Below the pieces are notes generated by a model. That model did no database searches. It worked only from the letters and a program-made list of their open reading frames with translations, and had not been told where the DNA came from. Source: Candidatus Doudnabacteria bacterium (GTDB taxonomy: Bacteria > Patescibacteriota > Doudnabacteria > UBA920). From it: DNA of 64,000 nucleotides. Of this stretch, positions 1 to 64,000 are shown piece after piece. Within the stretch, counting starts at the first letter, position 1; every line of letters starts with the position of its first letter. The stretch is from the NCBI GenBank assembly GCA_963788395.1, contig CAWBGV010000020.1, positions 69,195-133,194 of the forward strand. The letters are read 5' to 3'. A program made the position numbers and the translations under genes.

Positions 1-8
1 ATCTATAT

Positions 9-301
9 CGCGGGATAGAGCAATTGGCAGCTCGCAAGGCTCGAGTATTGGGCTGCGTCGGAAGAAATTCTGACGTGATATCTTGTCAAATTCGGGGAAG
101 CCTGTAAAATGGTAATCCCGAGCCAAGCTCTGCTTAAAGTAAGCAGGGAAGGTGTAGAGACTTAATGGCAAGCACCTAAGGCCTAAAAGCTATGGTGAAG
201 AGAAAGTCCAGACCACAAATCTGTCATTTGACAGAGCAATGAAAGTTGTAGTGGTATGCATAACCTTGAGGTTCCCGGTTCGAGTCCGGGTCCCGCAACC
301 A
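9..301 (+). tRNA. tRNA-Met(CAU), initiator-type, split by a group I intron (exons 9-41 and 259-301)
   Basis: The exons join into a 76-nt cloverleaf with anticodon loop CUCAUAA. The C1xA72 mismatch (CGCGGGA/TCCCGCA) and A11:U24 are initiator hallmarks. T-arm is GGTTCGAGTCC and CCA is encoded. Confidence 0.85.
42..258 (+). ncRNA. Group I (IC3-like) intron in the anticodon loop, no ORF
   Basis: Inserted after U33. P1 can form with a U41-G51 wobble at the 5' splice site, and the intron ends in G258. P2 is 56-75, an 8-bp stem with a GAAA loop. Core strings GTCAAATTCGGGGAAGCC, AATCCCGAGCCAAGC, GGAAGGTGTAGAGACTTAATGGCAAGCACCTAAGGC and GCTATGG match the Azoarcus/Anabaena tRNA introns as I remember them. 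Confidence 0.8.
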
Positions 302-425
302 CGGGTCAATCAATCCTCACTGCGCTTCGTCCGCCTCGGGCGGACTCCGCTTCGTTCGGATTGTTGCCCCTTTCCCAAAATTTTCCATTTGGATATTACG
401 AGAAAATTTTGGGGCCCAAGAGAGA
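302..425 (+). repeat. tRNA-trailer repeat, copy 1 (related to 60020-60135)
   Basis: Directly after the CCA: CCACGGGTCAA, then CCTCACT, then hairpin GTCCGCC-TCG-GGCGGAC, then the A/T-tract hairpin CCCAAAATTTTC (374-385) / GAAAATTTTGGG (402-413). The same ordered blocks follow tRNA-Tyr. Confidence 0.5.
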
Positions 426-502
426 CAACTAAAGACAATGGTTGGTCCATGGTTGCGACAGCGAGATATTTATAGAATTCAAAAATCGTGACAGATTTTT
501 TT

Positions 503-522
503 CCTGCTGTCAGCAGGTTTTT
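503..522 (+). terminator. Intrinsic terminator after the tRNA-fMet unit
   Basis: Hairpin CCTGCT-GTC-AGCAGG followed by TTTTT. Confidence 0.55.
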
Positions 523-701
523 AAATAGAGTTTGTTTAAAGGGGACCCCGAATTACTTTTTACCATATAGCTTTTCGATCCGCCTCAGGCGGAGAAGAAA
601 AAACATAGAAAAAAGGAATTTGGGGAAGAGGAGCACTGCACGGAGACTGGAGAGAATGAATTTTTCAATTTATGCTCGGAAGTCGGAGTGCAGGGCGACG
701 T

Positions 702-778
702 GCCGGTGTAGCTCAGCTGGTTAGAGCGTGGGACTCATAAGCCCAAGGTCACTGGTTCGATCCCAGTCACCGGCACCA
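702..778 (+). tRNA. tRNA-Met(CAU), elongator or tRNA-Ile2 (lysidine); cannot be distinguished from sequence
   Basis: 77-nt cloverleaf GCCGGTG...CACCGGC-A-CCA with anticodon loop CUCAUAA. G1-C72 is paired, so it is not an initiator. CCA is encoded. Confidence 0.85.
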
Positions 779-813
779 TTTTCCATAGTACAAACAAAAC
801 ACAAGGCAAATAC

Positions 814-890
814 GGGACCGTAGCTCAATTGGTTAGAGCACTCGCCTGTCACGCGAGAGGTTACGGGTTCGAGCCCCGCCGGTCCCGCCA
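814..890 (+). tRNA. tRNA-Asp(GUC)
   Basis: Acceptor stem GGGACCG/CGGTCCC, anticodon arm CTCGC-CTGTCAC-GCGAG, T-arm GGTTCGAGCCC, CCA encoded. Confidence 0.9.
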
Positions 891-895
891 TTGAA

Positions 896-920
896 AAACA
901 GCACCATGGTGCTGTTTTTT
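896..920. terminator. Bidirectional terminator between the tRNA cluster and hsp20
   Basis: Hairpin ACAGCACCATGGTGCTGT flanked by an A-run upstream and a T-run downstream. Confidence 0.7.
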
Positions 921-926
921 AATGGC

Positions 927-1334
927 TTACTCTGCTTTTACCGTAATCTTTTTTGGTAGTTCTTGCGGCAGTTTCTTGAAGGTGATTTTCATGATGCCGT
1001 TTTTGTAGGTGGCGTCGGGTTCGGCTTTGGTGTCAACCTCGCCGGGAACGGCTACGCGGTAAGAGAAGGAGTTGGAAGCTTTGCGATAATATTTTTTATT
1101 ATCTTTTTCTTCCGCTTCCTGACTGCCGCGAATCCAAAGCACGCCTTTTTCAAAAGTCACTTCCACTTTCTTAGGGTCAATACCCGGCACTGCCGCTTCT
1201 ATGTAAACATTATTCTCATCTTCCGAAATGGTCAGTCCAGAAGAGGGGAGAAACGATGACCAGTCTTCGTCGTCCAGCCAATTTTGCCAGCGGCTGGGAC
1301 CAAAGAATGATCGGGGAATTAAATCTAGGGCCAT
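927..1334 (-). CDS. Small heat-shock protein, Hsp20/alpha-crystallin family
   Basis: Alpha-crystallin domain (…NVYIEAAVPGIDPKKVEVTFEKGVLWIRG…YSFSYRVAVPG…). GGAGG lies 6 nt upstream of the ATG at 1334; the track ORF begins further upstream at 1388. Confidence 0.85.
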   Translation of the reverse strand: MALDLIPRSFFGPSRWQNWLDDEDWSSFLPSSGLTISEDENNVYIEAAVPGIDPKKVEVTFEKGVLWIRGSQEAEEKDNKKYYRKASNSFSYRVAVPGEVDTKAEPDATYKNGIMKITFKKLPQELPKKITVKAE

Positions 1335-1413
1335 AAATGCCTCCCTGTAATTTATAACTGCTGGTATCAACCAGGAGTTATAAATCATTAATTATAAAAA
1401 TCAATTCTATCCA

Positions 1414-1440
1414 TTAGCACTCTATACCCTAGACTGCTAA
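1414..1440. promoter_or_regulatory. CIRCE-like inverted repeat (HrcA operator) upstream of hsp20
   Basis: TTAGCACTC-N9-GACTGCTAA, against the consensus TTAGCACTC-N9-GAGTGCTAA (one mismatch). It lies 80 nt upstream of the hsp20 start. Confidence 0.7.
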
Positions 1441-1495
1441 TTTGTCAAGTGGCTAAAATCCACAAATACGCTATAATAGCCCCTAAGGAGGACCC

Positions 1496-1774
1496 ATGCA
1501 GTTAGATCACGAAACCGTTGTAAAAGGAGGGTTGGTCGAGAAGTATTTTTTGATGGAGCTGACACCGTCGCAGGCACATGAATTTGAAGGACACTATTTT
1601 ACCTGCAATTTATGCGGGCCAGATCTCTGTTCTACCGCAGCTTTCCTGAAAGCCTTTAAAGAATACTACTCTGTGAACAAAATCAGGATTGCCAAAACCC
1701 ACTATGCTATTGCTGGATTTTTTACGGGTTTAGTATTGGCCAGCATTGCAAGCCTACACTTTTTCAAAAAATAA
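1496..1774 (+). CDS. Putative zf-HC2 anti-sigma-factor-like membrane protein
   Basis: H-x3-C-x2-C motif (HYFTCNLC) plus a C-terminal TM helix (AIAGFFTGLVLASIASL). AAGGAGG RBS. Confidence 0.45.
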   Translation: MQLDHETVVKGGLVEKYFLMELTPSQAHEFEGHYFTCNLCGPDLCSTAAFLKAFKEYYSVNKIRIAKTHYAIAGFFTGLVLASIASLHFFKK

Positions 1775-1784
1775 AGCTCTATCC

Positions 1785-1809
1785 GCGCGGCTCCTTCCGC
1801 GCTTTTTTA
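1785..1809 (+). terminator. Intrinsic terminator
   Basis: Hairpin GCGCGG-ctccttc-CCGCGC followed by TTTTTT. Confidence 0.7.
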
Positions 1810-1823
1810 TTTACTGACGTTTG

Positions 1824-1832
1824 TGGTATAAT
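1824..1832 (+). promoter_or_regulatory. Extended -10 promoter (TGGTATAAT); rmuC probably leaderless
   Basis: TGGTATAAT ends 6 nt before the ATG at 1839, and there is no SD. The same TGTGGTATAAT string recurs at 7578-7588. Confidence 0.5.
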
Positions 1833-1838
1833 TTGCTT

Positions 1839-2867
1839 ATGATTACTTCATTTTTAGTCATTATTATTGCGGTATTAGTATTAGGTGTGGGGGTACTGAT
1901 TTACTTAATTTTAAGCCTGAAAAAGACCCAAGAGCAGCCGGCAGATGATAGCAATATGAAGATCATGCTGGAATGGATGAAAGAGATGAAGCAAAGCACC
2001 GAATCGACCCGCGAAGGCATGCAAAAATCTATAGACGCCACCAACAAAGCGATCAATGAACGTCTCGATAATGCCGCCAAGGTTATAGGCGCTCTCTCCA
2101 AAGAACTCGGCGGGGTCTCACAAATTGGGCCCGATATCCGCCGTTTAAGCGAAACTCTGGCCTCGCCAAAAATGCGGGGCAATTTTGGCGAAGAAATGCT
2201 GGAAAACATGCTTTCGCAAATTTTGCCCAAGAATTCCTATAAAATCCAGTATCGCTTTAAAAATGGCGAGACCGTCGATGCCTGCATTTTTGTAGGCGAG
2301 ACGATTCTTTCGATTGATAGCAAATTTTCTTTAGAAAACTTCCGTCTCTATAAAGAAGCCCAGACCGACGAAACCGCCGAAACGCTCAAAAAAGCCTTTT
2401 TGAAAGATGTGAAAAAGCGGGTAGACGAAATCTGCAAAAAGTACATTTTGCCCCAAGAGGGAACGTTTGATTTTGCCTTGATGTATGTGCCGAGCGAAGG
2501 TATTTACCAGGAGGTTATTGAAGCCGAAGACATAATAGAATACTGCCGCGGCAAAGCGGTTATTCCCGTCAGCCCTAACACCATGTATATTTACCTGCGC
2601 AATATCATGCTGTCGTTGCGCGGCCAAGAGATTAATAAAAAGGCCCAGGAAATTTTAAAAATGATCAGCGGAATTAAAACCGAAAGCGATAAGTTTGGAA
2701 AGAATCTGGAAGTTCTGGGGACGCATATTAAGAACGCAGGTAATACTATGGGGACGGTTACTAATGACTTCGTCAGATTGCGGTCAAACATTGAAAATGC
2801 GGCAAATTTGGAACTGGAAGCAGAAGCTGTGGTAGAAAAAATAAAGGAGCCTCAAAAATTAATTTAG
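1839..2867 (+). CDS. rmuC: DNA recombination protein RmuC
   Basis: N-terminal TM helix, a coiled-coil region, and the RmuC core (…RGNFGEEMLENML…DACIFVGETILSIDSKFSLENF…FALMYVPSEGIYQEV). The track ORF starts at TTG 1821 inside the promoter, so ATG 1839 is preferred. Confidence 0.8.
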   Translation: MITSFLVIIIAVLVLGVGVLIYLILSLKKTQEQPADDSNMKIMLEWMKEMKQSTESTREGMQKSIDATNKAINERLDNAAKVIGALSKELGGVSQIGPDIRRLSETLASPKMRGNFGEEMLENMLSQILPKNSYKIQYRFKNGETVDACIFVGETILSIDSKFSLENFRLYKEAQTDETAETLKKAFLKDVKKRVDEICKKYILPQEGTFDFALMYVPSEGIYQEVIEAEDIIEYCRGKAVIPVSPNTMYIYLRNIMLSLRGQEINKKAQEILKMISGIKTESDKFGKNLEVLGTHIKNAGNTMGTVTNDFVRLRSNIENAANLELEAEAVVEKIKEPQKLI

Positions 2868-2894
2868 TAAGAGTATTAAAAGATTTACAATAAT

Positions 2895-3413
2895 ATGAGC
2901 ATTCGTAATCCCGAACAGCGTGTTGGTGTTTTTGTAGACGTGCAGAATTTATATTATAGCGCGCGGAATATTTATAACGCCCGCGTAAAGTTTAACGAGG
3001 TTTTAGAGGCGGCGGTGGCCGGGCGCAAATTGGTCCGCGCCATTGCCTACGTGGTCCAGGCCGATATGCCCGAAGAGCATACTTTTTTTGAGGCCTTGGA
3101 AAAAGCGGGATTTGAAGTCAAAATTAAGCAGTTGCAAACTTTTGCCGGCGGCCATCAAAAAGGGGATTGGGACGTGGGGATTGCTATGGATATAGTTAAG
3201 TTGATGAATAAGCTGGACGTAGTGGTTTTGGCCAGCGGCGACGGTGATTACTTGCCATTATTGGAGTACCTGCAAATGTCCGGCCAATTCACCGAGACTC
3301 TGGCCTTTGGCAAATCCTGCAGCGGCAAAATTAAGGAAGTCACCGATTATTTTATCGACTTGGACGAAAACCCGAGAAAATTCTTAATGCCCATCAAAAA
3401 TGGGAAAAGATAA
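2895..3413 (+). CDS. NYN-domain (LabA/DUF88-like) putative RNase
   Basis: VGVFVDVQNLYYSA…GDWDVGIAMDIV…VVLASGDGDYLPLLEYLQ is the typical NYN/LabA signature. Confidence 0.75.
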   Translation: MSIRNPEQRVGVFVDVQNLYYSARNIYNARVKFNEVLEAAVAGRKLVRAIAYVVQADMPEEHTFFEALEKAGFEVKIKQLQTFAGGHQKGDWDVGIAMDIVKLMNKLDVVVLASGDGDYLPLLEYLQMSGQFTETLAFGKSCSGKIKEVTDYFIDLDENPRKFLMPIKNGKR

Positions 3414-3978
3414 GGAAAATTTTAATCCAGCCGATATTAATGAATCTGAGAGCAAAAAAAAGGACACCCCGCCTTCTTTGGATTTAAGTGACGTGGAAAA
3501 AAGACTTTTGTTTAGGTTTATTGGAAAATTACGCTGGAAAAAAAGCAAACACAATGCTATAGCTATAGACTCGTTAATCACTAAAGGATATTTAAAAAAA
3601 ATATTAATCGATCAAAAAAAGTCCATTTACGGTTACCAAGTCAGCCCCGAGCATGAGAGTTTAATACTTGCGGGACAAAAAACAGACCTAGAAGAACGAA
3701 GAAAAAGTGCTATTCTAGACCAAAGGCTTATGAGAATGGAAGAGGATCGATTAATTATTTTTAAAAAAATCTGTCAAAAGCAACCTTCATTGCTGGACGG
3801 AAAGCCACATAGAATGAATGAGCTTATGCGGGGGGGAATGATCGGAGGACCTAACCAGCTTCAACGAGTTCAGGAAGCCCTGAGGTTAGCTGAAAAAAGA
3901 GGGCTCGCTACCGAAGGCCCCGATGGTTTAATTACATTTAATAAGAGTATGAGAGATTTTATATTATCAGGCTCATGA
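3400..3978 (+). CDS. Hypothetical protein, possibly DNA-binding; overlaps both neighbouring genes
   Basis: 192-aa ORF. It overlaps the NYN gene by 14 nt and the PIN gene by 4 nt (ATGA). No family recognised. Confidence 0.5.
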   Translation: MGKDKENFNPADINESESKKKDTPPSLDLSDVEKRLLFRFIGKLRWKKSKHNAIAIDSLITKGYLKKILIDQKKSIYGYQVSPEHESLILAGQKTDLEERRKSAILDQRLMRMEEDRLIIFKKICQKQPSLLDGKPHRMNELMRGGMIGGPNQLQRVQEALRLAEKRGLATEGPDGLITFNKSMRDFILSGS

Positions 3979-4421
3979 AAATTGTCCTCGACACCAACGT
4001 TCTTATAAACGGCTTTAAAGACGAATATTCTTACGAAAAAAAGATTATCAATGCCGTGATTGCCGGAGAAATAGAGGCCTACGCCAACCGGCAGACGCTC
4101 CAGGAAAACAAGCTTATTGTATCGCAATTAATTAATAATGACGACTACCGGCACGAACTGAATAACTTTTTTGCCCAAATTAATTGGGTCATCAACCGCC
4201 GGCAAATCCGCATAGTCAGCGACCCCGAAGACAATAAAATCCTGGAAAGCGCCGTGGAAGCTCGGGCTGATTTTTTAATTACCAGCGATAACGCCCTGCT
4301 CGAGCTCAAAACTCATCAACGCGTAAAAATTGTCACCCCCTCCCAATTTTGGATTGAATACAAAGACGAAGGCATGGATCTTTGGAAGCAATGGACCAAT
4401 TTCATAAACACCAAACCCTAG
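3975..4421 (+). CDS. PIN-domain nuclease (toxin-like)
   Basis: MKIVLDTNVLI… and …DFLITSDNALL are PIN acidic-residue motifs. Translationally coupled to the upstream ORF. Confidence 0.7.
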   Translation: MKIVLDTNVLINGFKDEYSYEKKIINAVIAGEIEAYANRQTLQENKLIVSQLINNDDYRHELNNFFAQINWVINRRQIRIVSDPEDNKILESAVEARADFLITSDNALLELKTHQRVKIVTPSQFWIEYKDEGMDLWKQWTNFINTKP

Positions 4422-4425
4422 CATT

Positions 4426-7395
4426 ATGGAAAAGCTTCGCCAGCAGCAAAAACAAATTCAACTCTCCGATCCTTTACTGGAAGGGTTGAACAAAGCCCAG
4501 ACCGAGGCCGTTAACCATACCTACGGCCCGCTGTTAATTGTGGCCGGAGCGGGAACCGGAAAAACTACCGTGATTACCCGCCGGATTGCTCGGCTGGTCG
4601 GTCAAAAATTAGCCAAACTCGATGAAATTGCGGCCTTAACTTTTACCGAAAAAGCTGCCGGCGAGATGCAGGAACGCTTAGACTTACTCCTGCCCATGGG
4701 TTATGTAGATACCTGGATTTGTACTTTTCATGGATTTTGCGAACGAATTTTAAAAACTCACGGCCTGGATATTGGCCTGCCGGGAGACTTTTCGATTTTA
4801 AGCGATACCCAACAGTGGATTTTTATTTACAAACATCTCGGCCAGTTTCAGCTGGATTATTACCGCCCCATGGGCAACCCCGCTAAATTTATTAGCGCCT
4901 TAATTAGCCATTTTAGCCGCTTAAAAGATGAGGTAATTAGCCCCGCGGACTATTTAAAGTACGCCGAAGAGTTGAAATTGTCTTTGGATAGTGCTGAGGG
5001 AATAAAGAAAAGCGAAGAGGGGGCAACCGTGCTGGATGTTGCCGAAATCTCCCGAATCGAAGAACTCTCCAATGCCTACCATACCTATCAAAAACTCTTG
5101 CTCAATAACAATTTTCTGGACTTTGGCGATCTTATTAATTATACTTTAGAACTTTTTAAAAAACGTCCCAAGCTTTTAAACTATTATCAGGAAAAGTTTA
5201 AATTTTTAATGGTGGATGAGTTTCAGGATACCAATTTTGCCCAGTATGAATTGGTGAAGCTGTTGTCGGGAAATCAAAACAATCTAACAGTAGTTGGCGA
5301 TGACGACCAATCTATTTATAAATTTCGCGGCGCCAGCGTTTCCAATATCTTAAAATTTAAAGAAGATTACCCCAACTTTAAACAAATCACTTTAGTCGAA
5401 AATTATCGGAGCTCCCAAAATATTTTAGACTTAGCCTATCGGTTTATCCAGGCTAACAATCCCGACCGCCTGGAAATCAAATTGGCTATTAACAAGCGTC
5501 TTAAAGCCCAGGCCGGCTCGCCCGCAGGGGTGATCGAGGTTGTTGAAGCCGAAGATCTCAACGGCGAGCTCAACGCCGTCACCAAAAAAATTTGCCAACT
5601 GCGCGAAGCCGAAGACTGTTCCTGGAATGATTTTGCGATTTTACTTCGGGCCAACTCTGCCGCCGAAGCGCTTTTGCCGTGCCTGCAGGCCGCGGAAATT
5701 CCTTACACCTTCGTTGCGAACCGGGGACTATACAAAAAACCAATTATCATAGACCTCATTTCTTACCTGCGACTACTGGACAATTGGCACGATTCCAACA
5801 GCCTGTATAAAGTCCTGACTCTGCAAAAATTCAGTTTTGACCATAATGATTTGGCTGCTTTACTGCGTTATGGCCACAAAAAAACTTTATCGCTTTACGA
5901 AACTCTATCCGAAGCCCCGCATGTGCCCGGAATTTCGGCAGCCAGTCTGCAAAAAATTTCTCTTTTAACCGCCACGCTCCAGCGCCACACCCAAGCCAAT
6001 AAACAGCACCACGCGGTGGAAATTTTAGTTCAAATTATTAAAGATTTGGGGATTGAAGAAAAAGTTAAAGAACAAACCGCCCAGGCGGCGGAAAACCGCG
6101 AATTAATTGAACAGTTCTATAAAAAAATTGAGGCTTTTGAGCAGCAAAATGAAGATAAAAGCCTGCATAATTTTTTAGCGAATCTGGATTTAGAGTTCCA
6201 AGCGGGCAATGATGGCGAAATTAAATTCAATCCGGATTTAGGGCCGGAAAGCCTGAAAGTCTTAACTATCCACGGCTCCAAAGGTTTGGAATTTAAGTAC
6301 GTTTTTCTGATCAACATGGTTGATCAGCGTTTTCCCACACGGGAAAAATCCGACCCGATTGAAATCCCCGAGCCCTTGGTTAAAGATATATTGCCGGAAG
6401 GGGATTACCACCTTCAGGAAGAGCGCCGCTTATTTTATGTAGCTGTAACCCGGGCCAAGAGCCATTTGTATTTTAGCTGGGCCAAAGATTACGGCGGAGC
6501 TCGAGCCAAGAAACCTTCGGCGTTTTTGGTCGAAGCCGAGCTTGTGCCGAGCGAAAAAATCAATAAAGCCACGGGCCGGGTTGTCTTTGACCGCCAAACA
6601 AAGCCCGGCGGGAAAATTATTTACGACCCGCCGACCCAATTTTCCTATTCCCAGTTAAATGACTTTGAAAATTGTCCGCTAAAATACAAATACCAGCACT
6701 ATCTTAAGTTGCCGGTGGAAGGTTCGTGCCATTTAAGTTTTGGCCAAACTATACACAAGGTGTTTGAGGAATATTTAAAACTATATAAGACCAACCTGGA
6801 CCTGCCGCAGCAGGATCTGTTCGGGGGTAAGCCCGAAGTTACTCTGCCGGCATTTAAATTTCTCGAGCAGCTCTACCAAAAGTGCTGGGTCGATGACTGG
6901 TATGAAGACAAAGAACAAAAACAACAGTACCGCGTGTTGGGCAAAAAACTTCTGACGACTTTTTACGATTCGGTAAGCCAACAGCCGTTTCATCCTAAAT
7001 ACATAGAGCAATTTTTTAAGTTGCGGCTAAAAAGTTATACGTTTGTGGGCAAAATTGACCGGGCCGACGCGCGGGCAAGCGGGATTGCGATTTTTGATTA
7101 CAAAACCGGCAAACAGCCCAAAAAAAATGACAAGAAAGATTTAGATCAACTCCACATTTACCAGTGGGCCGCCCAGGAATTTTTAAAGGAAACCGTGGTT
7201 GGGTTAACGTATTGGTTCTTGCAAGATAATGCTTTTGTGGAAGAGCCGGTAGCTGCTGCCGATAAAATCAGCGCGCTAAAGGAAAATTTGTTGACTAGAA
7301 TAGAAAGAATTGTCTATGTAACCCAGTATGACCTGTTTAAGGAAGAGCACAAAAAAAGCCGAGACCACAATTGCGAATTCGAACATCTTGAGTAG
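4426..7395 (+). CDS. UvrD/PcrA-type SF1 helicase fused to a C-terminal PD-(D/E)XK (RecB/AddB-like) nuclease
   Basis: Walker A GAGTGKT, then DEFQDTN, VGDDDQSIYKFRGA, VENYRS and TIHGSKGLEF. The C-terminal part has CPLKYKYQHYL…GKIDRAD…IFDYKTGK. Confidence 0.85.
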   Translation: MEKLRQQQKQIQLSDPLLEGLNKAQTEAVNHTYGPLLIVAGAGTGKTTVITRRIARLVGQKLAKLDEIAALTFTEKAAGEMQERLDLLLPMGYVDTWICTFHGFCERILKTHGLDIGLPGDFSILSDTQQWIFIYKHLGQFQLDYYRPMGNPAKFISALISHFSRLKDEVISPADYLKYAEELKLSLDSAEGIKKSEEGATVLDVAEISRIEELSNAYHTYQKLLLNNNFLDFGDLINYTLELFKKRPKLLNYYQEKFKFLMVDEFQDTNFAQYELVKLLSGNQNNLTVVGDDDQSIYKFRGASVSNILKFKEDYPNFKQITLVENYRSSQNILDLAYRFIQANNPDRLEIKLAINKRLKAQAGSPAGVIEVVEAEDLNGELNAVTKKICQLREAEDCSWNDFAILLRANSAAEALLPCLQAAEIPYTFVANRGLYKKPIIIDLISYLRLLDNWHDSNSLYKVLTLQKFSFDHNDLAALLRYGHKKTLSLYETLSEAPHVPGISAASLQKISLLTATLQRHTQANKQHHAVEILVQIIKDLGIEEKVKEQTAQAAENRELIEQFYKKIEAFEQQNEDKSLHNFLANLDLEFQAGNDGEIKFNPDLGPESLKVLTIHGSKGLEFKYVFLINMVDQRFPTREKSDPIEIPEPLVKDILPEGDYHLQEERRLFYVAVTRAKSHLYFSWAKDYGGARAKKPSAFLVEAELVPSEKINKATGRVVFDRQTKPGGKIIYDPPTQFSYSQLNDFENCPLKYKYQHYLKLPVEGSCHLSFGQTIHKVFEEYLKLYKTNLDLPQQDLFGGKPEVTLPAFKFLEQLYQKCWVDDWYEDKEQKQQYRVLGKKLLTTFYDSVSQQPFHPKYIEQFFKLRLKSYTFVGKIDRADARASGIAIFDYKTGKQPKKNDKKDLDQLHIYQWAAQEFLKETVVGLTYWFLQDNAFVEEPVAAADKISALKENLLTRIERIVYVTQYDLFKEEHKKSRDHNCEFEHLE

Positions 7396-7542
7396 GTTCC
7401 CAGCTCCTATTTGGGGGTCGCGAAGACAGGCCGATTTTTGAAGCCAGGACTGTCTGAGCCAACTTTTATCAAATTAATTTATAGCGGCGAGTTCCGCAGC
7501 AAAAAAAGCGGTCTGGCTTCGCGACCACCTGGAGCTGGGAAC
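7396..7542. repeat. 147-nt long imperfect inverted repeat / hairpin element
   Basis: GTTCCCAGCTCC…GGTCGCGAAG…CAGGCCG at the 5' end pairs with CGGTCTGGCTTCGCGACC…GGAGCTGGGAAC at the 3' end. It starts 1 nt after the helicase stop codon. Confidence 0.7.
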
Positions 7543-7579
7543 AGTTAAAAGCCATTTATTTTATATTTAAGCCAAACTG

Positions 7580-7588
7580 TGGTATAAT
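7580..7588 (+). promoter_or_regulatory. Extended -10 promoter (TGGTATAAT)
   Basis: TGTGGTATAAT is identical to the rmuC promoter string. The ATG at 7593 lies 4 nt downstream. Confidence 0.45.
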
Positions 7589-7592
7589 AACT

Positions 7593-7967
7593 ATGCTTAA
7601 TACCAATAAACAACAAATTAGTTTTGTCCTTTTGGGCGTAGCGTTATCCGCGTTTTCTTTGGTATCGATCATTCTGTTCACCGACCCCTTTGGAGCCGGA
7701 ACCGTTACGTTCTTATTTTTCTACCTCAGCCTGTTTTTACTGACGTTGTGCGCCTTTACCTTTGCGGGCTTGCTGGTGCGCCTCTGGTTTTGGCGGGGAG
7801 TGTACATGGTTCATCTCGCTAATAGCTTTCGGCAGGCCATCTTAGTTTCGGTGTTTATTACTGCCTGCCTGATCCTGCAGGCTCATAATTTACTGTCGTG
7901 GTGGGTAGGTGGAAGTCTGATTCTTTTTTTAGCCTGTTTGGAAATATTTTTAAATTTAAAAGTATAG
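7593..7967 (+). CDS. Hypothetical integral membrane protein (about 4 TM helices)
   Basis: Hydrophobic 124-aa ORF, coupled to the next ORF (stop at 7967, ATG at 7969). Confidence 0.5.
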   Translation: MLNTNKQQISFVLLGVALSAFSLVSIILFTDPFGAGTVTFLFFYLSLFLLTLCAFTFAGLLVRLWFWRGVYMVHLANSFRQAILVSVFITACLILQAHNLLSWWVGGSLILFLACLEIFLNLKV

Positions 7968-7968
7968 C

Positions 7969-9495
7969 ATGGCAGACCAAATTCCAATGGACCCGTCAGC
8001 TGCTACTAATCCTGCTGAGACTGAGCAGTACTTGTTTTTTAATGTCATGCCGCGCGCCAAGAACAGTTCCGCGGTAGTCAGCCCAACCATAAAAATCAGC
8101 AGTGCCGCGCCCAAAACTTCGGCGACAAACACTTATTGGCTTAAATACCGTTGGTATGCAATCGGTTTAGTGGTTGTTGTTATTGCCGGATTAATTGGCT
8201 ATTATTTTTACAATAAATATACCGAAAGCCTTGGCCAAAAGGCGGAGACGGCTCTGGTAGTTAGCCATCCGCATCCTATCCCTGCCGCAGCGGCCACGCC
8301 AACCGCAGTCGCTTCCAGTACTATAGCAGGTTTTACCACTCCCCAAAGTTGGCGTAATAATTTTTTTAATGCTTGCACCGATATTACCGTTTGTGGTGAC
8401 GAAGCCGACCCGGACCATGACGGCTTGAGCAACCTCCAGGAATACAAGCTCGGCACCGATCCGAACCACAACGACTCCGACGGCGACGGAATTTCCGACG
8501 GTGATAAAGTCTTGGTTTTCGGTATGGACCCGTTAGCTGCCCACAACGGTACAGACCCCAGTTATACTGACGCTGACTATTTAAAAGGCGGCTACGATTT
8601 TAAAACTGGCCAGTTACTGCCTGCAGCGGAACTTTCAGCTTTGACTCAAAGAATGAATCAGTATTGTTTGCATGAACCAACCGTAACTACTCTGGCCGGC
8701 GTTTTAACTTCACTCTATCATTTTAACTGTCAGCCCGGCCAAGCCCCGGCGGCCCAAGCTTCTTCTACGCCGGTCACTACAGCCACCAGCACTCCAACAT
8801 CCACACCGGTTTCATTGCCCAGCACCACGCCGACCTCGGTAGCCACCAGCACCAGCATGCTGGATATTGACCAAAGTCCTTCGGCCAAAGAAAACCGCGA
8901 CGCCCAGCGAACAACGACCTTGCAAAACATCGCGGTCGGTTTAGTGAAATACTTCCAGCAAAATAAATCGTACCCCGACACAACCAATTTTGCCGATATG
9001 GCTTCAACCATAAAACCCTATAACTTAGTAGCTACTAACCCGGTAGACCCTATCAATCAAGGACAATTTGTTTATAGCTATACCCCCAGCCCTAACAATT
9101 CTGATTTCGTTTTAAGCTACTTTAGCGAAACCGAAAATCAGCTTATTCAAATTCATGCCGCCGACGCCCAAAAAACCGCGGCTCAGCAGCAGGCGGATAA
9201 TTACGACGAGCAGCGCAAAACAGACTTGGCCAATATTCAAACCGCGCTCTTACTTTACTCCAACGATAACATCAGCACCGGACAAGATTATGTCTTCCCC
9301 ACAGAAGATAAGTACCAATCATCACTCGTACCTAAATACTTAGCTCAGATGCCCAAAGATCCGGAAACCGGACAAGATTACGATTACCAAGTTTCGCAAA
9401 CATTCGACGCTTTCACGGTTAAAGCCGCTCTCGATGACGCGCCTGCCGGGTATTCGGGGTATTTATGCAACGAAGAGGAGTGCAGGTATTATTGA
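7969..9495 (+). CDS. Membrane-anchored surface protein with Ca-binding TSP3-like repeats and two pilin-like globular modules
   Basis: TM helix (YAIGLVVVVIAGLIGYYF). DPDHDGLSNLQEY…DSDGDGISDGD repeats. An S/T/P-rich linker. Two segments resemble post-helix pilin sequence (RDAQRTTTLQNIAVGLVKYF…YPD and EQRKTDLANIQTALLLYSNDN). Confidence 0.55.
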   Translation: MADQIPMDPSAATNPAETEQYLFFNVMPRAKNSSAVVSPTIKISSAAPKTSATNTYWLKYRWYAIGLVVVVIAGLIGYYFYNKYTESLGQKAETALVVSHPHPIPAAAATPTAVASSTIAGFTTPQSWRNNFFNACTDITVCGDEADPDHDGLSNLQEYKLGTDPNHNDSDGDGISDGDKVLVFGMDPLAAHNGTDPSYTDADYLKGGYDFKTGQLLPAAELSALTQRMNQYCLHEPTVTTLAGVLTSLYHFNCQPGQAPAAQASSTPVTTATSTPTSTPVSLPSTTPTSVATSTSMLDIDQSPSAKENRDAQRTTTLQNIAVGLVKYFQQNKSYPDTTNFADMASTIKPYNLVATNPVDPINQGQFVYSYTPSPNNSDFVLSYFSETENQLIQIHAADAQKTAAQQQADNYDEQRKTDLANIQTALLLYSNDNISTGQDYVFPTEDKYQSSLVPKYLAQMPKDPETGQDYDYQVSQTFDAFTVKAALDDAPAGYSGYLCNEEECRYY

Positions 9496-9496
9496 T

Positions 9497-9566
9497 GAGA
9501 GGGGTTAGAGATTAGGGGATAGAGGGCAGAAATTACTAACCCCTAATCCCTACCCCCTAATCCCTA
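9497..9566. repeat. Intergenic inverted repeat containing telomere-like CCCCTAATCCCTA 13-mers (G4 motif on the minus strand)
   Basis: The 5' arm GAGAGGGGTTAGAGATTAGGGGATAGAGGG contains no C. The 3' arm CTAACCCCTAATCCCTACCCCCTAATCCCTA contains no G. The 13-mer occurs at 9540-9552 and 9554-9566, and inverted at 25486-25498. Confidence 0.7.
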
Positions 9567-9570
9567 GACT

Positions 9571-11116
9571 ATGCCCACAACTTCCTTTCCCGGCATTATT
9601 GCCGCCAAAGTTACCAAAGTAGAAAAACACCCAAATGCCGACCGGCTGCGGGTGGTAGAATTGTCTGTTGGCCACGACCAAACGGTATTTCCGGTGGTCT
9701 GCGGCGCTTTTAATTTTGGAGTGGGGGACATGGTAGTATTAGCGCTACCAGGCGCCCATATTCCCCACAACATTCACTCTGAGCAACACGAACCCTTTAC
9801 CCTGGAGAAAGCCACCATCCGCGGCATAGAAAGCCAGGGCATGATCTGCGCCGGCTTTGAACTGGGACTCCAGGCCGAGCCAGGAGATAAACCGGAAATT
9901 TTATTGCTTAAACCGGAAGTCGTGCCGGGTCAGGAATTTACCCCGGACATGATTCAACCGGAACAAAAAAAGACTATGCAGACTATTATTATTGACACCG
10001 CCGAAGAACAACAACTAAAACAAAAATTAGCACAAAGGACCGATACCGAGGCCCAGCGCATGCGGCGATACTTGAGTACTGCCGGATTTGTCGCGAACCC
10101 CAGGCAGCCCGATTGCAGAAATAGTCAAAAGAATTTTAGCCAGTCCCTATTTTGCCGGTCTGGACGTCATTCAAACTCCGGAAATCGTTCCGGCCAGCGT
10201 CAGTTTTGACTTGTTCGACTTTCCGGCCGATCATCCCGCCCGCAGCAAGTCCGACACCTATTATGTTGACGATGACCATATTTTGCGCACCCACACCACC
10301 GTAATGTGGTACTACTACTTACAAGATGCCAGCGTCAAAAAGCGCATTACTGAACACCAGCCTGTGGGTTCCTTTAGTTTCGGCAAAGTCTATCGGAAAG
10401 ATGAGATTGACCGCAAGCACATGAATGTCTTCCACCAAATTGACGGCTGGTATTTAGCGCCTAAAAGCCAAAAAGTTATTACTCAAACCGATTTAGAAAA
10501 AGCTCTCGGCAACATTGCCAAAGCCGTGTTCGGGCCCAACGCCAAGTATCGCCTCAATAAGGACACATTCCCTTATACCGATCCTTCGCTGGAAATGGAA
10601 GTGGATATTAACGGCAAGTGGGTGGAGGTAGTAGGATGCGGAGTGGTTAAAGGGAGCGTTGTGGAAAAATTAGGGGTCAATCCCGACGATTACACCGGCT
10701 GGGCCTTTGGTTTTGGGTTGGAGCGTTTGGCCATCAGCAGCATGGATCTGCCGGATATTCGTTTGTTGTGGTCAACTGATCCGCGCGTCACTAAACAGTT
10801 GCAGCTTGGCCATAAGTTCGTTGAGGTCAGTAAATTTCCGCCGATAACCCGGGATATTTCTTTTATCGTTAATAAAGATTTTATCCCCAATAATTATTTT
10901 GATTTAATCCGCGATATTGGCGGGGATTTAATTGAGCAGGTCGAGCTGTTGGATAAGTACGAAAATCCCGAAAAGTTCGGTCCGGATAAAATCAGCTACA
11001 CCTACCGCGTCGTCTATCGCAGCAATGAACGAACTTTACGGACCGAAGAAGTGGATCCTTTGCAGAACAAATTATACGAACAAACCAAGGATATCTACAA
11101 GGCAGAATTGCGATAA
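9571..11116 (+). CDS. Single-chain phenylalanyl-tRNA synthetase-like protein (PheT-type tRNA-binding domain + PheS core + FDX-ACB domain); one frameshift near 10080
   Basis: N-terminal part: KVEKHPNADRLRVVELSVG…VCGAFNFGVGDMVVLALPGA…IRGIESQGMICA. Core: FPADHPAR, FGKVYRKDEIDRKHMNVFHQIDG, GWAFGFGLERLA. C-terminal part: KFPPITRDISFIV…YFDLIRDIGGDLIEQVELLDKY…YTYRVVYRSNERTL. The ORFs 9571-10209 and 10088-11116 are in different frames. Confidence 0.8.
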
Positions 11117-11189
11117 GCTATATAAGCATTATTCCTCTTAATTAAAAGGGATAATTTCATATTATCTGTTGGAAATTTTAAACAAAATG

Positions 11190-11198
11190 TGGTAAAAT
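11190..11198 (+). promoter_or_regulatory. Extended -10 promoter (TGGTAAAAT) upstream of gyrB
   Basis: TGTGGTAAAAT, with TTGGAA 18 nt upstream. About 60 nt upstream of the gyrB ATG. Confidence 0.45.
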
Positions 11199-11261
11199 TA
11201 AGTTACTAATAAAACAGTCTTAAAGCAATAAAATTCTAACATCTGGAGCAATTTTATACCT

Positions 11262-13320
11262 ATGGCTAAACAAGAAAACAGAAAAACCGACCGGCGGTTA
11301 TACCGCTGAAAACATTACCGTCCTGGAAGGACTCGAACCGGTGCGCAAGCGCCCAGGTATGTATATTGGTTCAACCTCGGAAACCGGTTTGCATCATTTG
11401 GTCTGGGAAGTGGTAGACAACTCGGTTGACGAAGCCATGGCCGGGCACGCCAATAGAATTGTAGTAACTCTGCAAAAAGACGGCGGCGTCAGCGTAATTG
11501 ATAACGGCCGCGGGATACCAGTCGATACGGTCAAGGCTACAAAAAAATCAGCACTAGAGACTGTCTTGACGGTCCTCCACGCTGGAGGTAAATTTGGCGG
11601 CGATGCTTCGGGCTATAAAGTTTCAGGCGGTCTTCATGGTGTTGGTGTTTCGGTGGTAAATGCGCTTTCGACGAATCTCATTGCCCAAGTTAAACGCGAT
11701 GGCAAGGTCTACGAACAGCGTTTTAAAATTGGCAAGCCCCAGGGCGCCGTTAAAGTCGTTGGAAAAGTCGATAAAAAAGATCCCGACCAAACGGGCACCA
11801 AAATTACTTTCTATCCCGACGCCTCTATTTTTGAAACTACGGAATTTAAGTTTAAGACGGTACTGGAGCACTTGCGCAGCCAGGCCTATTTGACCAAGGG
11901 GTTGCATTTTGTGATTACCGACGAAAATGCGGGCCTGACCTATCAATATTATTTTGAAGGCGGCGTGGTCAGTTATATTAAGCAGCTCAATCGCAACAAA
12001 AAAACCCGCAACCAGCCGATTTACATCAACAAAATGTTCGAAGGCGACATTATGGTGGAACTGGCCATTCAGTATACAGACGATTTTGACGAACGGATAT
12101 TGGCCTACGCTAATAATGAATACAACCCCGAAGGCGGCATGCATGTTACTGGTTTTCGATCCGCTTTAACTCGGGTGATCAATAACTACGCCATTAAAAA
12201 CGGTTATGTTAAAGAAAACGAAAAATTAACAGGTGAAGACATGCGCGAAGGTTTAGTAGCGGTCATCTCTGTTAAATTGCCCAATCCACAATTTGAAGGG
12301 CAAACCAAAGCCAAATTAGGTAATCCAGAAGTTCGGACCGCGGTAGAAGCCGTGGTAAACCAAGAAATGGAAGTTTTCTTGGAAGAGCATCCCAGCGATT
12401 CGTCCAAAATTATCGAAAAGGCTATTCTGGCTTCCAAAGCTCGTTTGGCGGCCCGGGCGGCGCGCGATAGTGTTATCCGTAAAGGCGTCTTAGAAGGACT
12501 GGCATTGCCCGGCAAACTGGCCGACTGTTCGGAATCTGATCCCTCCAAATGTGAACTCTACATAGTTGAGGGTGATAGCGCCGGCGGCAGCGCCAAGCAA
12601 GGCCGCGATCGCCGTTTTCAGGCTATTTTGCCGCTCCGGGGTAAAATTTTAAACGTCGAGCGGGCGCGTTTAGACAAAATGCTATCGTCGCAGGAAATTA
12701 AAAATCTGGTCATCGCCTTTGGCACGGGGATAGGGGAATTGTATGATGTTTCCAAACTCCGCTACCACCGAGTTATTATCATGACCGATGCCGATGTAGA
12801 TGGTGCGCACATTCGGACCCTGCTTTTAACGTTATTCTATCGCTACTTCCCGGACATTATCAAAGGCGGCCATCTTTACATTGCCCAACCACCGCTGTTC
12901 CGCGTCCAGGTCGGCAAAGAATTCCAGTATGCGTTTTCCGATGAAGAACGGGATGAAATCTTAAAAGACCTGGTAAGCGAAGCTAAGGCCAAGAAAAAAA
13001 CCAAGACAGATGCGAAAAAAACTACCGATGAAACTGAAAATGCTGAAATTGCCGGCGATATAGACCCGGAAGCAGCCACCTCTTCGGCCATGGACGGAAT
13101 AAAATACACGATTCAACGCTACAAAGGTTTGGGCGAAATGAATCCGGGTCAATTGTGGGAGACCACCATGGACCCGCAAAACCGGGTCATGCTTCAAGTC
13201 AACATCAAAGACGCCGAAAAAGTCAGCGAAATTTTTGAGGTCCTGATGGGAGACGAAGTAGCGCCCAGAAAACGGTTTATCACCACTCACGCCAAGACGG
13301 TCAAAAACTTAGATATTTGA
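11262..13320 (+). CDS. gyrB: DNA gyrase subunit B (frameshift near 11285 in an A-run)
   Basis: ATG at 11262 (MAKQENRK…) shifts frame into …GGYTAENITVLEGLEPVRKRPGMYIGS. GHKL ATPase, TOPRIM (EGDSAGG) and C-terminal motifs are all present. Confidence 0.9.
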
Positions 13321-13397
13321 CGTTTGCAGTTTAATATTATAAGATACTCGCAGTCCTATTCCCGCATCCGCGGGAATTTATAAATAATCCCTTAAAA

Positions 13398-13859
13398 ATG
13401 TCTAAAAAATACTTGCTGACGCCGGAAGGTTTAGTCAAATTAAACGAAGAGCTGAAAGTTTTAATCAACGACAAACGCAAGGAAGTCATTGAACGCATCC
13501 GCGAAGCTGCTTCTCACGGCGATCTTTCGGAAAATGCTGATTACGCCCAGGCCCGCGAAGAACAGTCGTTTATAGAAGGCCGGATCCAGGAAATTGAAGA
13601 TATTATCAAAAATGCCGAAATTATTTCCACCGCCAATCACGGCTCGTCAGTAACCATTGGCTCGACCGTGCAGATTAAAGTCAACGGAAATGAAAGAAAA
13701 TATACCATTGTTGGCAGCAACGAGGCCAACCCCAAAGAAGGCAAAATCTCCAACGAATCGGCCGTAGGCAGTTCTTTATTGGGTAAAAAGACCGGCGAAA
13801 AATTTAAGGTTAATACTCCAGCGGGTGAGATGGAATATGAAATAGTGAGTATCGAATAA
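13398..13859 (+). CDS. greA: Transcription elongation factor GreA
   Basis: LTPEGLVKLNEELKVL…GDLSENADYAQAREEQSFIEGRIQEIE; 153 aa. Confidence 0.9.
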   Translation: MSKKYLLTPEGLVKLNEELKVLINDKRKEVIERIREAASHGDLSENADYAQAREEQSFIEGRIQEIEDIIKNAEIISTANHGSSVTIGSTVQIKVNGNERKYTIVGSNEANPKEGKISNESAVGSSLLGKKTGEKFKVNTPAGEMEYEIVSIE

Positions 13860-13889
13860 ACTCCAAAACTATTTAGGCATTATAAAAAA

Positions 13890-13923
13890 CCCCTGCTTTT
13901 TTTGTCAAAAGCAGGGGTTTTTG
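13890..13923 (+). terminator. Intrinsic terminator after greA
   Basis: Hairpin CCCCTGC…GCAGGGG followed by TTTTTG. Confidence 0.75.
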
Positions 13924-13966
13924 TTATACTTTAAGGGAATTATATTAGCTAAATAAACCCTTTCCC

Positions 13967-15443
13967 ATGTCGGAACGACTTGAAGATATTGTCAAACACC
14001 GTCGGCTCAAGCTGGAAAACTTAAAAAAACTGGGGATAGACCCTTATCCTTCGGCAACTCAACGTACTCACAGCAATGCCGAGGTTTTGGAACGTTTTGA
14101 CGAACTTTCCACGCAACCGGTTACCGTTGTCGGTCGAATTCGCAGCTGGCGAACCATGGGCAAGCTCATTTTTGCCCATATCGAAGACGGTACTGCTAAA
14201 ATTCAGATTCTATTTAAAGAGGATGGGGTTGGCAGCGAAGCGTTCGGGATGCTGTTGGAAAACGTGGATATGGGTGATTTTATTCAAGCAACCGGCACGT
14301 TATTCACCACCAAGGCGGGCGAAAAAACAGTTCAGGCTAGCGGATATAAACTCTTGGCAAAATCACTCTTGCCTCTGCCGAGCGAGCACTATGGCTTAGC
14401 CGACGAAGAGACAAAGTTACGTAAGCGCTATTTAGATATTTTACTTAATCCCGAGACTAAGCAATTATTCATCAAAAAAAATCAGTTTTGGGCGGCCATG
14501 CGGGAATTTCTGGTCCGAAAAAGGATTTTTAGAATTAGAAATGCCAGTTTTAGAAGCCGTCCCAGGCGGGGCCAAAGCGGAACCATTTATAACTCACCAT
14601 AATGCTTTAGATCGAAATTTTTATTTACGGATTAGTTTAGAATTGCCCCTTAAAAAAATGCTGGTCGCCGGTTTTGAGAAAGTTTTTGAGATCGGACGGA
14701 TTTTCCGCAACGAAGGAATCGATACCGAGCATTTGCAAGATTACACCCAAATGGAATTTTATTGGGCCTATGGCGATTTTGAACAGCTCATGGATTTTTT
14801 GCAGGAACTGTATCAGTTTGTCATTCAAAAAACGTTTGGCACGCTAAAAACTTCTTATCAGGGACAAGAAATTGACTGGTCCGGCTCCTGGCCGAGGCAG
14901 GATTATTTTTCTTTATTTAAAAAATATACGAGCATAGATCTTAACACTACTTCGGAAGACGAGCTGAGAACTTTTGCGGACGCTCATAAAATTTCTTACG
15001 AACCGACCGCCGGCCGGGGCAGATTGATTGATTTAATCTTCAAGAAAAAAATCCGTGTTTTGCCGGAAGTTTCATTTCAACCCTCATTTTTGATTAATCA
15101 ACCGGTAGAATTAGAGCCGTTGGCCAAACGCGATCCGAAAAACCCCAAAGTGGTCCAGCGCCTGCAAATTTTAGTGGCCGGCAGCGAGATGGGAAAAGGT
15201 TTTGGGGAATTAAATGATCCGATTGATCAGCGGGCGCGCTTTGCCGAACAAATGAAGCTGCGCGAAGCCGGGGATACCGAAGCTCAGATGCTCGACGAAG
15301 ACTACGTTGAAGCCATGGAATACGGCATGCCTCCGGCAGCCGGTTTTGGCGTTTCGGAACGTTTATTCTCCGTCCTCGCCGACAAGTCCATCCGCGAAAC
15401 CGTAATTTTTCCCCCGATGAAAACTAGTTCTCATAATTCTTAA
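13967..15443 (+). CDS. lysS: Lysyl-tRNA synthetase, class II (frameshift at about 14515 in an A5 run)
   Basis: OB anticodon-binding domain plus class II core (RYLDILLNPE…FLELEMPVLEAVPGGAKAEPFITHHNALD…FRNEGID…). Removing one A from CGAAAAAGG restores the frame. Confidence 0.9.
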
Positions 15444-15470
15444 CCCAGGCTTTGTAACTCAATTATTTCC

Positions 15471-16780
15471 ATGCTCGACATTAAATACATCCGCGACAAT
15501 CCGGATAAAATCAAAAACGCAGTCAAACTTAAGCGCATCGATCTTGATGTTGACCAGCTTTTAGATGTAGACAGCAAGCGTCGCGATCTTTTGACGGAAC
15601 TGGAAGGCCTGCAGGCGGCCAAAAATAAATTCTCCAAAGAAATTGCTTCTTTGAGCCCGGAAGAAAAAAAGACCAAATTGGTAGAAATGAAAGAAGTCGA
15701 CGAACGCGCGACCACCGTCAAAAATGAGCTACAAAAAGTGACGTCGGAATACGACGAATTAATGTACAAAGTCCCGACTGTCCCGGCAGAAGACACCCCC
15801 ATAGGCAAAGATGGCAGCGAAAACGTCGAGGTGGAAAAATGGGGAACAATTCCCAGCTTTGACTTTAAAATTAAAGACCACATCCAACTGGGGAAGGATT
15901 TAGACATTTTAGACTTAGAACGCGGAGCCAAGGTCGGCGGCTACCGGGGTTATTACGTAAAAAACGACGGCGTGTTGTTAATGATGGGTTTTTTGTTTTA
16001 TGCCATCAAAAAAATGGTAGAAAAAGGCTACTCCCCAATGATCCCGCCGACGTTGGTAAAAGAATTTGCGCTATTTGGCAGCGGCTACTTTAAAGGGAGC
16101 GAGTATAATCCCGATACCGACGAAATTTACATGGTAGCCAATCGCGACAAAGACCAGAGCGGTCAAACCAGCGGCGAGAAAAAATTTCTGGTAGGAACGG
16201 CTGAACCGTCCATTTTAGCTTATTATGCCGACGAAGTCCTGGATGAATCCCAGCTGCCCATCCGCAATTCCGGCTACAGCCAATGCTACCGCAGCGAGAT
16301 TGGCAGTTACGGCAAAGACACCAAAGGCATTTACCGCGTCCACGAATTTATGAAGATCGAGCAAGTCGTGCTGGCGCCGGCCGATCTTGAGGTGGCCGAC
16401 CAAATGCAGCAGGAGATGCTTTCTATCTCCAAAGAACTGCATCGCGACCTGGGCCTGCCGTTTCGGGTCTTGCGGATTTGCAGCGGCGACCTGGGCCCCG
16501 GCAAATATAAACAATTCGACATGGAAGCCTGGATCCCTTCGCGCGAAAGCTACGGCGAAACCGGTTCATCTTCCAACTTCTTAGACTGGCAATACCGCCG
16601 GCTAACGCAAAATACAAAACTCCCGGAGGCGAGAGAAAGTATGTCTACATGCTCAACAACACCGCCCTGCCTTCTCCGCGGATTTTTATCGCGATATTAG
16701 AAAACTACCAGCAGAAGGATGGAAGTGTAGTGGTGCCGGAAGTCTTGAGGCCGTATGTGGGAAAAGACGTTATTAGATAA
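15471..16780 (+). CDS. serS: Seryl-tRNA synthetase (frameshift near 16605)
   Basis: MLDIKYIRDNPD… coiled-coil arm plus class II core (…YRSEIGSYGKDTKGIYRVHEF…). The C-terminal part …NTALPSPRIFIAILENYQQKDGSVVVPEVLRPYVGKDVIR is read in the +1 frame. Confidence 0.9.
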
Positions 16781-16796
16781 TTAGGATAATTTCTTA

Positions 16797-18057
16797 ATGA
16801 AATCTTACCTTCAATCCCTCCTCGCCCAGCTTTCCAAAAAAATCCTCCTCAAATACCATCCGACTATCATCGCCATTACCGGCAGCGTCGGCAAGACTTC
16901 GGCCAAGGAGGCCATTTTTAATGTGGTCTCTCAAAAATACAAAAGCCGCCGCTCGGAAAAAAATTACAATAACGAATTTGGGTTACCGCTGAAGCATTAT
17001 AGGAGCCGATGCACCCGGCCGAAATCTTTTTAAATGGTTGGTAATTTTTACTCAAGGGTATAGGCTTCTCTGACCCAAACAGACTATCCTGAGGTGTTGG
17101 TTTTAGAAATGGGAGTAGACCGACCCGGCGATATGGACTATTTATTGGCCATTGCCCACCCCAATATTGCCGTCATTACTAATATTGGCATCTCTCATTA
17201 CCAATTTTTTAAAACCGAAGCCGCGGTGGAACAAGAAAAGGGTAAATTAGCAGTGTGTTTAAAACCCAACGAAACCCTGATTGTCAATCAAGATAATCCC
17301 GCGGCAGCCCGCCAGGTGGATAAAACTAAAGCAAAGATTATCAGCTATGGCTGGAATTCAGGCAGCACCGTACGAATGGAAGAAGCCCGTGAAAACTTTG
17401 AAAAAGATTTTACCGAAGCCGTTATTAAAACACCATCAAAGCAAATTTTCGCCAAAATCTCGGCGCTCGGCCCAACCCACTTAAGCAGTGTATTAGCCGC
17501 AACTGCGGTAGGGGAGGCTTTGGGTATTGAAGCCGACTTAATCCGCAAAGGATTGCAAAGAGTACCGGCCCATGCCCGGAAGATTAAATCTTATTTCAGG
17601 CTTAAAACACACTACCTTAATTGATGATACCTATAATGCAGCGCCCGACTCCATGACCGTTGCCTTACAGCTGCTTTCCCAATATCCTACCGGATTAAAA
17701 GTTGCGATTTTAGGGGATATGCTGGAGCTGGGAGAACTTTCGGAACAGGCTCATCGGGACATGGGGGCGCTGGTCTCTAAACTCGAGATCAATAAATTAA
17801 TTACGGTCGGCACCCAAGCCAAAAATATCGCTCGCGGCGCCAAAGCCGCCGGGTTTGATTCGGATCATATCCAAAGTTTTCCCGATGTCGGACGTGCCCT
17901 TAAACCAGCGCTGCAATACCTGGCTCCCGGCAACGTAATTTTAATTAAAGGTTCGCAAGGGGTGCGTCTGGAAAAAATTACCAAAGAATTAATGGCCGAA
18001 CCCATGCGGGGCCAAAGAGTTGTTGTGCAGGCAGTATGGGAAGTGGGTAGAAATGTA
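16797..18057 (+). CDS. murF: UDP-MurNAc-tripeptide--D-Ala-D-Ala ligase MurF (at least 3 frameshifts)
   Basis: ITGSVGKTSAKE, NYNNEFGLPL, VLEMGVDRPGDM, LIDDTYNAAPDSM and ILGDMLELGE are spread over three frames (16797-17033, 17094-17624, 17572 to about 18040). Confidence 0.8.
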
Positions 18058-18063
18058 ACCGGC

Positions 18064-19014
18064 ATGTTCAACAAAACCAAAAGAAAAATCGATCCTAAAA
18101 TCCGTTTCCAGCAAGCTAATTTTAAACAGCAGCTGCAGACGGCCAGGGGCTATAAACGAACGGCGCGCAAAAGCTTGGGCCGCGGTTCTCACAGTGGCAA
18201 AGGCATGCCGAGCTTAAAAACCTGGGTAATAACTTTTACCAGCTTAATATTTTTGGCTGGAATGGTTTATATAGTTTTTTTGCCGAATATTTTTTATATC
18301 CAACACATAACCGTAACCGGCCTGCCCGCTGAGCAACAAACCGAAGCGCAAAATATTATCACTACCTATTTGGGACAAAATAGTTTGATTAACCACCAAA
18401 ATTTGTTGTTTCTTTCTAAGGCTCGCCTGACCCAAACTCTGTTAAGGGAAGATTTTAATGTCTATCAAGTCAGCGCCATCCACAAACGCTTTCCCAACAG
18501 CCTGGGACCTGGCGCTTGAGCCGCGGATTACCCAGTTTCTTTTTTCGACTCCGTTGGCTCAGTACTTTGTTTCAACGATGGTTATATTTTGGGCGAAGCC
18601 GCTACGCCCACGCCCTCCGGCCTGATTAAAATTAATGTAGACTCGACTCCGGATATAGCTATTAAGATAATTATTTTTCTTTGGGTTTTTGAACGAACTC
18701 AAAATGCTCTCTACGGAATTTCTAACGCCGGCATCACGCTCGGCCATCATTTTGAACTGCCGGACCTCGGCGCGAAGATTAAAAACGCATCGACCGATGG
18801 TTATTATATTCGAAATCACTATGACTCAATACCTCGAGCGGCCTACGGCCATGTCAACGAGCTGGTCAGTCAAATGGATGACAGTCAGAAAAAAAATCTG
18901 TATTATATAGACAGGCGCTCTAGCGACCGGCCTACACTGCGACCGCAGCGCCCCTGCGCCGCCAACATCCCAAATCCCAACAGTAGCCATATATACGGCA
19001 AGCTCGACGCCTAA
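18064..19014 (+). CDS. FtsQ/DivIB-like cell-division protein (POTRA), frameshifted
   Basis: MFNKTKRK…, a TM helix (WVITFTSLIFLAGMVYIVF), and a POTRA-like segment IQHITVTGL…LLFLSKARLTQTLL. It continues in the frame of ORF 18589-19014. Confidence 0.5.
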
Positions 19015-19164
19015 CCAGGGTGCCGGGGCACAGAACTACTCGAATTGTACTAATTAATTTAAGTACCCTAAAAAATGCCTAAGTCCAAGTCCCAAATTTT
19101 GTACTGGGTATCGGTGCTTATTGTAAGAATAATTAGGTCAATCAAAACAATTAGAATATTTTTT

Positions 19165-19848
19165 ATGTCTCATCCCATTGTAATTTCCCTCGGCGGCTCG
19201 CTCATTAATCCCGGCGCCATCGACACTCAATTTTTAAAAAGTTTCAGCGCTTTAATTGCGCGCCAGGCGGAAAGGGGTCGCGTTTTATTATTATTTGCGG
19301 CGGGGGGCGACCGGCGAGGGAAATACCAAGAGGCGCTACGAAAAATAACTGTCGAATCGATAATAATTTGGATTGGATGGGGATTGATGCGATGCGGCCG
19401 CACGCTCATTTTTTAATAATAGCTTCTGGAAGTTTAGCGGAACAGGGGATTCGTGGATAATTTTGATGTAGCGCATCGCTTTACAAGAAAGTCCTACTGG
19501 CCGGTGGCTGGAAACCGGGCCGCAGCTCCGACGGTGCTGCGGTCAAGCTGGCCGAACTGTATGGCGCAACTACGGTCATCAATCTGAGCAATGTCGATTA
19601 CGTCTACACCAAGGATCCCCGCAAATTCCCGGATGCCAAAAAAATTGAATCCGCCACCTGGACCGATTTTCTAAAAAATCATCGGCAGCAAATGGAACCC
19701 AGGCAAAAGCGTACCGTTCGACCCGACCGCCGCCAAATTTGCGCGGCAGCACGGACTGAAAGTCATTATTACCAACGGTAAAAATCTATCCAACCTAGAA
19801 AAAATCCTTGAAAGTAAACCGTTTGTTGGTACTACGGTATTCAAATAA
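19165..19848 (+). CDS. pyrH: Amino-acid-kinase family protein, UMP kinase-like (at least 2 frameshifts)
   Basis: MSHPIVISLGGSLINPG…, then …LLAGGWKPGRSSDGAAVKLAELYGATTVINLSNVDYVYTKDPRKFPDAKK…GLKVIITNGKNLSNLEKIL in other frames. Confidence 0.6.
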
Positions 19849-19867
19849 TTTCCAAGCGGAAAATTTA

Positions 19868-19900
19868 AATAACACACCCGGGCAGGCCGGGTGTGTTATT
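19868..19900. terminator. 14-bp perfect hairpin between convergent genes (no clear U-tract)
   Basis: AATAACACACCCGG-gcagg-CCGGGTGTGTTATT. Confidence 0.5.
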
Positions 19901-19911
19901 GTCTGCAAGTC

Positions 19912-21520
19912 TTAATTTACCTTGTACTCAGTTACATAAATCGTCGTTCCCAAATACGGCCTGACGTCGAAAAATTTTGGGTGTAAATAGCCACCCAATC
20001 GCGGGGGTCTTGGGCTGGTTAGAGCCAAAAAGCGTACGTCCACATAATCCATTCAGTATCGCCGGTATGAGCGTACTGGGCAAACGTTGGGGCCAGGTCG
20101 CTGTTGGAAAGCAGAGCCGAGCCTTCTACCGAGGACATCTCACTCAGATCATCGCGGCCGCCGGTATAGAGCAGCGGGGGAGTGGAAATAGGATAATAGG
20201 TCAGTTGTAGTATTTGTAATTAAAAAATTCAAATGAGGTGCCTAAAAAGACATGTTGGCCAGGCTCTACGTTCGCTGCCAAGTATTTGGCCGTGCCATTC
20301 ATACCCGGCTTGGTGGCTATATCTAAACTTTTCCAATAGTTGGCAAAGGCGACCAAATTAGTCAAAACATAAATAACGAACAGTCCGGTCCCAATCCACT
20401 TTATTCTTATTTCCGCCAGCCACGCCGCCAAAGCGAAGGAATAAAATACGGCCGCGAATAAAAAGTAACGGTCTTCGTAAACAGAAGTCCCATGGCACTG
20501 CAAACCTTGAGCGGTATGAGCGCAGGCCAGGCTTTTTAAATAAAAACCGACCGATCCTACAAACGGCAAGATAATAGCTAAGACGATTAGCCACTTTTCA
20601 AATTTTTGAGTTTTGCGAATAAACTGCCAGAGAAAAAATATGGTAAATAAGGTTACAATAATCAGTAAGACTTGAGTCGAGGTTTTTGTTGTGTCGTCAG
20701 CAAATCCCAAAAGAATTGACCAGAGGGTAGAAGGGATGCTCCACCAGGTCATATCGGGAATCCAATAGCTTTGGCCGACGGATTTTAGTTGGGAGAGAAA
20801 AATTTTAAACCAGGGCAGGAAGGCCACAAGAGATAAGAAACAAGAAAATAAAAAATAGAAGTATCTTTTATAGTTGGTTCGATAGTGGGCAATACAGTAA
20901 AATAATCCGTACAGCATCAATGCCGCGGCGGTGAACAATAAATAGTAGTGGGTTAAAATGATGATCGCAATACAAACTATAAATCCAAGATAGTTCCAAA
21001 GAAAACTCTTTTTTAAATTAATGTCCTGGGGCAGGTTGGGCATGTTGAGTTTTTGGTCTTCGTAAAACAGCTTTTGCTGGCGCAGAGCCTTCACCAAAAA
21101 ATAGGCGGCCATAATGGCAAAAAAAGCGCCAAAAGTGTACATTCTGGCCTCGGTGACATACTGGAGCTCAAAAGGGTTCAAAGCCACCAAAACCGCGGCC
21201 CAGAGGGCCATTTTTTGACTTTGGAAGGTCTCTTTTACAAACAAATAGGCCGCAGGAATGGTCAAAACCCCAAATAGCACCGAAAAACCGCGCAGCGACC
21301 ACATTTTGTCCCCAAAAATATAATGCCAAAAGCGCAAAGCAATATAGTACATTGGCGGATGCACATCCATAGCCAACCGCCGAAACATCTCGCCCCAAGA
21401 GTAGCGAATCATCAGCGCGCTAAATGCTTCGTCGTGCCACAATGAAATATCGGTATTATGATAAACCCGCAACGCAATCCCAACCAAAATAATTAACCAA
21501 AGAGGCCAAAGTTTTTTCAT
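19912..21520 (-). CDS. GT39/PMT_2 (ArnT-like) membrane glycosyltransferase, copy 1 (at least 2 C-terminal frameshifts)
   Basis: MKKLWPLWLIILVGIALRVYH…SLWHDEAFSA… polytopic protein. The C-terminal part (…PLLYTGGRDDLSE…FDVRPYLGTTIYVTEYKVN) continues past the track stop at 20201. The first 14 codons of the track ORF lie inside the repeat element. Confidence 0.7.
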
Positions 21521-21530
21521 AAGTGTTTTG

Positions 21531-21647
21531 CAATCTCCTCCCCGCCTGCCGTCACTATTCATGTTAGTAGGTTTAGGCGGAGAACCTACGTCTATCCACT
21601 CTAAATGTTATGTGCATGGCGGGCAGGCTATAATAGGAGGAGATTAG
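21531..21647 (+). repeat. Structured ~105-117-nt repeat element, copy A
   Basis: Outer stem AATCTCCTCC/GGAGGAGATT, inner hairpin GTAGGTT…AACCTAC. About 90% identical (by eye) over 105 nt to the reverse complement of 62065-62169. Confidence 0.75.
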
Positions 21648-21675
21648 GGACACCGATATCTTAATTTTAAAAAAA

Positions 21676-23420
21676 TTACTTTGCTTCATACACCGCCAAC
21701 ACCACTTCGCCGAACTGGTTGCGGGTGGACAGGGTTAAATAGGCTTCGGGGTGGTGTTGGGTAAATTTTTGTGTGTCAAAAATCGTACTTTCCGTAAACA
21801 CAACCGCCTGCCCAGATTTTAGCGGCGGCAACTGCCACGAACTGGCCGGGTCGACATCTTGATAGGGGACATTACAAGGGTCGTTAAAATTTCCCTTTGC
21901 GTTACTGGTCAAAAAGTCCGTAGTTTGCACAGAATATGGGTCTAGCACCAAAAAAGTAGTGCTCTTAGTCGAGCCTTGGCCGGCGGCCAAAGAATCCTCA
22001 CAACGGCTAACCAAATATTCGCTGACCGGCGTTAAATCCGCGCGAAACGAGTAAAAGTATTCCGGCGAATTAGCCGCGTAGACAAAATACAAAAAATACG
22101 TTTGCAGCGTCAGCGCAACCACAAAGCAGGCGCACAAAGTTAAAAAAGCCGCGCGAACCAAGCGCTGGCCCCGGGGCCAGTTGGTGTGCAAGCGTAAATG
22201 CAGTTTATAAAGATAAAAACAAAAATAATAAATCGCCACGGCCGAAATAATAAATACCGGCGGAATAGTTCCGGCGCTCCGCAGCCCGTGCGGAATACTT
22301 TCAGCCGTGCTAATTTCCGGAATCAGCATGCCCCAAAACCAACCCGTCAGCACATAATATTTCCAGTAGCCCGAACGCTTGTTCGGCGCAAAAAAATACC
22401 AAATCCCAAACAGCGAAATTACAATCAAACCCACCCCAAAGAATGGACTAACCAAAGGCGAGACCAGGGGGTAGCCCGAAATATTTTGCCGCCAGTTCAA
22501 ATCCCCGTGCGTAAAGAAACCCAGGACCGCAGTCTTGGTCACCTCGCCCAAAACACTCACCACTACTCCCAGCGGCGGCCGGGAGCTTAATTGCTGGCCA
22601 TCAACGGTATATAACGTTTGATTAAAAATACTCACTTGCCCGCTTCGGCCAATGAAAAAGTCAAAATTATGGTAAAAATAATCCGCGATCGGGAAAACCA
22701 CAATCACAAACATTATTGCGCACAACACCGCCAATTTCCAATAGTCTCGAACCGTCTGTTTAAACTGATGGTACTTAATTGTAGCTAACAATGGCCACAA
22801 AGTAATCATCAACAAAATCGGCGCCATAATCCGGTAAGCAATGTAGGTATAAAAACCCAGGGCAAAAGCAGCGCCGGTCAAGGCCGCGAACCACATCTTG
22901 GTTTTTTTAGTTTGCGATTGGTAGGTGCGCAGGAAAAAATACAGCGTCAGTGAACCGAACAGGGGAGTCAGATTGGCGCGCAGGGCCGTTCGCGAGAGTA
23001 CCACGTACCAACTCGAAACCGCCATCAAAAACATGGCCAACAGCGCAATAATTTTGGCCCGCCTGCGGCGGAATTCAAAATCTTCATCCTCCTTCCCGCC
23101 CATCAAAAATAAACGGTAGGTCACAAAATAGACCATAATCACGCTGAGCACGCCAATCAGCGCCGAGACTATATGCAATTGCCATTGGCCCTTGCCGAAC
23201 AGCGAGACACTGGCCCATTCCATGTAAAAAACAGGGCCTCACGTCCGTTACCCCGCTGGTAAAACGGCTGCAAGTCGCCCTGTTGCATCAAATTAACATC
23301 TAACCCATTCGCTGCCTCGTCCGGATACAAACCACCCGGCATGGTTGTAATTTGGTAAAACCGAAAAAAAATCGCTACCAGAATAATACCCACAAACAGA
23401 CCCTTTTGAAATTTGGTCAT
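21676..23420 (-). CDS. GT39/PMT_2 (ArnT-like) membrane glycosyltransferase, copy 2 (frameshift near 23220)
   Basis: The N-terminal part MTKFQKGLFVGIILVAIFFRFYQITTMPGGLYPDEAANG… (23169-23420) joins the polytopic ORF 21676-23223. Confidence 0.7.
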
Positions 23421-23473
23421 AAGTTAGTTTAGCTTGTCAAATTATATGTTTTTTGGTATAATAAAACAAATAT

Positions 23474-23824
23474 ATGGCATTTTTTTACACCCTTTTAAGA
23501 CCTTTTAAACAGTTTTTGTTTCTTTGGCTGCTGTGTTTAAGTATAAATATTATAACACTTTTATTAATCTATTACAAAATTCACCCGTCAAATAATTTTT
23601 TAGTTCTCCATTACAACGTTTTAGTCGGCGTAGATTCAGCCGGCAAAGGAATAAACTTTTATAATATTCCGCTGGTTGGATTTTTAATTTCCGCCGTCAA
23701 TTTTATTTTTTACCGGGCCGTAAAAACATTCCAGCCATTCTTAGCCTTCTTAAGCGTGTTCACCAGCATCTTTGTCCAATTAATCCTGTTTTTGTCTGTT
23801 GTCTTCTTAGTCAGAATCAATTAA
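23474..23824 (+). CDS. Small integral membrane protein (hypothetical)
   Basis: 116 aa, 3-4 TM helices. TGGTATAAT promoter at 23444-23452. Coupled to the GT2 gene. Confidence 0.5.
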   Translation: MAFFYTLLRPFKQFLFLWLLCLSINIITLLLIYYKIHPSNNFLVLHYNVLVGVDSAGKGINFYNIPLVGFLISAVNFIFYRAVKTFQPFLAFLSVFTSIFVQLILFLSVVFLVRIN

Positions 23825-23826
23825 CC

Positions 23827-25476
23827 ATGTTCCGCCGCCGCACCTTTAGCGAACGCATTTGGGAAATTTTACCCGGCTTACAATTCTGGCTGGTCTTTTT
23901 TGGGGCAATTTTACTGTCCTATTATCAGCCGGTTTGGGCCGCCTTATTTATAATTTGCTTCGATCTCTACTGGGTACTCAAAGCCATAAACGTAGCCACG
24001 CACTTAGTGGCCAGCTACAAAAAATTTCAATTATTCGTAACCATCCCCTGGATTGAGTATGTCGATTTACTGGCGGGCCGGCAGCACTTTTTAGATTTTC
24101 TGCGGAGTGAAGCCAACACCGCCAAAAGCTGGCTGAAAAAAAATTATCTGGGGCAAGAAATTACGCGTCTGGAAAAGATCTTTGCCCTGCCCGGCCGGAC
24201 TTTTCAGCATGGGGATTTTTACCATCTGATTCTTATTCCGTTTGTTGACGAGAGTTTTGAAGTCTTGGATTCAACGCTGGATGCAATTGCTCATTCAACC
24301 TACCCCAAAAATAAAATGATGATTTTGCTGGCCAGTGAGGAACGGGCCGGTGCCGCGGCCCAGAAGGTGGCAAAAAAAATTCACGACAAGTACGCGGCCA
24401 ATTTTTTTAAATTTTATATTACCGTCCACCCCGATGGACTGCCGGGAGAAATTAAAGGGAAAAGCGCCAATGCCAGTTACGCCGTTAAAACCTTTATTCC
24501 GGAATTACCAACCATGGGGTTAACTGCGGAACAAATACTGATTTCCAATTTTGATTCCGATACCATTGTCCACCCCCAATATTTCGCCCGGGTCATGTAC
24601 GAATTTCTGACCGCGGAAAAACCGTACCAAAGCAGCTACCAGCCGATTGCCATTTATAACAATAATATTTGGGATAGTCCGGCCATTATTCGCGTGGTTT
24701 CGGTTTCCAACTCTTTTTTCCAGTTTACCGAGAGCAGCCGGCCGGACCGCTTGCGAACGTTTTCTTCCCACACCATGACTCTCAAAGCTTTAATTGAAGT
24801 CGGCTTTTGGAAAAAAGATATTGTCAACGAAGATGGTTATATTTACTGGCAGTGCTACTTGCATTACAAAGGAGATTACCACGTCATCCCTTTATTTATT
24901 CCTATTTCTTTAGATACCTGCCTGGCCGACACCACCTGGCAAACTCTGGTGAATCAATACAAACAAAAACGCCGCTGGGCTTACAACGTTGAATACTATC
25001 CTCATTTACTGCCGCAATTATTAAAAAGTCAGGCCAGCCTGTGGGATAAAACGTACAAGCTCTACCAATATATAGAAGGAAACTTTAATTGGGCCACGGC
25101 TAGCATTTTAATTTCCTCTCTGGGATGGCTGCCGCTTTTATTAGGAGGTAATGGTTTCCAGGGCAGCGTCATTGCCTATAATTTGCCGCTGACAACTAAA
25201 ACCCTGATGACCATCGCTACGGGCTTTTTAATTTTTAGCGTATATATAAATTTAATTTTGTTGCCGCCGCGGCCGAAAAAATACAGCATTTGGCGCAGCA
25301 TCATGATGTACCTGCAGTGGTTTTTGGTTCCCCTGACGTCAGTTATTTTTGGCAGCTTGCCGGCAATTGAGGCCCAAACCCGGCTGATGTTCGGCGCCTA
25401 TTTAGAATTTTGGGTCACCCCAAAAGCCCGTAAAGGAGAAAATACGGGGTTGACCATGAAGGAAATGCATGGATAA
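23827..25476 (+). CDS. Membrane GT2 glycosyltransferase with QxxRW motif (processive synthase-like)
   Basis: ILIPFVDES…, FDSDT, and QYKQKRRWA (Q-x-x-R-W), flanked by TM helices. Confidence 0.7.
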   Translation: MFRRRTFSERIWEILPGLQFWLVFFGAILLSYYQPVWAALFIICFDLYWVLKAINVATHLVASYKKFQLFVTIPWIEYVDLLAGRQHFLDFLRSEANTAKSWLKKNYLGQEITRLEKIFALPGRTFQHGDFYHLILIPFVDESFEVLDSTLDAIAHSTYPKNKMMILLASEERAGAAAQKVAKKIHDKYAANFFKFYITVHPDGLPGEIKGKSANASYAVKTFIPELPTMGLTAEQILISNFDSDTIVHPQYFARVMYEFLTAEKPYQSSYQPIAIYNNNIWDSPAIIRVVSVSNSFFQFTESSRPDRLRTFSSHTMTLKALIEVGFWKKDIVNEDGYIYWQCYLHYKGDYHVIPLFIPISLDTCLADTTWQTLVNQYKQKRRWAYNVEYYPHLLPQLLKSQASLWDKTYKLYQYIEGNFNWATASILISSLGWLPLLLGGNGFQGSVIAYNLPLTTKTLMTIATGFLIFSVYINLILLPPRPKKYSIWRSIMMYLQWFLVPLTSVIFGSLPAIEAQTRLMFGAYLEFWVTPKARKGENTGLTMKEMHG

Positions 25477-25485
25477 TTGTGGAAC

Positions 25486-25536
25486 TAGGGATTAGGGGTC
25501 AATAAAGCCTCTGACCCTTCCCACCAACCCCTACCT
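25486..25536. repeat. Intergenic inverted repeat with TAGGGATTAGGGG 13-mer
   Basis: TAGGGATTAGGGGTCA…TGACCCTTCCCACCAACCCCTACCT lies immediately before the ATG at 25537. The 13-mer is the reverse complement of the 9540/9554 copies. Confidence 0.65.
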
Positions 25537-26658
25537 ATGCCCTACATTCTCTACTTCCTCATCGCCGCCCTACTTTCACTTCTCATTACACCGCTCGTTA
25601 AAAAACTGGCCGTGCGTTTTGGCCTAATCGACGTGGCTAATGTTCCGCGTAAAATTCACCCCCGGCCCATGCCCCTGCTGGGAGGTGTTGCCATTTACGC
25701 GTCTTTCTTGCTGCCGCTGTTTTTATATTTAGCTCTTACTCATGTTAATTACCATGTTGTACCGCTTAAATTTTTCTTAGCAATTATTGGCGGTGGATTA
25801 GTCTTAATTTTAGGCGGCTTTTATGATGATAAATACAACTTGCCGCCCAAAATTTTATGGTTATTCCCGGCTTTGGCCTCGTTAATTGTAATCTGGTCGG
25901 GGATTGGAGTGGGAATTACTTTTTTGTCTAACCCCTTTGGTCATCCCATCCGCCTAAATTATATTATTTTAGGTTTGCCGTTCTCCGGAATTTTTATGTG
26001 GGTCTGGATGATGGGCATGATTTTTACCACTAAATTTTTAGACGGGCTGGATGGCCTCTGCAGCGGCATCACCTTAATCGGCAGTGCGACTTTATTTACG
26101 CTGTCGCTGATGCCCAAACTAAACCAGCCGATTACGGCAACGATTGCAATTATTTTTTGCGGCAGTTTGGCCGGCTACTTATTTTACGCATTCAATCCGG
26201 CCTCGATTTTCCTGGGAGAAGGCGGCAGCACCTTTTGCGGTTTTATGCTGGGAGTACTGTCTATTATTCTTGGTGGAAAAATCGCCACGGCGCTGCTGGT
26301 TATGGGCATTCCCATTCTCGATGTCGCGTGGGTCATCGTCCGCCGCATGTGGTACGGCACCAGCCCCTTTCATGCTGACCGCCAGCATCTGCACCATCGG
26401 CTGTTAGATGTGGGATTCTCACAAAAACAAACAGTACTTATCTTATACGCGATTTCAATTATTTTTGGCTTTACGGCGGTGTTTTTGCAATCTTTCGGCA
26501 AACTCATTGCGTTGACCCTCCTATTTTTAGTCATGCTAATTTTGGCCATAACCGTAGTGGTTTTGTACAAAAGAAAGCATCCCCATATTCCGGATTTGTT
26601 CGACTTCCAAGTCCAGCAGGAGTTGACGAAAAAGGATGATTCTGATAAACTAATGTAG
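25537..26658 (+). CDS. GT4 polyprenyl-phosphate sugar-1-phosphate transferase (WecA/MraY family)
   Basis: DDKYNLPPK, TKFLDGLDGL and IFLGEGGSTFCGFMLG, with about 10 TM helices. Confidence 0.8.
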   Translation: MPYILYFLIAALLSLLITPLVKKLAVRFGLIDVANVPRKIHPRPMPLLGGVAIYASFLLPLFLYLALTHVNYHVVPLKFFLAIIGGGLVLILGGFYDDKYNLPPKILWLFPALASLIVIWSGIGVGITFLSNPFGHPIRLNYIILGLPFSGIFMWVWMMGMIFTTKFLDGLDGLCSGITLIGSATLFTLSLMPKLNQPITATIAIIFCGSLAGYLFYAFNPASIFLGEGGSTFCGFMLGVLSIILGGKIATALLVMGIPILDVAWVIVRRMWYGTSPFHADRQHLHHRLLDVGFSQKQTVLILYAISIIFGFTAVFLQSFGKLIALTLLFLVMLILAITVVVLYKRKHPHIPDLFDFQVQQELTKKDDSDKLM

Positions 26659-26765
26659 CTATTTTGTTAGGAAGTAGGTTGTAGCTTATTAGCTTCTTTA
26701 GACAAGTGAAGCTACTAACACCCTCCTAACAAGCTACTACCTAATAAGCTAAAAAGCTAACTACT

Positions 26766-27071
26766 ATGGCAGCAATTATTCAAACCGGCGGCAAACAGTA
26801 CCTTGTTTCCGTAGGCGATAAAATCCAGGTCGAAAAACTGGCCGGAGAAGCCGGAGAGATCGTCAAATTTAACGAAGTCTTACTTTCAACCACCAATGAC
26901 GACTTAAAAGTCGGCAAGCCAACCATAACCGGCGCGATTGTCGAAGGTAAAATTATCAAACAAGCGCGCGGCAAAAAAATCCACGTCTTAAAGTATAAAG
27001 CTAAAAGCAAGTACCGCCGAAAAATCGGCGCGCGCCAGCACTATACTGAAATTGAAATCACCAAAGCCTAA
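26766..27071 (+). CDS. rplU: 50S ribosomal protein L21
   Basis: MAAIIQTGGKQYLVSVGDKIQVEKL…KIHVLKYKAKSKYRRKIGARQHYTEIEI. Confidence 0.9.
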   Translation: MAAIIQTGGKQYLVSVGDKIQVEKLAGEAGEIVKFNEVLLSTTNDDLKVGKPTITGAIVEGKIIKQARGKKIHVLKYKAKSKYRRKIGARQHYTEIEITKA

Positions 27072-27101
27072 AAAAAATCCCGACCTGGTCGGGATTTTTT
27101 T
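27071..27101. terminator. Bidirectional terminator (rplU / pilin gene)
   Basis: AAAAAAAATCCCGACC-TGG-TCGGGATTTTTTT. Confidence 0.8.
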
Positions 27102-27684
27102 AACACGAAGTATATGAGTACGGGCCTCCGAGTATAAAATAATTATTGCTATTGCCATTTGGGCAAAGAGGAGACTGGCTCGGTTGACCGCATAGCGGGT
27201 TATCAGAAACATAATTCAGAGTCCCATACATCATGTAAGTACCAATAGGAACAATCAGACACTCGCCGTTTCCTAAATAATAAGTAAAAGGAACCTCGGT
27301 CTGGATAGCTTGGTCAAAAATCCGATAATCGTACGGTGGTAATTTCCCCGGGGGTTGAGGCAAAGCGGCTACGTACGGTTGCATTGCGGGCCCAAGAGTA
27401 GCATTGTAGTCGGGGGTATTAGATGGGAAATCCGCCGGTGACGTATCGCCGTAATAATATAAGGGATAATAACCATTATCTGAGTAATAAAGCTCAAAAG
27501 CATTTGCCATTTGGTTTAAATCGCCAATAACTTTTTGATCCTGAGCCTTCAGAGCAGCTTGATGCGTAGTTGATACTACAATCGACGCCAAAAAGCCGAT
27601 AATGGAAATTACCACCAATAACTCTATTAGCGTAAACCCTCCATTTTTTTGGGTTTTAGAGTTTTTATTTCTAAATTTTGGCAT
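27100..27684 (-). CDS. Type IV pilin-like protein (prepilin N-terminal methylation motif)
   Basis: …KNGGFTLIELLVVISIIGFLASIVV… then AALKAQDQKVIGDLNQMANAFELYYSDNGYYP. Start taken at MPKFRN. Confidence 0.8.
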   Translation of the reverse strand: MPKFRNKNSKTQKNGGFTLIELLVVISIIGFLASIVVSTTHQAALKAQDQKVIGDLNQMANAFELYYSDNGYYPLYYYGDTSPADFPSNTPDYNATLGPAMQPYVAALPQPPGKLPPYDYRIFDQAIQTEVPFTYYLGNGECLIVPIGTYMMYGTLNYVSDNPLCGQPSQSPLCPNGNSNNYFILGGPYSYTSC

Positions 27685-27743
27685 ATGTATGCAAAGTTTT
27701 CCTGCAGCTTTGCTCGGCATATGTTTTTTCAAACCTTAACTAT

Positions 27744-28352
27744 CTAATATTCCCGCCTGCCTTCCAAGGCTCTCATTAACGTTATATCGTCAGCATACTC
27801 TAAATCGCCGCCCATTGGCAAGCCTCTGGCGATGCGGGTGATTTTGACCTCCGGATATACTTTTAACATTTTAGAAAGATGCATGGCGGTCGTTTCGCCC
27901 TCCAATGAAGGATTAGTGGCAATAATAATTTCGGTAATAACCGGCGTTGCCGCCTTGATGCGGAAAATAAGCGAATCAATTTCCAACTTATCGGGACCAA
28001 TCCCTTCCAGCGGATTTAGAGTTCCCCCTAATACATGGAACACCCCTTTGTATTCATTGGTCTTGTCTATAGCTACGGCATCCAGAGTTTCTTCTACCAC
28101 GCAAATTATAGAATGGTCGCGTTGGGGATCGGCGTCTATAGAACACGGGTCACTTTCGGCCATCATGTGACAGACCGAACAAAAAACCACGCTGGTCCGC
28201 AATTGAGCGATGGCCTGGGAGAGGTTGGCCAGGTCAATGGGATCGCGCTTCAATAAATAAAACGCCAAGCGCTGGGCAGTCTTATGCCCAATACCGGGAA
28301 GCTTGGAGAATTCGTTTATTAAGCGTTCTAATGAGTGGGGGAGTTTGGCCAT
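27744..28352 (-). CDS. recR: Recombination protein RecR
   Basis: LINEFSKLPGIGHKTAQRLAFYLL, a C4 zinc finger (CSVC…C), and a Toprim domain. Start taken at MAKLPHS. Confidence 0.9.
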   Translation of the reverse strand: MAKLPHSLERLINEFSKLPGIGHKTAQRLAFYLLKRDPIDLANLSQAIAQLRTSVVFCSVCHMMAESDPCSIDADPQRDHSIICVVEETLDAVAIDKTNEYKGVFHVLGGTLNPLEGIGPDKLEIDSLIFRIKAATPVITEIIIATNPSLEGETTAMHLSKMLKVYPEVKITRIARGLPMGGDLEYADDITLMRALEGRREY

Positions 28353-28425
28353 AGTATTAACGATGAGCGAACAGCGAATAGGCAATAGAAAATAGACTTG
28401 GTTGTCTTCTCTATTCGCTATTCAC
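28353..28425. repeat. Intergenic hairpin carrying the AGCGAATAGGCAATA 15-mer (also at 47687-47701)
   Basis: AGCGAATAG (28373-81) pairs with CTATTCGCT (28411-19). The 15-mer at 28373-28387 is identical to the one upstream of prfA. Confidence 0.65.
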
Positions 28426-29814
28426 TCAAGTATTCTCTTCCGGAGTAATACTTTCCATCACCGCTTGCGGAGAGGTATCAAACGTTTTGTCTAAATTTTT
28501 AAAGCTAGTTTTATCGGCGTCAAAATATAAGTCCACCTGGCCGGTCGGACCGTTACGGTGTTTTTTAATGTGAATTTCGGCAATGTTGGGCCGGCGCGAA
28601 TCTTTACCTTTATACATATCTTCCCGGTAGATAAACATCACCACGTCGGCATCTTGCTCAATCGAACCCGATTCGCGCAAATCAGCCAGCTGCGGGACTT
28701 TATCGGGACGATTTTCGACTTGGCGGGACAGCTGGGACAGCGCCAATACCGGCACATTCAGTTCGCGGGCCAAAATCTTGAGTGACCGCGAAATTTCACT
28801 GACTTCCTGGACCCGATTATCGGTATTATGGCCGCTCATCAGCTGTAAATAATCAACCACGATTAAACCAACTCCGTGTTCGGCCTGCAAGCGGCGGGCT
28901 TTGGTGCGGACTTCCATAATATTGCTGCCGGCGGCGTCATCTATAAAAATCGGCGCGTCGGACAATAATCCCATGGCTTCGCCAATACGCTCGAAATCTT
29001 CATCGTTTAACCGGCCGGTACGGATGCGAAATCCATCCACATTGCTTTGTGACGAAAGTAAACGGTCAACCAACTGGTCTTTGCTCATTTCCAAAGAAAA
29101 AATTCCAACCGGGATTTTTAAATCCACCCCCACGTGCCTCATAATATCCAAAGCTAGAGAAGTTTTTCCCATAGAAGGCCGGGCCGCCAAAATAATCAAA
29201 TCGGATTTTTGCAAACCGCTCAGCCGGGCATCAAGATCGTGAAAACCAGTCGAAAGGCCGCGGAGCTTGCCCTGGTCCCGGTGTAACTCGTCAATACGTT
29301 CAAATGTGGCGTGCAAAACCGAGGTAATGGGAACAAAATTTTGCTTAAGGTGTTTTTGGGAAATAGTAAATAATTTTTGCTCGGCCTGGTCCAAAATTGT
29401 TTCTACGTCACCCTCTTCCTTGTAGGCCAAATTGGTAATTTCGCCCGAAGCGCCAATTAACCGGCGAAGGGTTCCTTTTTTTCTGACTATAGAAGCATAA
29501 TTAACCACATGAGCGGCCGTAGGCACGCCGCTGACCAGCTGGGTTAAAAATCCGGAGCCGCCAATGCTTTCCAATTGCTTGCGTTCTTCCAGTAAATTAG
29601 TGACCGTTAAAATATCAATTGAGATATTTTTCTCAAACAGGCTGATCATGGCCTCGTAGACCATTTTGTGTTTGAAATCGTAAAAATCTTCCGGCGTGAT
29701 CAAATCCGCAATGTTAATAATCGCGTCTTTGTCCAGCATGAGTGCGCCTAAAACCGAGGCTTCGGCCTCTAGATTCTGAGGGGGTAAACGGTCAATAGTT
29801 GAATTTTCGGCCAT
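28426..29814 (-). CDS. dnaB: Replicative DNA helicase DnaB
   Basis: PPQNLEAEASVLGALML… N-terminal domain. RecA-like core with ARPSMGKTS and the SQLSR motif. Confidence 0.92.
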   Translation of the reverse strand: MAENSTIDRLPPQNLEAEASVLGALMLDKDAIINIADLITPEDFYDFKHKMVYEAMISLFEKNISIDILTVTNLLEERKQLESIGGSGFLTQLVSGVPTAAHVVNYASIVRKKGTLRRLIGASGEITNLAYKEEGDVETILDQAEQKLFTISQKHLKQNFVPITSVLHATFERIDELHRDQGKLRGLSTGFHDLDARLSGLQKSDLIILAARPSMGKTSLALDIMRHVGVDLKIPVGIFSLEMSKDQLVDRLLSSQSNVDGFRIRTGRLNDEDFERIGEAMGLLSDAPIFIDDAAGSNIMEVRTKARRLQAEHGVGLIVVDYLQLMSGHNTDNRVQEVSEISRSLKILARELNVPVLALSQLSRQVENRPDKVPQLADLRESGSIEQDADVVMFIYREDMYKGKDSRRPNIAEIHIKKHRNGPTGQVDLYFDADKTSFKNLDKTFDTSPQAVMESITPEENT

Positions 29815-29891
29815 AAATTTTTTGCTTAAAGTATCTTCATTCTAAGGTCTTTTCCGCCTCTTTGCAAATCCACAGGCAGGGGACAAAGGGG

Positions 29892-29917
29892 ATAAAAAAC
29901 CCGCTTATTAGCGGGTT
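29892..29917 (-). terminator. Intrinsic terminator of cysS
   Basis: On the minus strand: AACCCGC-taataa-GCGGGTT followed by TTTTTAT. Confidence 0.7.
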
Positions 29918-31243
29918 AAATTTGCGTCTTCTTTTTAACTTTCTGGCCCTCAGGCGTGTCCATAATCTCGTAACCCAGCCTCTCAATACGGAGACGTACA
30001 TCGTCTGATTTTTTAAAATCTTTCTGCTGTTTGGCTTCAGCCCGCTCGGCCAGCAAGTTTTGAATTTCTTTAGGTATAACCAACTCCTGCTCGGGTTTAA
30101 AACCCAAAACAGATTCTATCTGCTCCCGAGTAGCATTACCCGCCCAAACTGCTGCCAAGGCCTGCGGCGCATTTAAGTTGTCATTGAGCGCAGCTTGGAA
30201 AGCCTGAGTATTTTGAGGCTCGTTTTGCCCAGACTTAAAGAGTTTTTCTCTAGCTACACGGGCCGCGGCCAGGGCTTCAAAAGTAAAATTTTGCTGGCTG
30301 GTAAAACTTGAACCTAAATAAAAATATCGCAAATCCTGACCCGAATAACCTTTGGCCTTGAGGCCGGTGATGGTGTAAAAATTATTAAAGCGTTTACCCA
30401 TGCGGCCGCCGTCAACCAATAAGTGTTCATTGTGGTACCAGTAATTGACGAATGGCCGGTAGATCGGCTGGCTTTGGGCGATTTCGTTGGTATGGTGAGG
30501 AAAAATCAAGTCAACGCCGCCGGTGTGAATAGTAGTCGGCTGACCTTTAAAAGCAAGATAATTAATGGCTGAACACTCAATGTGCCAACCGGGGCGGCCT
30601 TTGCCTAAAACCGGGTGGTCCCAAAAAATCTGCGCGTCCGCGGTGCTGTCCAGGCTTTCCATAGCGCGAAGTCGCTGAGATCGTCCTTTTCGTATTCATC
30701 AACTTTTACGCGGACGCCGATTTTTTTCCCTTCCAAAAATTTTTGACCAACCAGCACCCCATAATCACCAAAATCTTTTTGGTATGTATTTATAGAAAAA
30801 TAAGTGCTGCCGTCTGCGGCTGTATAAGCATACCCTTTGTCCAGTAACATCAAAATAAACTCCTGAATTTGGGGAATAACATCGGTAACCCGGTAAAAGC
30901 TAATATCATCTTTAATAATATTTACTTCGTCCAGGTCGGCCAAAAAGGCGTCCAAATAAAATTTGGTATACTCCCGCAAATTTTCCACCGTAGCGGTCTG
31001 TCCATATTTAGCAATCGTGCCTTTGATAGTTTTATCGTCGATATCGGTAATGTTCATAACCCAAACCGGCCGATAGCCTTGGAATTTTAATGTCCGATAG
31101 AGCACATCGGCCATGACATAACTGCGCAAGTTACCTATGTGCGCGTAGTTATAAACGGTCGGCCCGCACGTGTAGAGATGCAAACGGTTCCCCAAGGGAA
31201 TGTCTTCGACTTTTTTTGAGAATGTGTTATAAAGTTTCAGCAT
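29916..31243 (-). CDS. cysS: Cysteinyl-tRNA synthetase (frameshift near 30630)
   Basis: MLKLYNTFSKK…LYTCGPTVYNYAHIGNLRSY (HIGH motif) in ORF 30605-31243. WHIECSA… in ORF 29916-30662. Confidence 0.88.
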
Positions 31244-31289
31244 ACCTTATATAGTATCCTGACAGCGCACCTCCGTCAATTCTGCCCTA

Positions 31290-31337
31290 AACCACTACTC
31301 GCTCCACTCACGGCCGTGAGTGGAGCGAGTAGTGGTT
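31290..31337. repeat. Perfect 48-bp palindrome
   Basis: AACCACTACTCGCTCCACTCACGG|CCGTGAGTGGAGCGAGTAGTGGTT with no mismatches. It abuts the stop codon of the Kef-like gene. Confidence 0.85.
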
Positions 31338-31338
31338 G

Positions 31339-33040
31339 TTATTGGGATAGGACTTTAAGGTGGTCCTGGCGGAGTTTTTTTAAATCGCTGAGCAGGGCTT
31401 TGCCCCGCAAAATTTTGGCTAAATGTTGGCCGCCGATAAAGTGGGGAGAGAGGGCGTAATCTATTTCCTGTTCGTAAAGCCGCTTGGCCTCAAATTCATT
31501 TTGGGCCGCAAAAATCAACCGCGGCTTAATCCGCTGATTGGCTGATTTTCGCTTGACCGCTTCCAGCAAAGCCAGGTTATCCTGAAAATTGGGGATGGTC
31601 GAAATCACCACCCGAGCTTGCGGCAAGTTAACCTGTTCTTGAATATAACTTTCGGTGATATCCCCGCAAACCGCCCGGACGCCGGCGGCTTCGTATTGAG
31701 CCACAACTTCCGGGTTAATATCTACAATCACCAACTGCTCGGGCATTTTTTCCAGACTAGCCACCAAGTGCTGGCCCAAACGGTGCGCTCCAACCAGTAC
31801 AATATGCCGATGCAGTAGCGGTGCCTCTGGTTCTAATTTTGGACCTTTGTGCCAGTCTAAAAATTTCAGCAGCGGTTTACTGAATTCATAAATCGCGTCG
31901 GAGTAGGTGATGCATATGAGGAACAAGCAATCGTAATCAAGCCCACCAAAGTAATCAGCGAGATTACCGACTGGTCAATAGTGCCGGCGCGATAAGCCAG
32001 GGCGACTAAAATTAGGCTGAATTCCGACATGGGAGTAACCGCCATGCCGACCTTAAACGCGGTTTTGGGTTTATATCCCTGGCTGCTGAGCAAGAGCATG
32101 ACTATGAGCGGGTTGCCGAACAACATGTAGGCCGAAAGGATAATGGCCAGAGGCAGCACATGCAAAAAATTGCTAAAAACCAATTGGGCGCCAAAGACAA
32201 TAAAGAAAATGATGATGAAGAAATCACGGATGATTTGACCCGGGCCGCGATTTCCCAATGAACTTCCGAATTAGCCAAAGCCAGACCGGCCAAAAAACCG
32301 CCGATTTCAAAGCTGAAACCGACCCAAGGCAGCGCCGCAAAAGCCGCCAGGCCCAGCGCCCAGCCTAAAGAAAACGAAAGTAATAATTCGTCGCTTTTTC
32401 CCAAATATTTTAGCAGCCAAGGCAAAACTTTTTTGCTGATCCAGGCCAGGGCCAGAAAAAAAATCAACGCCCTAACACAAGTCATCAGCAACTGCTGCCA
32501 GACCGGCAGACTGGTGACCAGCGCGGGAGCCTGGGACTGGCCTAAAAACAATAAAATTATTAAAGCCGCAAAGTCCTGTAAAATGGAAATGCCTACCACA
32601 ATCCGGCCATGCAAACTCTGGGTCTGTCCTTTTTCGGCCAGCAGCTTGACGACAATAATCGTCGAAGAAAATGTCAGAGCGACCGCAATAAAAAATGCGG
32701 CCACCGGACTAAAATGCAGCAGCCGGGCCAAGCCGAAAGCCAAGACAGAACTGATCAGCATTTGCCCGATAGCGGTAGCTACGACAACTTTGCCCAACTC
32801 CCGGATCCGCCGCACATCGAGCTCCAGCCCGACCATAAACAGCAGCAGGGTAATCCCAATCTGGCCTAAATCGGTAAAAACGGATGAGGCGTGGATCTGT
32901 CCGTAACCAAAAGAGCCGACAATAATGCCGGTGAGAATAAAAGCAATTACACTGGGTTGTTTTAGCAGACTGACCGCCAGGGCTATAACCCCCGCGATCA
33001 GTAAGACTAAGGTTATCTGATAGAATAGACTGTGATCCAT
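31339..33040 (-). CDS. Kef-type monovalent cation:proton antiporter (CPA2) with TrkA-N/RCK domain (at least 2 frameshifts)
   Basis: Na+/H+ exchanger TM region (32102-33040 and 31866-32258) plus a Rossmann-type RCK domain HIVLVGAHRLGQHL (31339-31926). Confidence 0.75.
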
Positions 33041-33144
33041 TTATTTTGGTTTCTCAGCAGAATTTTTTTTATTATACCATAAAGCACAAGAAAATAAAAT
33101 TTTAGTTGCAAAAAAGGCTACAATAAGATAAAATAATCAGAGGT

Positions 33145-33729
33145 ATGAACTTAAACACGATTTTTTTTATTGGCCCTCAGGGCAGCGGCAAAGGGACGCA
33201 AGCTAAAATTCTAGCAGGCGCACTGGGATTCTACCACTGGGATATGGGCGGCATATTGCGCGAAACCGGACAGCAGGACACTGAACTCGGCCGGACTGTA
33301 AAAGATCTTATTGACCGCGGCGTGTTGCTTCAAGACGATTTATTACTCAAAGTGGCGCAAGCAAAATTGGAAACAATTGCCCCAACCACAGGCCTGGTTT
33401 TTGACGGCATTCCCCGGCGGATCGGTCAAGCGGAATTTTTAATGAATTTTTTGCTGCAGCAAGGCCGGACGGAATTTGCGACCGTATTTTTAGATATCCC
33501 CAAAGAAGAAACGCTCAAGCGATTGTTGCTGCGGGCGGAGCAACAGCACCGCGTTGATGATACCCGCCAGGCCATCGAATTTCGCCTTCAGCAATATTAC
33601 GAAGATACTTTGCCCGTGCTGGAATTTTTAAAATCCAAAACCCACTTTTTCCCTATTGATGGCCTGCCCCCGATTGAGCAGGTGAGTCAAACCATTGCCG
33701 AAAAATTGGGAGTCAACAAGCCTAACTAA
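33145..33729 (+). CDS. adk: Adenylate kinase
   Basis: P-loop IFFIGPQGSGKGTQA, LLLKV…FDGIPRR, short LID. Confidence 0.85.
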   Translation: MNLNTIFFIGPQGSGKGTQAKILAGALGFYHWDMGGILRETGQQDTELGRTVKDLIDRGVLLQDDLLLKVAQAKLETIAPTTGLVFDGIPRRIGQAEFLMNFLLQQGRTEFATVFLDIPKEETLKRLLLRAEQQHRVDDTRQAIEFRLQQYYEDTLPVLEFLKSKTHFFPIDGLPPIEQVSQTIAEKLGVNKPN

Positions 33730-33737
33730 TTTTTTGC

Positions 33738-34376
33738 ATGAAACGCCAACCCACCCCCCAGCCTCCAACTCCACCGCTCAATATCATTCTGCTCGGCGAT
33801 CCAGCGGCGGGGAAAGCCACCCATGGTAAAGCCTTGGTCAAAAAATATCATTTGTATAATTTGGATATGGGCCAGGAATTGCGCGAACTGGAACATAACC
33901 CGCAGTTGCGAAAAAAGTATCAGCTGGATAAAACTTTAGACAGCGGAAAACTGACGCCCACACAGTTGGTCAGGCAACTGCTGCATGACCGCATCCATGC
34001 CACGGCGGCCACGCAAGGCATCCTCTTTAACGGAACGCCAAAAATGGTCGGGGAAGCCAAGCTGGTGGCGCGCTGGCTGAAGCAAGAACGGCGCAGCCGG
34101 GTAGTGTTTATATATCTATCCATTCCTTTGGCAGAAACCATTCGCCGGATGACGGCGCGCACCGGCTATTTTCGCGGGAAGTTTTCTAAACGGCCGGACG
34201 ATAATCAAAAAGCTCTCAAAAACCGGCTGGCTTATTACAAAAAAAATATCGCCGAAGTGGTAGAATATTTTAAACAGCACTATCCCTATATGAAAATTTC
34301 AACCAGTGGAGAAATTCCAGCGGCACGAAAACGATTACTAAAAAAAGTTGCGGACTATGAAAAACGGGCTCATTAA
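33738..34376 (+). CDS. Second adenylate/nucleoside-monophosphate kinase paralog
   Basis: P-loop IILLGDPAAGKATHG, …ILFNGTPKMVGEA…; 212 aa with an N-terminal Pro-rich extension. Confidence 0.65.
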   Translation: MKRQPTPQPPTPPLNIILLGDPAAGKATHGKALVKKYHLYNLDMGQELRELEHNPQLRKKYQLDKTLDSGKLTPTQLVRQLLHDRIHATAATQGILFNGTPKMVGEAKLVARWLKQERRSRVVFIYLSIPLAETIRRMTARTGYFRGKFSKRPDDNQKALKNRLAYYKKNIAEVVEYFKQHYPYMKISTSGEIPAARKRLLKKVADYEKRAH

Positions 34377-35118
34377 AACTCAGGAAGAGATCGAACTGAT
34401 CGCCGAAGGCGGTCAGCTTTTACATGGAATTTTAAACGAAACGGCTAAACTGGCCCAGCCAGGCGTTTCAACCTGGCGGCTCAACGAATTCGCGGAAAAA
34501 GCTATTGCCGAAACCGGCGGCAAGCCGAGTTTTAAAGGCTACGGTCCAAAAAAAAATCCCTTTCCGGGGGCGCTCTGTACCTCTATTAATGATGTAGTTG
34601 TCCATGGCATCCCTTCTAAAATCAATATTTTAAAACTGGGCGACATTATCAGCCTGGATATTGGAATGGTTTACAAGGGCCTGTACACTGATATGGCCAT
34701 TACTGTACCGGTAGGGCCGGTTTCCGGCGTGGCTCAGCGTTTAATAGAAATCACCAAAAAATCATTATATGCCAGCATTGATCAGGCGGTGGCCGGTAAT
34801 CGGGTGGGGGATATTAGTCATGCCATTCAATCTATGGTGGAGGCGGCGGGTTTTAGCGTGGTGCGCGATTTAGTCGGCCACGGGGTGGGATATGCCGTGC
34901 ACGAAGATCCATCTATTCCGTGCTACGGTTCGGCCCACCAAGGTCCGCTTTTGAAGGAAGGCATGGTCATTGCTATAGAGCCCATGGTCTGCGAAGGGGA
35001 ATATTTTTTACAGTACCGGCCCGACGGCTGGACCATTTCTACCGTCGACGGCAGCCTAGCCGCCCATTTTGAACACACCATTGCCATAACCAAAGATGGC
35101 CCGCGCGTGCTCACCTAA
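34348..35118 (+). CDS. map: Methionine aminopeptidase type I
   Basis: …VVHGIPS…DIGMVYKGLYTDMA…GHGVG…HEDP…IEPM…FEHT metal-ligand pattern. The start may be the ATG at 34357. Confidence 0.9.
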   Translation: MRTMKNGLIKTQEEIELIAEGGQLLHGILNETAKLAQPGVSTWRLNEFAEKAIAETGGKPSFKGYGPKKNPFPGALCTSINDVVVHGIPSKINILKLGDIISLDIGMVYKGLYTDMAITVPVGPVSGVAQRLIEITKKSLYASIDQAVAGNRVGDISHAIQSMVEAAGFSVVRDLVGHGVGYAVHEDPSIPCYGSAHQGPLLKEGMVIAIEPMVCEGEYFLQYRPDGWTISTVDGSLAAHFEHTIAITKDGPRVLT

Positions 35119-35194
35119 ACTGTAGTTTCGGACAAAAGCTTATAATATTTTAGGGTCCTTTGAGATGGGTAAATAATTAATTCTAAAAAGACGG

Positions 35195-37027
35195 CTATTT
35201 CTTTTTTTCAATCTCCTGTCGGATCTTTTCCGCGAACTTTTTTAACGCCATTTGGCCTAAATCTTTTCCTTCGCGGGTGCGGACGGCAATCCTTTTAGCT
35301 TTGACTTCCTTTTCTCCTAAAATTAATTGATAGGGAATTTTTTGCATGCTGGCCTCGCGGATTTTTTTGCCTACAGATTCGTCCCGATCATCCAGTTCAA
35401 TGCGCAATTCCGGATTGAGCGCGGCTAATTCTTTCATGACTTTTTTAGCGTAGGCATTTTGTTTTTTAGAAATGGGTAAAATACTAACTTGGACAGGTGA
35501 GAGCCAGACCGGAAACGCGCCGGCAGTATGCTCTATTAATATCGAGAGGAACCTCTCAATTGAACCCATAATAGCTGCATGGAGCATTACAACTCTTTCT
35601 TTTTGACCCTCTTCATTGATACATGTCAGATCAAAGCGTTCCGGCATGTTCATATCTAATTGAATGGTTGCGACTTGCCATTCGCGGCCTAAAGAATCTT
35701 TGGCCATAAAATCCAGTTTCGGACCATAGAAAGCAGCTTCGCCGGGGGCTTCAAAGAACTCCATGTTTCGTGCCTGCGCGAGTTCCCGCAAAACTCCTTC
35801 CGCCTGCTGCCATCGAGATTTGTCGCCCAGATATTTTTCCGGTGTATTAGGATCATGCAGCGACAGCCGCAACTTTAATGCAAAACCGAAAGATTTATAA
35901 AACGGTACAACAACTTTGTCCCAAATTGCCCCAAGCTCCTGTTTGACTTGGTTGAAGCGGCAAAAAACATGGGCATCATCCTGCGTAATGCTTAAAACAC
36001 GGGAAAGTCCGGAAAGTTCTCCGCTTTGCTCATCGCGGTAGACCATAGTAGTGTTCGAATAGCGTTGCGGTAAGTGCCGATAGCTCCAAGGTTTTCGGGC
36101 GTAAATTTGGGTATGGTGTGGGCAGTTCATTGGCTTCATCGCAAACACATGTCCGTCACGGGTATTGATTTTGAACAGGTCATCTTTAAATTTACTCCAG
36201 TGTCCGCTGGTTTCGTAGAGGTCCTGTTTGGTAATATGGGGAATTTCAACTTTTTCGTAACCGATTTTTTTTCGCAGATCCCAGATAAAATCGTCGAGTA
36301 AGTTACGAACCAGCGTACCTTTAGGAGTCCAAAGCGGGAGGCCCGAGCCGACCAATTCTGAAAATGTAAATAGATCTAATTTCGGACCCAATTGTTTATG
36401 ATCCCGTTTAGCTGCTTCTTCTAACAATTTGAGATGTGCCTGTAAATCTTCGGCCATTAAAAACGCCAATCCATAAATCCGCTGCATCTGCGGATTAGCC
36501 TGGTCGCCGCGCCAGTAAGCGCCGGAAGTTTTATCAAGTTTAAAAGCATCAGTTTTAATCTGCGAGGTATTTTCTACATGCCCACCGCGGCAGAGATCTA
36601 TAAACTTTCCGGTTTTGTACAACGAAACTTTCTCAACTTCCGATATTTCCGACTTGTCTCTTGTTTCTTGCCGCTTGTCGCTATTTAAAATTTCATCCGC
36701 CTTTGTTGTTCCAAATTTTTCAATATCTTCAATTAATTGGACTTTAAAAGGCTGGCCTGCTTTACTAAAGAACTCTTTTGCTTCGGCAGTACTCATTTCA
36801 ATCCGTTCAAAATCCAGTTTTGACTCGACCAAAGCGCGCATGCGTTTTTCCAGTTTTGACAAATCTTCCGGAGTTAGAGGACGCGGCAACAAAAAATCAT
36901 AAAAAAATCCATTTTCAATTACCGGCCCCACGCCTAATTGAGCTTTAGGGAACATTTCTAAAACGGCGCTGGCCAGTATGTGCGCCAGCGAATGGCGGAT
37001 GTTGTGGAGTTTTTGTTGCTGGTCCAT
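35195..37027 (-). CDS. thrS: Threonyl-tRNA synthetase (no N-terminal TGS domain)
   Basis: Starts at the HSLAHILA editing-domain motif. Class II core plus anticodon-binding domain; 610 aa, intact. Confidence 0.92.
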   Translation of the reverse strand: MDQQQKLHNIRHSLAHILASAVLEMFPKAQLGVGPVIENGFFYDFLLPRPLTPEDLSKLEKRMRALVESKLDFERIEMSTAEAKEFFSKAGQPFKVQLIEDIEKFGTTKADEILNSDKRQETRDKSEISEVEKVSLYKTGKFIDLCRGGHVENTSQIKTDAFKLDKTSGAYWRGDQANPQMQRIYGLAFLMAEDLQAHLKLLEEAAKRDHKQLGPKLDLFTFSELVGSGLPLWTPKGTLVRNLLDDFIWDLRKKIGYEKVEIPHITKQDLYETSGHWSKFKDDLFKINTRDGHVFAMKPMNCPHHTQIYARKPWSYRHLPQRYSNTTMVYRDEQSGELSGLSRVLSITQDDAHVFCRFNQVKQELGAIWDKVVVPFYKSFGFALKLRLSLHDPNTPEKYLGDKSRWQQAEGVLRELAQARNMEFFEAPGEAAFYGPKLDFMAKDSLGREWQVATIQLDMNMPERFDLTCINEEGQKERVVMLHAAIMGSIERFLSILIEHTAGAFPVWLSPVQVSILPISKKQNAYAKKVMKELAALNPELRIELDDRDESVGKKIREASMQKIPYQLILGEKEVKAKRIAVRTREGKDLGQMALKKFAEKIRQEIEKKK

Positions 37028-37185
37028 AAAAGTTTTTAGTTTAATATTATTTAAAAAGTTGTGAATCCGCCTACGCTGGCGCTAATACGTTTGTCAAAAA
37101 AATATATTTAATACACCTTCAAAAGTTTGAGGATAAGTTTAGTTAGCTTCGGCGGATTGTTCTCTATATTTATTTAATTATAGTG

Positions 37186-37241
37186 AACAAAAACCCCAGG
37201 GTCCGGTCTACAGCATGAAAGCTATAGACCAAACCCTGGGG
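37186..37241 (-). terminator. Long-stem intrinsic terminator/attenuator 160 nt upstream of thrS
   Basis: Minus strand: CCCCAGGGTTTGGTCTATAGC-tttcat-GCTGTAGACCGGACCCTGGGG followed by TTTTTGTT. Confidence 0.7.
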
Positions 37242-37427
37242 TCTCGATATTCCACCCGAAGGTGGATCGAAACGTTTCCGTCCCAGTTTGTTGTTTAGAT
37301 AGCGTGGTTTTAGTCCGCGCTCCCCAAATAACCTTTTCACCTTCAAGAGTCTCTAGAATCTCTTAAAGATTAATAACTGTTTGTTTCAGACTCCCTGGTT
37401 GGTGGCCAGATCGACATCTGAAGAACT
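37242..37427 (-). ncRNA. Structured leader or small RNA between a promoter and the 37186-37241 terminator (class unknown)
   Basis: C(UUCG)G-capped hairpin on the minus strand (37244-37270), plus additional hairpins (GAGTCT…AGACTC, AATCT-ttaag-AGATT). Bounded by the promoter at 37434-37462. Confidence 0.45.
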
Positions 37428-37433
37428 AATGAA

Positions 37434-37462
37434 AGTATAGCAACAGTTTTACCCCAAGACAA
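37434..37462 (-). promoter_or_regulatory. Sigma70-type promoter for the thrS leader/sRNA
   Basis: Minus strand: TTGTCT-17 nt-TATACT, with TGC immediately upstream of the -10 (extended -10). Confidence 0.5.
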
Positions 37463-37512
37463 GGGCAGTTTTCCACAGAGGAAAATAGCCATACCTAAGA
37501 GAAAATACGGGC

Positions 37513-37539
37513 AAACCCACACAGTGTGTGGGTTTTTTA
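37513..37539 (+). terminator. Orphan plus-strand terminator
   Basis: AAACCCACAC-agt-GTGTGGGTTTTTT. No plus-strand ORF lies upstream. Confidence 0.6.
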
Positions 37540-37548
37540 TTTAGATGC

Positions 37549-37577
37549 TTGATAGAAAAGATTACTTGCAGTACAAT
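37549..37577 (+). promoter_or_regulatory. Sigma70-type promoter of the small membrane protein gene
   Basis: TTGATA-17 nt-TACAAT, followed by an AGGAGG RBS. Confidence 0.55.
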
Positions 37578-37597
37578 ATTTCACAGGAGGCAAACGG

Positions 37598-37816
37598 ATG
37601 ATAATTCGAAGGATGGGTACAATTGTAATATTCACGGTCTGGGTACTGTCTCTTTTCCTTTTTGCGATCGAGACCTGGACGATTAACAAAATTTCCAACC
37701 AAGAGTATTACATCACCGCCAGCATGGCTTTCGCCAGCACGATCGTCTTTATTGGCTTTATAGTTTGGCAGATGAGCCGAGACTTTTTGAAAAACAAGAA
37801 ACCGATAAAAGCTTAA
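37598..37816 (+). CDS. Small membrane protein (2 TM helices), hypothetical
   Basis: Has its own promoter, an AGGAGG RBS 7 nt upstream, and a terminator at 37833-37869. Confidence 0.6.
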   Translation: MIIRRMGTIVIFTVWVLSLFLFAIETWTINKISNQEYYITASMAFASTIVFIGFIVWQMSRDFLKNKKPIKA

Positions 37817-37832
37817 ACTGCTAACGGCTCAT

Positions 37833-37869
37833 AACCGCTTTGACCATTCTGGCTCGAAGCGGTTTTTTT
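37833..37869 (+). terminator. Intrinsic terminator
   Basis: AACCGCTT…AAGCGGTT followed by TTTTT. Confidence 0.65.
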
Positions 37870-40800
37870 ATGTTATATCCACCATCGAAATTTCCGGAAG
37901 GGAGCGCAGCGATTTTAGCAGTTCGTTATTCACGCGCACGCTCGACTGAGTTTTAATGGTTTTAGCTGCCGGACCGCTCCCCACCGAAAGATAGACCTGG
38001 GCGTTGCCTGGAAAACTATGAAGGATATCTTTAATCGTATTCAGCGCGCTCATATTGGCCAAGGACTGCATGTGCAAAATTACACTCTTATTTTTTTCCA
38101 TTTCCGAAAGGGCCATTGTGTACAGTTCATCGTTTGGTAATTCTTTAATTTCCTCGGCAATCAACTTAAACTCCTCGTCTTTATCAGAAAGCCGGCCGGA
38201 GACTTGGACAATTTTGTCTGCTGCCAAATAGGGGAGAGCCGCTTCCATAGCCTTAGGAAATACCAAAACTTCAACACTGCCAGTCAAATCTTGCAGCGTA
38301 AAAAAAGCCATTGGGTCGTTTTTTTTGGTCATCGTCCGCTTGAGCCGCGAAATTATTCCGCCCATAATGACATGAGCGCCCAATTGATCCAATTTTAAAT
38401 CTTTCACGCAGGTAAATCCCTGCAGCACCTGGCGGTAATTATCGAGCGGATGAGCTGATACGTAAAAGCCTAAAATTTCTTTTTCCCACAGCAATTTTTC
38501 ATCTTTGGTCGACGGTGCAACATCGCGCAATTTTAACTTTCCGACTTGCAGCGACTTTCCAAACAAAGAATTCTGGCCGCTGTTTTCATCTTTAAAATGC
38601 TCGCGGGTAAAATCCAAAATCTCTTCCGTATTGGCCAACAGTTTGCCCCGCTCACCATAGGCGTCCAGGGCGCCCGCTTTCACCAAAGCTTCCCAAGATT
38701 TTTTATTAAGATTTTTCGTATGGGCACGAATGGAGAAAATCTTCTATAGATGAAAAGGGGGAAGATGTTTTTTTCACATCTGCCACCTTCCCCCTAAGCT
38801 CTATTATCTTGGCCACTACATCGCTTCCTAAATTTTTAATGGCATTCAATCCAAACCGGATGGTCTTCTCATCTACAACCGTAAAGTCGCCGAGCGATTC
38901 GTTAATGTCGGGCGGCAAAACTTGGATGCCCAAATTCCCGCATTCTTCCACGGCGGCGTAAATTTTATCCTCGTCGCCGCTTTCCGCGGTCATCACCGCC
39001 GCCATAAATTCCACCGGATAATTAGCCTTCATAAAGGCAGTCTGATAGCTTACCACCGCGTAAGACGCGGAATGAGATTTATTAAACCCGTAGGCCGCGA
39101 ACGGCTCGATCCAGGCCCAGACCTCCTGAGCTTTTTCGTAGCCCCAGCCGGAGGTCTTCATGCAACCGTCGATAAATTTCACCTTCTGTTTAGCCATTTC
39201 TTCCGGGATCTTTTTGCCCACAGCTTTGCGGAATTTATCCACCTCTTCCCAGGTATAACCGGCCAAGTCATGGGCAATCGTCAACAAATCGTCCTGATAA
39301 ACCAACACTCCATAAGTCCGGCTTAAAATCCGCTCCAGCGCGGGATCTAAATATTTAATCAATTTAGGATTATTCTTGCGGCTAATATAATCAGGAATAA
39401 ACTGCATTGGTCCCGGACGATACAGCGCGATCATGGCCATAACATCAAAGATCGTGTTCGGCTGCAACTCTTTCAAGTACCGAGTCATACCCGAAGATCC
39501 CATTTGGAACACGCCGAACGTCAGCCCGCGCGACAGCAATTCAAAAGTTTTAGGATCGGGATGGGGGAGATTGTAAATATCTATGGTTACCCCATGGCGG
39601 TGTTCGGCAATTTTTACCGCCCGTTCTAAAATAGATAGATTACGGATCCCCAAAAGGTCCATTTTGACCACGCCGATGGCTTTACTGTTGGCGTTGACGT
39701 CCAAAGCGTACATATCGTATTGGGTAATAATCCGCTCGCCGTCCGGTTCTTTTTGCAGGGGCATATAAGTAGTCAGCGGCTCCGGCGTAATAACAATTCC
39801 GGCCGCGTGTACCGAAGCATGGCGGGCGCCACCTTCTAATTTTTTCGCAATCGTTAAGATCCGATTAGTATCGGGATCGCGGGTATAAATTTCTTTTAGC
39901 TCAGGATTTAACTCTAAAGCTTTATCCAGCGTCATGTGGAATCCCTGTTTACCAATCGGGATCATCTTGGCGATCTGATCGCACTTACTGTAAGGCACGG
40001 CCAGGGCGCGGCCCACATCTCGGACGGCAGCTCGGGCCATCATTGTCCCAAACGTAATAATTTGGGCGACTTTGTCCTTGCCGTAGCGGGAGGTAATGTA
40101 TTCAATGGCCTCATCCCGCCGGTCATCGGCGATATCTAGGTCAATATCGGGAGGCGTGGGACGATGCATGGTTAAAAACCGTTCAAACGGCAACTCATAA
40201 TACAGCGGATCCACGTTGGTAATCCCCAAAATTTTTCCCACAATACTGCCGGCCGCGCTGCCGCGAGTGTTGGTGATCGCGCCAATATTATGCGCGCCCT
40301 GGACTAAATCGGCCACCATTAAAAAGTAGGTGTCAAAACCCTTTTTGCAAATAATATTTAATTCATAATCTATCCGCTCTAAAATTTCCTTGGGGACAAC
40401 GCCGTCTTTCCCGTACAGCGGTACCGCCTTTTCGTGGACCAGATTTTTAAGATAGTCTTGGGAATTCAAGCCGGACGGAATTTCCACACGCGGAAAATAC
40501 CGCTGGTCGAGCGCGATTTCCAGCTGGCAGCGTTCAGCAATTTTTTGAGTATTAGCTACTGCTTCCGGCAAATCGCTAAACGACTCGGCCATTTGCTCGG
40601 GAGACTTAAGCGATAGATCAAACCCCCGCAAATCCATGCGATCCGGATCCTGGACGGTTTTGCCGGTGCCAATACACAGCAAAACGTCCTGAGCTTCTTT
40701 ATCTTCGGGGTAGATATAGTGGCAATCGGCCGTGGCCACAATTGGCAAATGGTTTTTTTTGGCCAGTTCGATTAATTTTTGATTTAACGCCTGCTCGCGT

Positions 40801-41354
40801 TCTTGCCACTCCGCGGCCTGGGCGTTCCGCTGGAGCTCTATAAATAGACGGTCAGGACCAAAGATTGCCAGATATTTTTCCAAAACTTTTTGGGCTTCGG
40901 CGGCCGGTTTGCCGACCGCGGCTTTGGCGATTTCTCCCCGCTGGCAGCCAGAAAGACAAATTAATCCCGAGCCATATTGCTGCAAAACTTCTAAGTCGAT
41001 TCTTGGTTTATAATAAAACCCTTCCAGATGAGCAATCGTCGTCAGCTGCATCAAATTCTGGTAGCCTTCCAGGTTTTCTGCCAATAAGGTTAAATGAAAA
41101 TAATCGGCGTCAACTTTACCGTCCTTGTCGCGCAGGCTTCGCGGCGCGACATAGGCTTCGAGCCCGATAATTGGTCGAATGCCGCTTTCCAGGCATCTAC
41201 TATAAAACTCAATCGTGCCGTACATAACCCCATGGTCGGTAAGTGCCAGGGTTTGCATGCCCAATTCTTTAACACGTTCAACCAGCGGATCTATTTTCGA
41301 TAGTCCGTCCAACAAAGAAAAATGGCTGTGGCAATGAAGATGGGTAAATTGCAT
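37868..41354 (-). CDS. dnaE: DNA polymerase III alpha subunit DnaE (frameshift near 38695)
   Basis: PHP domain (FTHLHCHSHFSLLDG), polymerase core, and OB-fold C-terminal part in ORF 37868-38686. Confidence 0.92.
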
Positions 41355-41481
41355 GGGGAAGTTGTTAGTTGGTAGTCAGTTAAGCCTACAAACTACTCAC
41401 TACAAACTATATACTACTCTAAATATACCAAAGTTCTCCTATCTTTGCTATAATCACGGTGAGGTAAAAATCTAAAACAAA

Positions 41482-42351
41482 ATGTCTTTACTAACGGACA
41501 AAATCGAGCTGGAAGTCGAGGAAGCGGAGTTAAGCGTTCAGAAAAAATTTTCCGGCTATCCAAGCGCTTTTAAGATAATTTTAATTTGTTGTCTTATTGC
41601 GCTGATTCCGGGATATTTCATTGCTAAAGGTTTGGCCCACGGATATTGGAGAAAATATTACCAAACCTACGCCGTGGTTGCCCAGCCGTCGTTTACCAAT
41701 CCGCTGCCACCCAAAGTGGCCCAAGTGGTGGTGACCTCGACCGGCAATAATAACTTTTCGGTTATAGCCGAAATCACTAACCCCAACTTAACGCTTTCCG
41801 CCGAAAATTTGCCGGCCATCTTTACGCTTTATAACGCCGAAAAGCAAGCGGTCTATTCCCAGACCGACCCTATAGAACTTTTACCGAACAGCGATAAATT
41901 CGTGGTCGTTCCCAAAATTAATCTGGGCACGCCGATTGCTTCGGCCACCTTAACTTTTCCCACAGCCATTCAATGGGAAAATCGGCTGAATATTCCCACC
42001 GTGACCTTAACCACCTCCTTGCCTACGGGAGCCAACCAGATTAATCCGACCGAATACGTGGTTAGCGGCGATGTGACCAACCAAAGTTCATACACGCTCA
42101 GTGCCCTTGAATTAACCTTTGTACTTTATAATTCCAGTGGGCAGATTATTGGCGGCAGTTCCCGCGAAGAAGACACCGTAGCACCCAACGAACGGCGAGC
42201 TTACGTCCAAATTTGGCCGGGCATTTACAGCACCGATGTGGCTAAAATTTTTGTCCAGGCCGATACCGACGTGCTGAATCCCTCCAACCTTACCGTAAGC
42301 CCTATTCAAAACCCCGCCGCCGAACTCAGCCGCCCGACGCCCACCCCCTAA
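41482..42351 (+). CDS. Hypothetical membrane-anchored protein
   Basis: 289 aa with one N-terminal TM helix (FKIILICCLIALIPGYFIA). Beta-rich extracytoplasmic part. Precedes ftsW/rodA. Confidence 0.5.
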   Translation: MSLLTDKIELEVEEAELSVQKKFSGYPSAFKIILICCLIALIPGYFIAKGLAHGYWRKYYQTYAVVAQPSFTNPLPPKVAQVVVTSTGNNNFSVIAEITNPNLTLSAENLPAIFTLYNAEKQAVYSQTDPIELLPNSDKFVVVPKINLGTPIASATLTFPTAIQWENRLNIPTVTLTTSLPTGANQINPTEYVVSGDVTNQSSYTLSALELTFVLYNSSGQIIGGSSREEDTVAPNERRAYVQIWPGIYSTDVAKIFVQADTDVLNPSNLTVSPIQNPAAELSRPTPTP

Positions 42352-42354
42352 CTC

Positions 42355-43466
42355 ATGTTTTCCATTCGCTCTCTCTTTAGCCGTTTTAAATATGTTGACC
42401 TGCCTTTGCAAATTGGCATTTTTTTGCTGATTTTAGTCGGCTTGGCGCTGCTGTATAGTACCACCCTTTCCGATCCCAGCGCGTCTATATTTTGGAAACA
42501 GGTGATTTTTTTTGTTTTGGGACTAGCAGCGTTTATATTTTTTTCTCTGGTGGATTACCACCAACTGGCCAAAGCCAACCGCTTAGCCTACGTAGTAGCC
42601 GTACTATTGCTCTTCTACGTCCTGAGTGTTAGTACTGCCATCCGCGGGGGCAGGCGCTGGATCAGCCTGGGCGGCTTAAACTTACAAACTGCCGAATTCG
42701 TAAAAATCATTATTATCCTCGGGTTGGGCAGGTTACTGTATTTGCGCCGGGGGAGTATTAACAGTTGGACTAATATTTTTATTTCCTTTTTGTATGTCAT
42801 TATACCCGCGGGGCTCATCTTGCTCGAGCCTGACCTGGGTTCAACTATTGTTATTCTTTGCATTTGGGCCGGCGTTTTGCTTATGAGCCCAATTAATAAA
42901 AAATTTATTTTAATTTTAGTTTTGGCCTTTTGCGCCATCGGCGGCCTGACTTGGAAGTTCGGGCTAAAAAGTTTTCAGCGCGACCGGGTACTGGTATTTT
43001 TGAATCCCAATCTGGATCCTCAGGGAAAAGGGTATAACGTTCGCCAGGCCGCAATCGCAATTGGCAGCGGTGAAGCCTGGGGCAGGGGATTAGGCAAAGG
43101 CCTGCAGAGCCAGAGTAAGTTTTTACCCGAGCGCCAGACGGATTTTATTTTTGCGGCCAGCAGCGAAGAAATCGGATTCGTGGGAGATGATCGCGCTTTT
43201 AGGACTGTATTTTTTCATTTTGGCCCGCTTATTGTTGATTATGAAACGTTCCAAAGACGATTTAGGTATGTACATAACGGCCGGTGTATTTTTCTTGTTT
43301 TTTTCCCAAGTCGTCATTAATGTCGGTATGAACGTGGGGCTTTTGCCCGTTGACCGGCATCCCTTTGCCGTTTGTGAGTGCCGGTGGAAGTTCGCTTATT
43401 GGGGCGTTGATCGCGCTGGGGATCACTCAGAACATTGCCTTACAATCAAAAATTTTGAGATTTTAA
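42355..43466 (+). CDS. SEDS-family protein FtsW/RodA (frameshifts near 43150-43350)
   Basis: …ISLGGLNLQTAEFVKI…LEPDLGS…PERQTDFIFAA…EEIGF…, and the C-terminal …LLPVTGIPLPFVSAGGSS is recoverable in another frame. Confidence 0.8.
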
Positions 43467-43532
43467 ACTTTTGCGGTATAATCTAAGAATAGGGGAATGC
43501 CACACGCTCCATAACCAATTAAAGCAGACTAT

Positions 43533-43834
43533 ATGGCGGATAACCACATCGATTTAAAAAAAATTATGGAGTGGCTGGGGTTTATTTTGCGCTGCCCGGT
43601 TTGCTCCATAAATATAACGCCGACCGCATCGAAATTATAGATAGCGAGCAAAACGAAATCTCCGGCGAAGCCAAAATCTTGATCCACTCGATCCGCGTCA
43701 AGTGCAAAAGCTCGGTCATGTTTAATATCGATATTCGCGGACCAGAGGTTTATAGCGTAGGCATGGTTACGGATTTAACCAGTACCGACTCTTCGCGGTT
43801 TAAAAATAAGCGCCCAATTACGGTCAACGAATAA
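43533..43834 (+). CDS. Hypothetical small protein (C-x2-C; frameshifted)
   Basis: MADNHIDLKKIMEWLG…RCPVC joins ORF 43571-43834 after a frame change. Confidence 0.35.
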
Positions 43835-44026
43835 TCGGCATTCACAGCGCGCTTCGTAAATTTAACGGCGATTTTATCGCTACCTTCACAAAAAAATAGG
43901 CAGAGGCTTGCCAAAACCGCTTAACACTGCTATAATAAGCTTCAACAAATATTAAAGATTTTGTGAGTATTTGAAGTGGTATTACCACCTCTCCAAAGAT
44001 GGGCAAAATCTATTAAGGATAGTGTT

Positions 44027-44701
44027 ATGGATAAGATTCAAATTAAGGCTGCGGTCCGCGATTTAAAAACGAATGTTAAAAAGCTCCGCCAGCATGGACA
44101 AATTCAGGCCGTATTTGTACGGCCACAATGTCCCCACAATCCCTTTAACCATTACTCTTTCGGATTTTGAGAAGGCCTTCAAAAAAGCCGGAGAAAGTAC
44201 GATTGTTGATTTAGCAACCGAAGACGGCAAAAAGCATCCGGTTTTAATCCATGATGTTCAGGCTCACTATTTAACCACCACGCCGCTTCACGTAGATTTT
44301 TACGAAGTTAGCATGACCGAAAAGCTTAAAGCTCCGGTCAGTTTAGAATTTACCGGTGAAGCTCCGGCCGTTAAGACTCTGGGCGGCGACTGGTAAAAAT
44401 CTTAAACGAAGTCCAGGTTGAATGTTTACCGGCCGATTTGCCGCACAATCTGGTTATAGATATTTCGATTCTAAAATCGTTCCAGGATACTATTTCGGTA
44501 AAAGACATCAAGGCTCCGAGCAAAGTCACCATTATTACCTCGGGCGACGAAATGATCGCTAAAGTTCAGGCTCCGCGTGATGTGGAAGCCGAACTGACCC
44601 CGGTCGTGGAAGACGTCAGCAAAGTAGAAGGCGCGGCTGAAGACAAACCGGAAGCGGCTGCCGCTGAAGGCGAGGGAAAGACTAAGCCGGACAAAGCTTA
44701 A
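44027..44701 (+). CDS. rplY: 50S ribosomal protein L25/Ctc (at least 2 frameshifts)
   Basis: MDKIQIKAAVRDLKTNVKKLRQHGQI…PAVLYGH-like segment, then LTITLSDFEKAFKKAGESTIVDL…, then a C-terminal acidic tail, spread over three frames. Confidence 0.8.
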
Positions 44702-44708
44702 TTTTTTA

Positions 44709-44734
44709 CCCCCGCCCAAACCGCGGGGGTTTTT
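44709..44734 (+). terminator. Intrinsic terminator after rplY
   Basis: CCCCCGC-ccaaacc-GCGGGGG followed by TTTTT. Confidence 0.8.
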
Positions 44735-44748
44735 CATTTTACCCACGT

Positions 44749-45657
44749 ATGAATAAAACCTCCAGCACCATCAAAACTTTAGAGATTGCAGTAATTGGCT
44801 TCTTGCTGCTGACCTCCATCTTGTTAGCCTACAACTTGTACATCCTCTTAAGCAATCCCACCACCCCGGCGTATTTTTTGAACGCTTCAACAGTGGAAAA
44901 ACCAAAGGTTTCCGCTCAAGACCGCAAAGCCCTGCCGATTCCCGCGGGTGCTGTAAGTCGCGGTAAGGTCGTGACCGTCCCAATACTGATGTATCATCAT
45001 ATCGGAACTGCCCCAACAGGCTCCGATGCTATTCAAGTCGGTTTAACGGTCATCCTCAAAGCTTTCAGCAGCAAGTGGCGTGGCTTAAGCAGCAAGGGTA
45101 CCAATCCATTACTTTAGAAGATCTGTATTTAGCCAGCTTGGAAAGTTTGCAATCCCTAAAAAGGCGGTTATTTTTAGTTTTGACGACGGCTATGCCGATG
45201 CTTTCACCAACGGGATTCCAATCCTGCAAGCTAATGGCTTTATTGGCAGTTTTGCCGTGATTACCAATTTTCCCGGAACCACCAGCGGCTTTAATACTTA
45301 TGCCAGTTGGAGCCAACTGGCCACGGCTCAATCTGAGGGTATGGAAATTGTCTGCCATACCGAAAACCATTTTGATGGATCTAATCCAAAATTTACCGGT
45401 GATTATATTTACACAAATCTGTTAGGTTGTAAAAACGCGCTCTCCAGCCACCTGAGACTCAATACTAATGTGCTCGTCTTCCCCTATGGGCATTACACCT
45501 CCGCCTTATTTAACCCAAGCCCAAAAAATTGGCTTTAAAGTAGGAGTCACGGTTCACGAGAGCAGCTTGTAAATTAGAAGATTTAATGGAAGTCCCGCGC
45601 ATTCGGGTTAATCCTGGCGAGGATTTATCTCTGTTCATTCAAAAACTTACGGAGTAG
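44749..45657 (+). CDS. Polysaccharide deacetylase (NodB/CE4 domain), at least 3 frameshifts
   Basis: N-terminal TM helix. VPILMYHHIG, then LTFDDGYADAF (other frame), MEIVCHTENH and VLVFPYGHY. Confidence 0.7.
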
Positions 45658-45703
45658 CGATTTGAATTTCCGCGTATCTCCACCAGCCGTTAAAATCTTT
45701 ATA

Positions 45704-45737
45704 AAACTTTACCTTTCCTTGAGGTAAAGTTTTTTTT
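45704..45737. terminator. Bidirectional terminator (deacetylase gene / prmC)
   Basis: AAACTTTACCT-ttccttg-AGGTAAAGTTT followed by TTTTT. Confidence 0.75.
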
Positions 45738-45738
45738 A

Positions 45739-46610
45739 TTAGTTTTTGCAAAGATGTTTTTTCCTAGGATCAAATTCTAGATAAACTAGTCGGGGTTGGC
45801 GCTTTTTTAAGGCAATTTGTTCCAATAACCGTCGAATAAGCAATAATCCTTTTTCTTTGGCAAATAGCGCCGAGTGCGGTTCATATTTTAACCCGTCCCG
45901 GACATAGAAAAACGATTCCTAAAGCCCTGCCAACCATAGGAAAGGTTGGCAATAATAATATCAAAATCGCCCGGGACGTTTTTGAGCAAATTAGAATGAT
46001 AAAAACGAAACTTGGGCGATCCTGGGCTAAGGAGGCGGCGAGCGTTGCTTTTGGCTACGTTTAAAGCCTTTTTTGAGACATCAGAACCGGCCAATTCCAC
46101 TCCATAAGGGGACCTGGGTACCTTTCTGGCCAGGGTATGAGCCAAGCTGACAATTATAGCCCCGGAACCAGTCCCAACATCGAGAATCCGAAGCAATGAA
46201 GCATGAAACATGAAACTTGAAGCATCCATAGCATGCTCCTTGCTCGATGCTTCATGCTTCATTTTTAAAACTTCATGCCCTATTTTCACCACCCATTCTG
46301 TCTCCGGGCGGGGGATTAAGACATTTTTATTTACGCTAAAACGTAAACCATAAAAATCCTTATATCCCAAAACATACGACATCGGCTCACCCCGAGCCCG
46401 TCTTTTAACTAAGGCTGATACACTGATTTGCTGATTAGCTGACAAGCTAGCTTCCGGGTGCAAAAACAAAAACTCCTTCGGCTTTTTTAACACATGCGCC
46501 AAAAGGAGTTCTGTTTCCAGCTCTGGATACTTAGCAATTATATCTTTGATAGTAACTTTTTTCAATCCCGTCAATTCTCTGCAATTTTGCCCAATTCTGG
46601 TCAATGACAT
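45739..46610 (-). CDS. prmC: Release-factor glutamine methyltransferase PrmC/HemK (frameshift near 45900)
   Basis: LIPRPETE…ILDVGTGSGAI…IIIANLSY. The C-terminal part …KYEPHSALFAKEKGLLLIRRLLEQ is in another frame. Confidence 0.8.
46196..46263. repeat. Palindromic GAAGCAT-rich segment inside prmC
   Basis: AATGAAGCATGAA (46196-208) is the exact reverse complement of TTCATGCTTCATT (46251-263). There is also an inner GAAGCATC/GATGCTTC pair. It stays in frame (…MKHEASSKEHAMDASSFMFHAS…). Confidence 0.7.
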
Positions 46611-46617
46611 TAATTTT

Positions 46618-47668
46618 TTAAAGCTTCTTTCTTAAAGCTGCCAAATCCGCTCTTTGCAAAGCCGCGGTAATCTCTCCGAACTTTCCTTCCATAATCAAAT
46701 TAATCTGGTTAAAATTCTGATTGATTCGATGGTCGGTAACGCGGTCTTGCGGGAAGTTATAGGTTCTGATCTTTTCGTACTGGTCGCCGGTACCGATTTG
46801 GGATTTAGTCAGGTCGCGAACTTTTTTACTTTCAATGTCCGCAGAATACGCGGCTACGCGGGCGCGAATTACGTCCATGGCTTTTTCTTTGTTTTGCATA
46901 AAACTCCGCTCGTCCTGACACTGGGCAGTGATTCCCGTAGGGATGTGTAGGATCCGGACTGCCGAATAGGTGGTATTAACGGATTGGCCGCCATGCCCAC
47001 TGGAAGTCGTGGCTTCTATTTTTAGATCATTCGGATTAATAGTGTAATCTTTTTCTTCAAGCTTAGGTAACACCGCCACGGTAATGGTGGAAGTATGCAC
47101 ACGTCCGCTTTTTTCCGTCTCCGGCACGCGCTGAACACGATGAACGCCGGATTCATATTTAAAAATAGCATAGGCGCCGGTTCCGTGGACTTCAAAAATT
47201 ACTTCTTTAAACCCGCCCGCGTCTGACCGGGAAGAAGACACAATATGAGGCTTAAAGTGGTTTTCTTCCGCGTATTTACCTAAGGCTCTGAACATTTCCG
47301 CCGCGAACAACGTGGCTTCATCGCCGCCGGCTCCGGCGCGAATTTCTGATAATCGCGTCTTTATCGTCGTTTGGATCCCTCGGCAACAAATCTTCTTCAA
47401 TCCCGCTCTTCAAATTCAAAATTTCCACTTCCAGCCGCCGCCCTTCGTCTAAAGCCATAGACCGGATTTCCGGATCGTTATCAGTTATCAATTTATTGTT
47501 ATCAGTAAGTTGTTCTTCCAGTTTCTCCAACCGTTGAATTTTTTCCACCGTCGGCAGCAACTCCGATTGCCTGCGCCCCAGTTTGGCAATATCAACACTG
47601 CCTCCGGAAGAAAGCTCCGTGGTTAAAGCATTGTATTCATCGAGAAGTTTTTTGTAGGAAGAGTCCAT
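46618..47668 (-). CDS. prfA: Peptide chain release factor 1 (frameshift near 47335)
   Basis: GGQ motif (SGHGGQSVNTT). An RF1-type P-x-T tripeptide (QRVPETEKSGRVHTS). The junction …DAII|EIRAGAGGDEA is interrupted by one extra base. Confidence 0.88.
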
Positions 47669-47730
47669 AAATAGTGAATAGCGATTAGCGAATAGGCAAT
47701 AATACGGGGGGTTCTGTTCACTATTGCGTA
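47669..47730. repeat. Intergenic hairpin carrying the AGCGAATAGGCAATA 15-mer (also at 28373-28387)
   Basis: AATAGTGAA (47671-79) pairs with TTCACTATT (47718-26). The 15-mer lies at 47687-47701, 19 nt upstream of the prfA start. Confidence 0.65.
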
Positions 47731-47812
47731 TTAGCTATTTGCTCTACGAACCTTAACACAAAACCACCCCCAAATACACGGGGATGGTTTTTTGGATATG
47801 CTTAAAAGATAG

Positions 47813-48072
47813 CTATTTTTTAGTTCTAGCTTTGCGTTCTTTTTTAGGCTTAGCCGTCGATTTAATCTGGCTGGCGGTGGCGATGCGCTTTTTAAAGCGA
47901 TCGACATTACCGGCAGTATCGAGCAGTTTTTGCTTGCCGGTGTAGAACGGGTGGCACTGGCTGCAAATTTCGGTATGATCTTTGACCGTCGAACCGGGGC
48001 AGTAAACGTACTGCCGCAAGCGCAAGTGACAGTGGCATCAACGAAATATTGAGGGTGAATTGTAGGTTTCAT
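47813..48072 (-). CDS. rpmE: 50S ribosomal protein L31 (frameshift near 48010)
   Basis: [20 protein letters not shown]… then …[36 protein letters not shown] in a second frame. Confidence 0.85.
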
Positions 48073-48278
48073 AAATATGAAGCTTATTGATTAGCATTAC
48101 ATTCGCATATAGGCATTATCCCTGTGAATTATTATACCCCTCCTTGCCTTTTTCGTCAAGAGTTGCTATAATTGCACTACTTATCAATAATCTAACATAT
48201 TCCGCAGTTATCCTCGCCGAAAAGGCGCGCGGAATAGACGGTTTGGCTCCTACGGAGCCGAACAAGAAGGACAAAACT

Positions 48279-49014
48279 ATGCGAGATATCACTCTTTTGG
48301 AGTTGCTCAAAAGCGGCGCTCATTTTGGCCACACCACCAGCCGGTGGAACCCAAAAATGAAGCCGTATATTTTTACTGTCCGGAACAACATCCATATTTT
48401 GGATTTGGAACAGACTAAAAAGTACGCTGGATCAAAAGCGGCATAAATTTGCCGGCGAAATTTCCAGTAAGGGCGGCACGATTTTGTTTATTGGCACTAA
48501 ACGCCAATCGAAAGAAATCGTCAAGAAAGCGGCTTTTGGCCTGCGGCATGCCGTTCTATTAACGTCCGCTGGTTGGGCGGCACCTTTACCAACTACCGCA
48601 CTATTCAGCGCACCATCAGAAAAATTAGAACGCCTGGAAAATTTGAAGGCCAGCGGTGAACTCCAGACCAAGTACACTAAAAAAGAACGCCTGCTCATGG
48701 AGCGCGAAATCGAGAAGCTTAAAAAATTGTTCGAAGGCATTCAAAACATGCGCAAGTTGCCGGAAGCGATTTTTGTGACCGACGTTAAACACGATGACAT
48801 CGCCATAAAGGAAGCTCAAAAAAGCAAAATTAAGATTATCGGCTTGGTAGACACCAACAGCAACCCGGACGGCATTGACTACCTGATTCCCTGTAACGAC
48901 GACGCGACCAAAGCGGTAGAACTGGTTTGCGGCGTCATCGCCGATGCCATCAATGAAAGTAAAACAGCCGCGCCGGTGGCAATTCCGGCGGAAGCTAAAC
49001 CGCAAATTGCCTAA
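48279..49014 (+). CDS. rpsB: 30S ribosomal protein S2 (at least 2 frameshifts)
   Basis: [32 protein letters not shown]…, then …[15 protein letters not shown]…, then …[29 protein letters not shown]. Confidence 0.88.
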
Positions 49015-49043
49015 AATCTTATAAACAAACTATATCTAAATAT

Positions 49044-49625
49044 ATGACACACGATCTTATCAAAGAACTGCGGGAATTGACTGGCGCAGGAATGATGGAC
49101 ATTAAAGAGGCTCTGACCGAGACCGGAAACGATAAAGACAAAGCCGTGGAATTTTTGCGCAAAAAAGGCGCTTTAAAACTGGGGAAAAAATCCGACCGGG
49201 CGACTAAAGAAGGCATGATTGAAAGCTATATTCATCCTGGTAATCGGATTGGGGCTCTGGTAGAATTAAACTGTGAGACGGATTTTGTAGCCCGCACCGA
49301 AGACTTTAAGCATCTGGCTAAAGATTTAGCGCTGCACATTGCCGCGGCCAACCCGCTGTATATTTCTTCGGCTGACGTGCCGCCGGAAGTAATTGAAAAA
49401 GAAAAAGAAATTTACAAAGAACAGGCCAAAGGTAAACCGGAAGATGTTATCAACAAGATGTTGGAAGGGAAGCTGGTTAAATTTTACGAGGAGGTCTGCC
49501 TGCTGGAACAGCCGTACGTAAAAAATCCCGACGTCAAAATTAAAGACTATATTGCTCAAGCTGTGGCCAAGATGGGGGAGAACGTTCAAGTCCGCCGCTT
49601 TTCGCGTTTTGTTCTGGGAAATTAA
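49044..49625 (+). CDS. tsf: Translation elongation factor Ts (short form)
   Basis: LIKELRELTGAGMMDIKEALTETGNDKDKAVEFLRKKG (UBA-like domain) …LVELNCETDFVART. Confidence 0.9.
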   Translation: MTHDLIKELRELTGAGMMDIKEALTETGNDKDKAVEFLRKKGALKLGKKSDRATKEGMIESYIHPGNRIGALVELNCETDFVARTEDFKHLAKDLALHIAAANPLYISSADVPPEVIEKEKEIYKEQAKGKPEDVINKMLEGKLVKFYEEVCLLEQPYVKNPDVKIKDYIAQAVAKMGENVQVRRFSRFVLGN

Positions 49626-49687
49626 ATAACAACGCTCCGATACCTGATTGCGGCATCCTCGCTCTCTGTGTATCCGCGATCATTTTT

Positions 49688-50521
49688 GTGCCTTACCAAA
49701 TTTTGCCAAATATACTTTTGATATTTGCAATTTTGGGGATTGTCCTGATAATCCTTCGCCATTTACCAGAGGCCTTGGAAGCGGAACACCTGGAGCAGGA
49801 GATCCCGGTGGAAAAACGTTTGCGCAAAAAAGGTTTGCCCGCGGTAGCGATTTCCCAATTAAAAACCAGGGCTAAAATTTTGACCAACAAGATTTGGAAT
49901 TTTGCGCTGGAGGCTAAAGATTTAAAACCGTCAGCCGTGGCTGGCTATAAAATTAAACAGTTGTTCGGGCAGCGCGAAAGGGCCGCGCTGCCCCGAACTA
50001 TGCCCGTGGCCGCGCCACTGGAGACTCAAGATGAGCAATATTTTTTGAAGCTGATTAAAGAAGATCCGCACAATTTGGAACATTATGCCAGCCTGGGGCG
50101 ATTCTATTCAGACGAAGGAAATTTTACGGATGCCAAAGATGTTTACCAGTATTTAACAAATCACCGGCCCAACATGCCGGATTATCAGGCTAAATTAGCT
50201 TACTGTTTGTTACGTTTGGGGCAATTTGAAAAGGCAGTGGAATTTTACCAACGCGCCCTGGCCCTTGATCCCAGCCATCCAAACCGCTATTATAACCTAG
50301 GCTACGGTTTGGACAGCCTGGGGAAACCGGCCGAGGCAGCGGCGGCCTTTGAAAAGGCTATTGAGCTGGAACCGGCAAATCCTAAGTATTACATCTTTCT
50401 CAGTAACGTCTATCTCAAACTTGGCCAGCCGGCCCGGGCCAAAAAAGTTCTCCTGAGCGCCAAAAAGCTTACCCCCCAAACTCAAGAGATCGCCGACCGG
50501 ATTAAAGCCTTGCCAAAATAA
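49688..50521 (+). CDS. TPR-repeat protein with N-terminal TM anchor
   Basis: Four or more TPR-like units (…GNFTDAKDVYQYL…GQFEKAVEFYQRALALDPSH…GKPAEAAAAFEKAIELEPAN…). Confidence 0.7.
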   Translation: MPYQILPNILLIFAILGIVLIILRHLPEALEAEHLEQEIPVEKRLRKKGLPAVAISQLKTRAKILTNKIWNFALEAKDLKPSAVAGYKIKQLFGQRERAALPRTMPVAAPLETQDEQYFLKLIKEDPHNLEHYASLGRFYSDEGNFTDAKDVYQYLTNHRPNMPDYQAKLAYCLLRLGQFEKAVEFYQRALALDPSHPNRYYNLGYGLDSLGKPAEAAAAFEKAIELEPANPKYYIFLSNVYLKLGQPARAKKVLLSAKKLTPQTQEIADRIKALPK

Positions 50522-50554
50522 AATCCCTGACATCCGCGTACCCGCAATCATTAT

Positions 50555-50630
50555 GCCGTTGTAGCTCAGTTGGTAGAGCAACTCCATGGTAAGGAGTAGG
50601 TCATCGGTTCAATTCCGATCAACGGCTCCA
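50555..50630 (+). tRNA. tRNA-Thr(GGU)
   Basis: GCCGTTG…CAACGGC-T-CCA, anticodon arm ACTCC-ATGGTAA-GGAGT, T-arm GGTTCAATTCC. Confidence 0.88.
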
Positions 50631-52107
50631 TAATACAACTTAAAGGGATTTTTCCTTGTTTAGAATGGGCGGCGGCTATCGCACGCTCGTTGTGAATGTG
50701 GGAGAATTCAATTTTCTGATTTTTTAAATAGGGGTGCGAGCCGAAATTTTTTGGGCAAAGTATTTTTTGGGGTGCAGTTCGGCGTATTGCGTGATTTCGC
50801 CCAATGTTTTTGCGTCTTTCACCCATTTTTGAGCGGTTCGAGCCAAGCGACAGACCTCTGTCGAAAATCGGCTATTTTCTCCTCCAACGACTTCTTGCAG
50901 GAGAGAAGATTTGCCTTCTCGCAGAGGTATGTTTCTGCTCAATATCTTGGTCAAAATAGCGATAAGAAGGCGTTGGAGTTTTGTCCTCAATAGCCAAAAC
51001 TTCATCTTTCATCGCTTGGCACGCGGCTAGTGGATATATTGGGCGTCTGCTTTCTCATCCTTGTCCGCCATAGTTTTATAGCTCCGCCCCATCGTGTGGC
51101 AGGACGAATTCTTTGAGGGTATCTGAAAGTGGCTGACCAGCTCCTCGCCCCTGATATAGGGCTGGGAGCAAACCGTATTCTTTTTGGTACAGCGATAATA
51201 ATATAATGGTGGGTTGCCGTTTACTTGCCGCTTTAGCTTATTCTCGGCGGTTATGCCCGGCCACATTCGCCACACTTAAAGAGCCCGCACAAAGGCTGTG
51301 GCTCGTTCTTGGGCTTCTATGGGGCTTGCCTCGGTCTTTAAGCACAGCTCTGCACTTGATCATAGAGCTTTTTCGTGATAATGGGCTTGTGTTGCCCTTG
51401 ATATATTCCCCGTTATAGCGGAAGTGGCCGTAGTAAAAAGGATTGGAGAGAATAACCGCCACTCGATCTCGCGTTATGGATTTTCCGCCTCTGTGTAAAG
51501 ATCTCGTTCTTCGCAAAAAGCGACGATATATCTTCCAAACGGGAATTGCCTTGAACATAAAGTTCATAGGCCGTCTTTACGATTTTTGCCCGCTTGCGAT
51601 CAACGACTATGCTCTTTATCCGGCTGTCATTCAGATAGCCAGTGGGCGCTTGGGTAGGACACTCCCCGCGCCGGACTTTCTCGTAAAGGCCACGTTTGGT
51701 GTTCGCACTTAAGTCCAAAATAAACTGATTAGCCATACCGAGTTCAACGGCCATAACAAGGACGTTATCGGTAGGATAAAGCTCCGGTCGTGGGTTTGGA
51801 TGTGCTGGATAACACCCTTTTGCAAGAACCAGCTAATCTGCCCGCCATCTATGGGGTTGCGGGCGAGGCGATCCAGTTTCCAGCAAACAATGCCTTGCGC
51901 GTCGCCCCGTTCTATGCTTAAAAGCATTTCGTTGAACACGGGACGGCCGGGACGTTTGGCCGACTGCTTCTCGATGAACTCTTGGACTATATTAAGTCCT
52001 TCCTGTTTGGCCAATGCCCGCAAAACAGCAAGCTGGTCTTCAATAGACCGGACTTGCTTGTCTTCAACGTCTGTGGATTTGCGGGCGTAGAGGAAGTAGT
52101 TAATCAT
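50631..52107 (-). CDS. Large serine recombinase (resolvase + recombinase + zinc-ribbon domains), at least 4 frameshifts
   Basis: YARKSTDVEDKQVRSIEDQ…LDRLARN (catalytic Ser domain, 51709-52107). Recombinase domain (51413-51754). ILSNPFYYGHFRYNGEY and CGECGRAITAE…YYYRCTKK zinc ribbon (51027-51567). C-terminal fragments extend to the tRNA. Confidence 0.75.
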
Positions 52108-52150
52108 AGGGGTAGAATGATAATTCTATATAGAACAATATTAAAATATT

Positions 52151-52159
52151 TGCTACAAT
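52151..52159 (+). promoter_or_regulatory. Extended -10 promoter (TGCTACAAT) for the XRE/R-M operon
   Basis: TGCTACAAT lies 26 nt upstream of the ATG at 52185. Confidence 0.4.
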
Positions 52160-52184
52160 GAAGCAAGTTCGTAATCCATAATCT

Positions 52185-52391
52185 ATGATCGATATTTCGG
52201 CTAAATTTGGCAAAAAGGTGAAAGAAATACGCCTTAAAAAAGGCTTGTCGCAAGCAGGCCTTGCGAAAATTTTAGGCGTTCACCCGACATATATCAGCGG
52301 CATTGAGCGTGGCGCTAGAAACATGGCGTTAAAAAATATTGAACGGGTTGCAAAAGCCCTCGGCGTGCCTATTGAGGATCTAATTAAATAA
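52185..52391 (+). CDS. XRE-family HTH protein (controller-like, directly upstream of hsdR)
   Basis: GKKVKEIRLKKGLSQAGLAKILGVHPTYISGIERGARN; 68 aa. The stop is 3 nt before the hsdR ATG. Confidence 0.8.
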   Translation: MIDISAKFGKKVKEIRLKKGLSQAGLAKILGVHPTYISGIERGARNMALKNIERVAKALGVPIEDLIK

Positions 52392-52394
52392 ATT

Positions 52395-54860
52395 ATGCAA
52401 AAAGAGGCGAAAGCAAGAATCAAAATAAATAGTCTGCTCCAAGAATCTGGCTGGAGATTTTTTGATGATAATTCAGGGACAAAAAATATTGAAGTTGAGG
52501 GAGATGTAAAAATGGAAAGTCTTGGAGATAATTTTGAGCACGTCAAAAAAGGTTTTATTGATTACCTGCTATTGGATACAAAAGGCTTCCCTTTGGCCGT
52601 TCTTGAAGCAAAGTCACAGAGCAAAGATCCTTTGGATGGAAAATACCAGGCGGAAAATTATGCTAAGGCCAAACGGTGCCGCTTTGTAATTTTAAGCAAT
52701 GGCGATGTTCATTACTTTTGGGATCTGAACCAAAGCGCGGAAAAAATCATTCTAAAATTGCCCACCCAAAAAGACTTAACTAAACTCCTTCAAGCTTTGT
52801 CAGCAATGCCGTTGGGAGGTATAGAAGTTAAAAATGACTGGATTGTTCAAAGTCAGGGTGCGGTTGCCAATGAAGACAAAAAATATTTGCGGGATTACCA
52901 GTTAGACGCAATAAAAACAATTTCCAATAATTTTGATAATGGGGGTAGGCGTTTTCTTTTGGAAATGGCAACTGGAACTGGTAAAACTCTTCTAGCCGCG
53001 GCGCTTATCAAACTTTTTCTAAAAACCGGCAATGCTTCCAGAATCTTATTTTTAGTTGACCGGATTGAGCTGGCTGATCAGGCAAACCAAAATATAAGCT
53101 CTTACCTAAAAGAATATAATATTGGAATTTTTAAAGAGAATAAGGAACAGGCTTTGCAGAATCAGGTTGTCATTGCCACCATTCAAAGCCTGTCGTATAA
53201 CCAAAACTACCTAAAATTTTTTTCTCAATTTGATTTCGACCTCCTTATTTCAGACGAAGCCCACCGCAGTATTTATGGAAATAATCGGGCGATTTTTGAA
53301 TACTTTGAAGCCGCTAAAGTCGGCCTAACCGCAACGCCAAAGATTACCTCAAAGGCATAGACGAGAAAAAACTGGTTGACACCGACCCAGGAAACTGGAA
53401 AAAAGAATTTTGCAGGACACCTATAAAACTTTCGGCTGTGAATCCGGCGAGCCCACGTTCCGTTTTGATTTAAAAGAGGCAGTATCACATAAGCCCCCTT
53501 ATTTAGTAAATCCGGTTATTTTTGATAAACGAACCGAAAAGACGGATCAAATGCTTTCCGAGCAGGGTTGGACAGACGCTTTCGTGGATGAAATTACCGG
53601 CCAGCAGATAGAGGAAACTTTTAAAATCCGACAGTTAGAACGGAAGGTATTTTCTGAAAGCCTAAACCGATTATTGGTGGAAGAGTTTTTGAATACGGCA
53701 AAGAAGGATCCCGTAACCAAAGAAGTAGGGAAAACTATAATTTATTGTATTTCTCAAAATCATGCTTCCAAAATCCAACGTTTACTAAATGAAGCGGCCG
53801 ATAAACTATGGCCTCAAAAATATTCTGGGCTCAATGGGGTTTTCGCGCGCCAGATTACCAGCAATGTCGTGGGCAGCCAAGATTTAACTAAAAAATTCAG
53901 GAATAACCAATTAGGTAATACCAGAGTGGCCGTAACAGTCAATATGATGACCACCGGATATGATTGCACAGATCTTTTGAACGTAGTGCTAATGAAGCCA
54001 ATTTTTTCTGTAAGCGATTTTGTGCAAATAAAAGGCCGCGGCACGCGCCCACATAATTTTAAAAATGAGTTGACCGCCCAGACAATTGAAAAAGACAATT
54101 TTTATTTAATTGATTACTTTGCGGTATGTGAATATTTTGAAGAAAAATACGACTACAAAGAGCCGCTCCGTATACAGATTAATCAAAAAGAAATTTTAAC
54201 CAAAGGAGAGTCTGTTAGCAAAGAGTCTGCCGATTTGGATTATACAACGCCTGAAACTGATTCAGCGGCTAGCGGTACACAAAGTGAACTGCCAATTGCA
54301 GTAGCGCACGGCAACTATATTTATATAGGCACGGATTTTCTGGTTCGGGATAACAAAATAGAGATAGGCGAAGACTGTATGAAAGTAGACCGGGAAGCCT
54401 ATCGGAATCGTTTTGAAGAGTCCGTCAAAGAGCTCATGTCTTCCGACGCGGATTTTCTGGATGCCTTAAAACACGATGACGTGGATACAACGGAAAAAAT
54501 TGCCCAGGAAAAATTATTGGAAAAACCAAAATACTATTTTTCTTTGGAATCTTTACGCAAGGCTTACCAGTCCAGCAATGGTCTGGCGGATTTTCTAAAA
54601 AAGGCCGCCGGGTTAATAGAAAAATTGCCGGATAAATATGACCGCTTAAATCAGGGGTTTGAGGAGCTAAAATTGGTATAAATCCTCCATACCATACGAG
54701 AAACTTAACTATTACGAAAATATTTATTCCTGTTATTTAACTAGCCCGGAATATCGTTCCGCCGTTCGAGCAGGGTAAATACACGGTGCTTGACAACCAG
54801 ACGCTCGGCGGTAGTGTTCCTATCGGCAGAGTCAATAAAGAGGAAATAGAAAATATCTAA
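52395..54860 (+). CDS. hsdR: Type I restriction enzyme R subunit (HsdR-like; at least 3 frameshifts)
   Basis: N-terminal PD-(D/E)XK (IDYLLLD…LAVLEAKS). Helicase motifs LEMATGTGKT and SDEAHRS. LTATPK… continues at 53410-54681, and a short C-terminal tail runs to 54860. Confidence 0.75.
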
Positions 54861-54887
54861 ACTTTATAAGAGAATCCAGTATCCCAT

Positions 54888-57388
54888 ATGTCAACTAGAC
54901 CGCAGGAATTAAAAAAAATTATAGACGACCTCCGCCAGATTATTGTCGGCAAGGTAGCTATGCCAACGGATCAAATTGAGCAGATTACCCTATTTCTGTT
55001 TTTAAAACAGTTGTCCAAAAAACATGATGACCTTGTAAGAATTGGTTCCAAAGAATTGATTTTCACCGGTCAGTGGGAACGTTATCATTTTGACGTTTTA
55101 ATGCGTCATAGCGGCGAGGAATTAGTCAAAGAGTGCCGCGAGGCTGTGGAGTCGCTTTATAAAAATCCGCACATTGAAGCAACGGTCAAGAAAAGTTTTT
55201 GAGCGCTCTTATTTAAAAATTCTTGAGCCAAAAGTCTTGAGTTCGTTTTTGGCCTATTTGAATGACAAATTTTCCGACGGCCTGGATTTGGGAGATTTTT
55301 ATGAGAGCTTACTCCCTATTTTAGGCACGCAAAATGAGTTGGGACAATTCCGTACCCCGCGCCATATCATAGATTTTATAGTCAGAGTTGTTGACCCCAA
55401 AAACGGAGAAAAAATTGCCGATCCCGCTTGTGGAACGGAGGGTTTTGGTGGCGGCATTTAACTATCTTAAAGAAAAATACACGGACGAAAAAGGCAGACT
55501 AAAGTTAAATCCAGAACAAATAAAAACACTTTACAACGAAACAATTTTTGGCTGGGATAGTGAGCCGTTAATGGTTAAATTTTCTCTGGCTAACCTCTAT
55601 CTTCATGGCTTGAAAGTTCCTAATGTTTCTGAAAACGACACGCTTCTCAATGAAAATCTTTGGCAACATTCTTTTGATATTATCGTTGCCAATCCGCCAT
55701 TTATTACACCGAAAGGCGGAGCACGCCGACATTCCCGCTTTGCTATCACTTCCAATAAAACCGAAGTGTTATTTTGCGAATGGATGGTTCATCACCTCAA
55801 TTTCAATGGGCGGATGGGCGTAATTGTGCCGGAAGGAATTATTTTTGACGGAAGCAAGGGACATCAAGCAATCAGAAAGTTATTTTTGGATAATGGCCTT
55901 TGGTGCGTAGTGTCTTTGCCGTCTCAAGTTTTTCAACCATATTCCGGAGTAAAAACTAGCATTGTATTTTTGGATAAAACCCTGAAACCAGAAAATATAC
56001 TTTTCTATAAAAGTAAAAATCACGGATTTTCTCTCAACACCAATCCCGCGCCAGTTGATCAAAACGATTTACTGGAGGCGATAACTTTTATCAAAAAGTA
56101 TAAGGAACTTTTACAAGATAACAAGCAAAAAGTATTTGAAAATTCAAAATACTACACCGTAGCGAAAACAAAGATTTTAGAGGATAAACTTTTTAGCTTA
56201 AATAGTGGTACCTATTTAGAAAAGGTAAAAATAGGCAATCAAAAATGGCCGATTGTGGAACTGGGTGAGGTTTGCGAAGTCTCGGCCGGAAATTCTGCAC
56301 CGCAAGACAAGAAATTATTTGAAAACGGTAAATATCCATTTTTTAGAACATCCGATGTTGGAGCTGTTCACCTATCTGATAACTTACATGATGTACGCGA
56401 TTGGTTAAATTCCGAAGGTATTGTTAATTTAAAATTATTTAAAAAAGGCACAATTTTATTTCCTAAAAGTGGCGCTTCTACATTCCTGAACCACAGAGTC
56501 GTTATGGGGTTTGATGGCTATGTGTCGAGCCATTTGGCGACAATAACTCCGAAGAAAGGGCTTACCATTAGTAAATATATTTATTACTCATTAGTTGGCA
56601 TTGATGCAAAAACATTAACACCTGATCAAGCTTATCCGTCTTTAAAAACGAGTGAGATTGCTAAAATCAAAATCCCTCTCCCGCATCTTGAAGTCCAAGA
56701 GCAAATTGTCGCCGAGCTGGAAAACTATCAAAAAGTCATTGATGGGGCGCAGGCCGTAGTTGAAAACTATAAACCCACGATTGAAGCTAACAAAGAATCG
56801 GAAATTGTTAATTTTGGCAACGACGAAGTTGTTGAGATTATTGATGGAGATAGAGGCGAAAATTATCCGCCCAAAAGCGAATTCAAAACTTCCGGCTATT
56901 GTGTTTTTCTAAATACAAAAAATGTAACGCAAACTGGTTTTGTTTTCGATGATGTTGATTTTATTTCAAAAGAGAGAGATGAAAAACTACGAAAAGGGAA
57001 ACTACATAAAAACGATGTTGTTCTCACAACGAGAGGAACTGTTGGAAATAGTGCCTTAAACGATAATTCTGTTGAATACGATCAGATTAGGCTCAATTCC
57101 GGAATGGTTATTTTGAGACCCAACATCAATAAAATTGATCCATCATTTCTTTGGAATGTTGTCAGGAGTAAATCTGTTCAAGATCAATTTCTCAAGATAA
57201 AATCTGGCTCGGCACAGCCACAATTACCAATCAGAAACTTAGTAACGATTGAATTTCCTTTGCCTTCGTTGGAAGCCCAAAAGCAAATTGTGGCAAAAAT
57301 TGAGGAAGAACAGAAAATCGTTGAATCCAACAAAAAACTGATTGGAATAATGGAGCAAAAAATCGCCAATGTTTTAAGAGAAATATAA
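54888..57388 (+). CDS. Type I R-M methyltransferase fused to a two-TRD specificity module (HsdM-HsdS fusion; 2 frameshifts in the M part)
   Basis: HsdM N-terminal domain (54888-55202). FRTPRHII…DPACGT (motif I). IVANPPF (motif IV). Then, within the single uninterrupted ORF 55388-57388, two HsdS-type target-recognition domains (WPIVELGEVCEVSAGNSAPQ… and …VVEIIDGDRGENYPPK…TTRGTVGNSA) separated by conserved helices (LEVQEQIVAELE and LEAQKQIVAKIEEE). Confidence 0.7.
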
Positions 57389-57394
57389 ATATGT

Positions 57395-58262
57395 ATGAGG
57401 CATTTAATTAACAATGACGGCACACCTTTTGATACATCTGAACTACAAACTTTACGCGATGAGTTAGACGCTTTAGATAATGACGGGCGTGCTGAATACC
57501 GAGATCGAAAATGCTTCGGACATCGCTCGACACAAAGCCGTAAAGTTTTTGATAGTTTCCGGTCCCGGAACCGGGAAAAGCTATTTGTTTTTGAATCGGA
57601 TTAACTATTGGTATAAACAAGACGCTCAAGCGAAAGTATTGGTAACAAGTTTTGTTAGAAAGTTAGTAGCGGATTTGCAAAATGATATTGACGGCGACGA
57701 GCAATTATCTGATGAGCAGAAAAGTAGCATAACTGCGTCAACCTTACATAAATTTGCGAGGAGTATCGTTGAGCAAAATCATGGTACGGCGGGTTGGCGA
57801 TTTCAGCCACACTTTCGGATAATAGGTCAATTCTGGAAAGATGTTGTATGGGGAGACACAATCGCGTTTTATTCTCTACTTGATAGAGATGACTATGCTT
57901 GGAAAAAGTTTGAGGAGCAGTTATATAATGCCGAGTATGAACAATCCGAAGAATGGACTAAATTAAAAGAACTTTATTTTAAGTTATGCCAATTTTATAA
58001 TGCAGCTGGTTTTGCCGATCTCATTTTGCGTGCTAAAGACGCACTTGTAGAAAACCCCCAACTTAACGAGAGCAACTATTTTATTATTGACGAGTATCAG
58101 GATTTTAATTCTGCGGAAGACGCACTGATAAATCAGTTAGTGAACGATCCAAAGGGTTTGCTCGTTGTGGGTGATGATGAACAGGTACTGATTATTATGA
58201 TGACGGAGATATTGGAGGGGAAAGTTTGGCTGATTATGACAGAACGACCGGGCAGTGGGTAA
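57395..58262 (+). pseudogene. Truncated UvrD-like SF1 helicase (N-terminal half only; also frameshifted)
   Basis: Walker A SGPGTGKS, then IIDEYQDFN, then VVGDDEQ. After that the ORF diverges and stops, and no helicase C-terminal domains follow. Confidence 0.6.
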
Positions 58263-58288
58263 TACAACCAAAAATTATTGGAGCTAAT

Positions 58289-58771
58289 TTACATTAGCCC
58301 TTTGTCCCTTAAGCTTGTGTGAGAATCAGCAGTTACAATCACGTGGTCCAAAACTTCTATGCCGAGAAGCTTTCCGGCATCTTTTAGCCGCTTAGTAACC
58401 GCAAGGTCTTCGTCAGACGGCTCTAAACTGCCACTTGGATGATTGTGAACAACAATTACAGAGCAGCAGTTTTTTAGAATAGCCGTCCTAAAGGTTTCTC
58501 TAGGATGGATTAAGCTAGCGTTTAACGTGCCAATGCTTATACTCTCTTTCCCGGTAATGTGATTTTGGGTATCCAGGAAAAAGACGCAGAAGTGTTCTTT
58601 TTTAGCTTTCCTAAAACTTTTGCATTTTTCAGCAACTTGAGCAGGATTATATACACCTCCCGGCATAGGTTTGACTGTTAAGTTACTGCTAACATATTGA
58701 CTGGCTTTATCCTTAGCCTCGGTGTCGCTCTCTGCCGTAAACTGGTAATTGATATTTATTTGATATTCCAT
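58289..58771 (-). CDS. RadC-like JAB/MPN-domain protein
   Basis: JAMM motif VIVVHNHPSGSLEPSDEDLAVTKRL…LDHVIV. 160 aa with no HhH N-terminal domain. Confidence 0.8.
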   Translation of the reverse strand: MEYQININYQFTAESDTEAKDKASQYVSSNLTVKPMPGGVYNPAQVAEKCKSFRKAKKEHFCVFFLDTQNHITGKESISIGTLNASLIHPRETFRTAILKNCCSVIVVHNHPSGSLEPSDEDLAVTKRLKDAGKLLGIEVLDHVIVTADSHTSLRDKGLM

Positions 58772-59108
58772 AAAGTTCCTTTTTGCTTACTGATTATGGC
58801 AAGCAAAAAACTCTGGAACGTTTTGGCGGTCAAGGGTGTAGCATAGCGGCGATTTATGCCCAGGCGTGAAACGGAATAAAGAAGTCCGCCCCTTTACGGC
58901 TAAAAACCCGCCTTGGGCAAGGTCAGGTTGAGGTGGCCAAGGTTAGCAGTTTTGGACAAAGTCAGTTCGCACCTTGTTGTACGGGCACTCCAGAATCAAA
59001 TTCTGTTTAACCTCCCGCTTAAGTGGGAGGTTTTTGTATAAAAAATGGGCGGCAAACTGATGGCTTGCTACCCAGAGATGTTTTTGATTAGTTGAATTCA
59101 GACTTAGT

Positions 59109-59751
59109 TTACTCTGAGCCTGGAACTCTTGCCAATCCGTGCTCAAAAGCATATCTGACAAGCCCCGCTTTCGAGTGGATATCGAGCTTGTGCATAATGT
59201 TGGTTTGGTGAGAGTCTATCGTCTTTGTGCTCAAACCCAGCCTATCTGCAACCTCTTGTGTATTATTCCCATTGGCTATCTCCCGAACTACTTGCCGTTC
59301 CCGAGGAGTTAAAAGTTCATCCGACTCAGGAGGCTCACCAGCAGCTAAGAAGCGTATTTTCCTTACCCTAACTCCGACATCATAGTACCGTGCGCCCGAT
59401 AGCGCAGCGGTAATGCTCATCATAAAAAATTGCGGGGTTACGTTGGTTGAGAGCACGCATTATATTCCTCAGGTTGTCTAATGACGCATCTTCAAAGTCA
59501 GCACTAGATGGGTTAGTCAACAAAATAATTGGCACCCTCAGTTGCCTTTGGAGCTTACCAACTTGCCTTCGCCAAAAGCGACCGTATTCATTCAAGTAGA
59601 TAATTAAGACATCGGTCGTTTTACCTATGATCGTTTTAGGGTCACTCTCCAGGCATTCCGAGACCACTTCCAGTTCCGGGTTAGTTCGTATAAAGGCTTT
59701 TAATCCTTCCATTAAAAGCGCACATTGCACCCACAAGCTAATCTTAACCAT
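59109..59751 (-). CDS. LuxR/NarL-type regulator with a degenerate receiver domain (frameshift near 59400)
   Basis: C-terminal GerE HTH (TPRERQVVREIANGNNTQEVADRLGLSTKTIDSHQTNIMHKL). In the N-terminal REC-like fold, the acidic pocket and phospho-acceptor positions read QC and Y (ISLWVQCALL…DVLIIYLNE). Confidence 0.65.
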
Positions 59752-59898
59752 AATCCCTCTTTTCCATTCGAATTTACGCTAAAAGCGTACTTTACTTTAG
59801 TCACAAAAAGCTTGATTGTCAAGGCCATATACTGTGTATCTGTCGATCAGTTCTTAAAATTTCTCAAATTGATGTGTCTTGAGTTTTTTTTTGATTTC

Positions 59899-59907
59899 TG
59901 GTAAACT
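59899..59907 (+). promoter_or_regulatory. Extended -10 promoter (TGGTAAACT) for tRNA-Tyr
   Basis: TGGTAAACT lies 25 nt upstream of the tRNA 5' end. Confidence 0.4.
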
Positions 59908-59931
59908 ATGAAAGAAGTTTGCAAATTATTT

Positions 59932-60019
59932 GGGCAGGTAGCGAAGCGGTCAAACGCGACTGACTGTAAATCAGTTGGCTTTATGCCTTCATAGGTTCGA
60001 ATCCTATCCTGCCCACCAC
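59932..60019 (+). tRNA. tRNA-Tyr(GUA), class II (long variable arm)
   Basis: GGGCAGG…CCTGCCC-A-CCA, anticodon arm ACTGA-CTGTAAA-TCAGT, variable arm TGGCTTTATGCCTTCA. Confidence 0.88.
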
Positions 60020-60135
60020 GGGTCAAGTTACCCTCACTCCGCCTCGGGCGGATCGGGGGCCCCGAAAGGGAACAACTTAGTTATTACCAGTGCTTGGTTT
60101 GCCAATTTTCCCTTTGGGAAAATTTGTTGGGTTTA
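60020..60135 (+). repeat. tRNA-trailer repeat, copy 2 (related to 302-425)
   Basis: CCACGGGTCAA, CCTCACT, CCGCCTCGGGCGGA, GGGGCCCC, and the A/T-tract hairpin CCAATTTTCCCTTTGGGAAAATTTG (60102-60126). Confidence 0.5.
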
Positions 60136-60155
60136 CATATATAATTTTCATACAC

Positions 60156-60188
60156 AAAAAATCCGCCTTTTGGCGGATTTTTTTTGTT
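60156..60188. terminator. Bidirectional terminator (tRNA-Tyr unit / ahcY)
   Basis: AAAAAATCCGCC-ttttg-GCGGATTTTTTTT. Confidence 0.8.
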
Positions 60189-61442
60189 TTAGGTTCCTTC
60201 TTGCCAGCTGGCTAGGTAATGTTGTTGTGCGGGGGTTAACTTATCGATTTTAATATTCATGGAGGCGAGCTTGAGGCTGGCTACGCGTTCGTCAATTTCC
60301 GGAGGGACATCGTAGACTTGCGGTTTTAAAGTTTTGTAGTTTTTGACCAACCATTGGCTGCTTAAAGCCTGGTCGGCAAACGACATGTCCATAACCGCAG
60401 AAGGGTGGCCTTCGGCCGCGGCCAGGTTGACTAAGCGGCCTTCGGCCAGCACGTAAATCCGGCGGCCGTTAGCCATAACATACTCTTCTACTGAATCACT
60501 AATCATATTTTGCTTTTTAGCCAAAGCTTTTATTTCCGGCAAATTAATCTCCACATTAAAATGTCCGCTGTTACAAACAATGGCGCCATCTTTCATCTGC
60601 TTAACGTGCGCGCCGCGAATTACGTCTTTATCGCCGGTCACCGTAATAAATACCTCGCCGATCTTAGCCGCTTCACTCATGGTCATAACTTGATAGCCGT
60701 CTAAACTAGCTTTGAGTGCTTTAACCGGATCAACTTCCGTTACAATCACATGCGCGCCCATGCCGTCGGCCGACTTGGCCACGCCGCTGCCGCAATAACC
60801 GTAACCGGCAACCACCACAATTTTTCCAGCCATCATAATGTTCGTAGCGCGCAAGACAGCATCCAGAGTACTCTGGCCGGTGCCGTAATGGTTATCGAAC
60901 ATGTGCTTGGTGGGGGTGTCGTTTACGGCGATGACCGGATATTTGAGCGCCCCGTCTTTGGCCATGGAACGCAAGCGAATGACGCCGGTCGTAGTCTCTT
61001 CCAAGCCGGCGTAAATGTATTTGAGCAGCTCCTGGCGCTTGCTGTGGATGAGCGAAATGGTGTCGGCGCCATCATCCATAGTCACGTTGGGCTTGGCGTC
61101 CAGCAGCCAATTTAAACATTTGTAATAATCCTGGTTGGATTGATGCTTCCAGGCAAAAACCGACATGCCTTCTTTGGCCAGCGCGGCGGCTACCGCGTCT
61201 TGGGTTGAGAGGGGATTAGAGCCGCACGCTACTACTTTAGCGCCACCGGCTTTAAGTGTGCGCAGGAGCACGCCCGTCTCTTTGGTGATATGCAAACAGG
61301 CAGCCAGAGTCACTCCCTTAAACGGCTGCTGCTTTTTAAATTCCTGGCGGATTTTCATTAGCACCGGCATTTGCTGTTCGGCCCAGGCTAATCTTTTCTG
61401 TCCTTCGACCGCAAGTTTGATATCTTTGACTTTTGAATTCAT
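60189..61442 (-). CDS. ahcY: Adenosylhomocysteinase
   Basis: 417 aa. …CLHITKETGVLLRTL…GSNPLSTQD…, NAD-binding VVVAGYGYCGSGVA, C-terminal …YLASWQEGT. Confidence 0.9.
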   Translation of the reverse strand: MNSKVKDIKLAVEGQKRLAWAEQQMPVLMKIRQEFKKQQPFKGVTLAACLHITKETGVLLRTLKAGGAKVVACGSNPLSTQDAVAAALAKEGMSVFAWKHQSNQDYYKCLNWLLDAKPNVTMDDGADTISLIHSKRQELLKYIYAGLEETTTGVIRLRSMAKDGALKYPVIAVNDTPTKHMFDNHYGTGQSTLDAVLRATNIMMAGKIVVVAGYGYCGSGVAKSADGMGAHVIVTEVDPVKALKASLDGYQVMTMSEAAKIGEVFITVTGDKDVIRGAHVKQMKDGAIVCNSGHFNVEINLPEIKALAKKQNMISDSVEEYVMANGRRIYVLAEGRLVNLAAAEGHPSAVMDMSFADQALSSQWLVKNYKTLKPQVYDVPPEIDERVASLKLASMNIKIDKLTPAQQHYLASWQEGT

Positions 61443-61592
61443 GGTGGTATATATGCTTAATTACTCGACTAAGTTTGGAACTGGTTTTTAATAATCTGTA
61501 AAGTATTATAGCATAAGTTTATTTATTTTACACCGTCACACTATACATCATCAACAGACGGATTAATGAATCTGACGGGAGGTGAAAATTTT

Positions 61593-61823
61593 ATGCCACG
61601 AGGAAGCAAAGCAAAATATACTTCTAAGCAAAAGCGGCAAGCGCGCGATATAGAAAAGGGGTATGAGAAACGGGGGACGAGCAGAAAAGAAGCGGCGCGG
61701 CGAGCTTGGGCTACGGTTAATAAGATGACGGGCGGAGGCAAACGGCGCGGGGGCAGTGGAGTGAAGAAGCGGACAAAAAAATCGCCGGCCCGAAAAGGCG
61801 GAAAAATCGGCGGCAAGCGATAA
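61593..61823 (+). CDS. Small highly basic protein (conserved hypothetical)
   Basis: GGGAGGTG RBS 8 nt upstream. MPRGSKAKYTSKQKRQARDIEKGYEKRG…RRAWATVNK, then a G/K/R tail. Confidence 0.6.
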   Translation: MPRGSKAKYTSKQKRQARDIEKGYEKRGTSRKEAARRAWATVNKMTGGGKRRGGSGVKKRTKKSPARKGGKIGGKR

Positions 61824-61879
61824 ACGATTAAAAATTTTGGATGTAAAAAGAATTAATTTTTGGGGGAGGTGAATAAATA

Positions 61880-61966
61880 ATGCCAAGTTCCAAAAGCAGG
61901 TCAAAGTCCCGAGCCAGCAAAAAAGGCGGCCGGACTTCAGCTAAAAATCGAAGACGCAGCATGTAG
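61880..61966 (+). CDS. 28-aa basic micro-ORF (MPSSKSRSKSRASKKGGRTSAKNRRRSM)
   Basis: GGGGGAGGTG RBS 8 nt upstream, nearly identical to that of the preceding gene, and followed by a terminator. Too short for the ORF track. Confidence 0.4.
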   Translation: MPSSKSRSKSRASKKGGRTSAKNRRRSM

Positions 61967-61977
61967 AGCAATTAATT

Positions 61978-62000
61978 AAACCCCTGGGAACAGGGGTTTT
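61978..62000 (+). terminator. Intrinsic terminator
   Basis: AAACCCCTG-ggaa-CAGGGGTTTT. Confidence 0.8.
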
Positions 62001-62064
62001 CTAATGTCTCTGGGCTTACCCCCCTGACCTTGCCCCGACTGCTATTGTCGCGTCAAGCTCGTCC

Positions 62065-62169
62065 CCTCCTATAATAGCCTGCCCGCCATGCGCATAACAT
62101 TTAGAATGGATAGGTGTAGATTCTCCATCTAAACCTACTAACATGGACGGTGAAGGCAGGCGGGGAGGG
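62065..62169 (-). repeat. Structured ~105-nt repeat element, copy B (inverted relative to copy A)
   Basis: The reverse complement reads CCTCCCCGCCTGCC…CATGTTAGTAGGTTTAG…CTATCCATTCTAAATGTTATGCGCATGGCGGGCAGGCTATTATAGGAGG, with about 11 differences from 21536-21640. Confidence 0.75.
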
Positions 62170-62239
62170 TGGCTAAAAATGATTGCTTTAATTTTTAGCC
62201 GGGGTGGTAAGCCCAGCTCTAGCTTTTTTCCGCGGTCTA

Positions 62240-62248
62240 TGGTAAAAT
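62240..62248 (+). promoter_or_regulatory. Extended -10 promoter (TGGTAAAAT) for tRNA-Thr/rpmG/tRNA-Trp
   Basis: TATGGTAAAAT lies about 95 nt upstream of tRNA-Thr(UGU). Confidence 0.4.
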
Positions 62249-62316
62249 ACCAAAAGTTGGCAGCCTGACCCGCCGGCTTAGCTTCCGCCTCCGTCTGACT
62301 TCGGCGGACAGGCATC

Positions 62317-62343
62317 TGGTAGAGCAACGGTTTTGACCTCTCG
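62317..62343 (+). pseudogene. Partial tRNA-Thr remnant
   Basis: TGGTAGAGCAACGGTTTTG matches 18 of 19 positions of the D-arm/anticodon-stem segment 62360-62378 of the adjacent tRNA. It is followed by CCTCTCGGC, which resembles the T-arm/acceptor 3' strand. Confidence 0.55.
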
Positions 62344-62419
62344 GCCGAGATAGCTCAATTGGCAGAGCAACGGTTTTGTAAACCGTAGGTTGGAGGTTCG
62401 ATTCCTCTTCTCGGCTCCA
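62344..62419 (+). tRNA. tRNA-Thr(UGU)
   Basis: GCCGAGA…TCTCGGC-T-CCA, anticodon arm ACGGT-TTTGTAA-ACCGT, T-arm GGTTCGATTCC. Confidence 0.88.
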
Positions 62420-62528
62420 TTATATTTCATATGGATCATGGAATATAACCCTGAACCAAGATTTTCCTGACGCCCAGGAAAGTCTATAGCTGCAAATACA
62501 TAATACTTAATACATACTACCTACCTCT

Positions 62529-62684
62529 ATGTCCCAAGATAATCTTATTAATCTACAGTGCACGGTTTGCAATAATTTAAATTACCAGACCAGCAAGAAC
62601 AAAAAGAATACTCCTAAACGCCTGGAACTTCAAAAATTCTGCAAATTCTGCAAAAAGAAAACTTTACACAAAGAAACTAAATAG
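62529..62684 (+). CDS. rpmG: 50S ribosomal protein L33
   Basis: 51 aa, below the ORF-track cutoff: [51 protein letters not shown]. It has the C-x2-C…C-x2-C zinc ribbon and the KNKKNTP-RLEL-K signature. Confidence 0.85.
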
Positions 62685-62752
62685 AACCGAATTGGCCATT
62701 GGAATTGCAATACTATAGCTGTTATATATTGCCAATTGCAGTGGCCAATTAT

Positions 62753-63076
62753 TTATATAGGGGTGTGGTGAAGTGGTATCACAAAGGTCTCCAAAACCTT
62801 CGTCGTGGGTCCGATTCCCACCGCCCCTGCCAAGTAAAATTCGCCTTTTGGTAGTCTCCCTGGTTTTCTTTGGGCGTACTGCATGCCCATAGGAACCCAC
62901 TCAGCCAGGAGTGCCTTTTCGTGGGGCTTACAACCAAATTTCTTGGCATGATTTTTCTTGCAGTTCCAAGACCCACTCAATGCGATCATTTTAATAGGTG
63001 TACCGTCACCATCTTTAATGGTGACGACCGCCCCTAAAAATTGGGTACTAAACTGTTTTTTCACATCGTCGTTCAA
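62753..63076 (-). CDS. Hypothetical small Cys-containing protein; the 3' end as drawn overlaps tRNA-Trp antisense
   Basis: GGAGG lies 6 nt upstream of a TTG start at 63076. The true stop is uncertain given the indel rate in this window. Confidence 0.3.
   Translation of the reverse strand: MNDDVKKQFSTQFLGAVVTIKDGDGTPIKMIALSGSWNCKKNHAKKFGCKPHEKALLAEWVPMGMQYAQRKPGRLPKGEFYLAGAVGIGPTTKVLETFVIPLHHTPI
62759..62832 (+). tRNA. tRNA-Trp(CCA)
   Basis: AGGGGTG…CGCCCCT-G-CCA, anticodon arm AAGGT-CTCCAAA-ACCTT. Confidence 0.88.
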
Positions 63077-63312
63077 TTTTTACCTCCTGCCAAAATCCCC
63101 TTAACTATATATTTTTAAGAGGCTTTGTCAATCAAGTACTTACCCCTATTCTCCTTGTACAATCTCCGCTGAACGGCATCCCACATACTTTTGCTACCAG
63201 ATAATAATTGCTGCCAAGCGGCAGTTTTTGCCGTATTAGTTTTTTTGAACCTACAGACGGCTTCAGCGACAAATGATTGCTTTTTTGCTATACTACTTTT
63301 AACCTAATACCT

Positions 63313-64000
63313 ATGGCCATTCAAACCAAAACTATTCAAACTACCGGATTTTTTATTTTGCTGTTGTTGTTTTTTATTTTGGTGATGGTGATGTTTCGTC
63401 CGTTTTTTCAGTTGTTGGCTTTAGCGGGGATATTGGCTTTTTTGTTTTTACCGCTGCACACTTTTTTTGTCCAAAAACTCAAACACGAATCTTTGGCCGC
63501 CATGCTGACCGTTATTTGCATTTTGACTATTGTTCTTGTCCCGTTATATTTTCTAACCCAAGCAGCTGTTACCGAACTCATTGGTTTTTATGGACACTAT
63601 ACCCAAGGGACTACGGCCAGCGGCCAACTTGCGATTAGTCAATTGCCGGCGGCCTGGCAGGCTACGGCCCAGCACTTGATTAACGACGCCTGGATCCGCA
63701 TGAGCGCCTGGGCCCAGAGCCTCAGCAGCGACATTGCCGGCATCCTTTCCAACATCGCCGGCTTCCTGTTTTCCTTTTTTCTCTTATTTTTTAGCATTTA
63801 TTACTTCCTCAAAGACCACCGCGCCATCAAAGAATACCTCGGCGGTCTGCTGCCCCTGTCTTCATCAGAACGACACTTATTGATGGATAAACTCATTAGC
63901 GCGCTCAACGGCGTCGTTCGTGGAAATTTTTTGATGGCCCTGCTCCAAGGCCTAGCCGCCACCTTCGGGTATTTCCTGGCCGGCGTACCCCAGCCGCTCA
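63313..64000 (+). CDS. AI-2E family transporter (PerM/UPF0118), 5' part; runs off the window
   Basis: Open frame from the ATG at 63313 with multiple TM helices (…FFILLLLFFILVMVMF…LTVICILTIVLVPLYFL…NIAGFLFSFFLLFFSIYYFLKD…GVVRGNFLMALLQG). Confidence 0.7.
   Translation, partial: MAIQTKTIQTTGFFILLLLFFILVMVMFRPFFQLLALAGILAFLFLPLHTFFVQKLKHESLAAMLTVICILTIVLVPLYFLTQAAVTELIGFYGHYTQGTTASGQLAISQLPAAWQATAQHLINDAWIRMSAWAQSLSSDIAGILSNIAGFLFSFFLLFFSIYYFLKDHRAIKEYLGGLLPLSSSERHLLMDKLISALNGVVRGNFLMALLQGLAATFGYFLAGVPQPL

Follow-up and report, generated by a model that had tools for sequence, protein, structure and literature searches.

A probable IC3-type group I intron in an initiator-type tRNA gene of a Saccharibacteria-like bacterium

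Which tRNA is encoded by a gene whose two halves lie 217 nt apart, and can the RNA between them plausibly remove itself? We addressed this for positions 9–301 of the window, by which we mean the whole stretch of 64 kb that was analysed and which begins 8 nt upstream of the tRNA. The locus is very probably the initiator tRNA-fMet(CAU) gene of a Saccharibacteria-like bacterium, interrupted by a 217-nt group I intron of the IC3 fMet.2Ug type that carries no ORF. The gene and a neighbouring tRNA comprise the following features.

9–41, plus strand: exon 1 of tRNA-fMet, CGCGGGAUAGAGCAAUUGGCAGCUCGCAAGGCU, from ARAGORN on the in-silico spliced sequence
42–258, plus strand: group I (IC3-type) intron, 217 nt, without an ORF, predicted from RF00028, covariation and the MFE fold
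259–301, plus strand: exon 2 of tRNA-fMet, CAUAACCUUGAGGUUCCCGGUUCGAGUCCGGGUCCCGCAACCA, with the CCA encoded (299–301)
702–778, plus strand: elongator-type tRNA(CAU), from ARAGORN and Rfam, with G1–C72 and C11–G24; not an initiator

Exon 1 comprises the acceptor 5′ strand, the D-arm, the 5′ strand of the anticodon stem, C32 and U33, and its last nucleotide, U41, serves as U(−1) at the 5′ splice site. Exon 2 supplies the anticodon CAU (259–261), A37, A38, the 3′ strand of the anticodon stem, the variable loop, the T-arm, the acceptor 3′ strand and A73. Removing 42–258 in silico leaves a 76-nt cloverleaf, called tRNA-Met(cat) by ARAGORN, with a 7-nt anticodon loop, CUCAUAA, in which the CAU anticodon is present after splicing. 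In the spliced tRNA (CGCGGGA…UCCCGCA-A-CCA), 1×72 is unpaired as a C1×A72 mismatch, G2:C71, C3:G70 and A73 are present, and the D-stem GAGC/GCUC gives A11:U24, where elongator tRNAs have Y11:R24. Initiator identity and formylation are known to be determined by C1×A72, A11:U24, G2:C71, C3:G70 and A73, and the status of the last three in formylation is established from E. coli. The run of three G:C pairs that is a hallmark of initiators was sought at 29–31:39–41 of the anticodon stem, and two of the three were found, the stem being A29:U41, G30:C40 and G31:C39; because the third G:C pair is absent, we call the tRNA initiator-type and not canonical. Since at least 120 intronless tRNAs of the same type and many CPR-labelled loci have the same A29:U41 pair, it is, on this comparison, a lineage variant and not a defect.

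The intron is inserted between U33 and C34, preceded by U41 and ending in G258. The register 41|42 … 258|259 alone meets both the U(−1) and the omega-G rules, and a one-base slide of the splice sites (C42 = C259) gives an identical product; the predicted ligated junction is AAGGCU|CAUAACC, or in longer form …GCAAGGCU|CAUAACCUUG…. Rfam family RF00028 matches at 23–233 (61.9 bits, gathering cutoff 50, E 2.8e-13, model positions 1–253), and across the 64 kb Rfam finds no second group I intron. The ends of this match are imprecise, as it stops ahead of P9b and the omega-G. The initial annotation had described two tRNA halves 217 nt apart with CUCAUAA, C1×A72 and A11:U24, and had proposed a group I intron at U33/C34 of an initiator-type tRNA(CAU), with a U–G pair in P1 at the splice site, a GAAA-capped P2 and a terminal G. 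All of these lie where it had placed them (U41·G51, 64–67 and G258 for the last three), and the RF00028 score and the tRNA-Met(cat) call on the spliced sequence bear the proposal out. Two other candidates were set aside: the boundaries and P1 of the RF00028 match itself (27–35 of the D-arm with 48–56 of the guide), by which the U·G would fall at U32 and the tRNA would be destroyed, and the one promoter-like match, at 83–110, which is no better than chance and falls within the core of the intron.

The predicted helices P1–P9b were drawn by hand from the IC3 architecture and are listed here with the changes seen in alignment A1, a MAFFT alignment of 43 non-redundant ORF-less introns with 8 nt of each exon.

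38–54, plus strand: P1, with G38–U41 pairing to the guide G51–U54, C42–A44 to U48–G50, and L1 as GUA (45–47)
55–76, plus strand: P2 hairpin, 9 bp, GAAA tetraloop at 64–67, compensatory changes at 9/9 pairs, present in the MFE fold
82–88 with 166–172, plus strand: P3, four pairs with double changes
91–97 with 116–122, plus strand: P4, in which pair 55:76 (intron numbering) is GC in 21, UA in 17 and AU in 5
100–102 with 111–113, plus strand: P5, hand-drawn, within the P2–P6 stretch that the MFE fold reproduces
123–152, plus strand: P6/P6a, P6a with double changes at 8/8 pairs
157–162 (GAGACU, A158 bulged) with 205–209 (AGUCC), plus strand: P7 pseudoknot, the guanosine-binding helix, enclosing P3′ and P8
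173–197, plus strand: P8, CCUAAG (175–180) with UAUGG (191–195), double changes at 4/4 pairs of proximal P8
212–258, plus strand: P9 three-way junction, P9 being 212–216 with 251–255, followed by A256, U257 and omega-G258
220–235, plus strand: P9a hairpin, double changes at 6/6 pairs
236–249, plus strand: P9b hairpin, GAAA loop at 241–244, double changes at 5/5 pairs

Within 82–172, P3 encloses P4, P5, P6/P6a and the 5′ strand of P7. The CCUAAG/UAUGG strands of P8 match the consensus of the 11-nt GAAA-tetraloop receptor and are a candidate for that motif. The intron alone has an MFE of −72.6 kcal/mol (z = −5.05, with 0 of 200 shuffles as low), and its unconstrained MFE fold reproduces P2–P6, P8 and P9–P9b. 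On A1, the hand-drawn structure pairs 89.5% of cells, against 32–43% when the partners are slid by 1–3 columns, and compensatory double changes occur in 46 of the 71 pairs; none of 500 shuffles attains the observed value. Covariation extends to every pair of P2, P6a, P9a and P9b, and is seen in P3, P4 and P8 too. The U41·G51 wobble that marks the 5′ splice site is UG in 43/43 aligned introns (A1 columns 8/76), and the two pairs flanking it are likewise present in 43/43; none of the five P7 pairs varies among the 43 sequences, and P7 is therefore uninformative on covariation. Omega-G258, which precedes CAUAACC, is also invariant in A1, partly by construction since the search pattern required a G. 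The window intron is intact at all columns that do not vary among the 43 introns, including the U·G, P7 and J8/7. P10 is weak, at about 2 bp. The guide, GGGCUGC, can alternatively form about 7–8 bp with the 3′ strand of the D-arm (27–34), which is the P1 chosen by Rfam, so a competing fold is possible.

Splicing activity is predicted, given an anatomy that is intact and the chemistry established for group I introns. The end of exon 1, GGCU, would pair with the guide GGCU (51–54) to form P1, in which U41·G51 would mark the 5′ splice site. An exogenous guanosine bound in P7 would then attack after U41, and the terminal G258 would next occupy the guanosine site in P7. Attack of the U41 3′-OH after G258 would finally join …AAGGCU to CAUAACC… and restore the CUCAUAA loop. 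Because the mature anticodon loop needs this splicing, the interrupted gene would give an initiator tRNA only through the action of its own intron. It is reasonable that initiation would depend on splicing unless another initiator copy exists, as the initial annotation had supposed; ARAGORN and Rfam find no second initiator-type tRNA within the 64-kb window. If the gene is single copy, the organism would need RNA self-splicing in order to initiate translation, as Synechocystis does.

The host is placed by synteny. Two loci, L045 (Saccharibacteria) and L017 (Patescibacteria UBA926), have neighbouring RmuC-region genes in common with the window at 66–85% amino-acid identity, and because this synteny is with MAGs labelled Candidatus Saccharibacteria or Patescibacteria it supports a Saccharibacteria-like (CPR/Patescibacteria) host, subject to the submitters' labels and in agreement with an initial guess of a CPR genome. 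Elsewhere in the window, dnaE and hsdR are each split into two ORFs by apparent frameshifts, a hint of small assembly errors or gene decay, and a single-base error may be present within the intron sequence.

The closest locus among the matches listed is L019, from a MAG labelled uncultured Candidatus Saccharibacteria. Its exons are identical to those of the window, its downstream order of tRNA-Met(CAU), tRNA-Asp and Hsp20 is the same, and its 221-nt intron is 82% identical to the window intron by BLAST (220 nt aligned, 18% divergent); for the 191 core columns the distance is 14.7%. Seventeen structural pairs differ between the two introns, of which 11 are still paired and 12 are changed on both sides; the broken pairs are in distal P1 and P6a, where the alignment is poor, and compensatory substitutions maintain P2, P6a, P8 and P9a. 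Because of these paired and compensatory differences, the comparison indicates that the fold is under continuing selection.

An intronless counterpart was also found. When metagenomes were scanned for the junction expected after splicing, at least 120 contigs matched, and one of these, L232, carries an intronless tRNA that is identical at 76/76 positions to the predicted spliced product, which confirms the splice junction and with it the insertion point between U33 and C34. Its tRNA-fMet DNA site reads GCTCGCAAGGCTCATAACCTTGAGG. The gene order fMet–Met(CAU)–Asp of L232 is that of the window, the tRNA-Asp region is 98.9% identical, and the order fMet–Met(CAU)–Asp(GUC) is kept in L019 and L125 as well. 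Because the intronless copy stands in the same gene order, the interrupted gene can be taken as orthologous to an ordinary initiator gene, and the presence of the intron is, on the comparison of L232 with the window, polymorphic among close relatives.

These comparisons bear on a very improbable reading, in which the intron is a decayed relic that does not splice, leaving a pseudogene whose task falls to an intact initiator tRNA encoded elsewhere in the genome. The absence of a homing endonuclease ORF and the broken appearance of other window genes (dnaE and hsdR) would fit such decay. A relic would hardly be expected, however, to retain its terminal G and all the columns that are invariant in 43 introns, or to differ from L019 by substitutions that keep its helices paired. 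Exon 1 is identical to exon 1 of L019 and to the intronless tRNA of L232, and the exons as a whole are 100% identical to both although the intron has diverged by 15–18%; the locus, moreover, occupies the orthologous position of the relatives' initiator gene.

The setting is a known one. In a study that found 5,292 split tRNA genes, fMet.2Ug is one of four classical bacterial tRNA-intron settings, all of them IC3 (Williams 2020), and tRNA-fMet 33/34 has been called a well-characterised site (Nakagawa et al. 2026). Its homology with introns assigned to IC3 by others (Table S5 of Nakagawa et al. 2026; Williams 2020) makes the window intron a probable member of the classical fMet.2Ug IC3 type, which was discovered in cyanobacteria, and an ordinary addition to a family known since 1994. 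The tRNA-fMet intron of Synechocystis PCC 6803 is 655 nt long and encodes a 150-aa homing endonuclease, I-Ssp6803I. Other cyanobacterial tRNA-fMet introns are found in Scytonema and Dermocarpa (Biniszkiewicz et al. 1994; Bonocora & Shub 2001). Like the window intron, the cyanobacterial intron is hosted by an initiator tRNA, sits at U33/C34 and has the U·G and the omega-G, and the IC3 core of the window aligns end to end in A1 with the copies from Scytonema (L009), Nostoc, Symploca and Trichodesmium. The two differ in that the window intron has no ORF and an L1 of 3 nt, whereas cyanobacterial ORF-less copies have a P1 extension of roughly 40 nt; the tRNA that it interrupts carries A29:U41 and not G29:C41, and the host is CPR/Saccharibacteria-like.

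Outside the initiator tRNA, IC3 introns have their structural model in the small intron of Azoarcus sp. BH72 tRNA-Ile(CAU), which is about 205 nt long and lies in a CAU anticodon loop. Its core strings are near-identical to those of the window intron (GUCAAAUUCGG..GAA, CCGAGCCAAGC, GGUGUAGAGACU, CCUAAG/UAUGG and AGUCCAG). Unlike the window intron, it sits at 36/37 of tRNA-Ile2 and has a simple P9 instead of a three-way junction. Published introns at the same site of the same tRNA come from Bacteroidota (GCA_951812585.1 and GCF_001988955.1; tRNA-fMet 33/34, IC3, Nakagawa et al. 2026 Table S5). The window intron is 76% and 73% identical to them, respectively, over about 216 aligned columns, in line with the IC3-like core that had been recognised initially, and the Bacteroidota introns differ in their length of 303–305 nt, with a long P1/L1 extension, and in their phylum. 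[quoted passage not shown] 2026).

How widely this intron occurs was surveyed with one genome per GTDB species and the pattern AGTCCRGACYACAA-N25–55-GCATAACC, which begins at J8/7 and extends as far as the 3′ splice junction. At least 120 loci, spread over many phyla, were found. Both exons were recovered for 109 of the matches listed, and nearly all are initiator-type (C, U or A1 × A72, GAGC D-stem); the few interrupted elongator-type CAU tRNAs among the matches listed are L008, L031, L065, L078 and L082. Going by record titles, hosts among the matches listed include Cyanobacteriota, Bacteroidota, Nitrospirota, Omnitrophota, Planctomycetota, Chloroflexota, Acidobacteriota, Actinomycetota and Pseudomonadota. 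At least 29 loci have CPR/Patescibacteria labels, 22 of those 29 with initiator-type exons recovered, and the labels among the matches listed are Saccharibacteria, Paceibacterota, Parcubacteria and Nomura-, Kaiser-, Yanofsky-, Harrison-, Vogel-, Brenner- and Berkelbacteria. After L019, the nearest ribozyme cores among the matches listed belong to endonuclease-bearing introns of Saprospiraceae, Runella and Saccharibacteria, at 21–23% distance, and cores from many phyla follow at about 24–26%. Beyond the nearest relative, the similarity of the introns thus departs from host taxonomy, as expected of what would be a laterally transferred element.

The suggestion that the intron is unusual for its host does not survive this survey, given the classical setting and the at least 29 CPR-labelled MAG loci among the at least 120 found. 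No tRNA intron of IC type was reported in 95 complete Patescibacteria genomes (Nakagawa et al. 2026), a pattern into which the window intron does not fit, and the part of that paper's supplement ahead of Table S5 contains no fMet entry. A literature search for introns in Saccharibacteria initiator tRNAs found no specific report. The generalisation that Patescibacteria tRNA introns are never IC-type (Nakagawa et al. 2026) needs qualifying, because at least 29 CPR-labelled MAG loci carry an IC3 intron, some with an I-Ssp6803I-type endonuclease. The window and these loci modestly extend the known host range and are no new kind of element; the intron opens neither a new mechanism nor an old unanswered question.

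Endonuclease-bearing relatives point to the probable ancestry of the window intron. About 30 of the matches listed have introns of 560–790 nt, most encoding a sense-strand ORF of about 149 aa, and the syntenic Saccharibacteria loci L045 and L017 have introns of 649 nt and 640 nt, each with a 149-aa ORF. Because the ORF begins near intron position 25 and extends through the guide sequence and P2, it is placed in L1, a position shared between the Saccharibacteria relatives and the cyanobacterial I-Ssp6803I ORF. The L045 ORF, to which that of L017 is closely similar, matches Pfam PF11645 (PDDEXK_5) with 160 bits and scores 190 bits (E 2e-55) against PDB 2OST; we take PDB 2OST to be I-Ssp6803I, although its record says "Putative endonuclease". 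An ORF of the I-Ssp6803I PD-(D/E)XK type was sought in the window intron and is absent there, L1 being 3 nt and the 217-nt intron too short. ORF-less tRNA-fMet introns were described from the outset and the endonuclease ORF is optional, being confined to mobile copies; because of these early ORF-less members, the ORF is no defining feature of the family. PF11645 endonucleases have been reported in cyanobacterial fMet introns (Nakagawa et al. 2026). We suggest as ancestor of the intron a mobile element that homed into the anticodon-arm DNA of tRNA-fMet genes by means of an I-Ssp6803I-type PD-(D/E)XK endonuclease encoded in L1, and that the window copy lost this ORF, or never had it, and would persist as a ribozyme only.

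Retention without an endonuclease could also be read as co-option, in which guanosine-, Mg2+- or stress-dependent splicing would throttle the supply of initiator tRNA, and with it growth, in a genome without many protein regulators. We regard this as about as improbable as the relic. The speculation on such roles for Patescibacteria introns by Nakagawa et al. 2026 and the maintenance of the intron by compensatory evolution in the absence of an endonuclease lend it circumstantial support. The RNA, however, is a minimal IC3 core with no extra sensor domain, the presence/absence polymorphism and the endonuclease-bearing relatives fit a selfish homing cycle, and retention is simply explained, as an unspliceable intron would destroy the tRNA. 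In a stronger form, to which we give a marginally higher but still very small chance, this would be the sole initiator gene of a reduced Saccharibacteria genome, all protein synthesis would be gated by the ribozyme, and its dependence on guanosine and Mg2+ would serve, instead of protein regulators, as a checkpoint of growth state. More likely than such a checkpoint, IC3 introns that encode I-Ssp6803I-type endonucleases may be in active circulation between CPR bacteria and other phyla, with phage tRNA arrays possibly as carriers; if true, this would contradict the published picture of exclusively non-IC tRNA introns in Patescibacteria.

The least probable reading, and one that we consider very unlikely, is that the tRNA is not an initiator but an elongator tRNA-Met, a tRNA-Ile2(CAU) or, with a shifted splice site, a tRNA-Ser(CGA): the missing third G:C pair of the anticodon stem, the same-family introns in the five elongator-type CAU tRNAs and an ARAGORN call would allow it, but the determinants C1×A72, A11:U24, G2:C71, C3:G70 and A73 are present, A29:U41 recurs in the at least 120 intronless tRNAs of the same type, and a separate elongator-type CAU tRNA lies 400 nt downstream of the interrupted gene. 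The ARAGORN call comes from its intron mode (-i), which finds the correct exons, puts the intron at 36/37 and reports tRNA-Ser(cga). We rejected that assignment: an intron placed there would be preceded by A and have U as its last base, breaking the U(−1) and omega-G rules, and the intronless homologue in L232 reads CAT. In its default mode ARAGORN leaves the interrupted gene uncalled. Default tRNA finders thus miss the gene, and a genome of this kind would be annotated as one without an initiator tRNA.

The guide sequence of the window's intron, GGGCUGC, has two possible partners: the 5′ splice site GGCU (38–41), with which it would form P1, and the 3′ strand of the D-arm, GCAGCUC. The D-arm alternative would bring together window positions 27–35 and 48–56 in 7–8 base pairs, including a U·G pair at U32 (tRNA position U24), and it is this pairing, not the true 5′ splice site, that is taken in the Rfam alignment. 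GGGCU shows complementarity to AGCUC, a conserved strand of the initiator D-stem, so the option of pairing with the D-arm is present family-wide.

The same IC3 type of intron also splits elongator-type CAU tRNAs at 33/34, at the relatives' loci L008, L031, L065, L078, L082, L092 and L094, so the range of the element is wider than initiator genes. These hosts carry G1–C72, are either tRNA-Ile2 or tRNA-Met, and include three loci labelled Saccharibacteria or Saccharimonadales. Caution is needed with taxon counts taken from the titles of metagenome-assembled genomes, given two loci that look from their sequences like mis-binned contigs. One, L093, is labelled Acetobacteraceae and has exons and an intron length identical to those of Nostoc loci; the other, L113, is labelled Nitrospira sp. 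and has an initiator tRNA of CPR style (AGCGGGA..., with a short D-loop).

Beyond cellular genomes, a CAU tRNA is split at 33/34 by the window's type of intron on two viral contigs that have tRNA arrays:

IMGVR_UViG_3300018080_004888, 8954–9007, minus strand: locus L242, on a contig of ~79 kb with an array of 10 tRNA genes
IMGVR_UViG_3300035037_000204, 6101–6155, minus strand: locus L243, on a contig of ~85 kb with an array of 16 tRNA genes

The exons of L242 are initiator-like in appearance (CGCAGGG...GCAAGGCU / CAUAACCUUGAGG). Spread of the intron between phyla could take place by way of phage tRNA arrays.

Some introns at the 33/34 site contain ORFs on the antisense strand, unlike the ORFs of the other introns. 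In L010, L081, L090 and L103, the intron is 718–789 nt long; in L031, it is 599 nt. One ORF type, of 152–158 aa, occurs at loci labelled Yanofskybacteria, Berkelbacteria and Gammaproteobacteria, and a Pfam search with the L010 copy gave no match. The L031 ORF, within a Saccharimonadales elongator-type CAU tRNA, encodes a 123-aa Cys/His-rich protein (...CHNCHAETH...), also with no match in Pfam. Both may be uncharacterised types of homing endonuclease.

In the window, the spacer of ~400 nt that separates the initiator tRNA gene from the elongator one contains a repeated short palindromic motif, TCCGCCTCGGGCGGA or TCCGCCTCAGGCGGA. Features around these tRNA genes are:

330–344, 346–360 and 579–593: copies of the palindromic motif
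503–517: terminator-like hairpin with a T-run
887–926: perfect 20-nt inverted repeat, after tRNA-Asp

Elsewhere in the window, the DNA polymerase III alpha gene (37868–41354, minus strand) is split into ORFs of 882 aa and 272 aa, the latter carrying the OB-fold; the frame changes at the break, which lies in an A-rich run (...CGAAAAATCTTAATAAAAAATCTTGGGAAGC...). An assembly error in the homopolymer could account for the split, as could a true frameshift or a pseudogene. Positions 52001–60000, with a GC content of 0.40 compared with 0.44–0.47 in the rest, look like a defence island, decaying or horizontally acquired, and contain type I restriction–modification parts:

52395–53360 and 53410–54681: type I R subunit, split in two ORFs
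55388–57388: fused methylase/specificity protein
57480–58262: UvrD-like fragment, 260 aa

Follow-up and report, generated by a model that had tools for sequence, protein, structure and literature searches.

The usual bacterial PheRS is an alpha2-beta2 enzyme encoded by pheS-pheT, and of the three forms of PheRS described in textbooks and reviews, the monomeric one is assigned to organelles only. A gene identified on the forward strand at 9571..11116 of the analyzed stretch of DNA (64 kb, hereafter the window) raises the question of whether a bacterium may use a single-chain enzyme of this kind. According to the evidence presented below, it was concluded with a probability of about 70% that a functional single-chain PheRS of the mitochondrial type is encoded at this locus, in an ultra-small bacterium of the Patescibacteria (CPR) with affinity to Doudnabacteria/Parcubacteria.

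Domain architecture of the gene

In the available record, the gene was divided between two open reading frames, namely, ORF1 (9571-10209, frame 1) and ORF2 (10088-11116, frame 2), and removal of one inserted base restored a protein of 514 aa in which a B2-like OB domain, a linker, N-terminal helices, a class II core, and an FDX-ACB domain followed one another. The OB-fold tRNA_bind domain (9598..9933, + strand) corresponded to aa 10-121 of ORF1 (Pfam PF01588, E = 1e-13, 51.6 bits at a gathering score of 27 bits). Its similarity to the B2 domain of PheT was revealed by a match to positions 42-149 of the TIGR00472 profile (E = 1.7e-25), by tblastn against aa 41-142 of E. coli PheT (36% identity), and by matches to PheT chains in the PDB sequence search. 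According to the alignment, a six-codon linker, PEQKKT (9958..9975, + strand), which contained an A7 run at 9965-9971, joined the OB domain in frame to ATG 9976. The helical N-terminal region of the enzyme (9976..10108, + strand) was delimited by alignment with homologs and by helices 144-190 of the structural model, and the Met at 9976 aligned with the start of the 380-aa homologs.

The class II PheS-type catalytic core (10109..10798, + strand) was identified using Pfam (tRNA-synt_2d, PF01409, aa 8-237 of ORF2, E = 1.1e-54) and by residue comparison with E. coli PheS and with the family at large. It contained, on the same strand, HPAR (10220-10243), RTHTT (10280-10300), motif 2 (10379-10447), FPYTDPS (10568-10588), and motif 3, GWAFGFGLERLA (10697-10732). 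The B8-like FDX-ACB anticodon-binding domain (10829..11113, + strand; PF03147, aa 248-342 of ORF2, E = 1.1e-21) carried putative G34-reading residues mapped from PMC7540514, all on the + strand: D-K-Y (10952-10960), the Ser in SYTYR (10994-11008), and the C-terminal Arg (11111-11113). A scan for promoters and terminators revealed no gene-relevant signal above the shuffled expectation.

The preliminary description of this DNA had proposed the same three-part architecture, and Pfam detected tRNA_bind, tRNA-synt_2d, and FDX-ACB, all three of which were also found within intact single-ORF homologs; every motif quoted in it was located at the coordinates given. The editing domain that it reported as missing was indeed absent, B3_4 and B5 having no Pfam match in ORF1 or ORF2. 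As it had further stated, gyrB comes next and no pheT follows the gene; tblastn with E. coli PheT and PheS found only this locus in the 64 kb.

Catalytic and anticodon-reading residues and relation to known enzymes

The mitochondrial-type character suggested earlier was borne out by both structure and residues. The best solved-chain match in the PDB sequence search was human mitochondrial PheRS (E = 1e-58, 202 bits), while the best bacterial PheS alpha chain scored 137 bits; the AF2 model of the corrected protein (pLDDT 84.9) had 3CMQ as its top Foldseek match (E = 2.6e-32, TM 0.66). HPAR, RTHT, the Arg, His, and FHQ of motif 2, FP[Y]T, GCG, GWAFG (its Ala being the equivalent of E. coli A294), and the Arg of motif 3 were all retained, and the motifs of the Phe/ATP pocket were invariant across the family, including the protein of the window. 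Departures of the pocket from the classic PheRS consensus were Phe to Tyr in FPYT and Glu to Asp in HQIDG, the latter occurring also in proteins that pass the TIGR00469 cut-off. In human mitochondrial PheRS, G34 is read by Asp364, Phe366, Ser375, and Arg414 (PMC7540514), and the equivalents of these four residues (D461-K-Y463, S475, and the C-terminal R514) were invariant in the family.

Meanwhile, the corrected 514-aa protein scored below every NCBIfam equivalog cut-off. The top match was SrmL (NF051887; ~251-253 bits, cut-off 300), and the scores were 231.9 bits for TIGR00469 pheS_mito (226-243 bits for the intact homologs, cut-off 258.35), 164.5 bits for TIGR00468, the PheS alpha model (cut-off 237.45), 73-76 bits for YtpR (NF045760, cut-off 100), and 35 bits for TapR (NF045867, cut-off 120). 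Only a more distant family representative, P0121, passed TIGR00469 (264.3 bits). The PheT model TIGR00472 was matched solely at profile positions 42-149 and 694-798, that is, without B1, B3/B4, B5, and B6/B7. The protein combines a PheS core and a C-terminal FDX-ACB domain in one chain that lacks B1 and B3-B7.

The same combination of a PheS-type core and a C-terminal FDX-ACB domain in a single chain is found in FARS2 and yeast MSF1 (TIGR00469; PDB 3CMQ, 3TUP), and mitochondrial and plastid PheRS, like the CPR protein, have no B1, no B3-B7, and no editing site. Identity to human mitochondrial PheRS, the best fold match, was ~50% over the C-terminal 200 residues, including the anticodon-binding domain, and the Phe/ATP pocket and the four G34-reading residues are shared. 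However, the mitochondrial enzyme is encoded by a nuclear gene with a targeting peptide, whereas the CPR gene belongs to a housekeeping operon of a bacterial chromosome; an insertion that interrupts its alignment with the human mitochondrial enzyme is missing from the CPR protein; the CPR proteins form a neighbor-joining (NJ) clade apart from the mitochondrial-type enzymes; and the PheT-B2-like OB domain, which in CPR is fused N-terminally or encoded just upstream, is absent from the mitochondrial enzyme. With the canonical (alpha-beta)2 PheRS, the CPR protein shares a core homologous to PheS (32% identity to E. coli), an OB domain homologous to B2 of PheT, and a C-terminal domain homologous to B8. 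The canonical enzyme, in contrast, consists of two chains, while the CPR enzyme is one chain without B1, the B3/B4 editing domain, B5, and B6/B7, and its order of parts, B2-core-B8, places B2 upstream of the catalytic part, unlike in canonical PheRS. The PF01588 OB fold is common to Trbp111, CsaA, YtpR, TapR, and the MetRS C-terminal domain, and B2-TyrRS and LysRS-B2 fusions in CPR (PMC5370408) likewise have an OB module fused or adjacent to an aaRS. In CPR, the B2 domain behaves as a mobile module, and many PheRS beta subunits of this group lack it (Mukai et al. 2017, PMC5370408). Unlike in other stand-alone or appended tRNA_bind modules, the partner here is a monomeric PheRS.

Judging by these similarities, the predicted enzyme would aminoacylate as a monomer: its class II core would activate Phe with ATP, and its FDX-ACB domain would read G34 of the tRNA-Phe anticodon, as in the human mitochondrial enzyme. 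The PheT-B2-like OB domain, which is normally a separate protein encoded just upstream and is here presumably fused in cis, probably serves as a general tRNA-binding helper by analogy with Trbp111 or the MetRS C-terminal domain. Proofreading would be lost, with Tyr-tRNA-Phe left unhydrolysed by the single-chain enzyme because it has no B3/B4 editing module.

Frame break, domain fusion, and the question of a paralog

The single indel that had been noticed near 10080 is real: it is a one-base insertion splitting the reading frame (10078..10079, + strand; probable assembly error), and comparison with homologs placed it at C10079. A TGA is present in frame 2 at 10073-75, and homologs aligned across the break read RRYL[S/N/A]MPDLSRT. 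Deletion of C10079 from 'agt a[c]tg ccg gat ttg tcg cga' yielded RRYLSMPDLSRTPGSPIAEIV, the same as in P0010, and the corrected stretch, RRYLSMPDLSRT, agreed with the intact homologs. A genuine frameshift at this site, producing a recent pseudogene, two polypeptides, or a product of ribosomal frameshifting, is highly improbable. It would be consistent with the position of the inserted base outside any homopolymer and with the frameshifted 212-aa ORF1 being present verbatim in the public NCBI/ENA record (150,378-bp contig), which means that the indel is part of the deposited assembly. But both flanks of the break are perfectly conserved with the intact homologs, no slippery motif is evident, and lysS, serS, a mur ligase gene, and the N-terminus of gyrB are also broken within the same 10 kb. 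The extra G at 14517 in lysS of the window is absent from contig L091, an independent short-read assembly of the same organism that is 99.8% identical to the window; since this similar insertion is missing there, the indel at ~10079 is most likely an assembly error, not biology. Programmed frameshifting was rejected in view of the frame breaks in the neighboring essential genes and the comparison with L091. It should be noted that exact look-ups in public records found neither the corrected 514-aa and 379-aa proteins nor their un-fused variants, that look-ups with the upstream 508-aa gene and ORF1 found no independent sequence across 10079 on record, and that a gapped DNA pattern across 10079 had 0 matches in JGI metagenomes.

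The fusion of the OB domain to the enzyme is a rare form in the family, in which the usual layout is a 380-aa enzyme encoded alone or after a separate B2-like gene. A sequence error within the linker's A7 run could mimic such a fusion in the record of the window, so that the OB domain and the enzyme would be two separate genes joined by an indel artefact at 9965-9971. This possibility is quite unlikely, even though a separate upstream B2-like gene was found in 34 of the 160 related loci and an in-frame fusion in none of them, insertions occur in the window assembly at ~1.4 per kb when it is compared with L091 (one beside an A-run), and shortening or lengthening the run to A6 or A8 gives stand-alone ORFs of 148 or 141 aa, within the length range of the family. 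Stand-alone B2-like homologs end right after ...EMI[KQ], all of them within 0-3 residues of that point, whereas in the window no stop follows ...DMIQ; the A6 and A8 variants would have tails of 11-18 residues past the A-run that overlap the enzyme gene, and no relative is alike. In addition, the verified fused homologs share the short-linker design. These intact proteins (P0001-P0008, 504-520 aa, 61-76% identity over 99% of the length) are single ORFs carrying all three Pfam domains; for P0005 the fused form was confirmed on three contigs from independent assemblies, and for P0001 on two such contigs. The count of fused variants is a lower bound because two homolog searches missed P0001-P0008, which were expected to be the top scorers.

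It was also considered whether the protein is a divergent PheS-like paralog with another ligase function (as SrmL presumably has) beside a canonical pheS-pheT pair elsewhere in the genome. SrmL shares the PheS-like core and the FDX-ACB-like domain with the CPR protein, is nominally its nearest NCBIfam model, and is its neighbor in the NJ tree, in which the CPR clade was grouped with SrmL and Oligoflexia-type proteins outside the mitochondrial-type clade (bootstrap 80%); those relatives lie among peptidase and ATP-grasp genes. Furthermore, a PheRS beta subunit is present in some CPR lineages (Mukai et al. 2017, PMC5370408), so a canonical enzyme could co-exist. Against this reading, which is unlikely, proteins that truly belong to SrmL reach 359-419 bits, and both their pocket and their anticodon-binding site are remodelled. 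The signature derived from members passing the cut-off comprises loss of HPAR, HPYT (FPF changed to HPY), GLALG in place of GWAFG, LECG, and loss of the G34-reading aromatic residue, Ser, and C-terminal Arg, whereas in the CPR family all of these positions retain the residues of PheRS. SrmL membership was rejected since the score of 251 bits is below the cut-off of 300 and PheRS residues are kept at every signature position. The housekeeping context and the conservation at the level of gyrB also argue against a paralog. Canonical pheS/pheT were not found by tblastn beyond the focal gene in the window or in 166 related loci (~2% of each genome covered), nor did they appear in the 2.2 Mb of DNA that flanks 160 relatives, and infC-rpmI-rplT occurred in none of the related loci examined.

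Distribution in CPR and possible significance

The single-chain PheRS form is widespread, and still without a name, in CPR/Patescibacteria. The family included more than 6000 protein clusters at 90% identity and approximately one cluster at 50% identity, and a relative was found in at least 591 GTDB species of Doudnabacteria and Parcubacteria. Members are named "hypothetical" by NCBI and are split into 'alpha' and 'beta' chains in the JGI annotation, where the stand-alone OB form is called 'PheRS beta chain'. Full-text searches found no literature on a bacterial or CPR PheRS of monomeric or mitochondrial type and none on SrmL, the one relevant paper being Mukai et al. 2017 on mobile B2 domains. 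On CPR contigs as long as 811 kb, the gene lies within bacterial operons, which does not fit a eukaryotic organellar gene, and the order [B2 gene]-[PheRS]-gyrB-greA-lysS-serS is conserved with the 811-kb contig (identity of 83% for the PheRS part, 87% for gyrB, 56-60% for lysS, and 50% for serS). Neither the window nor any of the 86 loci scanned contained a tRNA-Phe gene in which identity elements could be sought. More distant bacterial relatives, represented by the Oligoflexia protein P0125 and also by P0128, lie in non-housekeeping contexts.

The chances appear evenly balanced that, in Doudnabacteria and a large part of Parcubacteria/Paceibacteria (at least 591 GTDB species), the universal heterotetrameric PheRS has been replaced by this editing-free monomeric mitochondrial-type enzyme as the only PheRS, with a vestigial 'mini-beta' B2 kept in trans or in cis; in the organism studied here, too, the predicted enzyme may be the sole PheRS. 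If the replacement took place, the monomeric architecture would not be an organelle invention but an independently widespread solution of bacteria and large phages, and the enzyme from which the mitochondrial one descends might be a relative of the bacterial form. A monomeric, proofreading-free PheRS at work in bacteria would allow FARS2 to be compared with a bacterial counterpart as regards both its origin and the pathogenic residues of its anticodon-binding domain.

Among the GTDB bac120 markers are pheS (TIGR00468) and pheT (TIGR00472), and both models miss the CPR enzyme at their cut-offs, so annotation and phylogenomics would be affected if it is a real PheRS. The compact protein of 380-514 aa could also serve as a small orthogonal synthetase scaffold. 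A higher risk of mistranslation with Tyr and m-Tyr would be predicted for CPR bacteria, in line with the loss of editing known in Mycoplasma and mitochondria. Should a monomeric, proofreading-free PheRS indeed serve free-living or episymbiotic bacteria, this would give a new view of how the most complex aaRS is minimised in the course of genome reduction.

Domain layout and the reading-frame break

The gene at 9571–11116 (+) was divided between two overlapping ORFs, namely, ORF1 (9571–10209, +, frame 1, 212 aa) and ORF2 (10088–11116, +, frame 2, 342 aa). The Pfam search revealed the tRNA_bind domain at residues 10–121 of ORF1 (E = 1e-13) and the tRNA-synt_2d and FDX-ACB domains at residues 8–237 (E = 1.1e-54) and 248–342 (E = 1.1e-21) of ORF2, and neither B3_4 nor B5 domains were found in these ORFs. 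According to NCBIfam, PheT positions 42–149 (B2) matched the first part of the gene and positions 694–798 (B8) its last part. The gene was followed by gyrB, greA, and lysS, and tblastn with E. coli PheT and PheS detected no canonical pheS or pheT beyond the focal locus in the 64-kb window. Thus, the searches bore out the preliminary description of a three-part architecture lacking an editing domain and followed by gyrB rather than pheT, including both domains whose detection it had left to such searches (FDX-ACB and tRNA_bind), and all motifs quoted there were found in the window sequence. The spacer upstream of the gene (9496–9570) contained a repeated motif, 'ttaggggat / cccctaatccc' (gggttagagattaggggatagagg ... 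cccctaatccctaccccctaatccc), forming an inverted and direct repeat, which may serve as a terminator for the 508-aa gene that lies upstream or may be a small repeat element. At 9–301 (+), the anticodon loop of a tRNA gene was interrupted by a group I intron of 217 nt (match to Intron_gpI of Rfam at 23–233, 61.9 bits; gene detected by ARAGORN in intron mode); the anticodon was assigned by ARAGORN as CGA (Ser), yet the variable arm was short, which is odd for tRNA-Ser.

A TGA codon was present in frame 2 at 10073–10075, and the sequence RRYL[S/N/A]MPDLSRTxGSPI spanned the break region in 14 aligned homologs. Removal of C10079 from 'agt a[c]tg ccg gat ttg' produced RRYLSMPDLSRTPGSPIAEIV, the same as in homolog P0010; the single indel suspected near 10080 therefore corresponds to one base whose deletion restores the homolog-identical reading. 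An NCBI/ENA record, a contig of 150,378 bp, contained the frameshifted ORF1 without any change, which places the indel in the deposited assembly. Relative to the syntenic 811-kb contig L004, lysS, serS, and the mur ligase gene were frame-broken in the window, pyrH probably being broken too, and the gyrB start was also out of frame. The break sites in these essential genes (gyrB N-terminus, lysS, serS, mur ligase, and pyrH-like kinase) were located at 11262–11341, about 14517, about 16600–16700, about 17550 and 18000, and about 19200, and insertions appear to occur at about one per kb in the deposited 150-kb contig. A separate data set provided a short-read contig of 1,437 bp (L091, Logan ERR11630400), which had 99.8% identity to window positions 13142–14580; an extra G at 14517 (the exact lysS frameshift) and an extra A at 13382 were both missing from it. 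Since the assembly is error-rich and the lysS insertion is absent from L091, the PheRS indel near 10079 is most likely an assembly artefact.

Identity of the enzyme and its relation to named families

The closest solved structure by sequence was human mitochondrial PheRS (E = 1e-58, 202 bits), the best bacterial PheS alpha chain in the same search reaching 137 bits. The AlphaFold2 model of the corrected protein (pLDDT 84.9; pTM 0.60, at which inter-domain geometry is not reliable) had the human mitochondrial structure 3CMQ as its top Foldseek match (E = 2.6e-32, TM 0.66, 388 aligned columns). The catalytic residues were conserved (HPAR, RTHT, motif-2 Arg/His/FHQ, FP[Y]T, GCG, GWAFG with the Ala counterpart of E. 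coli A294, and motif-3 Arg), with two departures from the classic consensus, namely, Phe to Tyr in FPYT and Glu to Asp in HQIDG, the latter being common to many proteins above the TIGR00469 (pheS_mito) cut-off. Human mitochondrial PheRS reads the anticodon base G34 by Asp364, Phe366, Ser375, and Arg414 (PMC7540514), and the counterparts in the corrected protein (D461-K-Y463, S475, and the C-terminal R514) were invariant across the family. The mitochondrial type proposed earlier thus agrees with the sequence match, the Foldseek match, and the G34-reading residues. Based on the structure match, catalytic residues, and G34-reading residues, Phe-tRNA-Phe synthesis is the best-supported putative function. 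With caveats, the results support the view that this gene of a CPR bacterium encodes a single-chain PheRS of the mitochondrial type; its version in the window is rare in carrying a fused B2-like tRNA-binding domain, and its frame is broken by a probable assembly error.

The family just missed every NCBIfam equivalog cut-off, scoring about 250 bits with the SrmL ('PheS-related mystery ligase') model (cut-off 300), 226–243 bits with pheS_mito (258), and 159–174 bits with pheS (237). These scores explain the NCBI name 'hypothetical protein'; in JGI, the enzyme is annotated as 'PheRS alpha chain' and the stand-alone OB protein as 'PheRS beta chain'. At E < 1e-30, 250 clusters were retrieved from 1.84 billion representatives, and at 50% identity all CPR members merged into about one cluster; 87 of the 104 full-length representatives were at the pheS_mito level and 8 at the SrmL level. 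True SrmL proteins scored 359–419 bits, compared with about 250 for the CPR family. They have lost HPAR and carry HPY for FPF, GLALG for GWAFG, and LECG for LGCG, whereas the CPR family keeps the PheRS residues; the G34-reading aromatic residue, Ser, and C-terminal Arg, lost in SrmL, are all retained in the CPR family. An SrmL identity for the window protein was ruled out by the score and by the pocket and G34 residues. The true SrmL members P0240, P0228, P0242, P0256, P0266, P0268, and P0231 retained the motif-2 and motif-3 arginines, and the residue pattern of SrmL points to a different amino acid and/or RNA as its putative substrate.

In a rough NJ tree with a single outgroup, the CPR clade (bootstrap 88%) grouped with Oligoflexia-type proteins and SrmL, apart from the mitochondrial-type clade (80%). 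The Oligoflexia-type proteins at L009 10001–11245 (Oligoflexia MAG GCA_019694465.1) and L010 9463–10833 were the nearest non-CPR bacterial relatives (414–456 aa, core and FDX-ACB, PheRS-like pocket). Their surroundings (peptidase M20, GCS2, MR_MLE epimerase, LD-carboxypeptidase, and ATP-grasp genes) were unlike those of the CPR gene, and they may be accessory ligases, not housekeeping PheRS.

Fused and separate forms of the OB domain

Eight protein clusters (P0001–P0008, 504–520 aa) were unbroken ORFs in which each of the three Pfam domains was present, and had 61–76% identity to the query across 99% of its length; this number of fused variants is a lower bound, because homolog searches with the OB domain only and with the first 250 residues missed P0001–P0008, the expected top scorers. 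P0005 occurred on three independent contigs and P0001 on two, with the neighbourhood found in the window (RmuC-NYN-PIN-UvrD/PDDEXK-two unknown genes-[fused gene]-gyrB). The fused form is a minority. A separate OB gene was located directly upstream in 24 of 80 GTDB species representatives (gap of 2–250 nt, stop between) and in 10 of 80 metagenome contigs, and the fused form in none of either set. On L004, the OB domain was encoded by its own 142-aa gene, with a gap of 7 nt to the 380-aa enzyme gene downstream, and in other genomes no OB-type gene adjoined the enzyme gene. In a Minisyncoccia lineage (L006 9314–10000 and L007 7759–8445), about 690 bp of intergenic sequence with no called gene preceded a 379-aa enzyme gene.

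The locus could itself consist of two genes: the start Met of the 380-aa forms has its aligned counterpart at 9976, the linker between this Met and the OB domain is six codons (PEQKKT) and holds an A7 run (9965–9971), and an indel error within this run would give separate ORFs, the first of 141 or 148 aa. Nevertheless, judging from the sequence, the window fusion is very probably real, since its reading frame runs on through the point at which the stand-alone homologs all terminate (...EMI[KQ] plus 0–3 residues) and the verified fusions share the short-linker design. The fused forms were not one clade in the rough tree, which fits repeated fusion of adjacent genes.

The OB domain was closest to PheT B2 and had 64–75% identity to stand-alone CPR proteins of about 140 aa. 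By analogy with Trbp111 and the MetRS C-terminal domain, it probably raises tRNA affinity, and it would work in trans in most species and in cis in the window gene. In CPR bacteria, B2 behaves as a mobile module, which some TyrRS and LysRS enzymes carry as a fusion and which many of the PheRS beta subunits lack; a beta subunit is present in some CPR lineages (Mukai et al. 2017, PMC5370408). No canonical pheS-pheT pair was detected in 2.2 Mb of flanks from 160 relatives, which represent only about 2% of each genome. As B3/B4 is missing, the enzyme itself is not expected to proofread; a trans-editing factor is possible elsewhere.

Taxonomic distribution and sequence conservation

More than 6000 clusters (90% identity) matched at E ≤ 1e-10, and at least 591 GTDB species representatives had a relative. 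The carriers were named Doudnabacteria, Nomura-, Giovannoni-, Yanofsky-, Zambryski-, Niyogi-, Colwell-, and Wildermuthbacteria, as well as Paceibacterota and Minisyncoccia; the 'Saccharibacteria' label on many SPIRE/binchicken MAGs among them is probably generic. A 354-aa core and FDX-ACB PheRS above the TIGR00469 cut-off was found at 8001–9065 of L092, a 160-kb contig (Logan SRR32456865) that looks like a jumbo phage, being densely packed, one-directional, and mostly ORFan, with IF1-like, dCMP deaminase, and dNMP kinase genes. A full-length match was also located at 613857–614897 of LR745206.1, a 635-kb record of an uncultured phage, and from these two cases monomeric PheRS seems to be present in huge phages too.

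The literature searched, from which most subscription journals were absent, contained no account of a monomeric PheRS in bacteria; as far as could be found, the CPR single-chain PheRS is widespread, nameless in annotation, and undescribed. Between the window and L004, the enzyme had 83% identity, on par with gyrB (87%) and greA (85%) and far higher than lysS (56–60%) and serS (50%). The strength of this constraint, together with the housekeeping synteny, argues for an essential role of the enzyme.

Follow-up and report, generated by a model that had tools for sequence, protein, structure and literature searches.

Correia elements of Neisseria and RUP elements of Streptococcus pneumoniae are bacterial MITEs of about 100-155 bp. 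They are non-coding intergenic sequences that occur in either orientation, have inverted termini, fold into a long hairpin, may lie in transcribed spacers and carry promoter-like and SD-like strings. They are also marked by TA duplications, are present in tens to hundreds of copies, and have known or inferred mobilisers of the IS630/Tc1 type. ERIC/IRU and REP/BIME sequences are imperfect palindromes of intergenic, often co-transcribed spacers, with no target duplication and with changes that preserve pairing. REPs are 20-40 nt long, carry a GTAG-type motif, go with RAYT (Y1) transposases and have a high copy number, and ERIC is 127 nt long and is conserved across genera. The omega RNAs of TnpB/IscB and the bridge RNA of IS110 are structured, non-coding and possibly multi-copy, and they lie beside, or overlap, a nuclease or recombinase gene. 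CPR/Patescibacteria have small genomes, in which repeats and mobile DNA are usually said to be scarce, and our search of the literature on CPR repeats or MITEs found nothing relevant.

In this paper we describe a previously undescribed two-copy hairpin repeat in a Doudnabacteria-like genome. The window, that is, the whole 64-kb stretch of DNA that was analysed, has its nearest protein matches in entries annotated as Candidatus Doudnabacteria or Patescibacteria, and the closest relatives reach merely 76-78% protein identity. Within the window, BLASTN and a repeat search aligned copy A (21537-21643) with the reverse complement of copy B (62062-62168) over 107 nt without a gap; neither copy is assigned to a strand. 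There are 13 mismatches and no indels (87.9% identity, E=1.8e-34), or 14 differences, 12 of them transitions, when a covarying pair that flanks the alignment is counted. A previous reading of these letters, made without database searches (the sequence-only reading), had reported a repeated structured element in two inverted copies 40 kb apart, and this is confirmed; it was also right that the copies differ, but its count by eye of about 11 differences is too low. The copies lie on opposite strands, 40.4 kb apart, and are the sole long repeat within the window, where the next-longest inverted repeat is 35 nt at 74%. No identical block shared by the copies exceeds 18 nt, and even when three mismatches are allowed the conserved blocks of 17 and 18 nt are confined to these two sites in the window; the flanks of the two copies are unrelated. 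One reading frame is open across the element, with 73% amino-acid identity between copies and replacements accumulating; a protein search with this frame, meant to catch spurious ORFs over other copies, found no homologue.

With moderate confidence, we take the element to be a dispersed palindromic DNA repeat of the MITE/REP-like kind that is lineage-specific, non-coding and non-autonomous. A small repeat, selfish or neutral, is the most likely identity, rather than a conserved RNA gene. Like Correia and RUP elements it is about 100 nt long, non-coding and intergenic, with inverted termini, a long hairpin, placement in either orientation and possibly in a transcribed spacer, and promoter-like and SD-like strings; it is unlike them in that it has no TA duplication, no transposase in the window and two known copies. 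With ERIC/IRU and REP/BIME it shares the imperfect palindrome, the intergenic and often co-transcribed kind of site, the lack of a target duplication and the pair-preserving changes. However, at 107 nt it is much longer than a REP and no RAYT gene was seen in the window, and, unlike ERIC, it has no relatives found outside one genome. Omega and bridge RNAs resemble it in being structured, non-coding and possibly multi-copy, but the neighbours of the two copies are GT39 glycosyltransferase genes, a small basic ORF and tRNA genes. There is no TnpB, IscB or IS110 gene nearby, and the Rfam IS605-orfB and HEARO models do not match the element; an earlier suggestion of a guide-type RNA derived from a transposon end has no support.

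The palindrome of copy A reaches from 21532 to 21645 (AATCTCCTCC...GGAGGAGATT), and the hairpin of copy B runs from 62064 to 62169, its covarying outer C:G pair included. Predicted folding energies are -48.9 (plus strand) and -43.8 (minus strand) kcal/mol for copy A, with z = -5.4 and -5.1 against shuffled controls, and -42.8 (plus) and -43.9 (minus) kcal/mol for copy B, with z = -2.7 and -3.5. Stability is near-equal on the two strands of either copy, and no strand is clearly preferred. All folds computed contain an outer CCTCC/GGAGG stem and a GCCTGCC/GGCAGGC stem, in agreement with the long hairpin and the two stems proposed from the letters. In copy A the left arm CCTCC-CC-GCCTGCC (21537-21550, no strand assigned) has as its partners GGCAGGC (21622-21628) and GGAGG (21636-21640), and the asymmetric internal loop TATAATA (21629-21635; TATTATA is the other form) lies between the two stems. 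Terminal inverted repeats are present, the CCTCCCCGCCTGCC of one end being paired with the GGCAGGC...GGAGG of the opposite end, and the whole element, not its ends alone, is a hairpin. The palindrome of copy A gains five further pairs outward (AATCT/AGATT), and that of copy B gains one pair only.

The inner part of the hairpin is variable. In copy A this region (21566-21606, no strand assigned) can form two mutually exclusive inner helices and holds 6 of the 14 differences, among them G-C/A-U and C-G/U-A double changes. A competing inner helix TTTAG-GTGGA/TCCGC-CTAAA, with a G-C to A-U double change, is predicted on the strand that is minus for copy A and plus for copy B (A-minus/B-plus). An internal GTAGGTT/AACCTAC stem had been proposed from the letters; it is possible, yet it is absent from all MFE and consensus folds, and the GTAG/CTAC of the element is confined to this helix. 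The G-U that the stem was said to tolerate applies on the opposite strand only, and the helix competes with the predicted inner one.

The consensus fold of the A-minus/B-plus strand comprises 34 pairs, and 68 of 68 cells are still paired. Three pairs are altered on both sides (U-A/C-G, G-C/A-U and C-G/U-A), two are altered on one side via G-U, and none is broken; the T:A to C:G double change of the outer stem, already noticed in the sequence-only reading, is real in the folds of both copies. These changes also suit a functional structured RNA, in the form of small-RNA paralogues or of a cis hairpin that masks GGAGG against the upstream CCTCC and so controls the downstream gene, a reading that we consider unlikely. 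When each copy was threaded on the MFE structure of the other, copy B was accommodated by the minus-strand fold of copy A with no broken pair (P=0.005), and a structure-free test of the stability retained despite the 14 changes gave P=0.03-0.25. However, the other three of the four reference/strand choices for threading were non-significant (P=0.10, 0.25 and 0.52), and a column-shuffle control reached the observed covariation in 56 of 500 shuffles, with a floor of about 1/8 at n=2. Because there are just two sequences, the covariation between the copies cannot reach significance and lacks statistical support. Pairing is kept at some substitutions, but the weight that had been laid on compensatory changes is not borne out.

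DNA palindromes maintained by hairpin-templated repair are likewise expected to show double changes that preserve pairing. Since this alternative stands beside the near-equal folding of the two strands, these data do not separate RNA-level from DNA-level selection. A structured RNA is further disfavoured because a promoter scan found no sigma-70-like promoter at either copy, neither strand of either copy has the T run of an intrinsic terminator after the hairpin, and Rfam has no match at the gathering threshold (best sub-threshold scores 11-18 bits, E>1). The regulatory RNA that had been listed as a candidate is weakly possible, but it has neither promoter and terminator nor, as the two sites below indicate, a conserved position. 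RNA-level devices, if this is what the copies are, would be of greater importance than a DNA repeat; nothing here requires an RNA role.

Copy A fills most of the 155-nt spacer between two GT39 genes, both on the minus strand, from the stop codon of the upstream GT39#2 gene (21676-23223) at 21676 to the start of the downstream GT39#1 gene at 21520-21518. The true ATG of GT39#1 (21518-21520, minus strand) was placed by orthologue alignment and Pfam, and the copy-A palindrome ends 11 nt before it. The public GT39#1 gene call (P0001, 453 aa) begins instead at an ATG inside copy A (21562); its 14-codon extension is spurious because the orthologues align from 21520-21518, and an earlier suspicion that copy A overlaps a spurious 5' extension of the GT39 ORF is thereby upheld. 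Elements of this sort produce such spurious 5' gene extensions, the public 453-aa GT39 call being an example, and they can change the expression of neighbouring genes. The flanks of copy A (...GCAATCT / AGATTAG...) are inverted and not direct. The adjacency of GT39#2 and GT39#1 is kept in L089, L091, L186, L187 and L189, and the element is absent upstream of the GT39#1 orthologues in 5 relatives.

The 3' arm of the hairpin reads GGGGAGG(A/G) on the A-minus/B-plus strand, and in copy B an ATG follows it after 9 nt, which would fit a hairpin that controls access to a Shine-Dalgarno site. At copy A, however, the GGAGG of this arm sits 16 nt upstream of the GT39#1 ATG, which, judged from the sequence, is too distant for a normal Shine-Dalgarno site, and no Shine-Dalgarno sequence was found upstream of the GT39#1 orthologues in relatives, which also do without the element. 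The ATG at copy B opens a 28-codon ORF that overlaps the tRNA promoter conserved in relatives and that has no equivalent at copy A. If the element is a DNA repeat, the hairpin at site A (-44 to -49 kcal/mol) would probably be transcribed within the GT39#2-GT39#1 message, ending 11 nt before the GT39#1 start, where it could make the upstream message more stable or get in the way of ribosome loading.

Two other hairpins were seen in GT39 loci of relatives. In L089 a perfect hairpin (TTGCCTGCC...GGCAGGCAA, 9790-9816) has the stem sequence of the element at a site syntenic with copy A; it falls within an open frame of about 100 codons that is protein-like but has no gene call, and we rejected it as a relative of the element and regard it as a probable coincidence. 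In L189 an AT-rich, unrelated hairpin (9920-9990) lies between the two GT39 genes.

Copy B comes after a small basic ORF and a hairpin that resembles a terminator, and it precedes the tRNA-Thr promoter (CTAGCTTTTTT...TATGGTAAAAT, 62219-62248, plus strand) by about 50 nt; this promoter was located by alignment with L193 and L191 and is kept in relatives. Because of this distance copy B is probably outside the tRNA transcript. Its flanks, read on the minus strand, are ...AGCCAC / GGACGAG.... A perfect 10-bp hairpin (GGCTAAAAAT...ATTTTTAGCC, 62171-62200, no strand assigned), evident from sequence and fold, abuts copy B as a separate feature and has no counterpart at copy A. The order tRNA-Tyr, AdoHcyase, small gene, tRNA-Thr, tRNA-Trp is kept in L193 and L191, and the element is absent from the tRNA-Thr region of both. 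Since the gene order of the relatives runs unbroken, and without the element, across both sites, copies A and B are simple insertions. Their contexts are of two kinds, an intercistronic spacer at site A versus a position upstream of a tRNA promoter at site B; between the terminator-like hairpin and the tRNA-Thr promoter, the hairpin of copy B would probably be silent.

The sequence-only reading had placed copy B next to a tRNA-Thr remnant, and the remnant is real. It is the 5' half of an ancestral tRNA-Thr(TGT) (62272-62335, plus strand) that matches the tRNA-Thr of relatives and is broken by a 29-nt hairpin (62284-62312). At about 100 nt from copy B, the remnant is context for that copy and does not belong to the repeat itself. 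An intact tRNA-Thr (62344-62419), whose acceptor and T arms differ, begins 7 nt past the remnant, and the two together look like a gene replacement or an integration scar.

Two inverted copies 40.4 kb apart, one of them near tRNA genes and a tRNA remnant, might be taken for the ends of a 40-kb mobile or invertible segment. This is extremely unlikely, and we rejected it because gene content and synteny contradict it: the interval holds the core genes DnaB, RecR, CysS, ThrS, DnaE, RodA, PrfA, S2 and Tsf, and the gene order of relatives crosses both copies, neither of which is at a breakpoint. The longest identical block of 18 nt is, moreover, below the usual need of homologous recombination, which normally requires a longer one.

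A covariance model built from copies A and B (R1) was used with filters off for the window and found just these two copies and no third; in eight syntenic loci from the nearest relatives it found nothing significant. BLAST against plasmid and phage collections gave no match, so there is no candidate IS end there, and a match to the terminal repeat of a known IS, which had been raised as an alternative, did not appear in these collections. Among viral contigs the exact blocks CATGTTAGTAGGTTTAG, GCATGGCGGGCAGGCTAT and TAGTAGGTTTAG...TCTAAATG gave chance or phage-gene matches only (BLAST-checked). An 18-mer scan of genome contigs gave 62 matches, all chance save a doubtful one in L066, and metagenome contigs gave 0 matches to the inner-hairpin pattern and 94 chance matches to the stem pattern, none of them BLAST-positive. 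The element matches no Rfam family, and the sequence-only reading had likewise recognised no known RNA family in it, but "repeat family" is not a supported term for it, as only two copies could be found in the window, the relatives' loci and the public collections. Two copies only, with no supported covariation, was the outcome that the sequence-only reading had named as refuting it, and this is essentially what we find in the window, the eight loci and the collections searched.

The same reading had recommended a search for flanking target-site duplications and a cognate transposase, and we found neither. No direct repeat is present at any plausible boundary of either copy, and no transposase, RAYT or Y1 gene is present among the ORFs of the 64-kb window, with no match to Y1_Tnp. 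The sole recombinase in the window is a resolvase fragment (51709-52107). Of the three candidates that had been put forward, a MITE-like repeat is the best fit, although target-site duplications are lacking; 2 copies were counted in the 64-kb window.

A dispersed DNA repeat would have landed at two unrelated intergenic sites of this Doudnabacteria-like genome, after which the copies would have diverged by about 12%. We infer that it was copied as DNA and that the hairpin itself was recognised or maintained, possibly by an enzyme, encoded elsewhere, that recognises hairpins, or by repair templated on the palindrome. Each of these routes would explain the pair-preserving double changes without an RNA function. 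With so few copies, and those so diverged, mobility cannot be demonstrated directly.

The doubtful match in L066, a Patescibacteria MAG, bears on the asymmetric loop. At 5782-5840 of this locus a sequence (TGCATGGCGGGCAGGCTATAAT) that matches 22 nt of the element without a difference stands behind a GCCCGCC/GGCGGGC hairpin and 7 nt before an ATG, and the site looks like a promoter for a leaderless gene. The element could by analogy be a portable promoter, with the TATAAT of the loop driving outward transcription, which we regard as very unlikely. The 22-nt identity and the hairpin (L066 5782-5828) speak for it, and R1 scores the site at 16.8 bits, its best match outside the window. However, L066 was picked by an 18-mer, so the independent evidence amounts to 4 extra bases and the hairpin. 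The window copies lack a -35 box (1 of 6 matches) and got no call from the promoter scan, copy B has TATTAT on that strand, and the transcripts would run antisense into the 3' end of a gene or into a terminator.

Hairpins also occur at other sites in relatives. In L188 a 107-nt near-perfect hairpin (4462-4567) lies beside a gene for a 96-aa GIY-YIG protein, in a spacer equivalent to that of copy A. Its arm polarity is opposite, with a purine-rich 5' arm, and for this reason it is not homologous to the element. GIY-YIG genes were seen in the spacers that match copies A and B, in L188 (4462-4950, 96 aa) and in L193 (2594-3000, 81 aa). The L188 gene beside the hairpin is flanked by CTCGCAATGAC repeats, and the L193 gene is flanked by a 14-nt duplication of the 5' end of tRNA-Trp; both may be homing-type cassettes. 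We considered the element as the hairpin partner of a GIY-YIG cassette and rejected this, as the window has no GIY-YIG gene and the polarity in L188 is opposite.

A GC-rich repeat of its own (model R2) is present in relative L091, with at least 4 copies within 21 kb and in both orientations: 11693-11829 and 12543-12708 on the plus strand, and 15676-15830 and 18694-18811 on the minus strand. A single further R2 match in L187/L188 (L187 7416-7578, minus strand) is at a syntenic spot shared with one of the L091 copies. The repeat is 130-165 nt long, consists of a closing stem and five hairpins, folds at about -80 kcal/mol on either strand, has seven covarying pairs among three copies, and has no match in Rfam. 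It looks more interesting than the two-copy element. The two are alike in their clade, in GC-rich CCTCC/GGAGG stems, in short spacers, in the use of both orientations and in strands that fold equally, and they differ in length and in the number of hairpins, with no statistical support for a relationship in sequence. Because L091 bears at least 4 copies of its own repeat in both orientations, lineage-specific hairpin repeats are a habit of the clade. For CPR/Patescibacteria this means that several lineages each have their own GC-rich hairpin repeats in short spacers.

These findings raise the question of a larger composite, of which the element would be a module or scar: one expanded hairpin of an L091-like repeat, or the leftover of a homing-type cassette. 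Copy B and its flank share three collinear blocks of 10-12 nt each (TCCCCTCCTAT, the GGAGGGTGGC-hairpin and GCCGGGGTGGTA) with L091 15685-15755. The 107-nt hairpin of L188 stands directly upstream of a GIY-YIG gene in the spacer of copy A, and the duplicated tRNA-Trp 5' end at the L193 cassette has a parallel in the tRNA-Thr 5' half duplicated near copy B. We nevertheless find a composite improbable. Blocks of 10-12 nt are at the level of chance in BLAST, R2 finds nothing in the window, and an nhmmer profile gives E=4.8 even with the interior of copy B excised; the L188 hairpin and the lack of a GIY-YIG gene count against a cassette as described, and the spacer of copy A has no room for extra modules. 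Membership of the element in the L091 five-hairpin family was accordingly rejected for want of statistical support from R2 and nhmmer, and the shared habit of the clade takes its place.

A broader proposal is that the element and the five-hairpin repeat of L091 and L187 are members of a clade-wide, undescribed class of modular structured elements, maintained for their fold and acting as RNAs. We think this decidedly unlikely. If true, these would be mobile structured RNAs, or regulators that sequester SD/anti-SD sequences, and not inert DNA repeats.

Several minor features of the window were recorded along the way. Its sole other non-coding CCTCC/GGAGG hairpin (CCTCCCGCTTAAGTGGGAGG, 59011-59030) is isolated and intergenic. 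A low-GC island (0.37-0.40) extends from 50.7 to 58.3 kb after a tRNA-Thr(GGT); in it lie an N-terminal piece of a serine recombinase and a UvrD-like fragment, together with a type I restriction-modification system that is itself fragmented. The DNA homology of GT39#1 runs about 290 nt beyond its stop codon, and adjacent split ORFs are seen for GT39#1, CysS, DnaE and hsdR (19913-21520, 29916-31243, 37868-41354 and 52395-54681); S2 and PrfA also look short. The split genes are either frameshift errors of a long-read assembly or else widespread pseudogenes. Short TCCGCCTC(..)GGCGGA hairpins recur beside tRNA genes (300-335, 60035-60060 and 62284-62312), and the intron-containing tRNA and tRNA-Tyr are each followed by a trailer, about 60 nt of which is 70% alike between the two (repeat D2, 277-340 vs 59994-60057). 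The start of the window apparently cuts this intron-containing tRNA gene: a group I intron (Rfam, 61.9 bits) at 23-233 stands directly before the 3' end of a tRNA, with its T arm and CCA at about 277-302.
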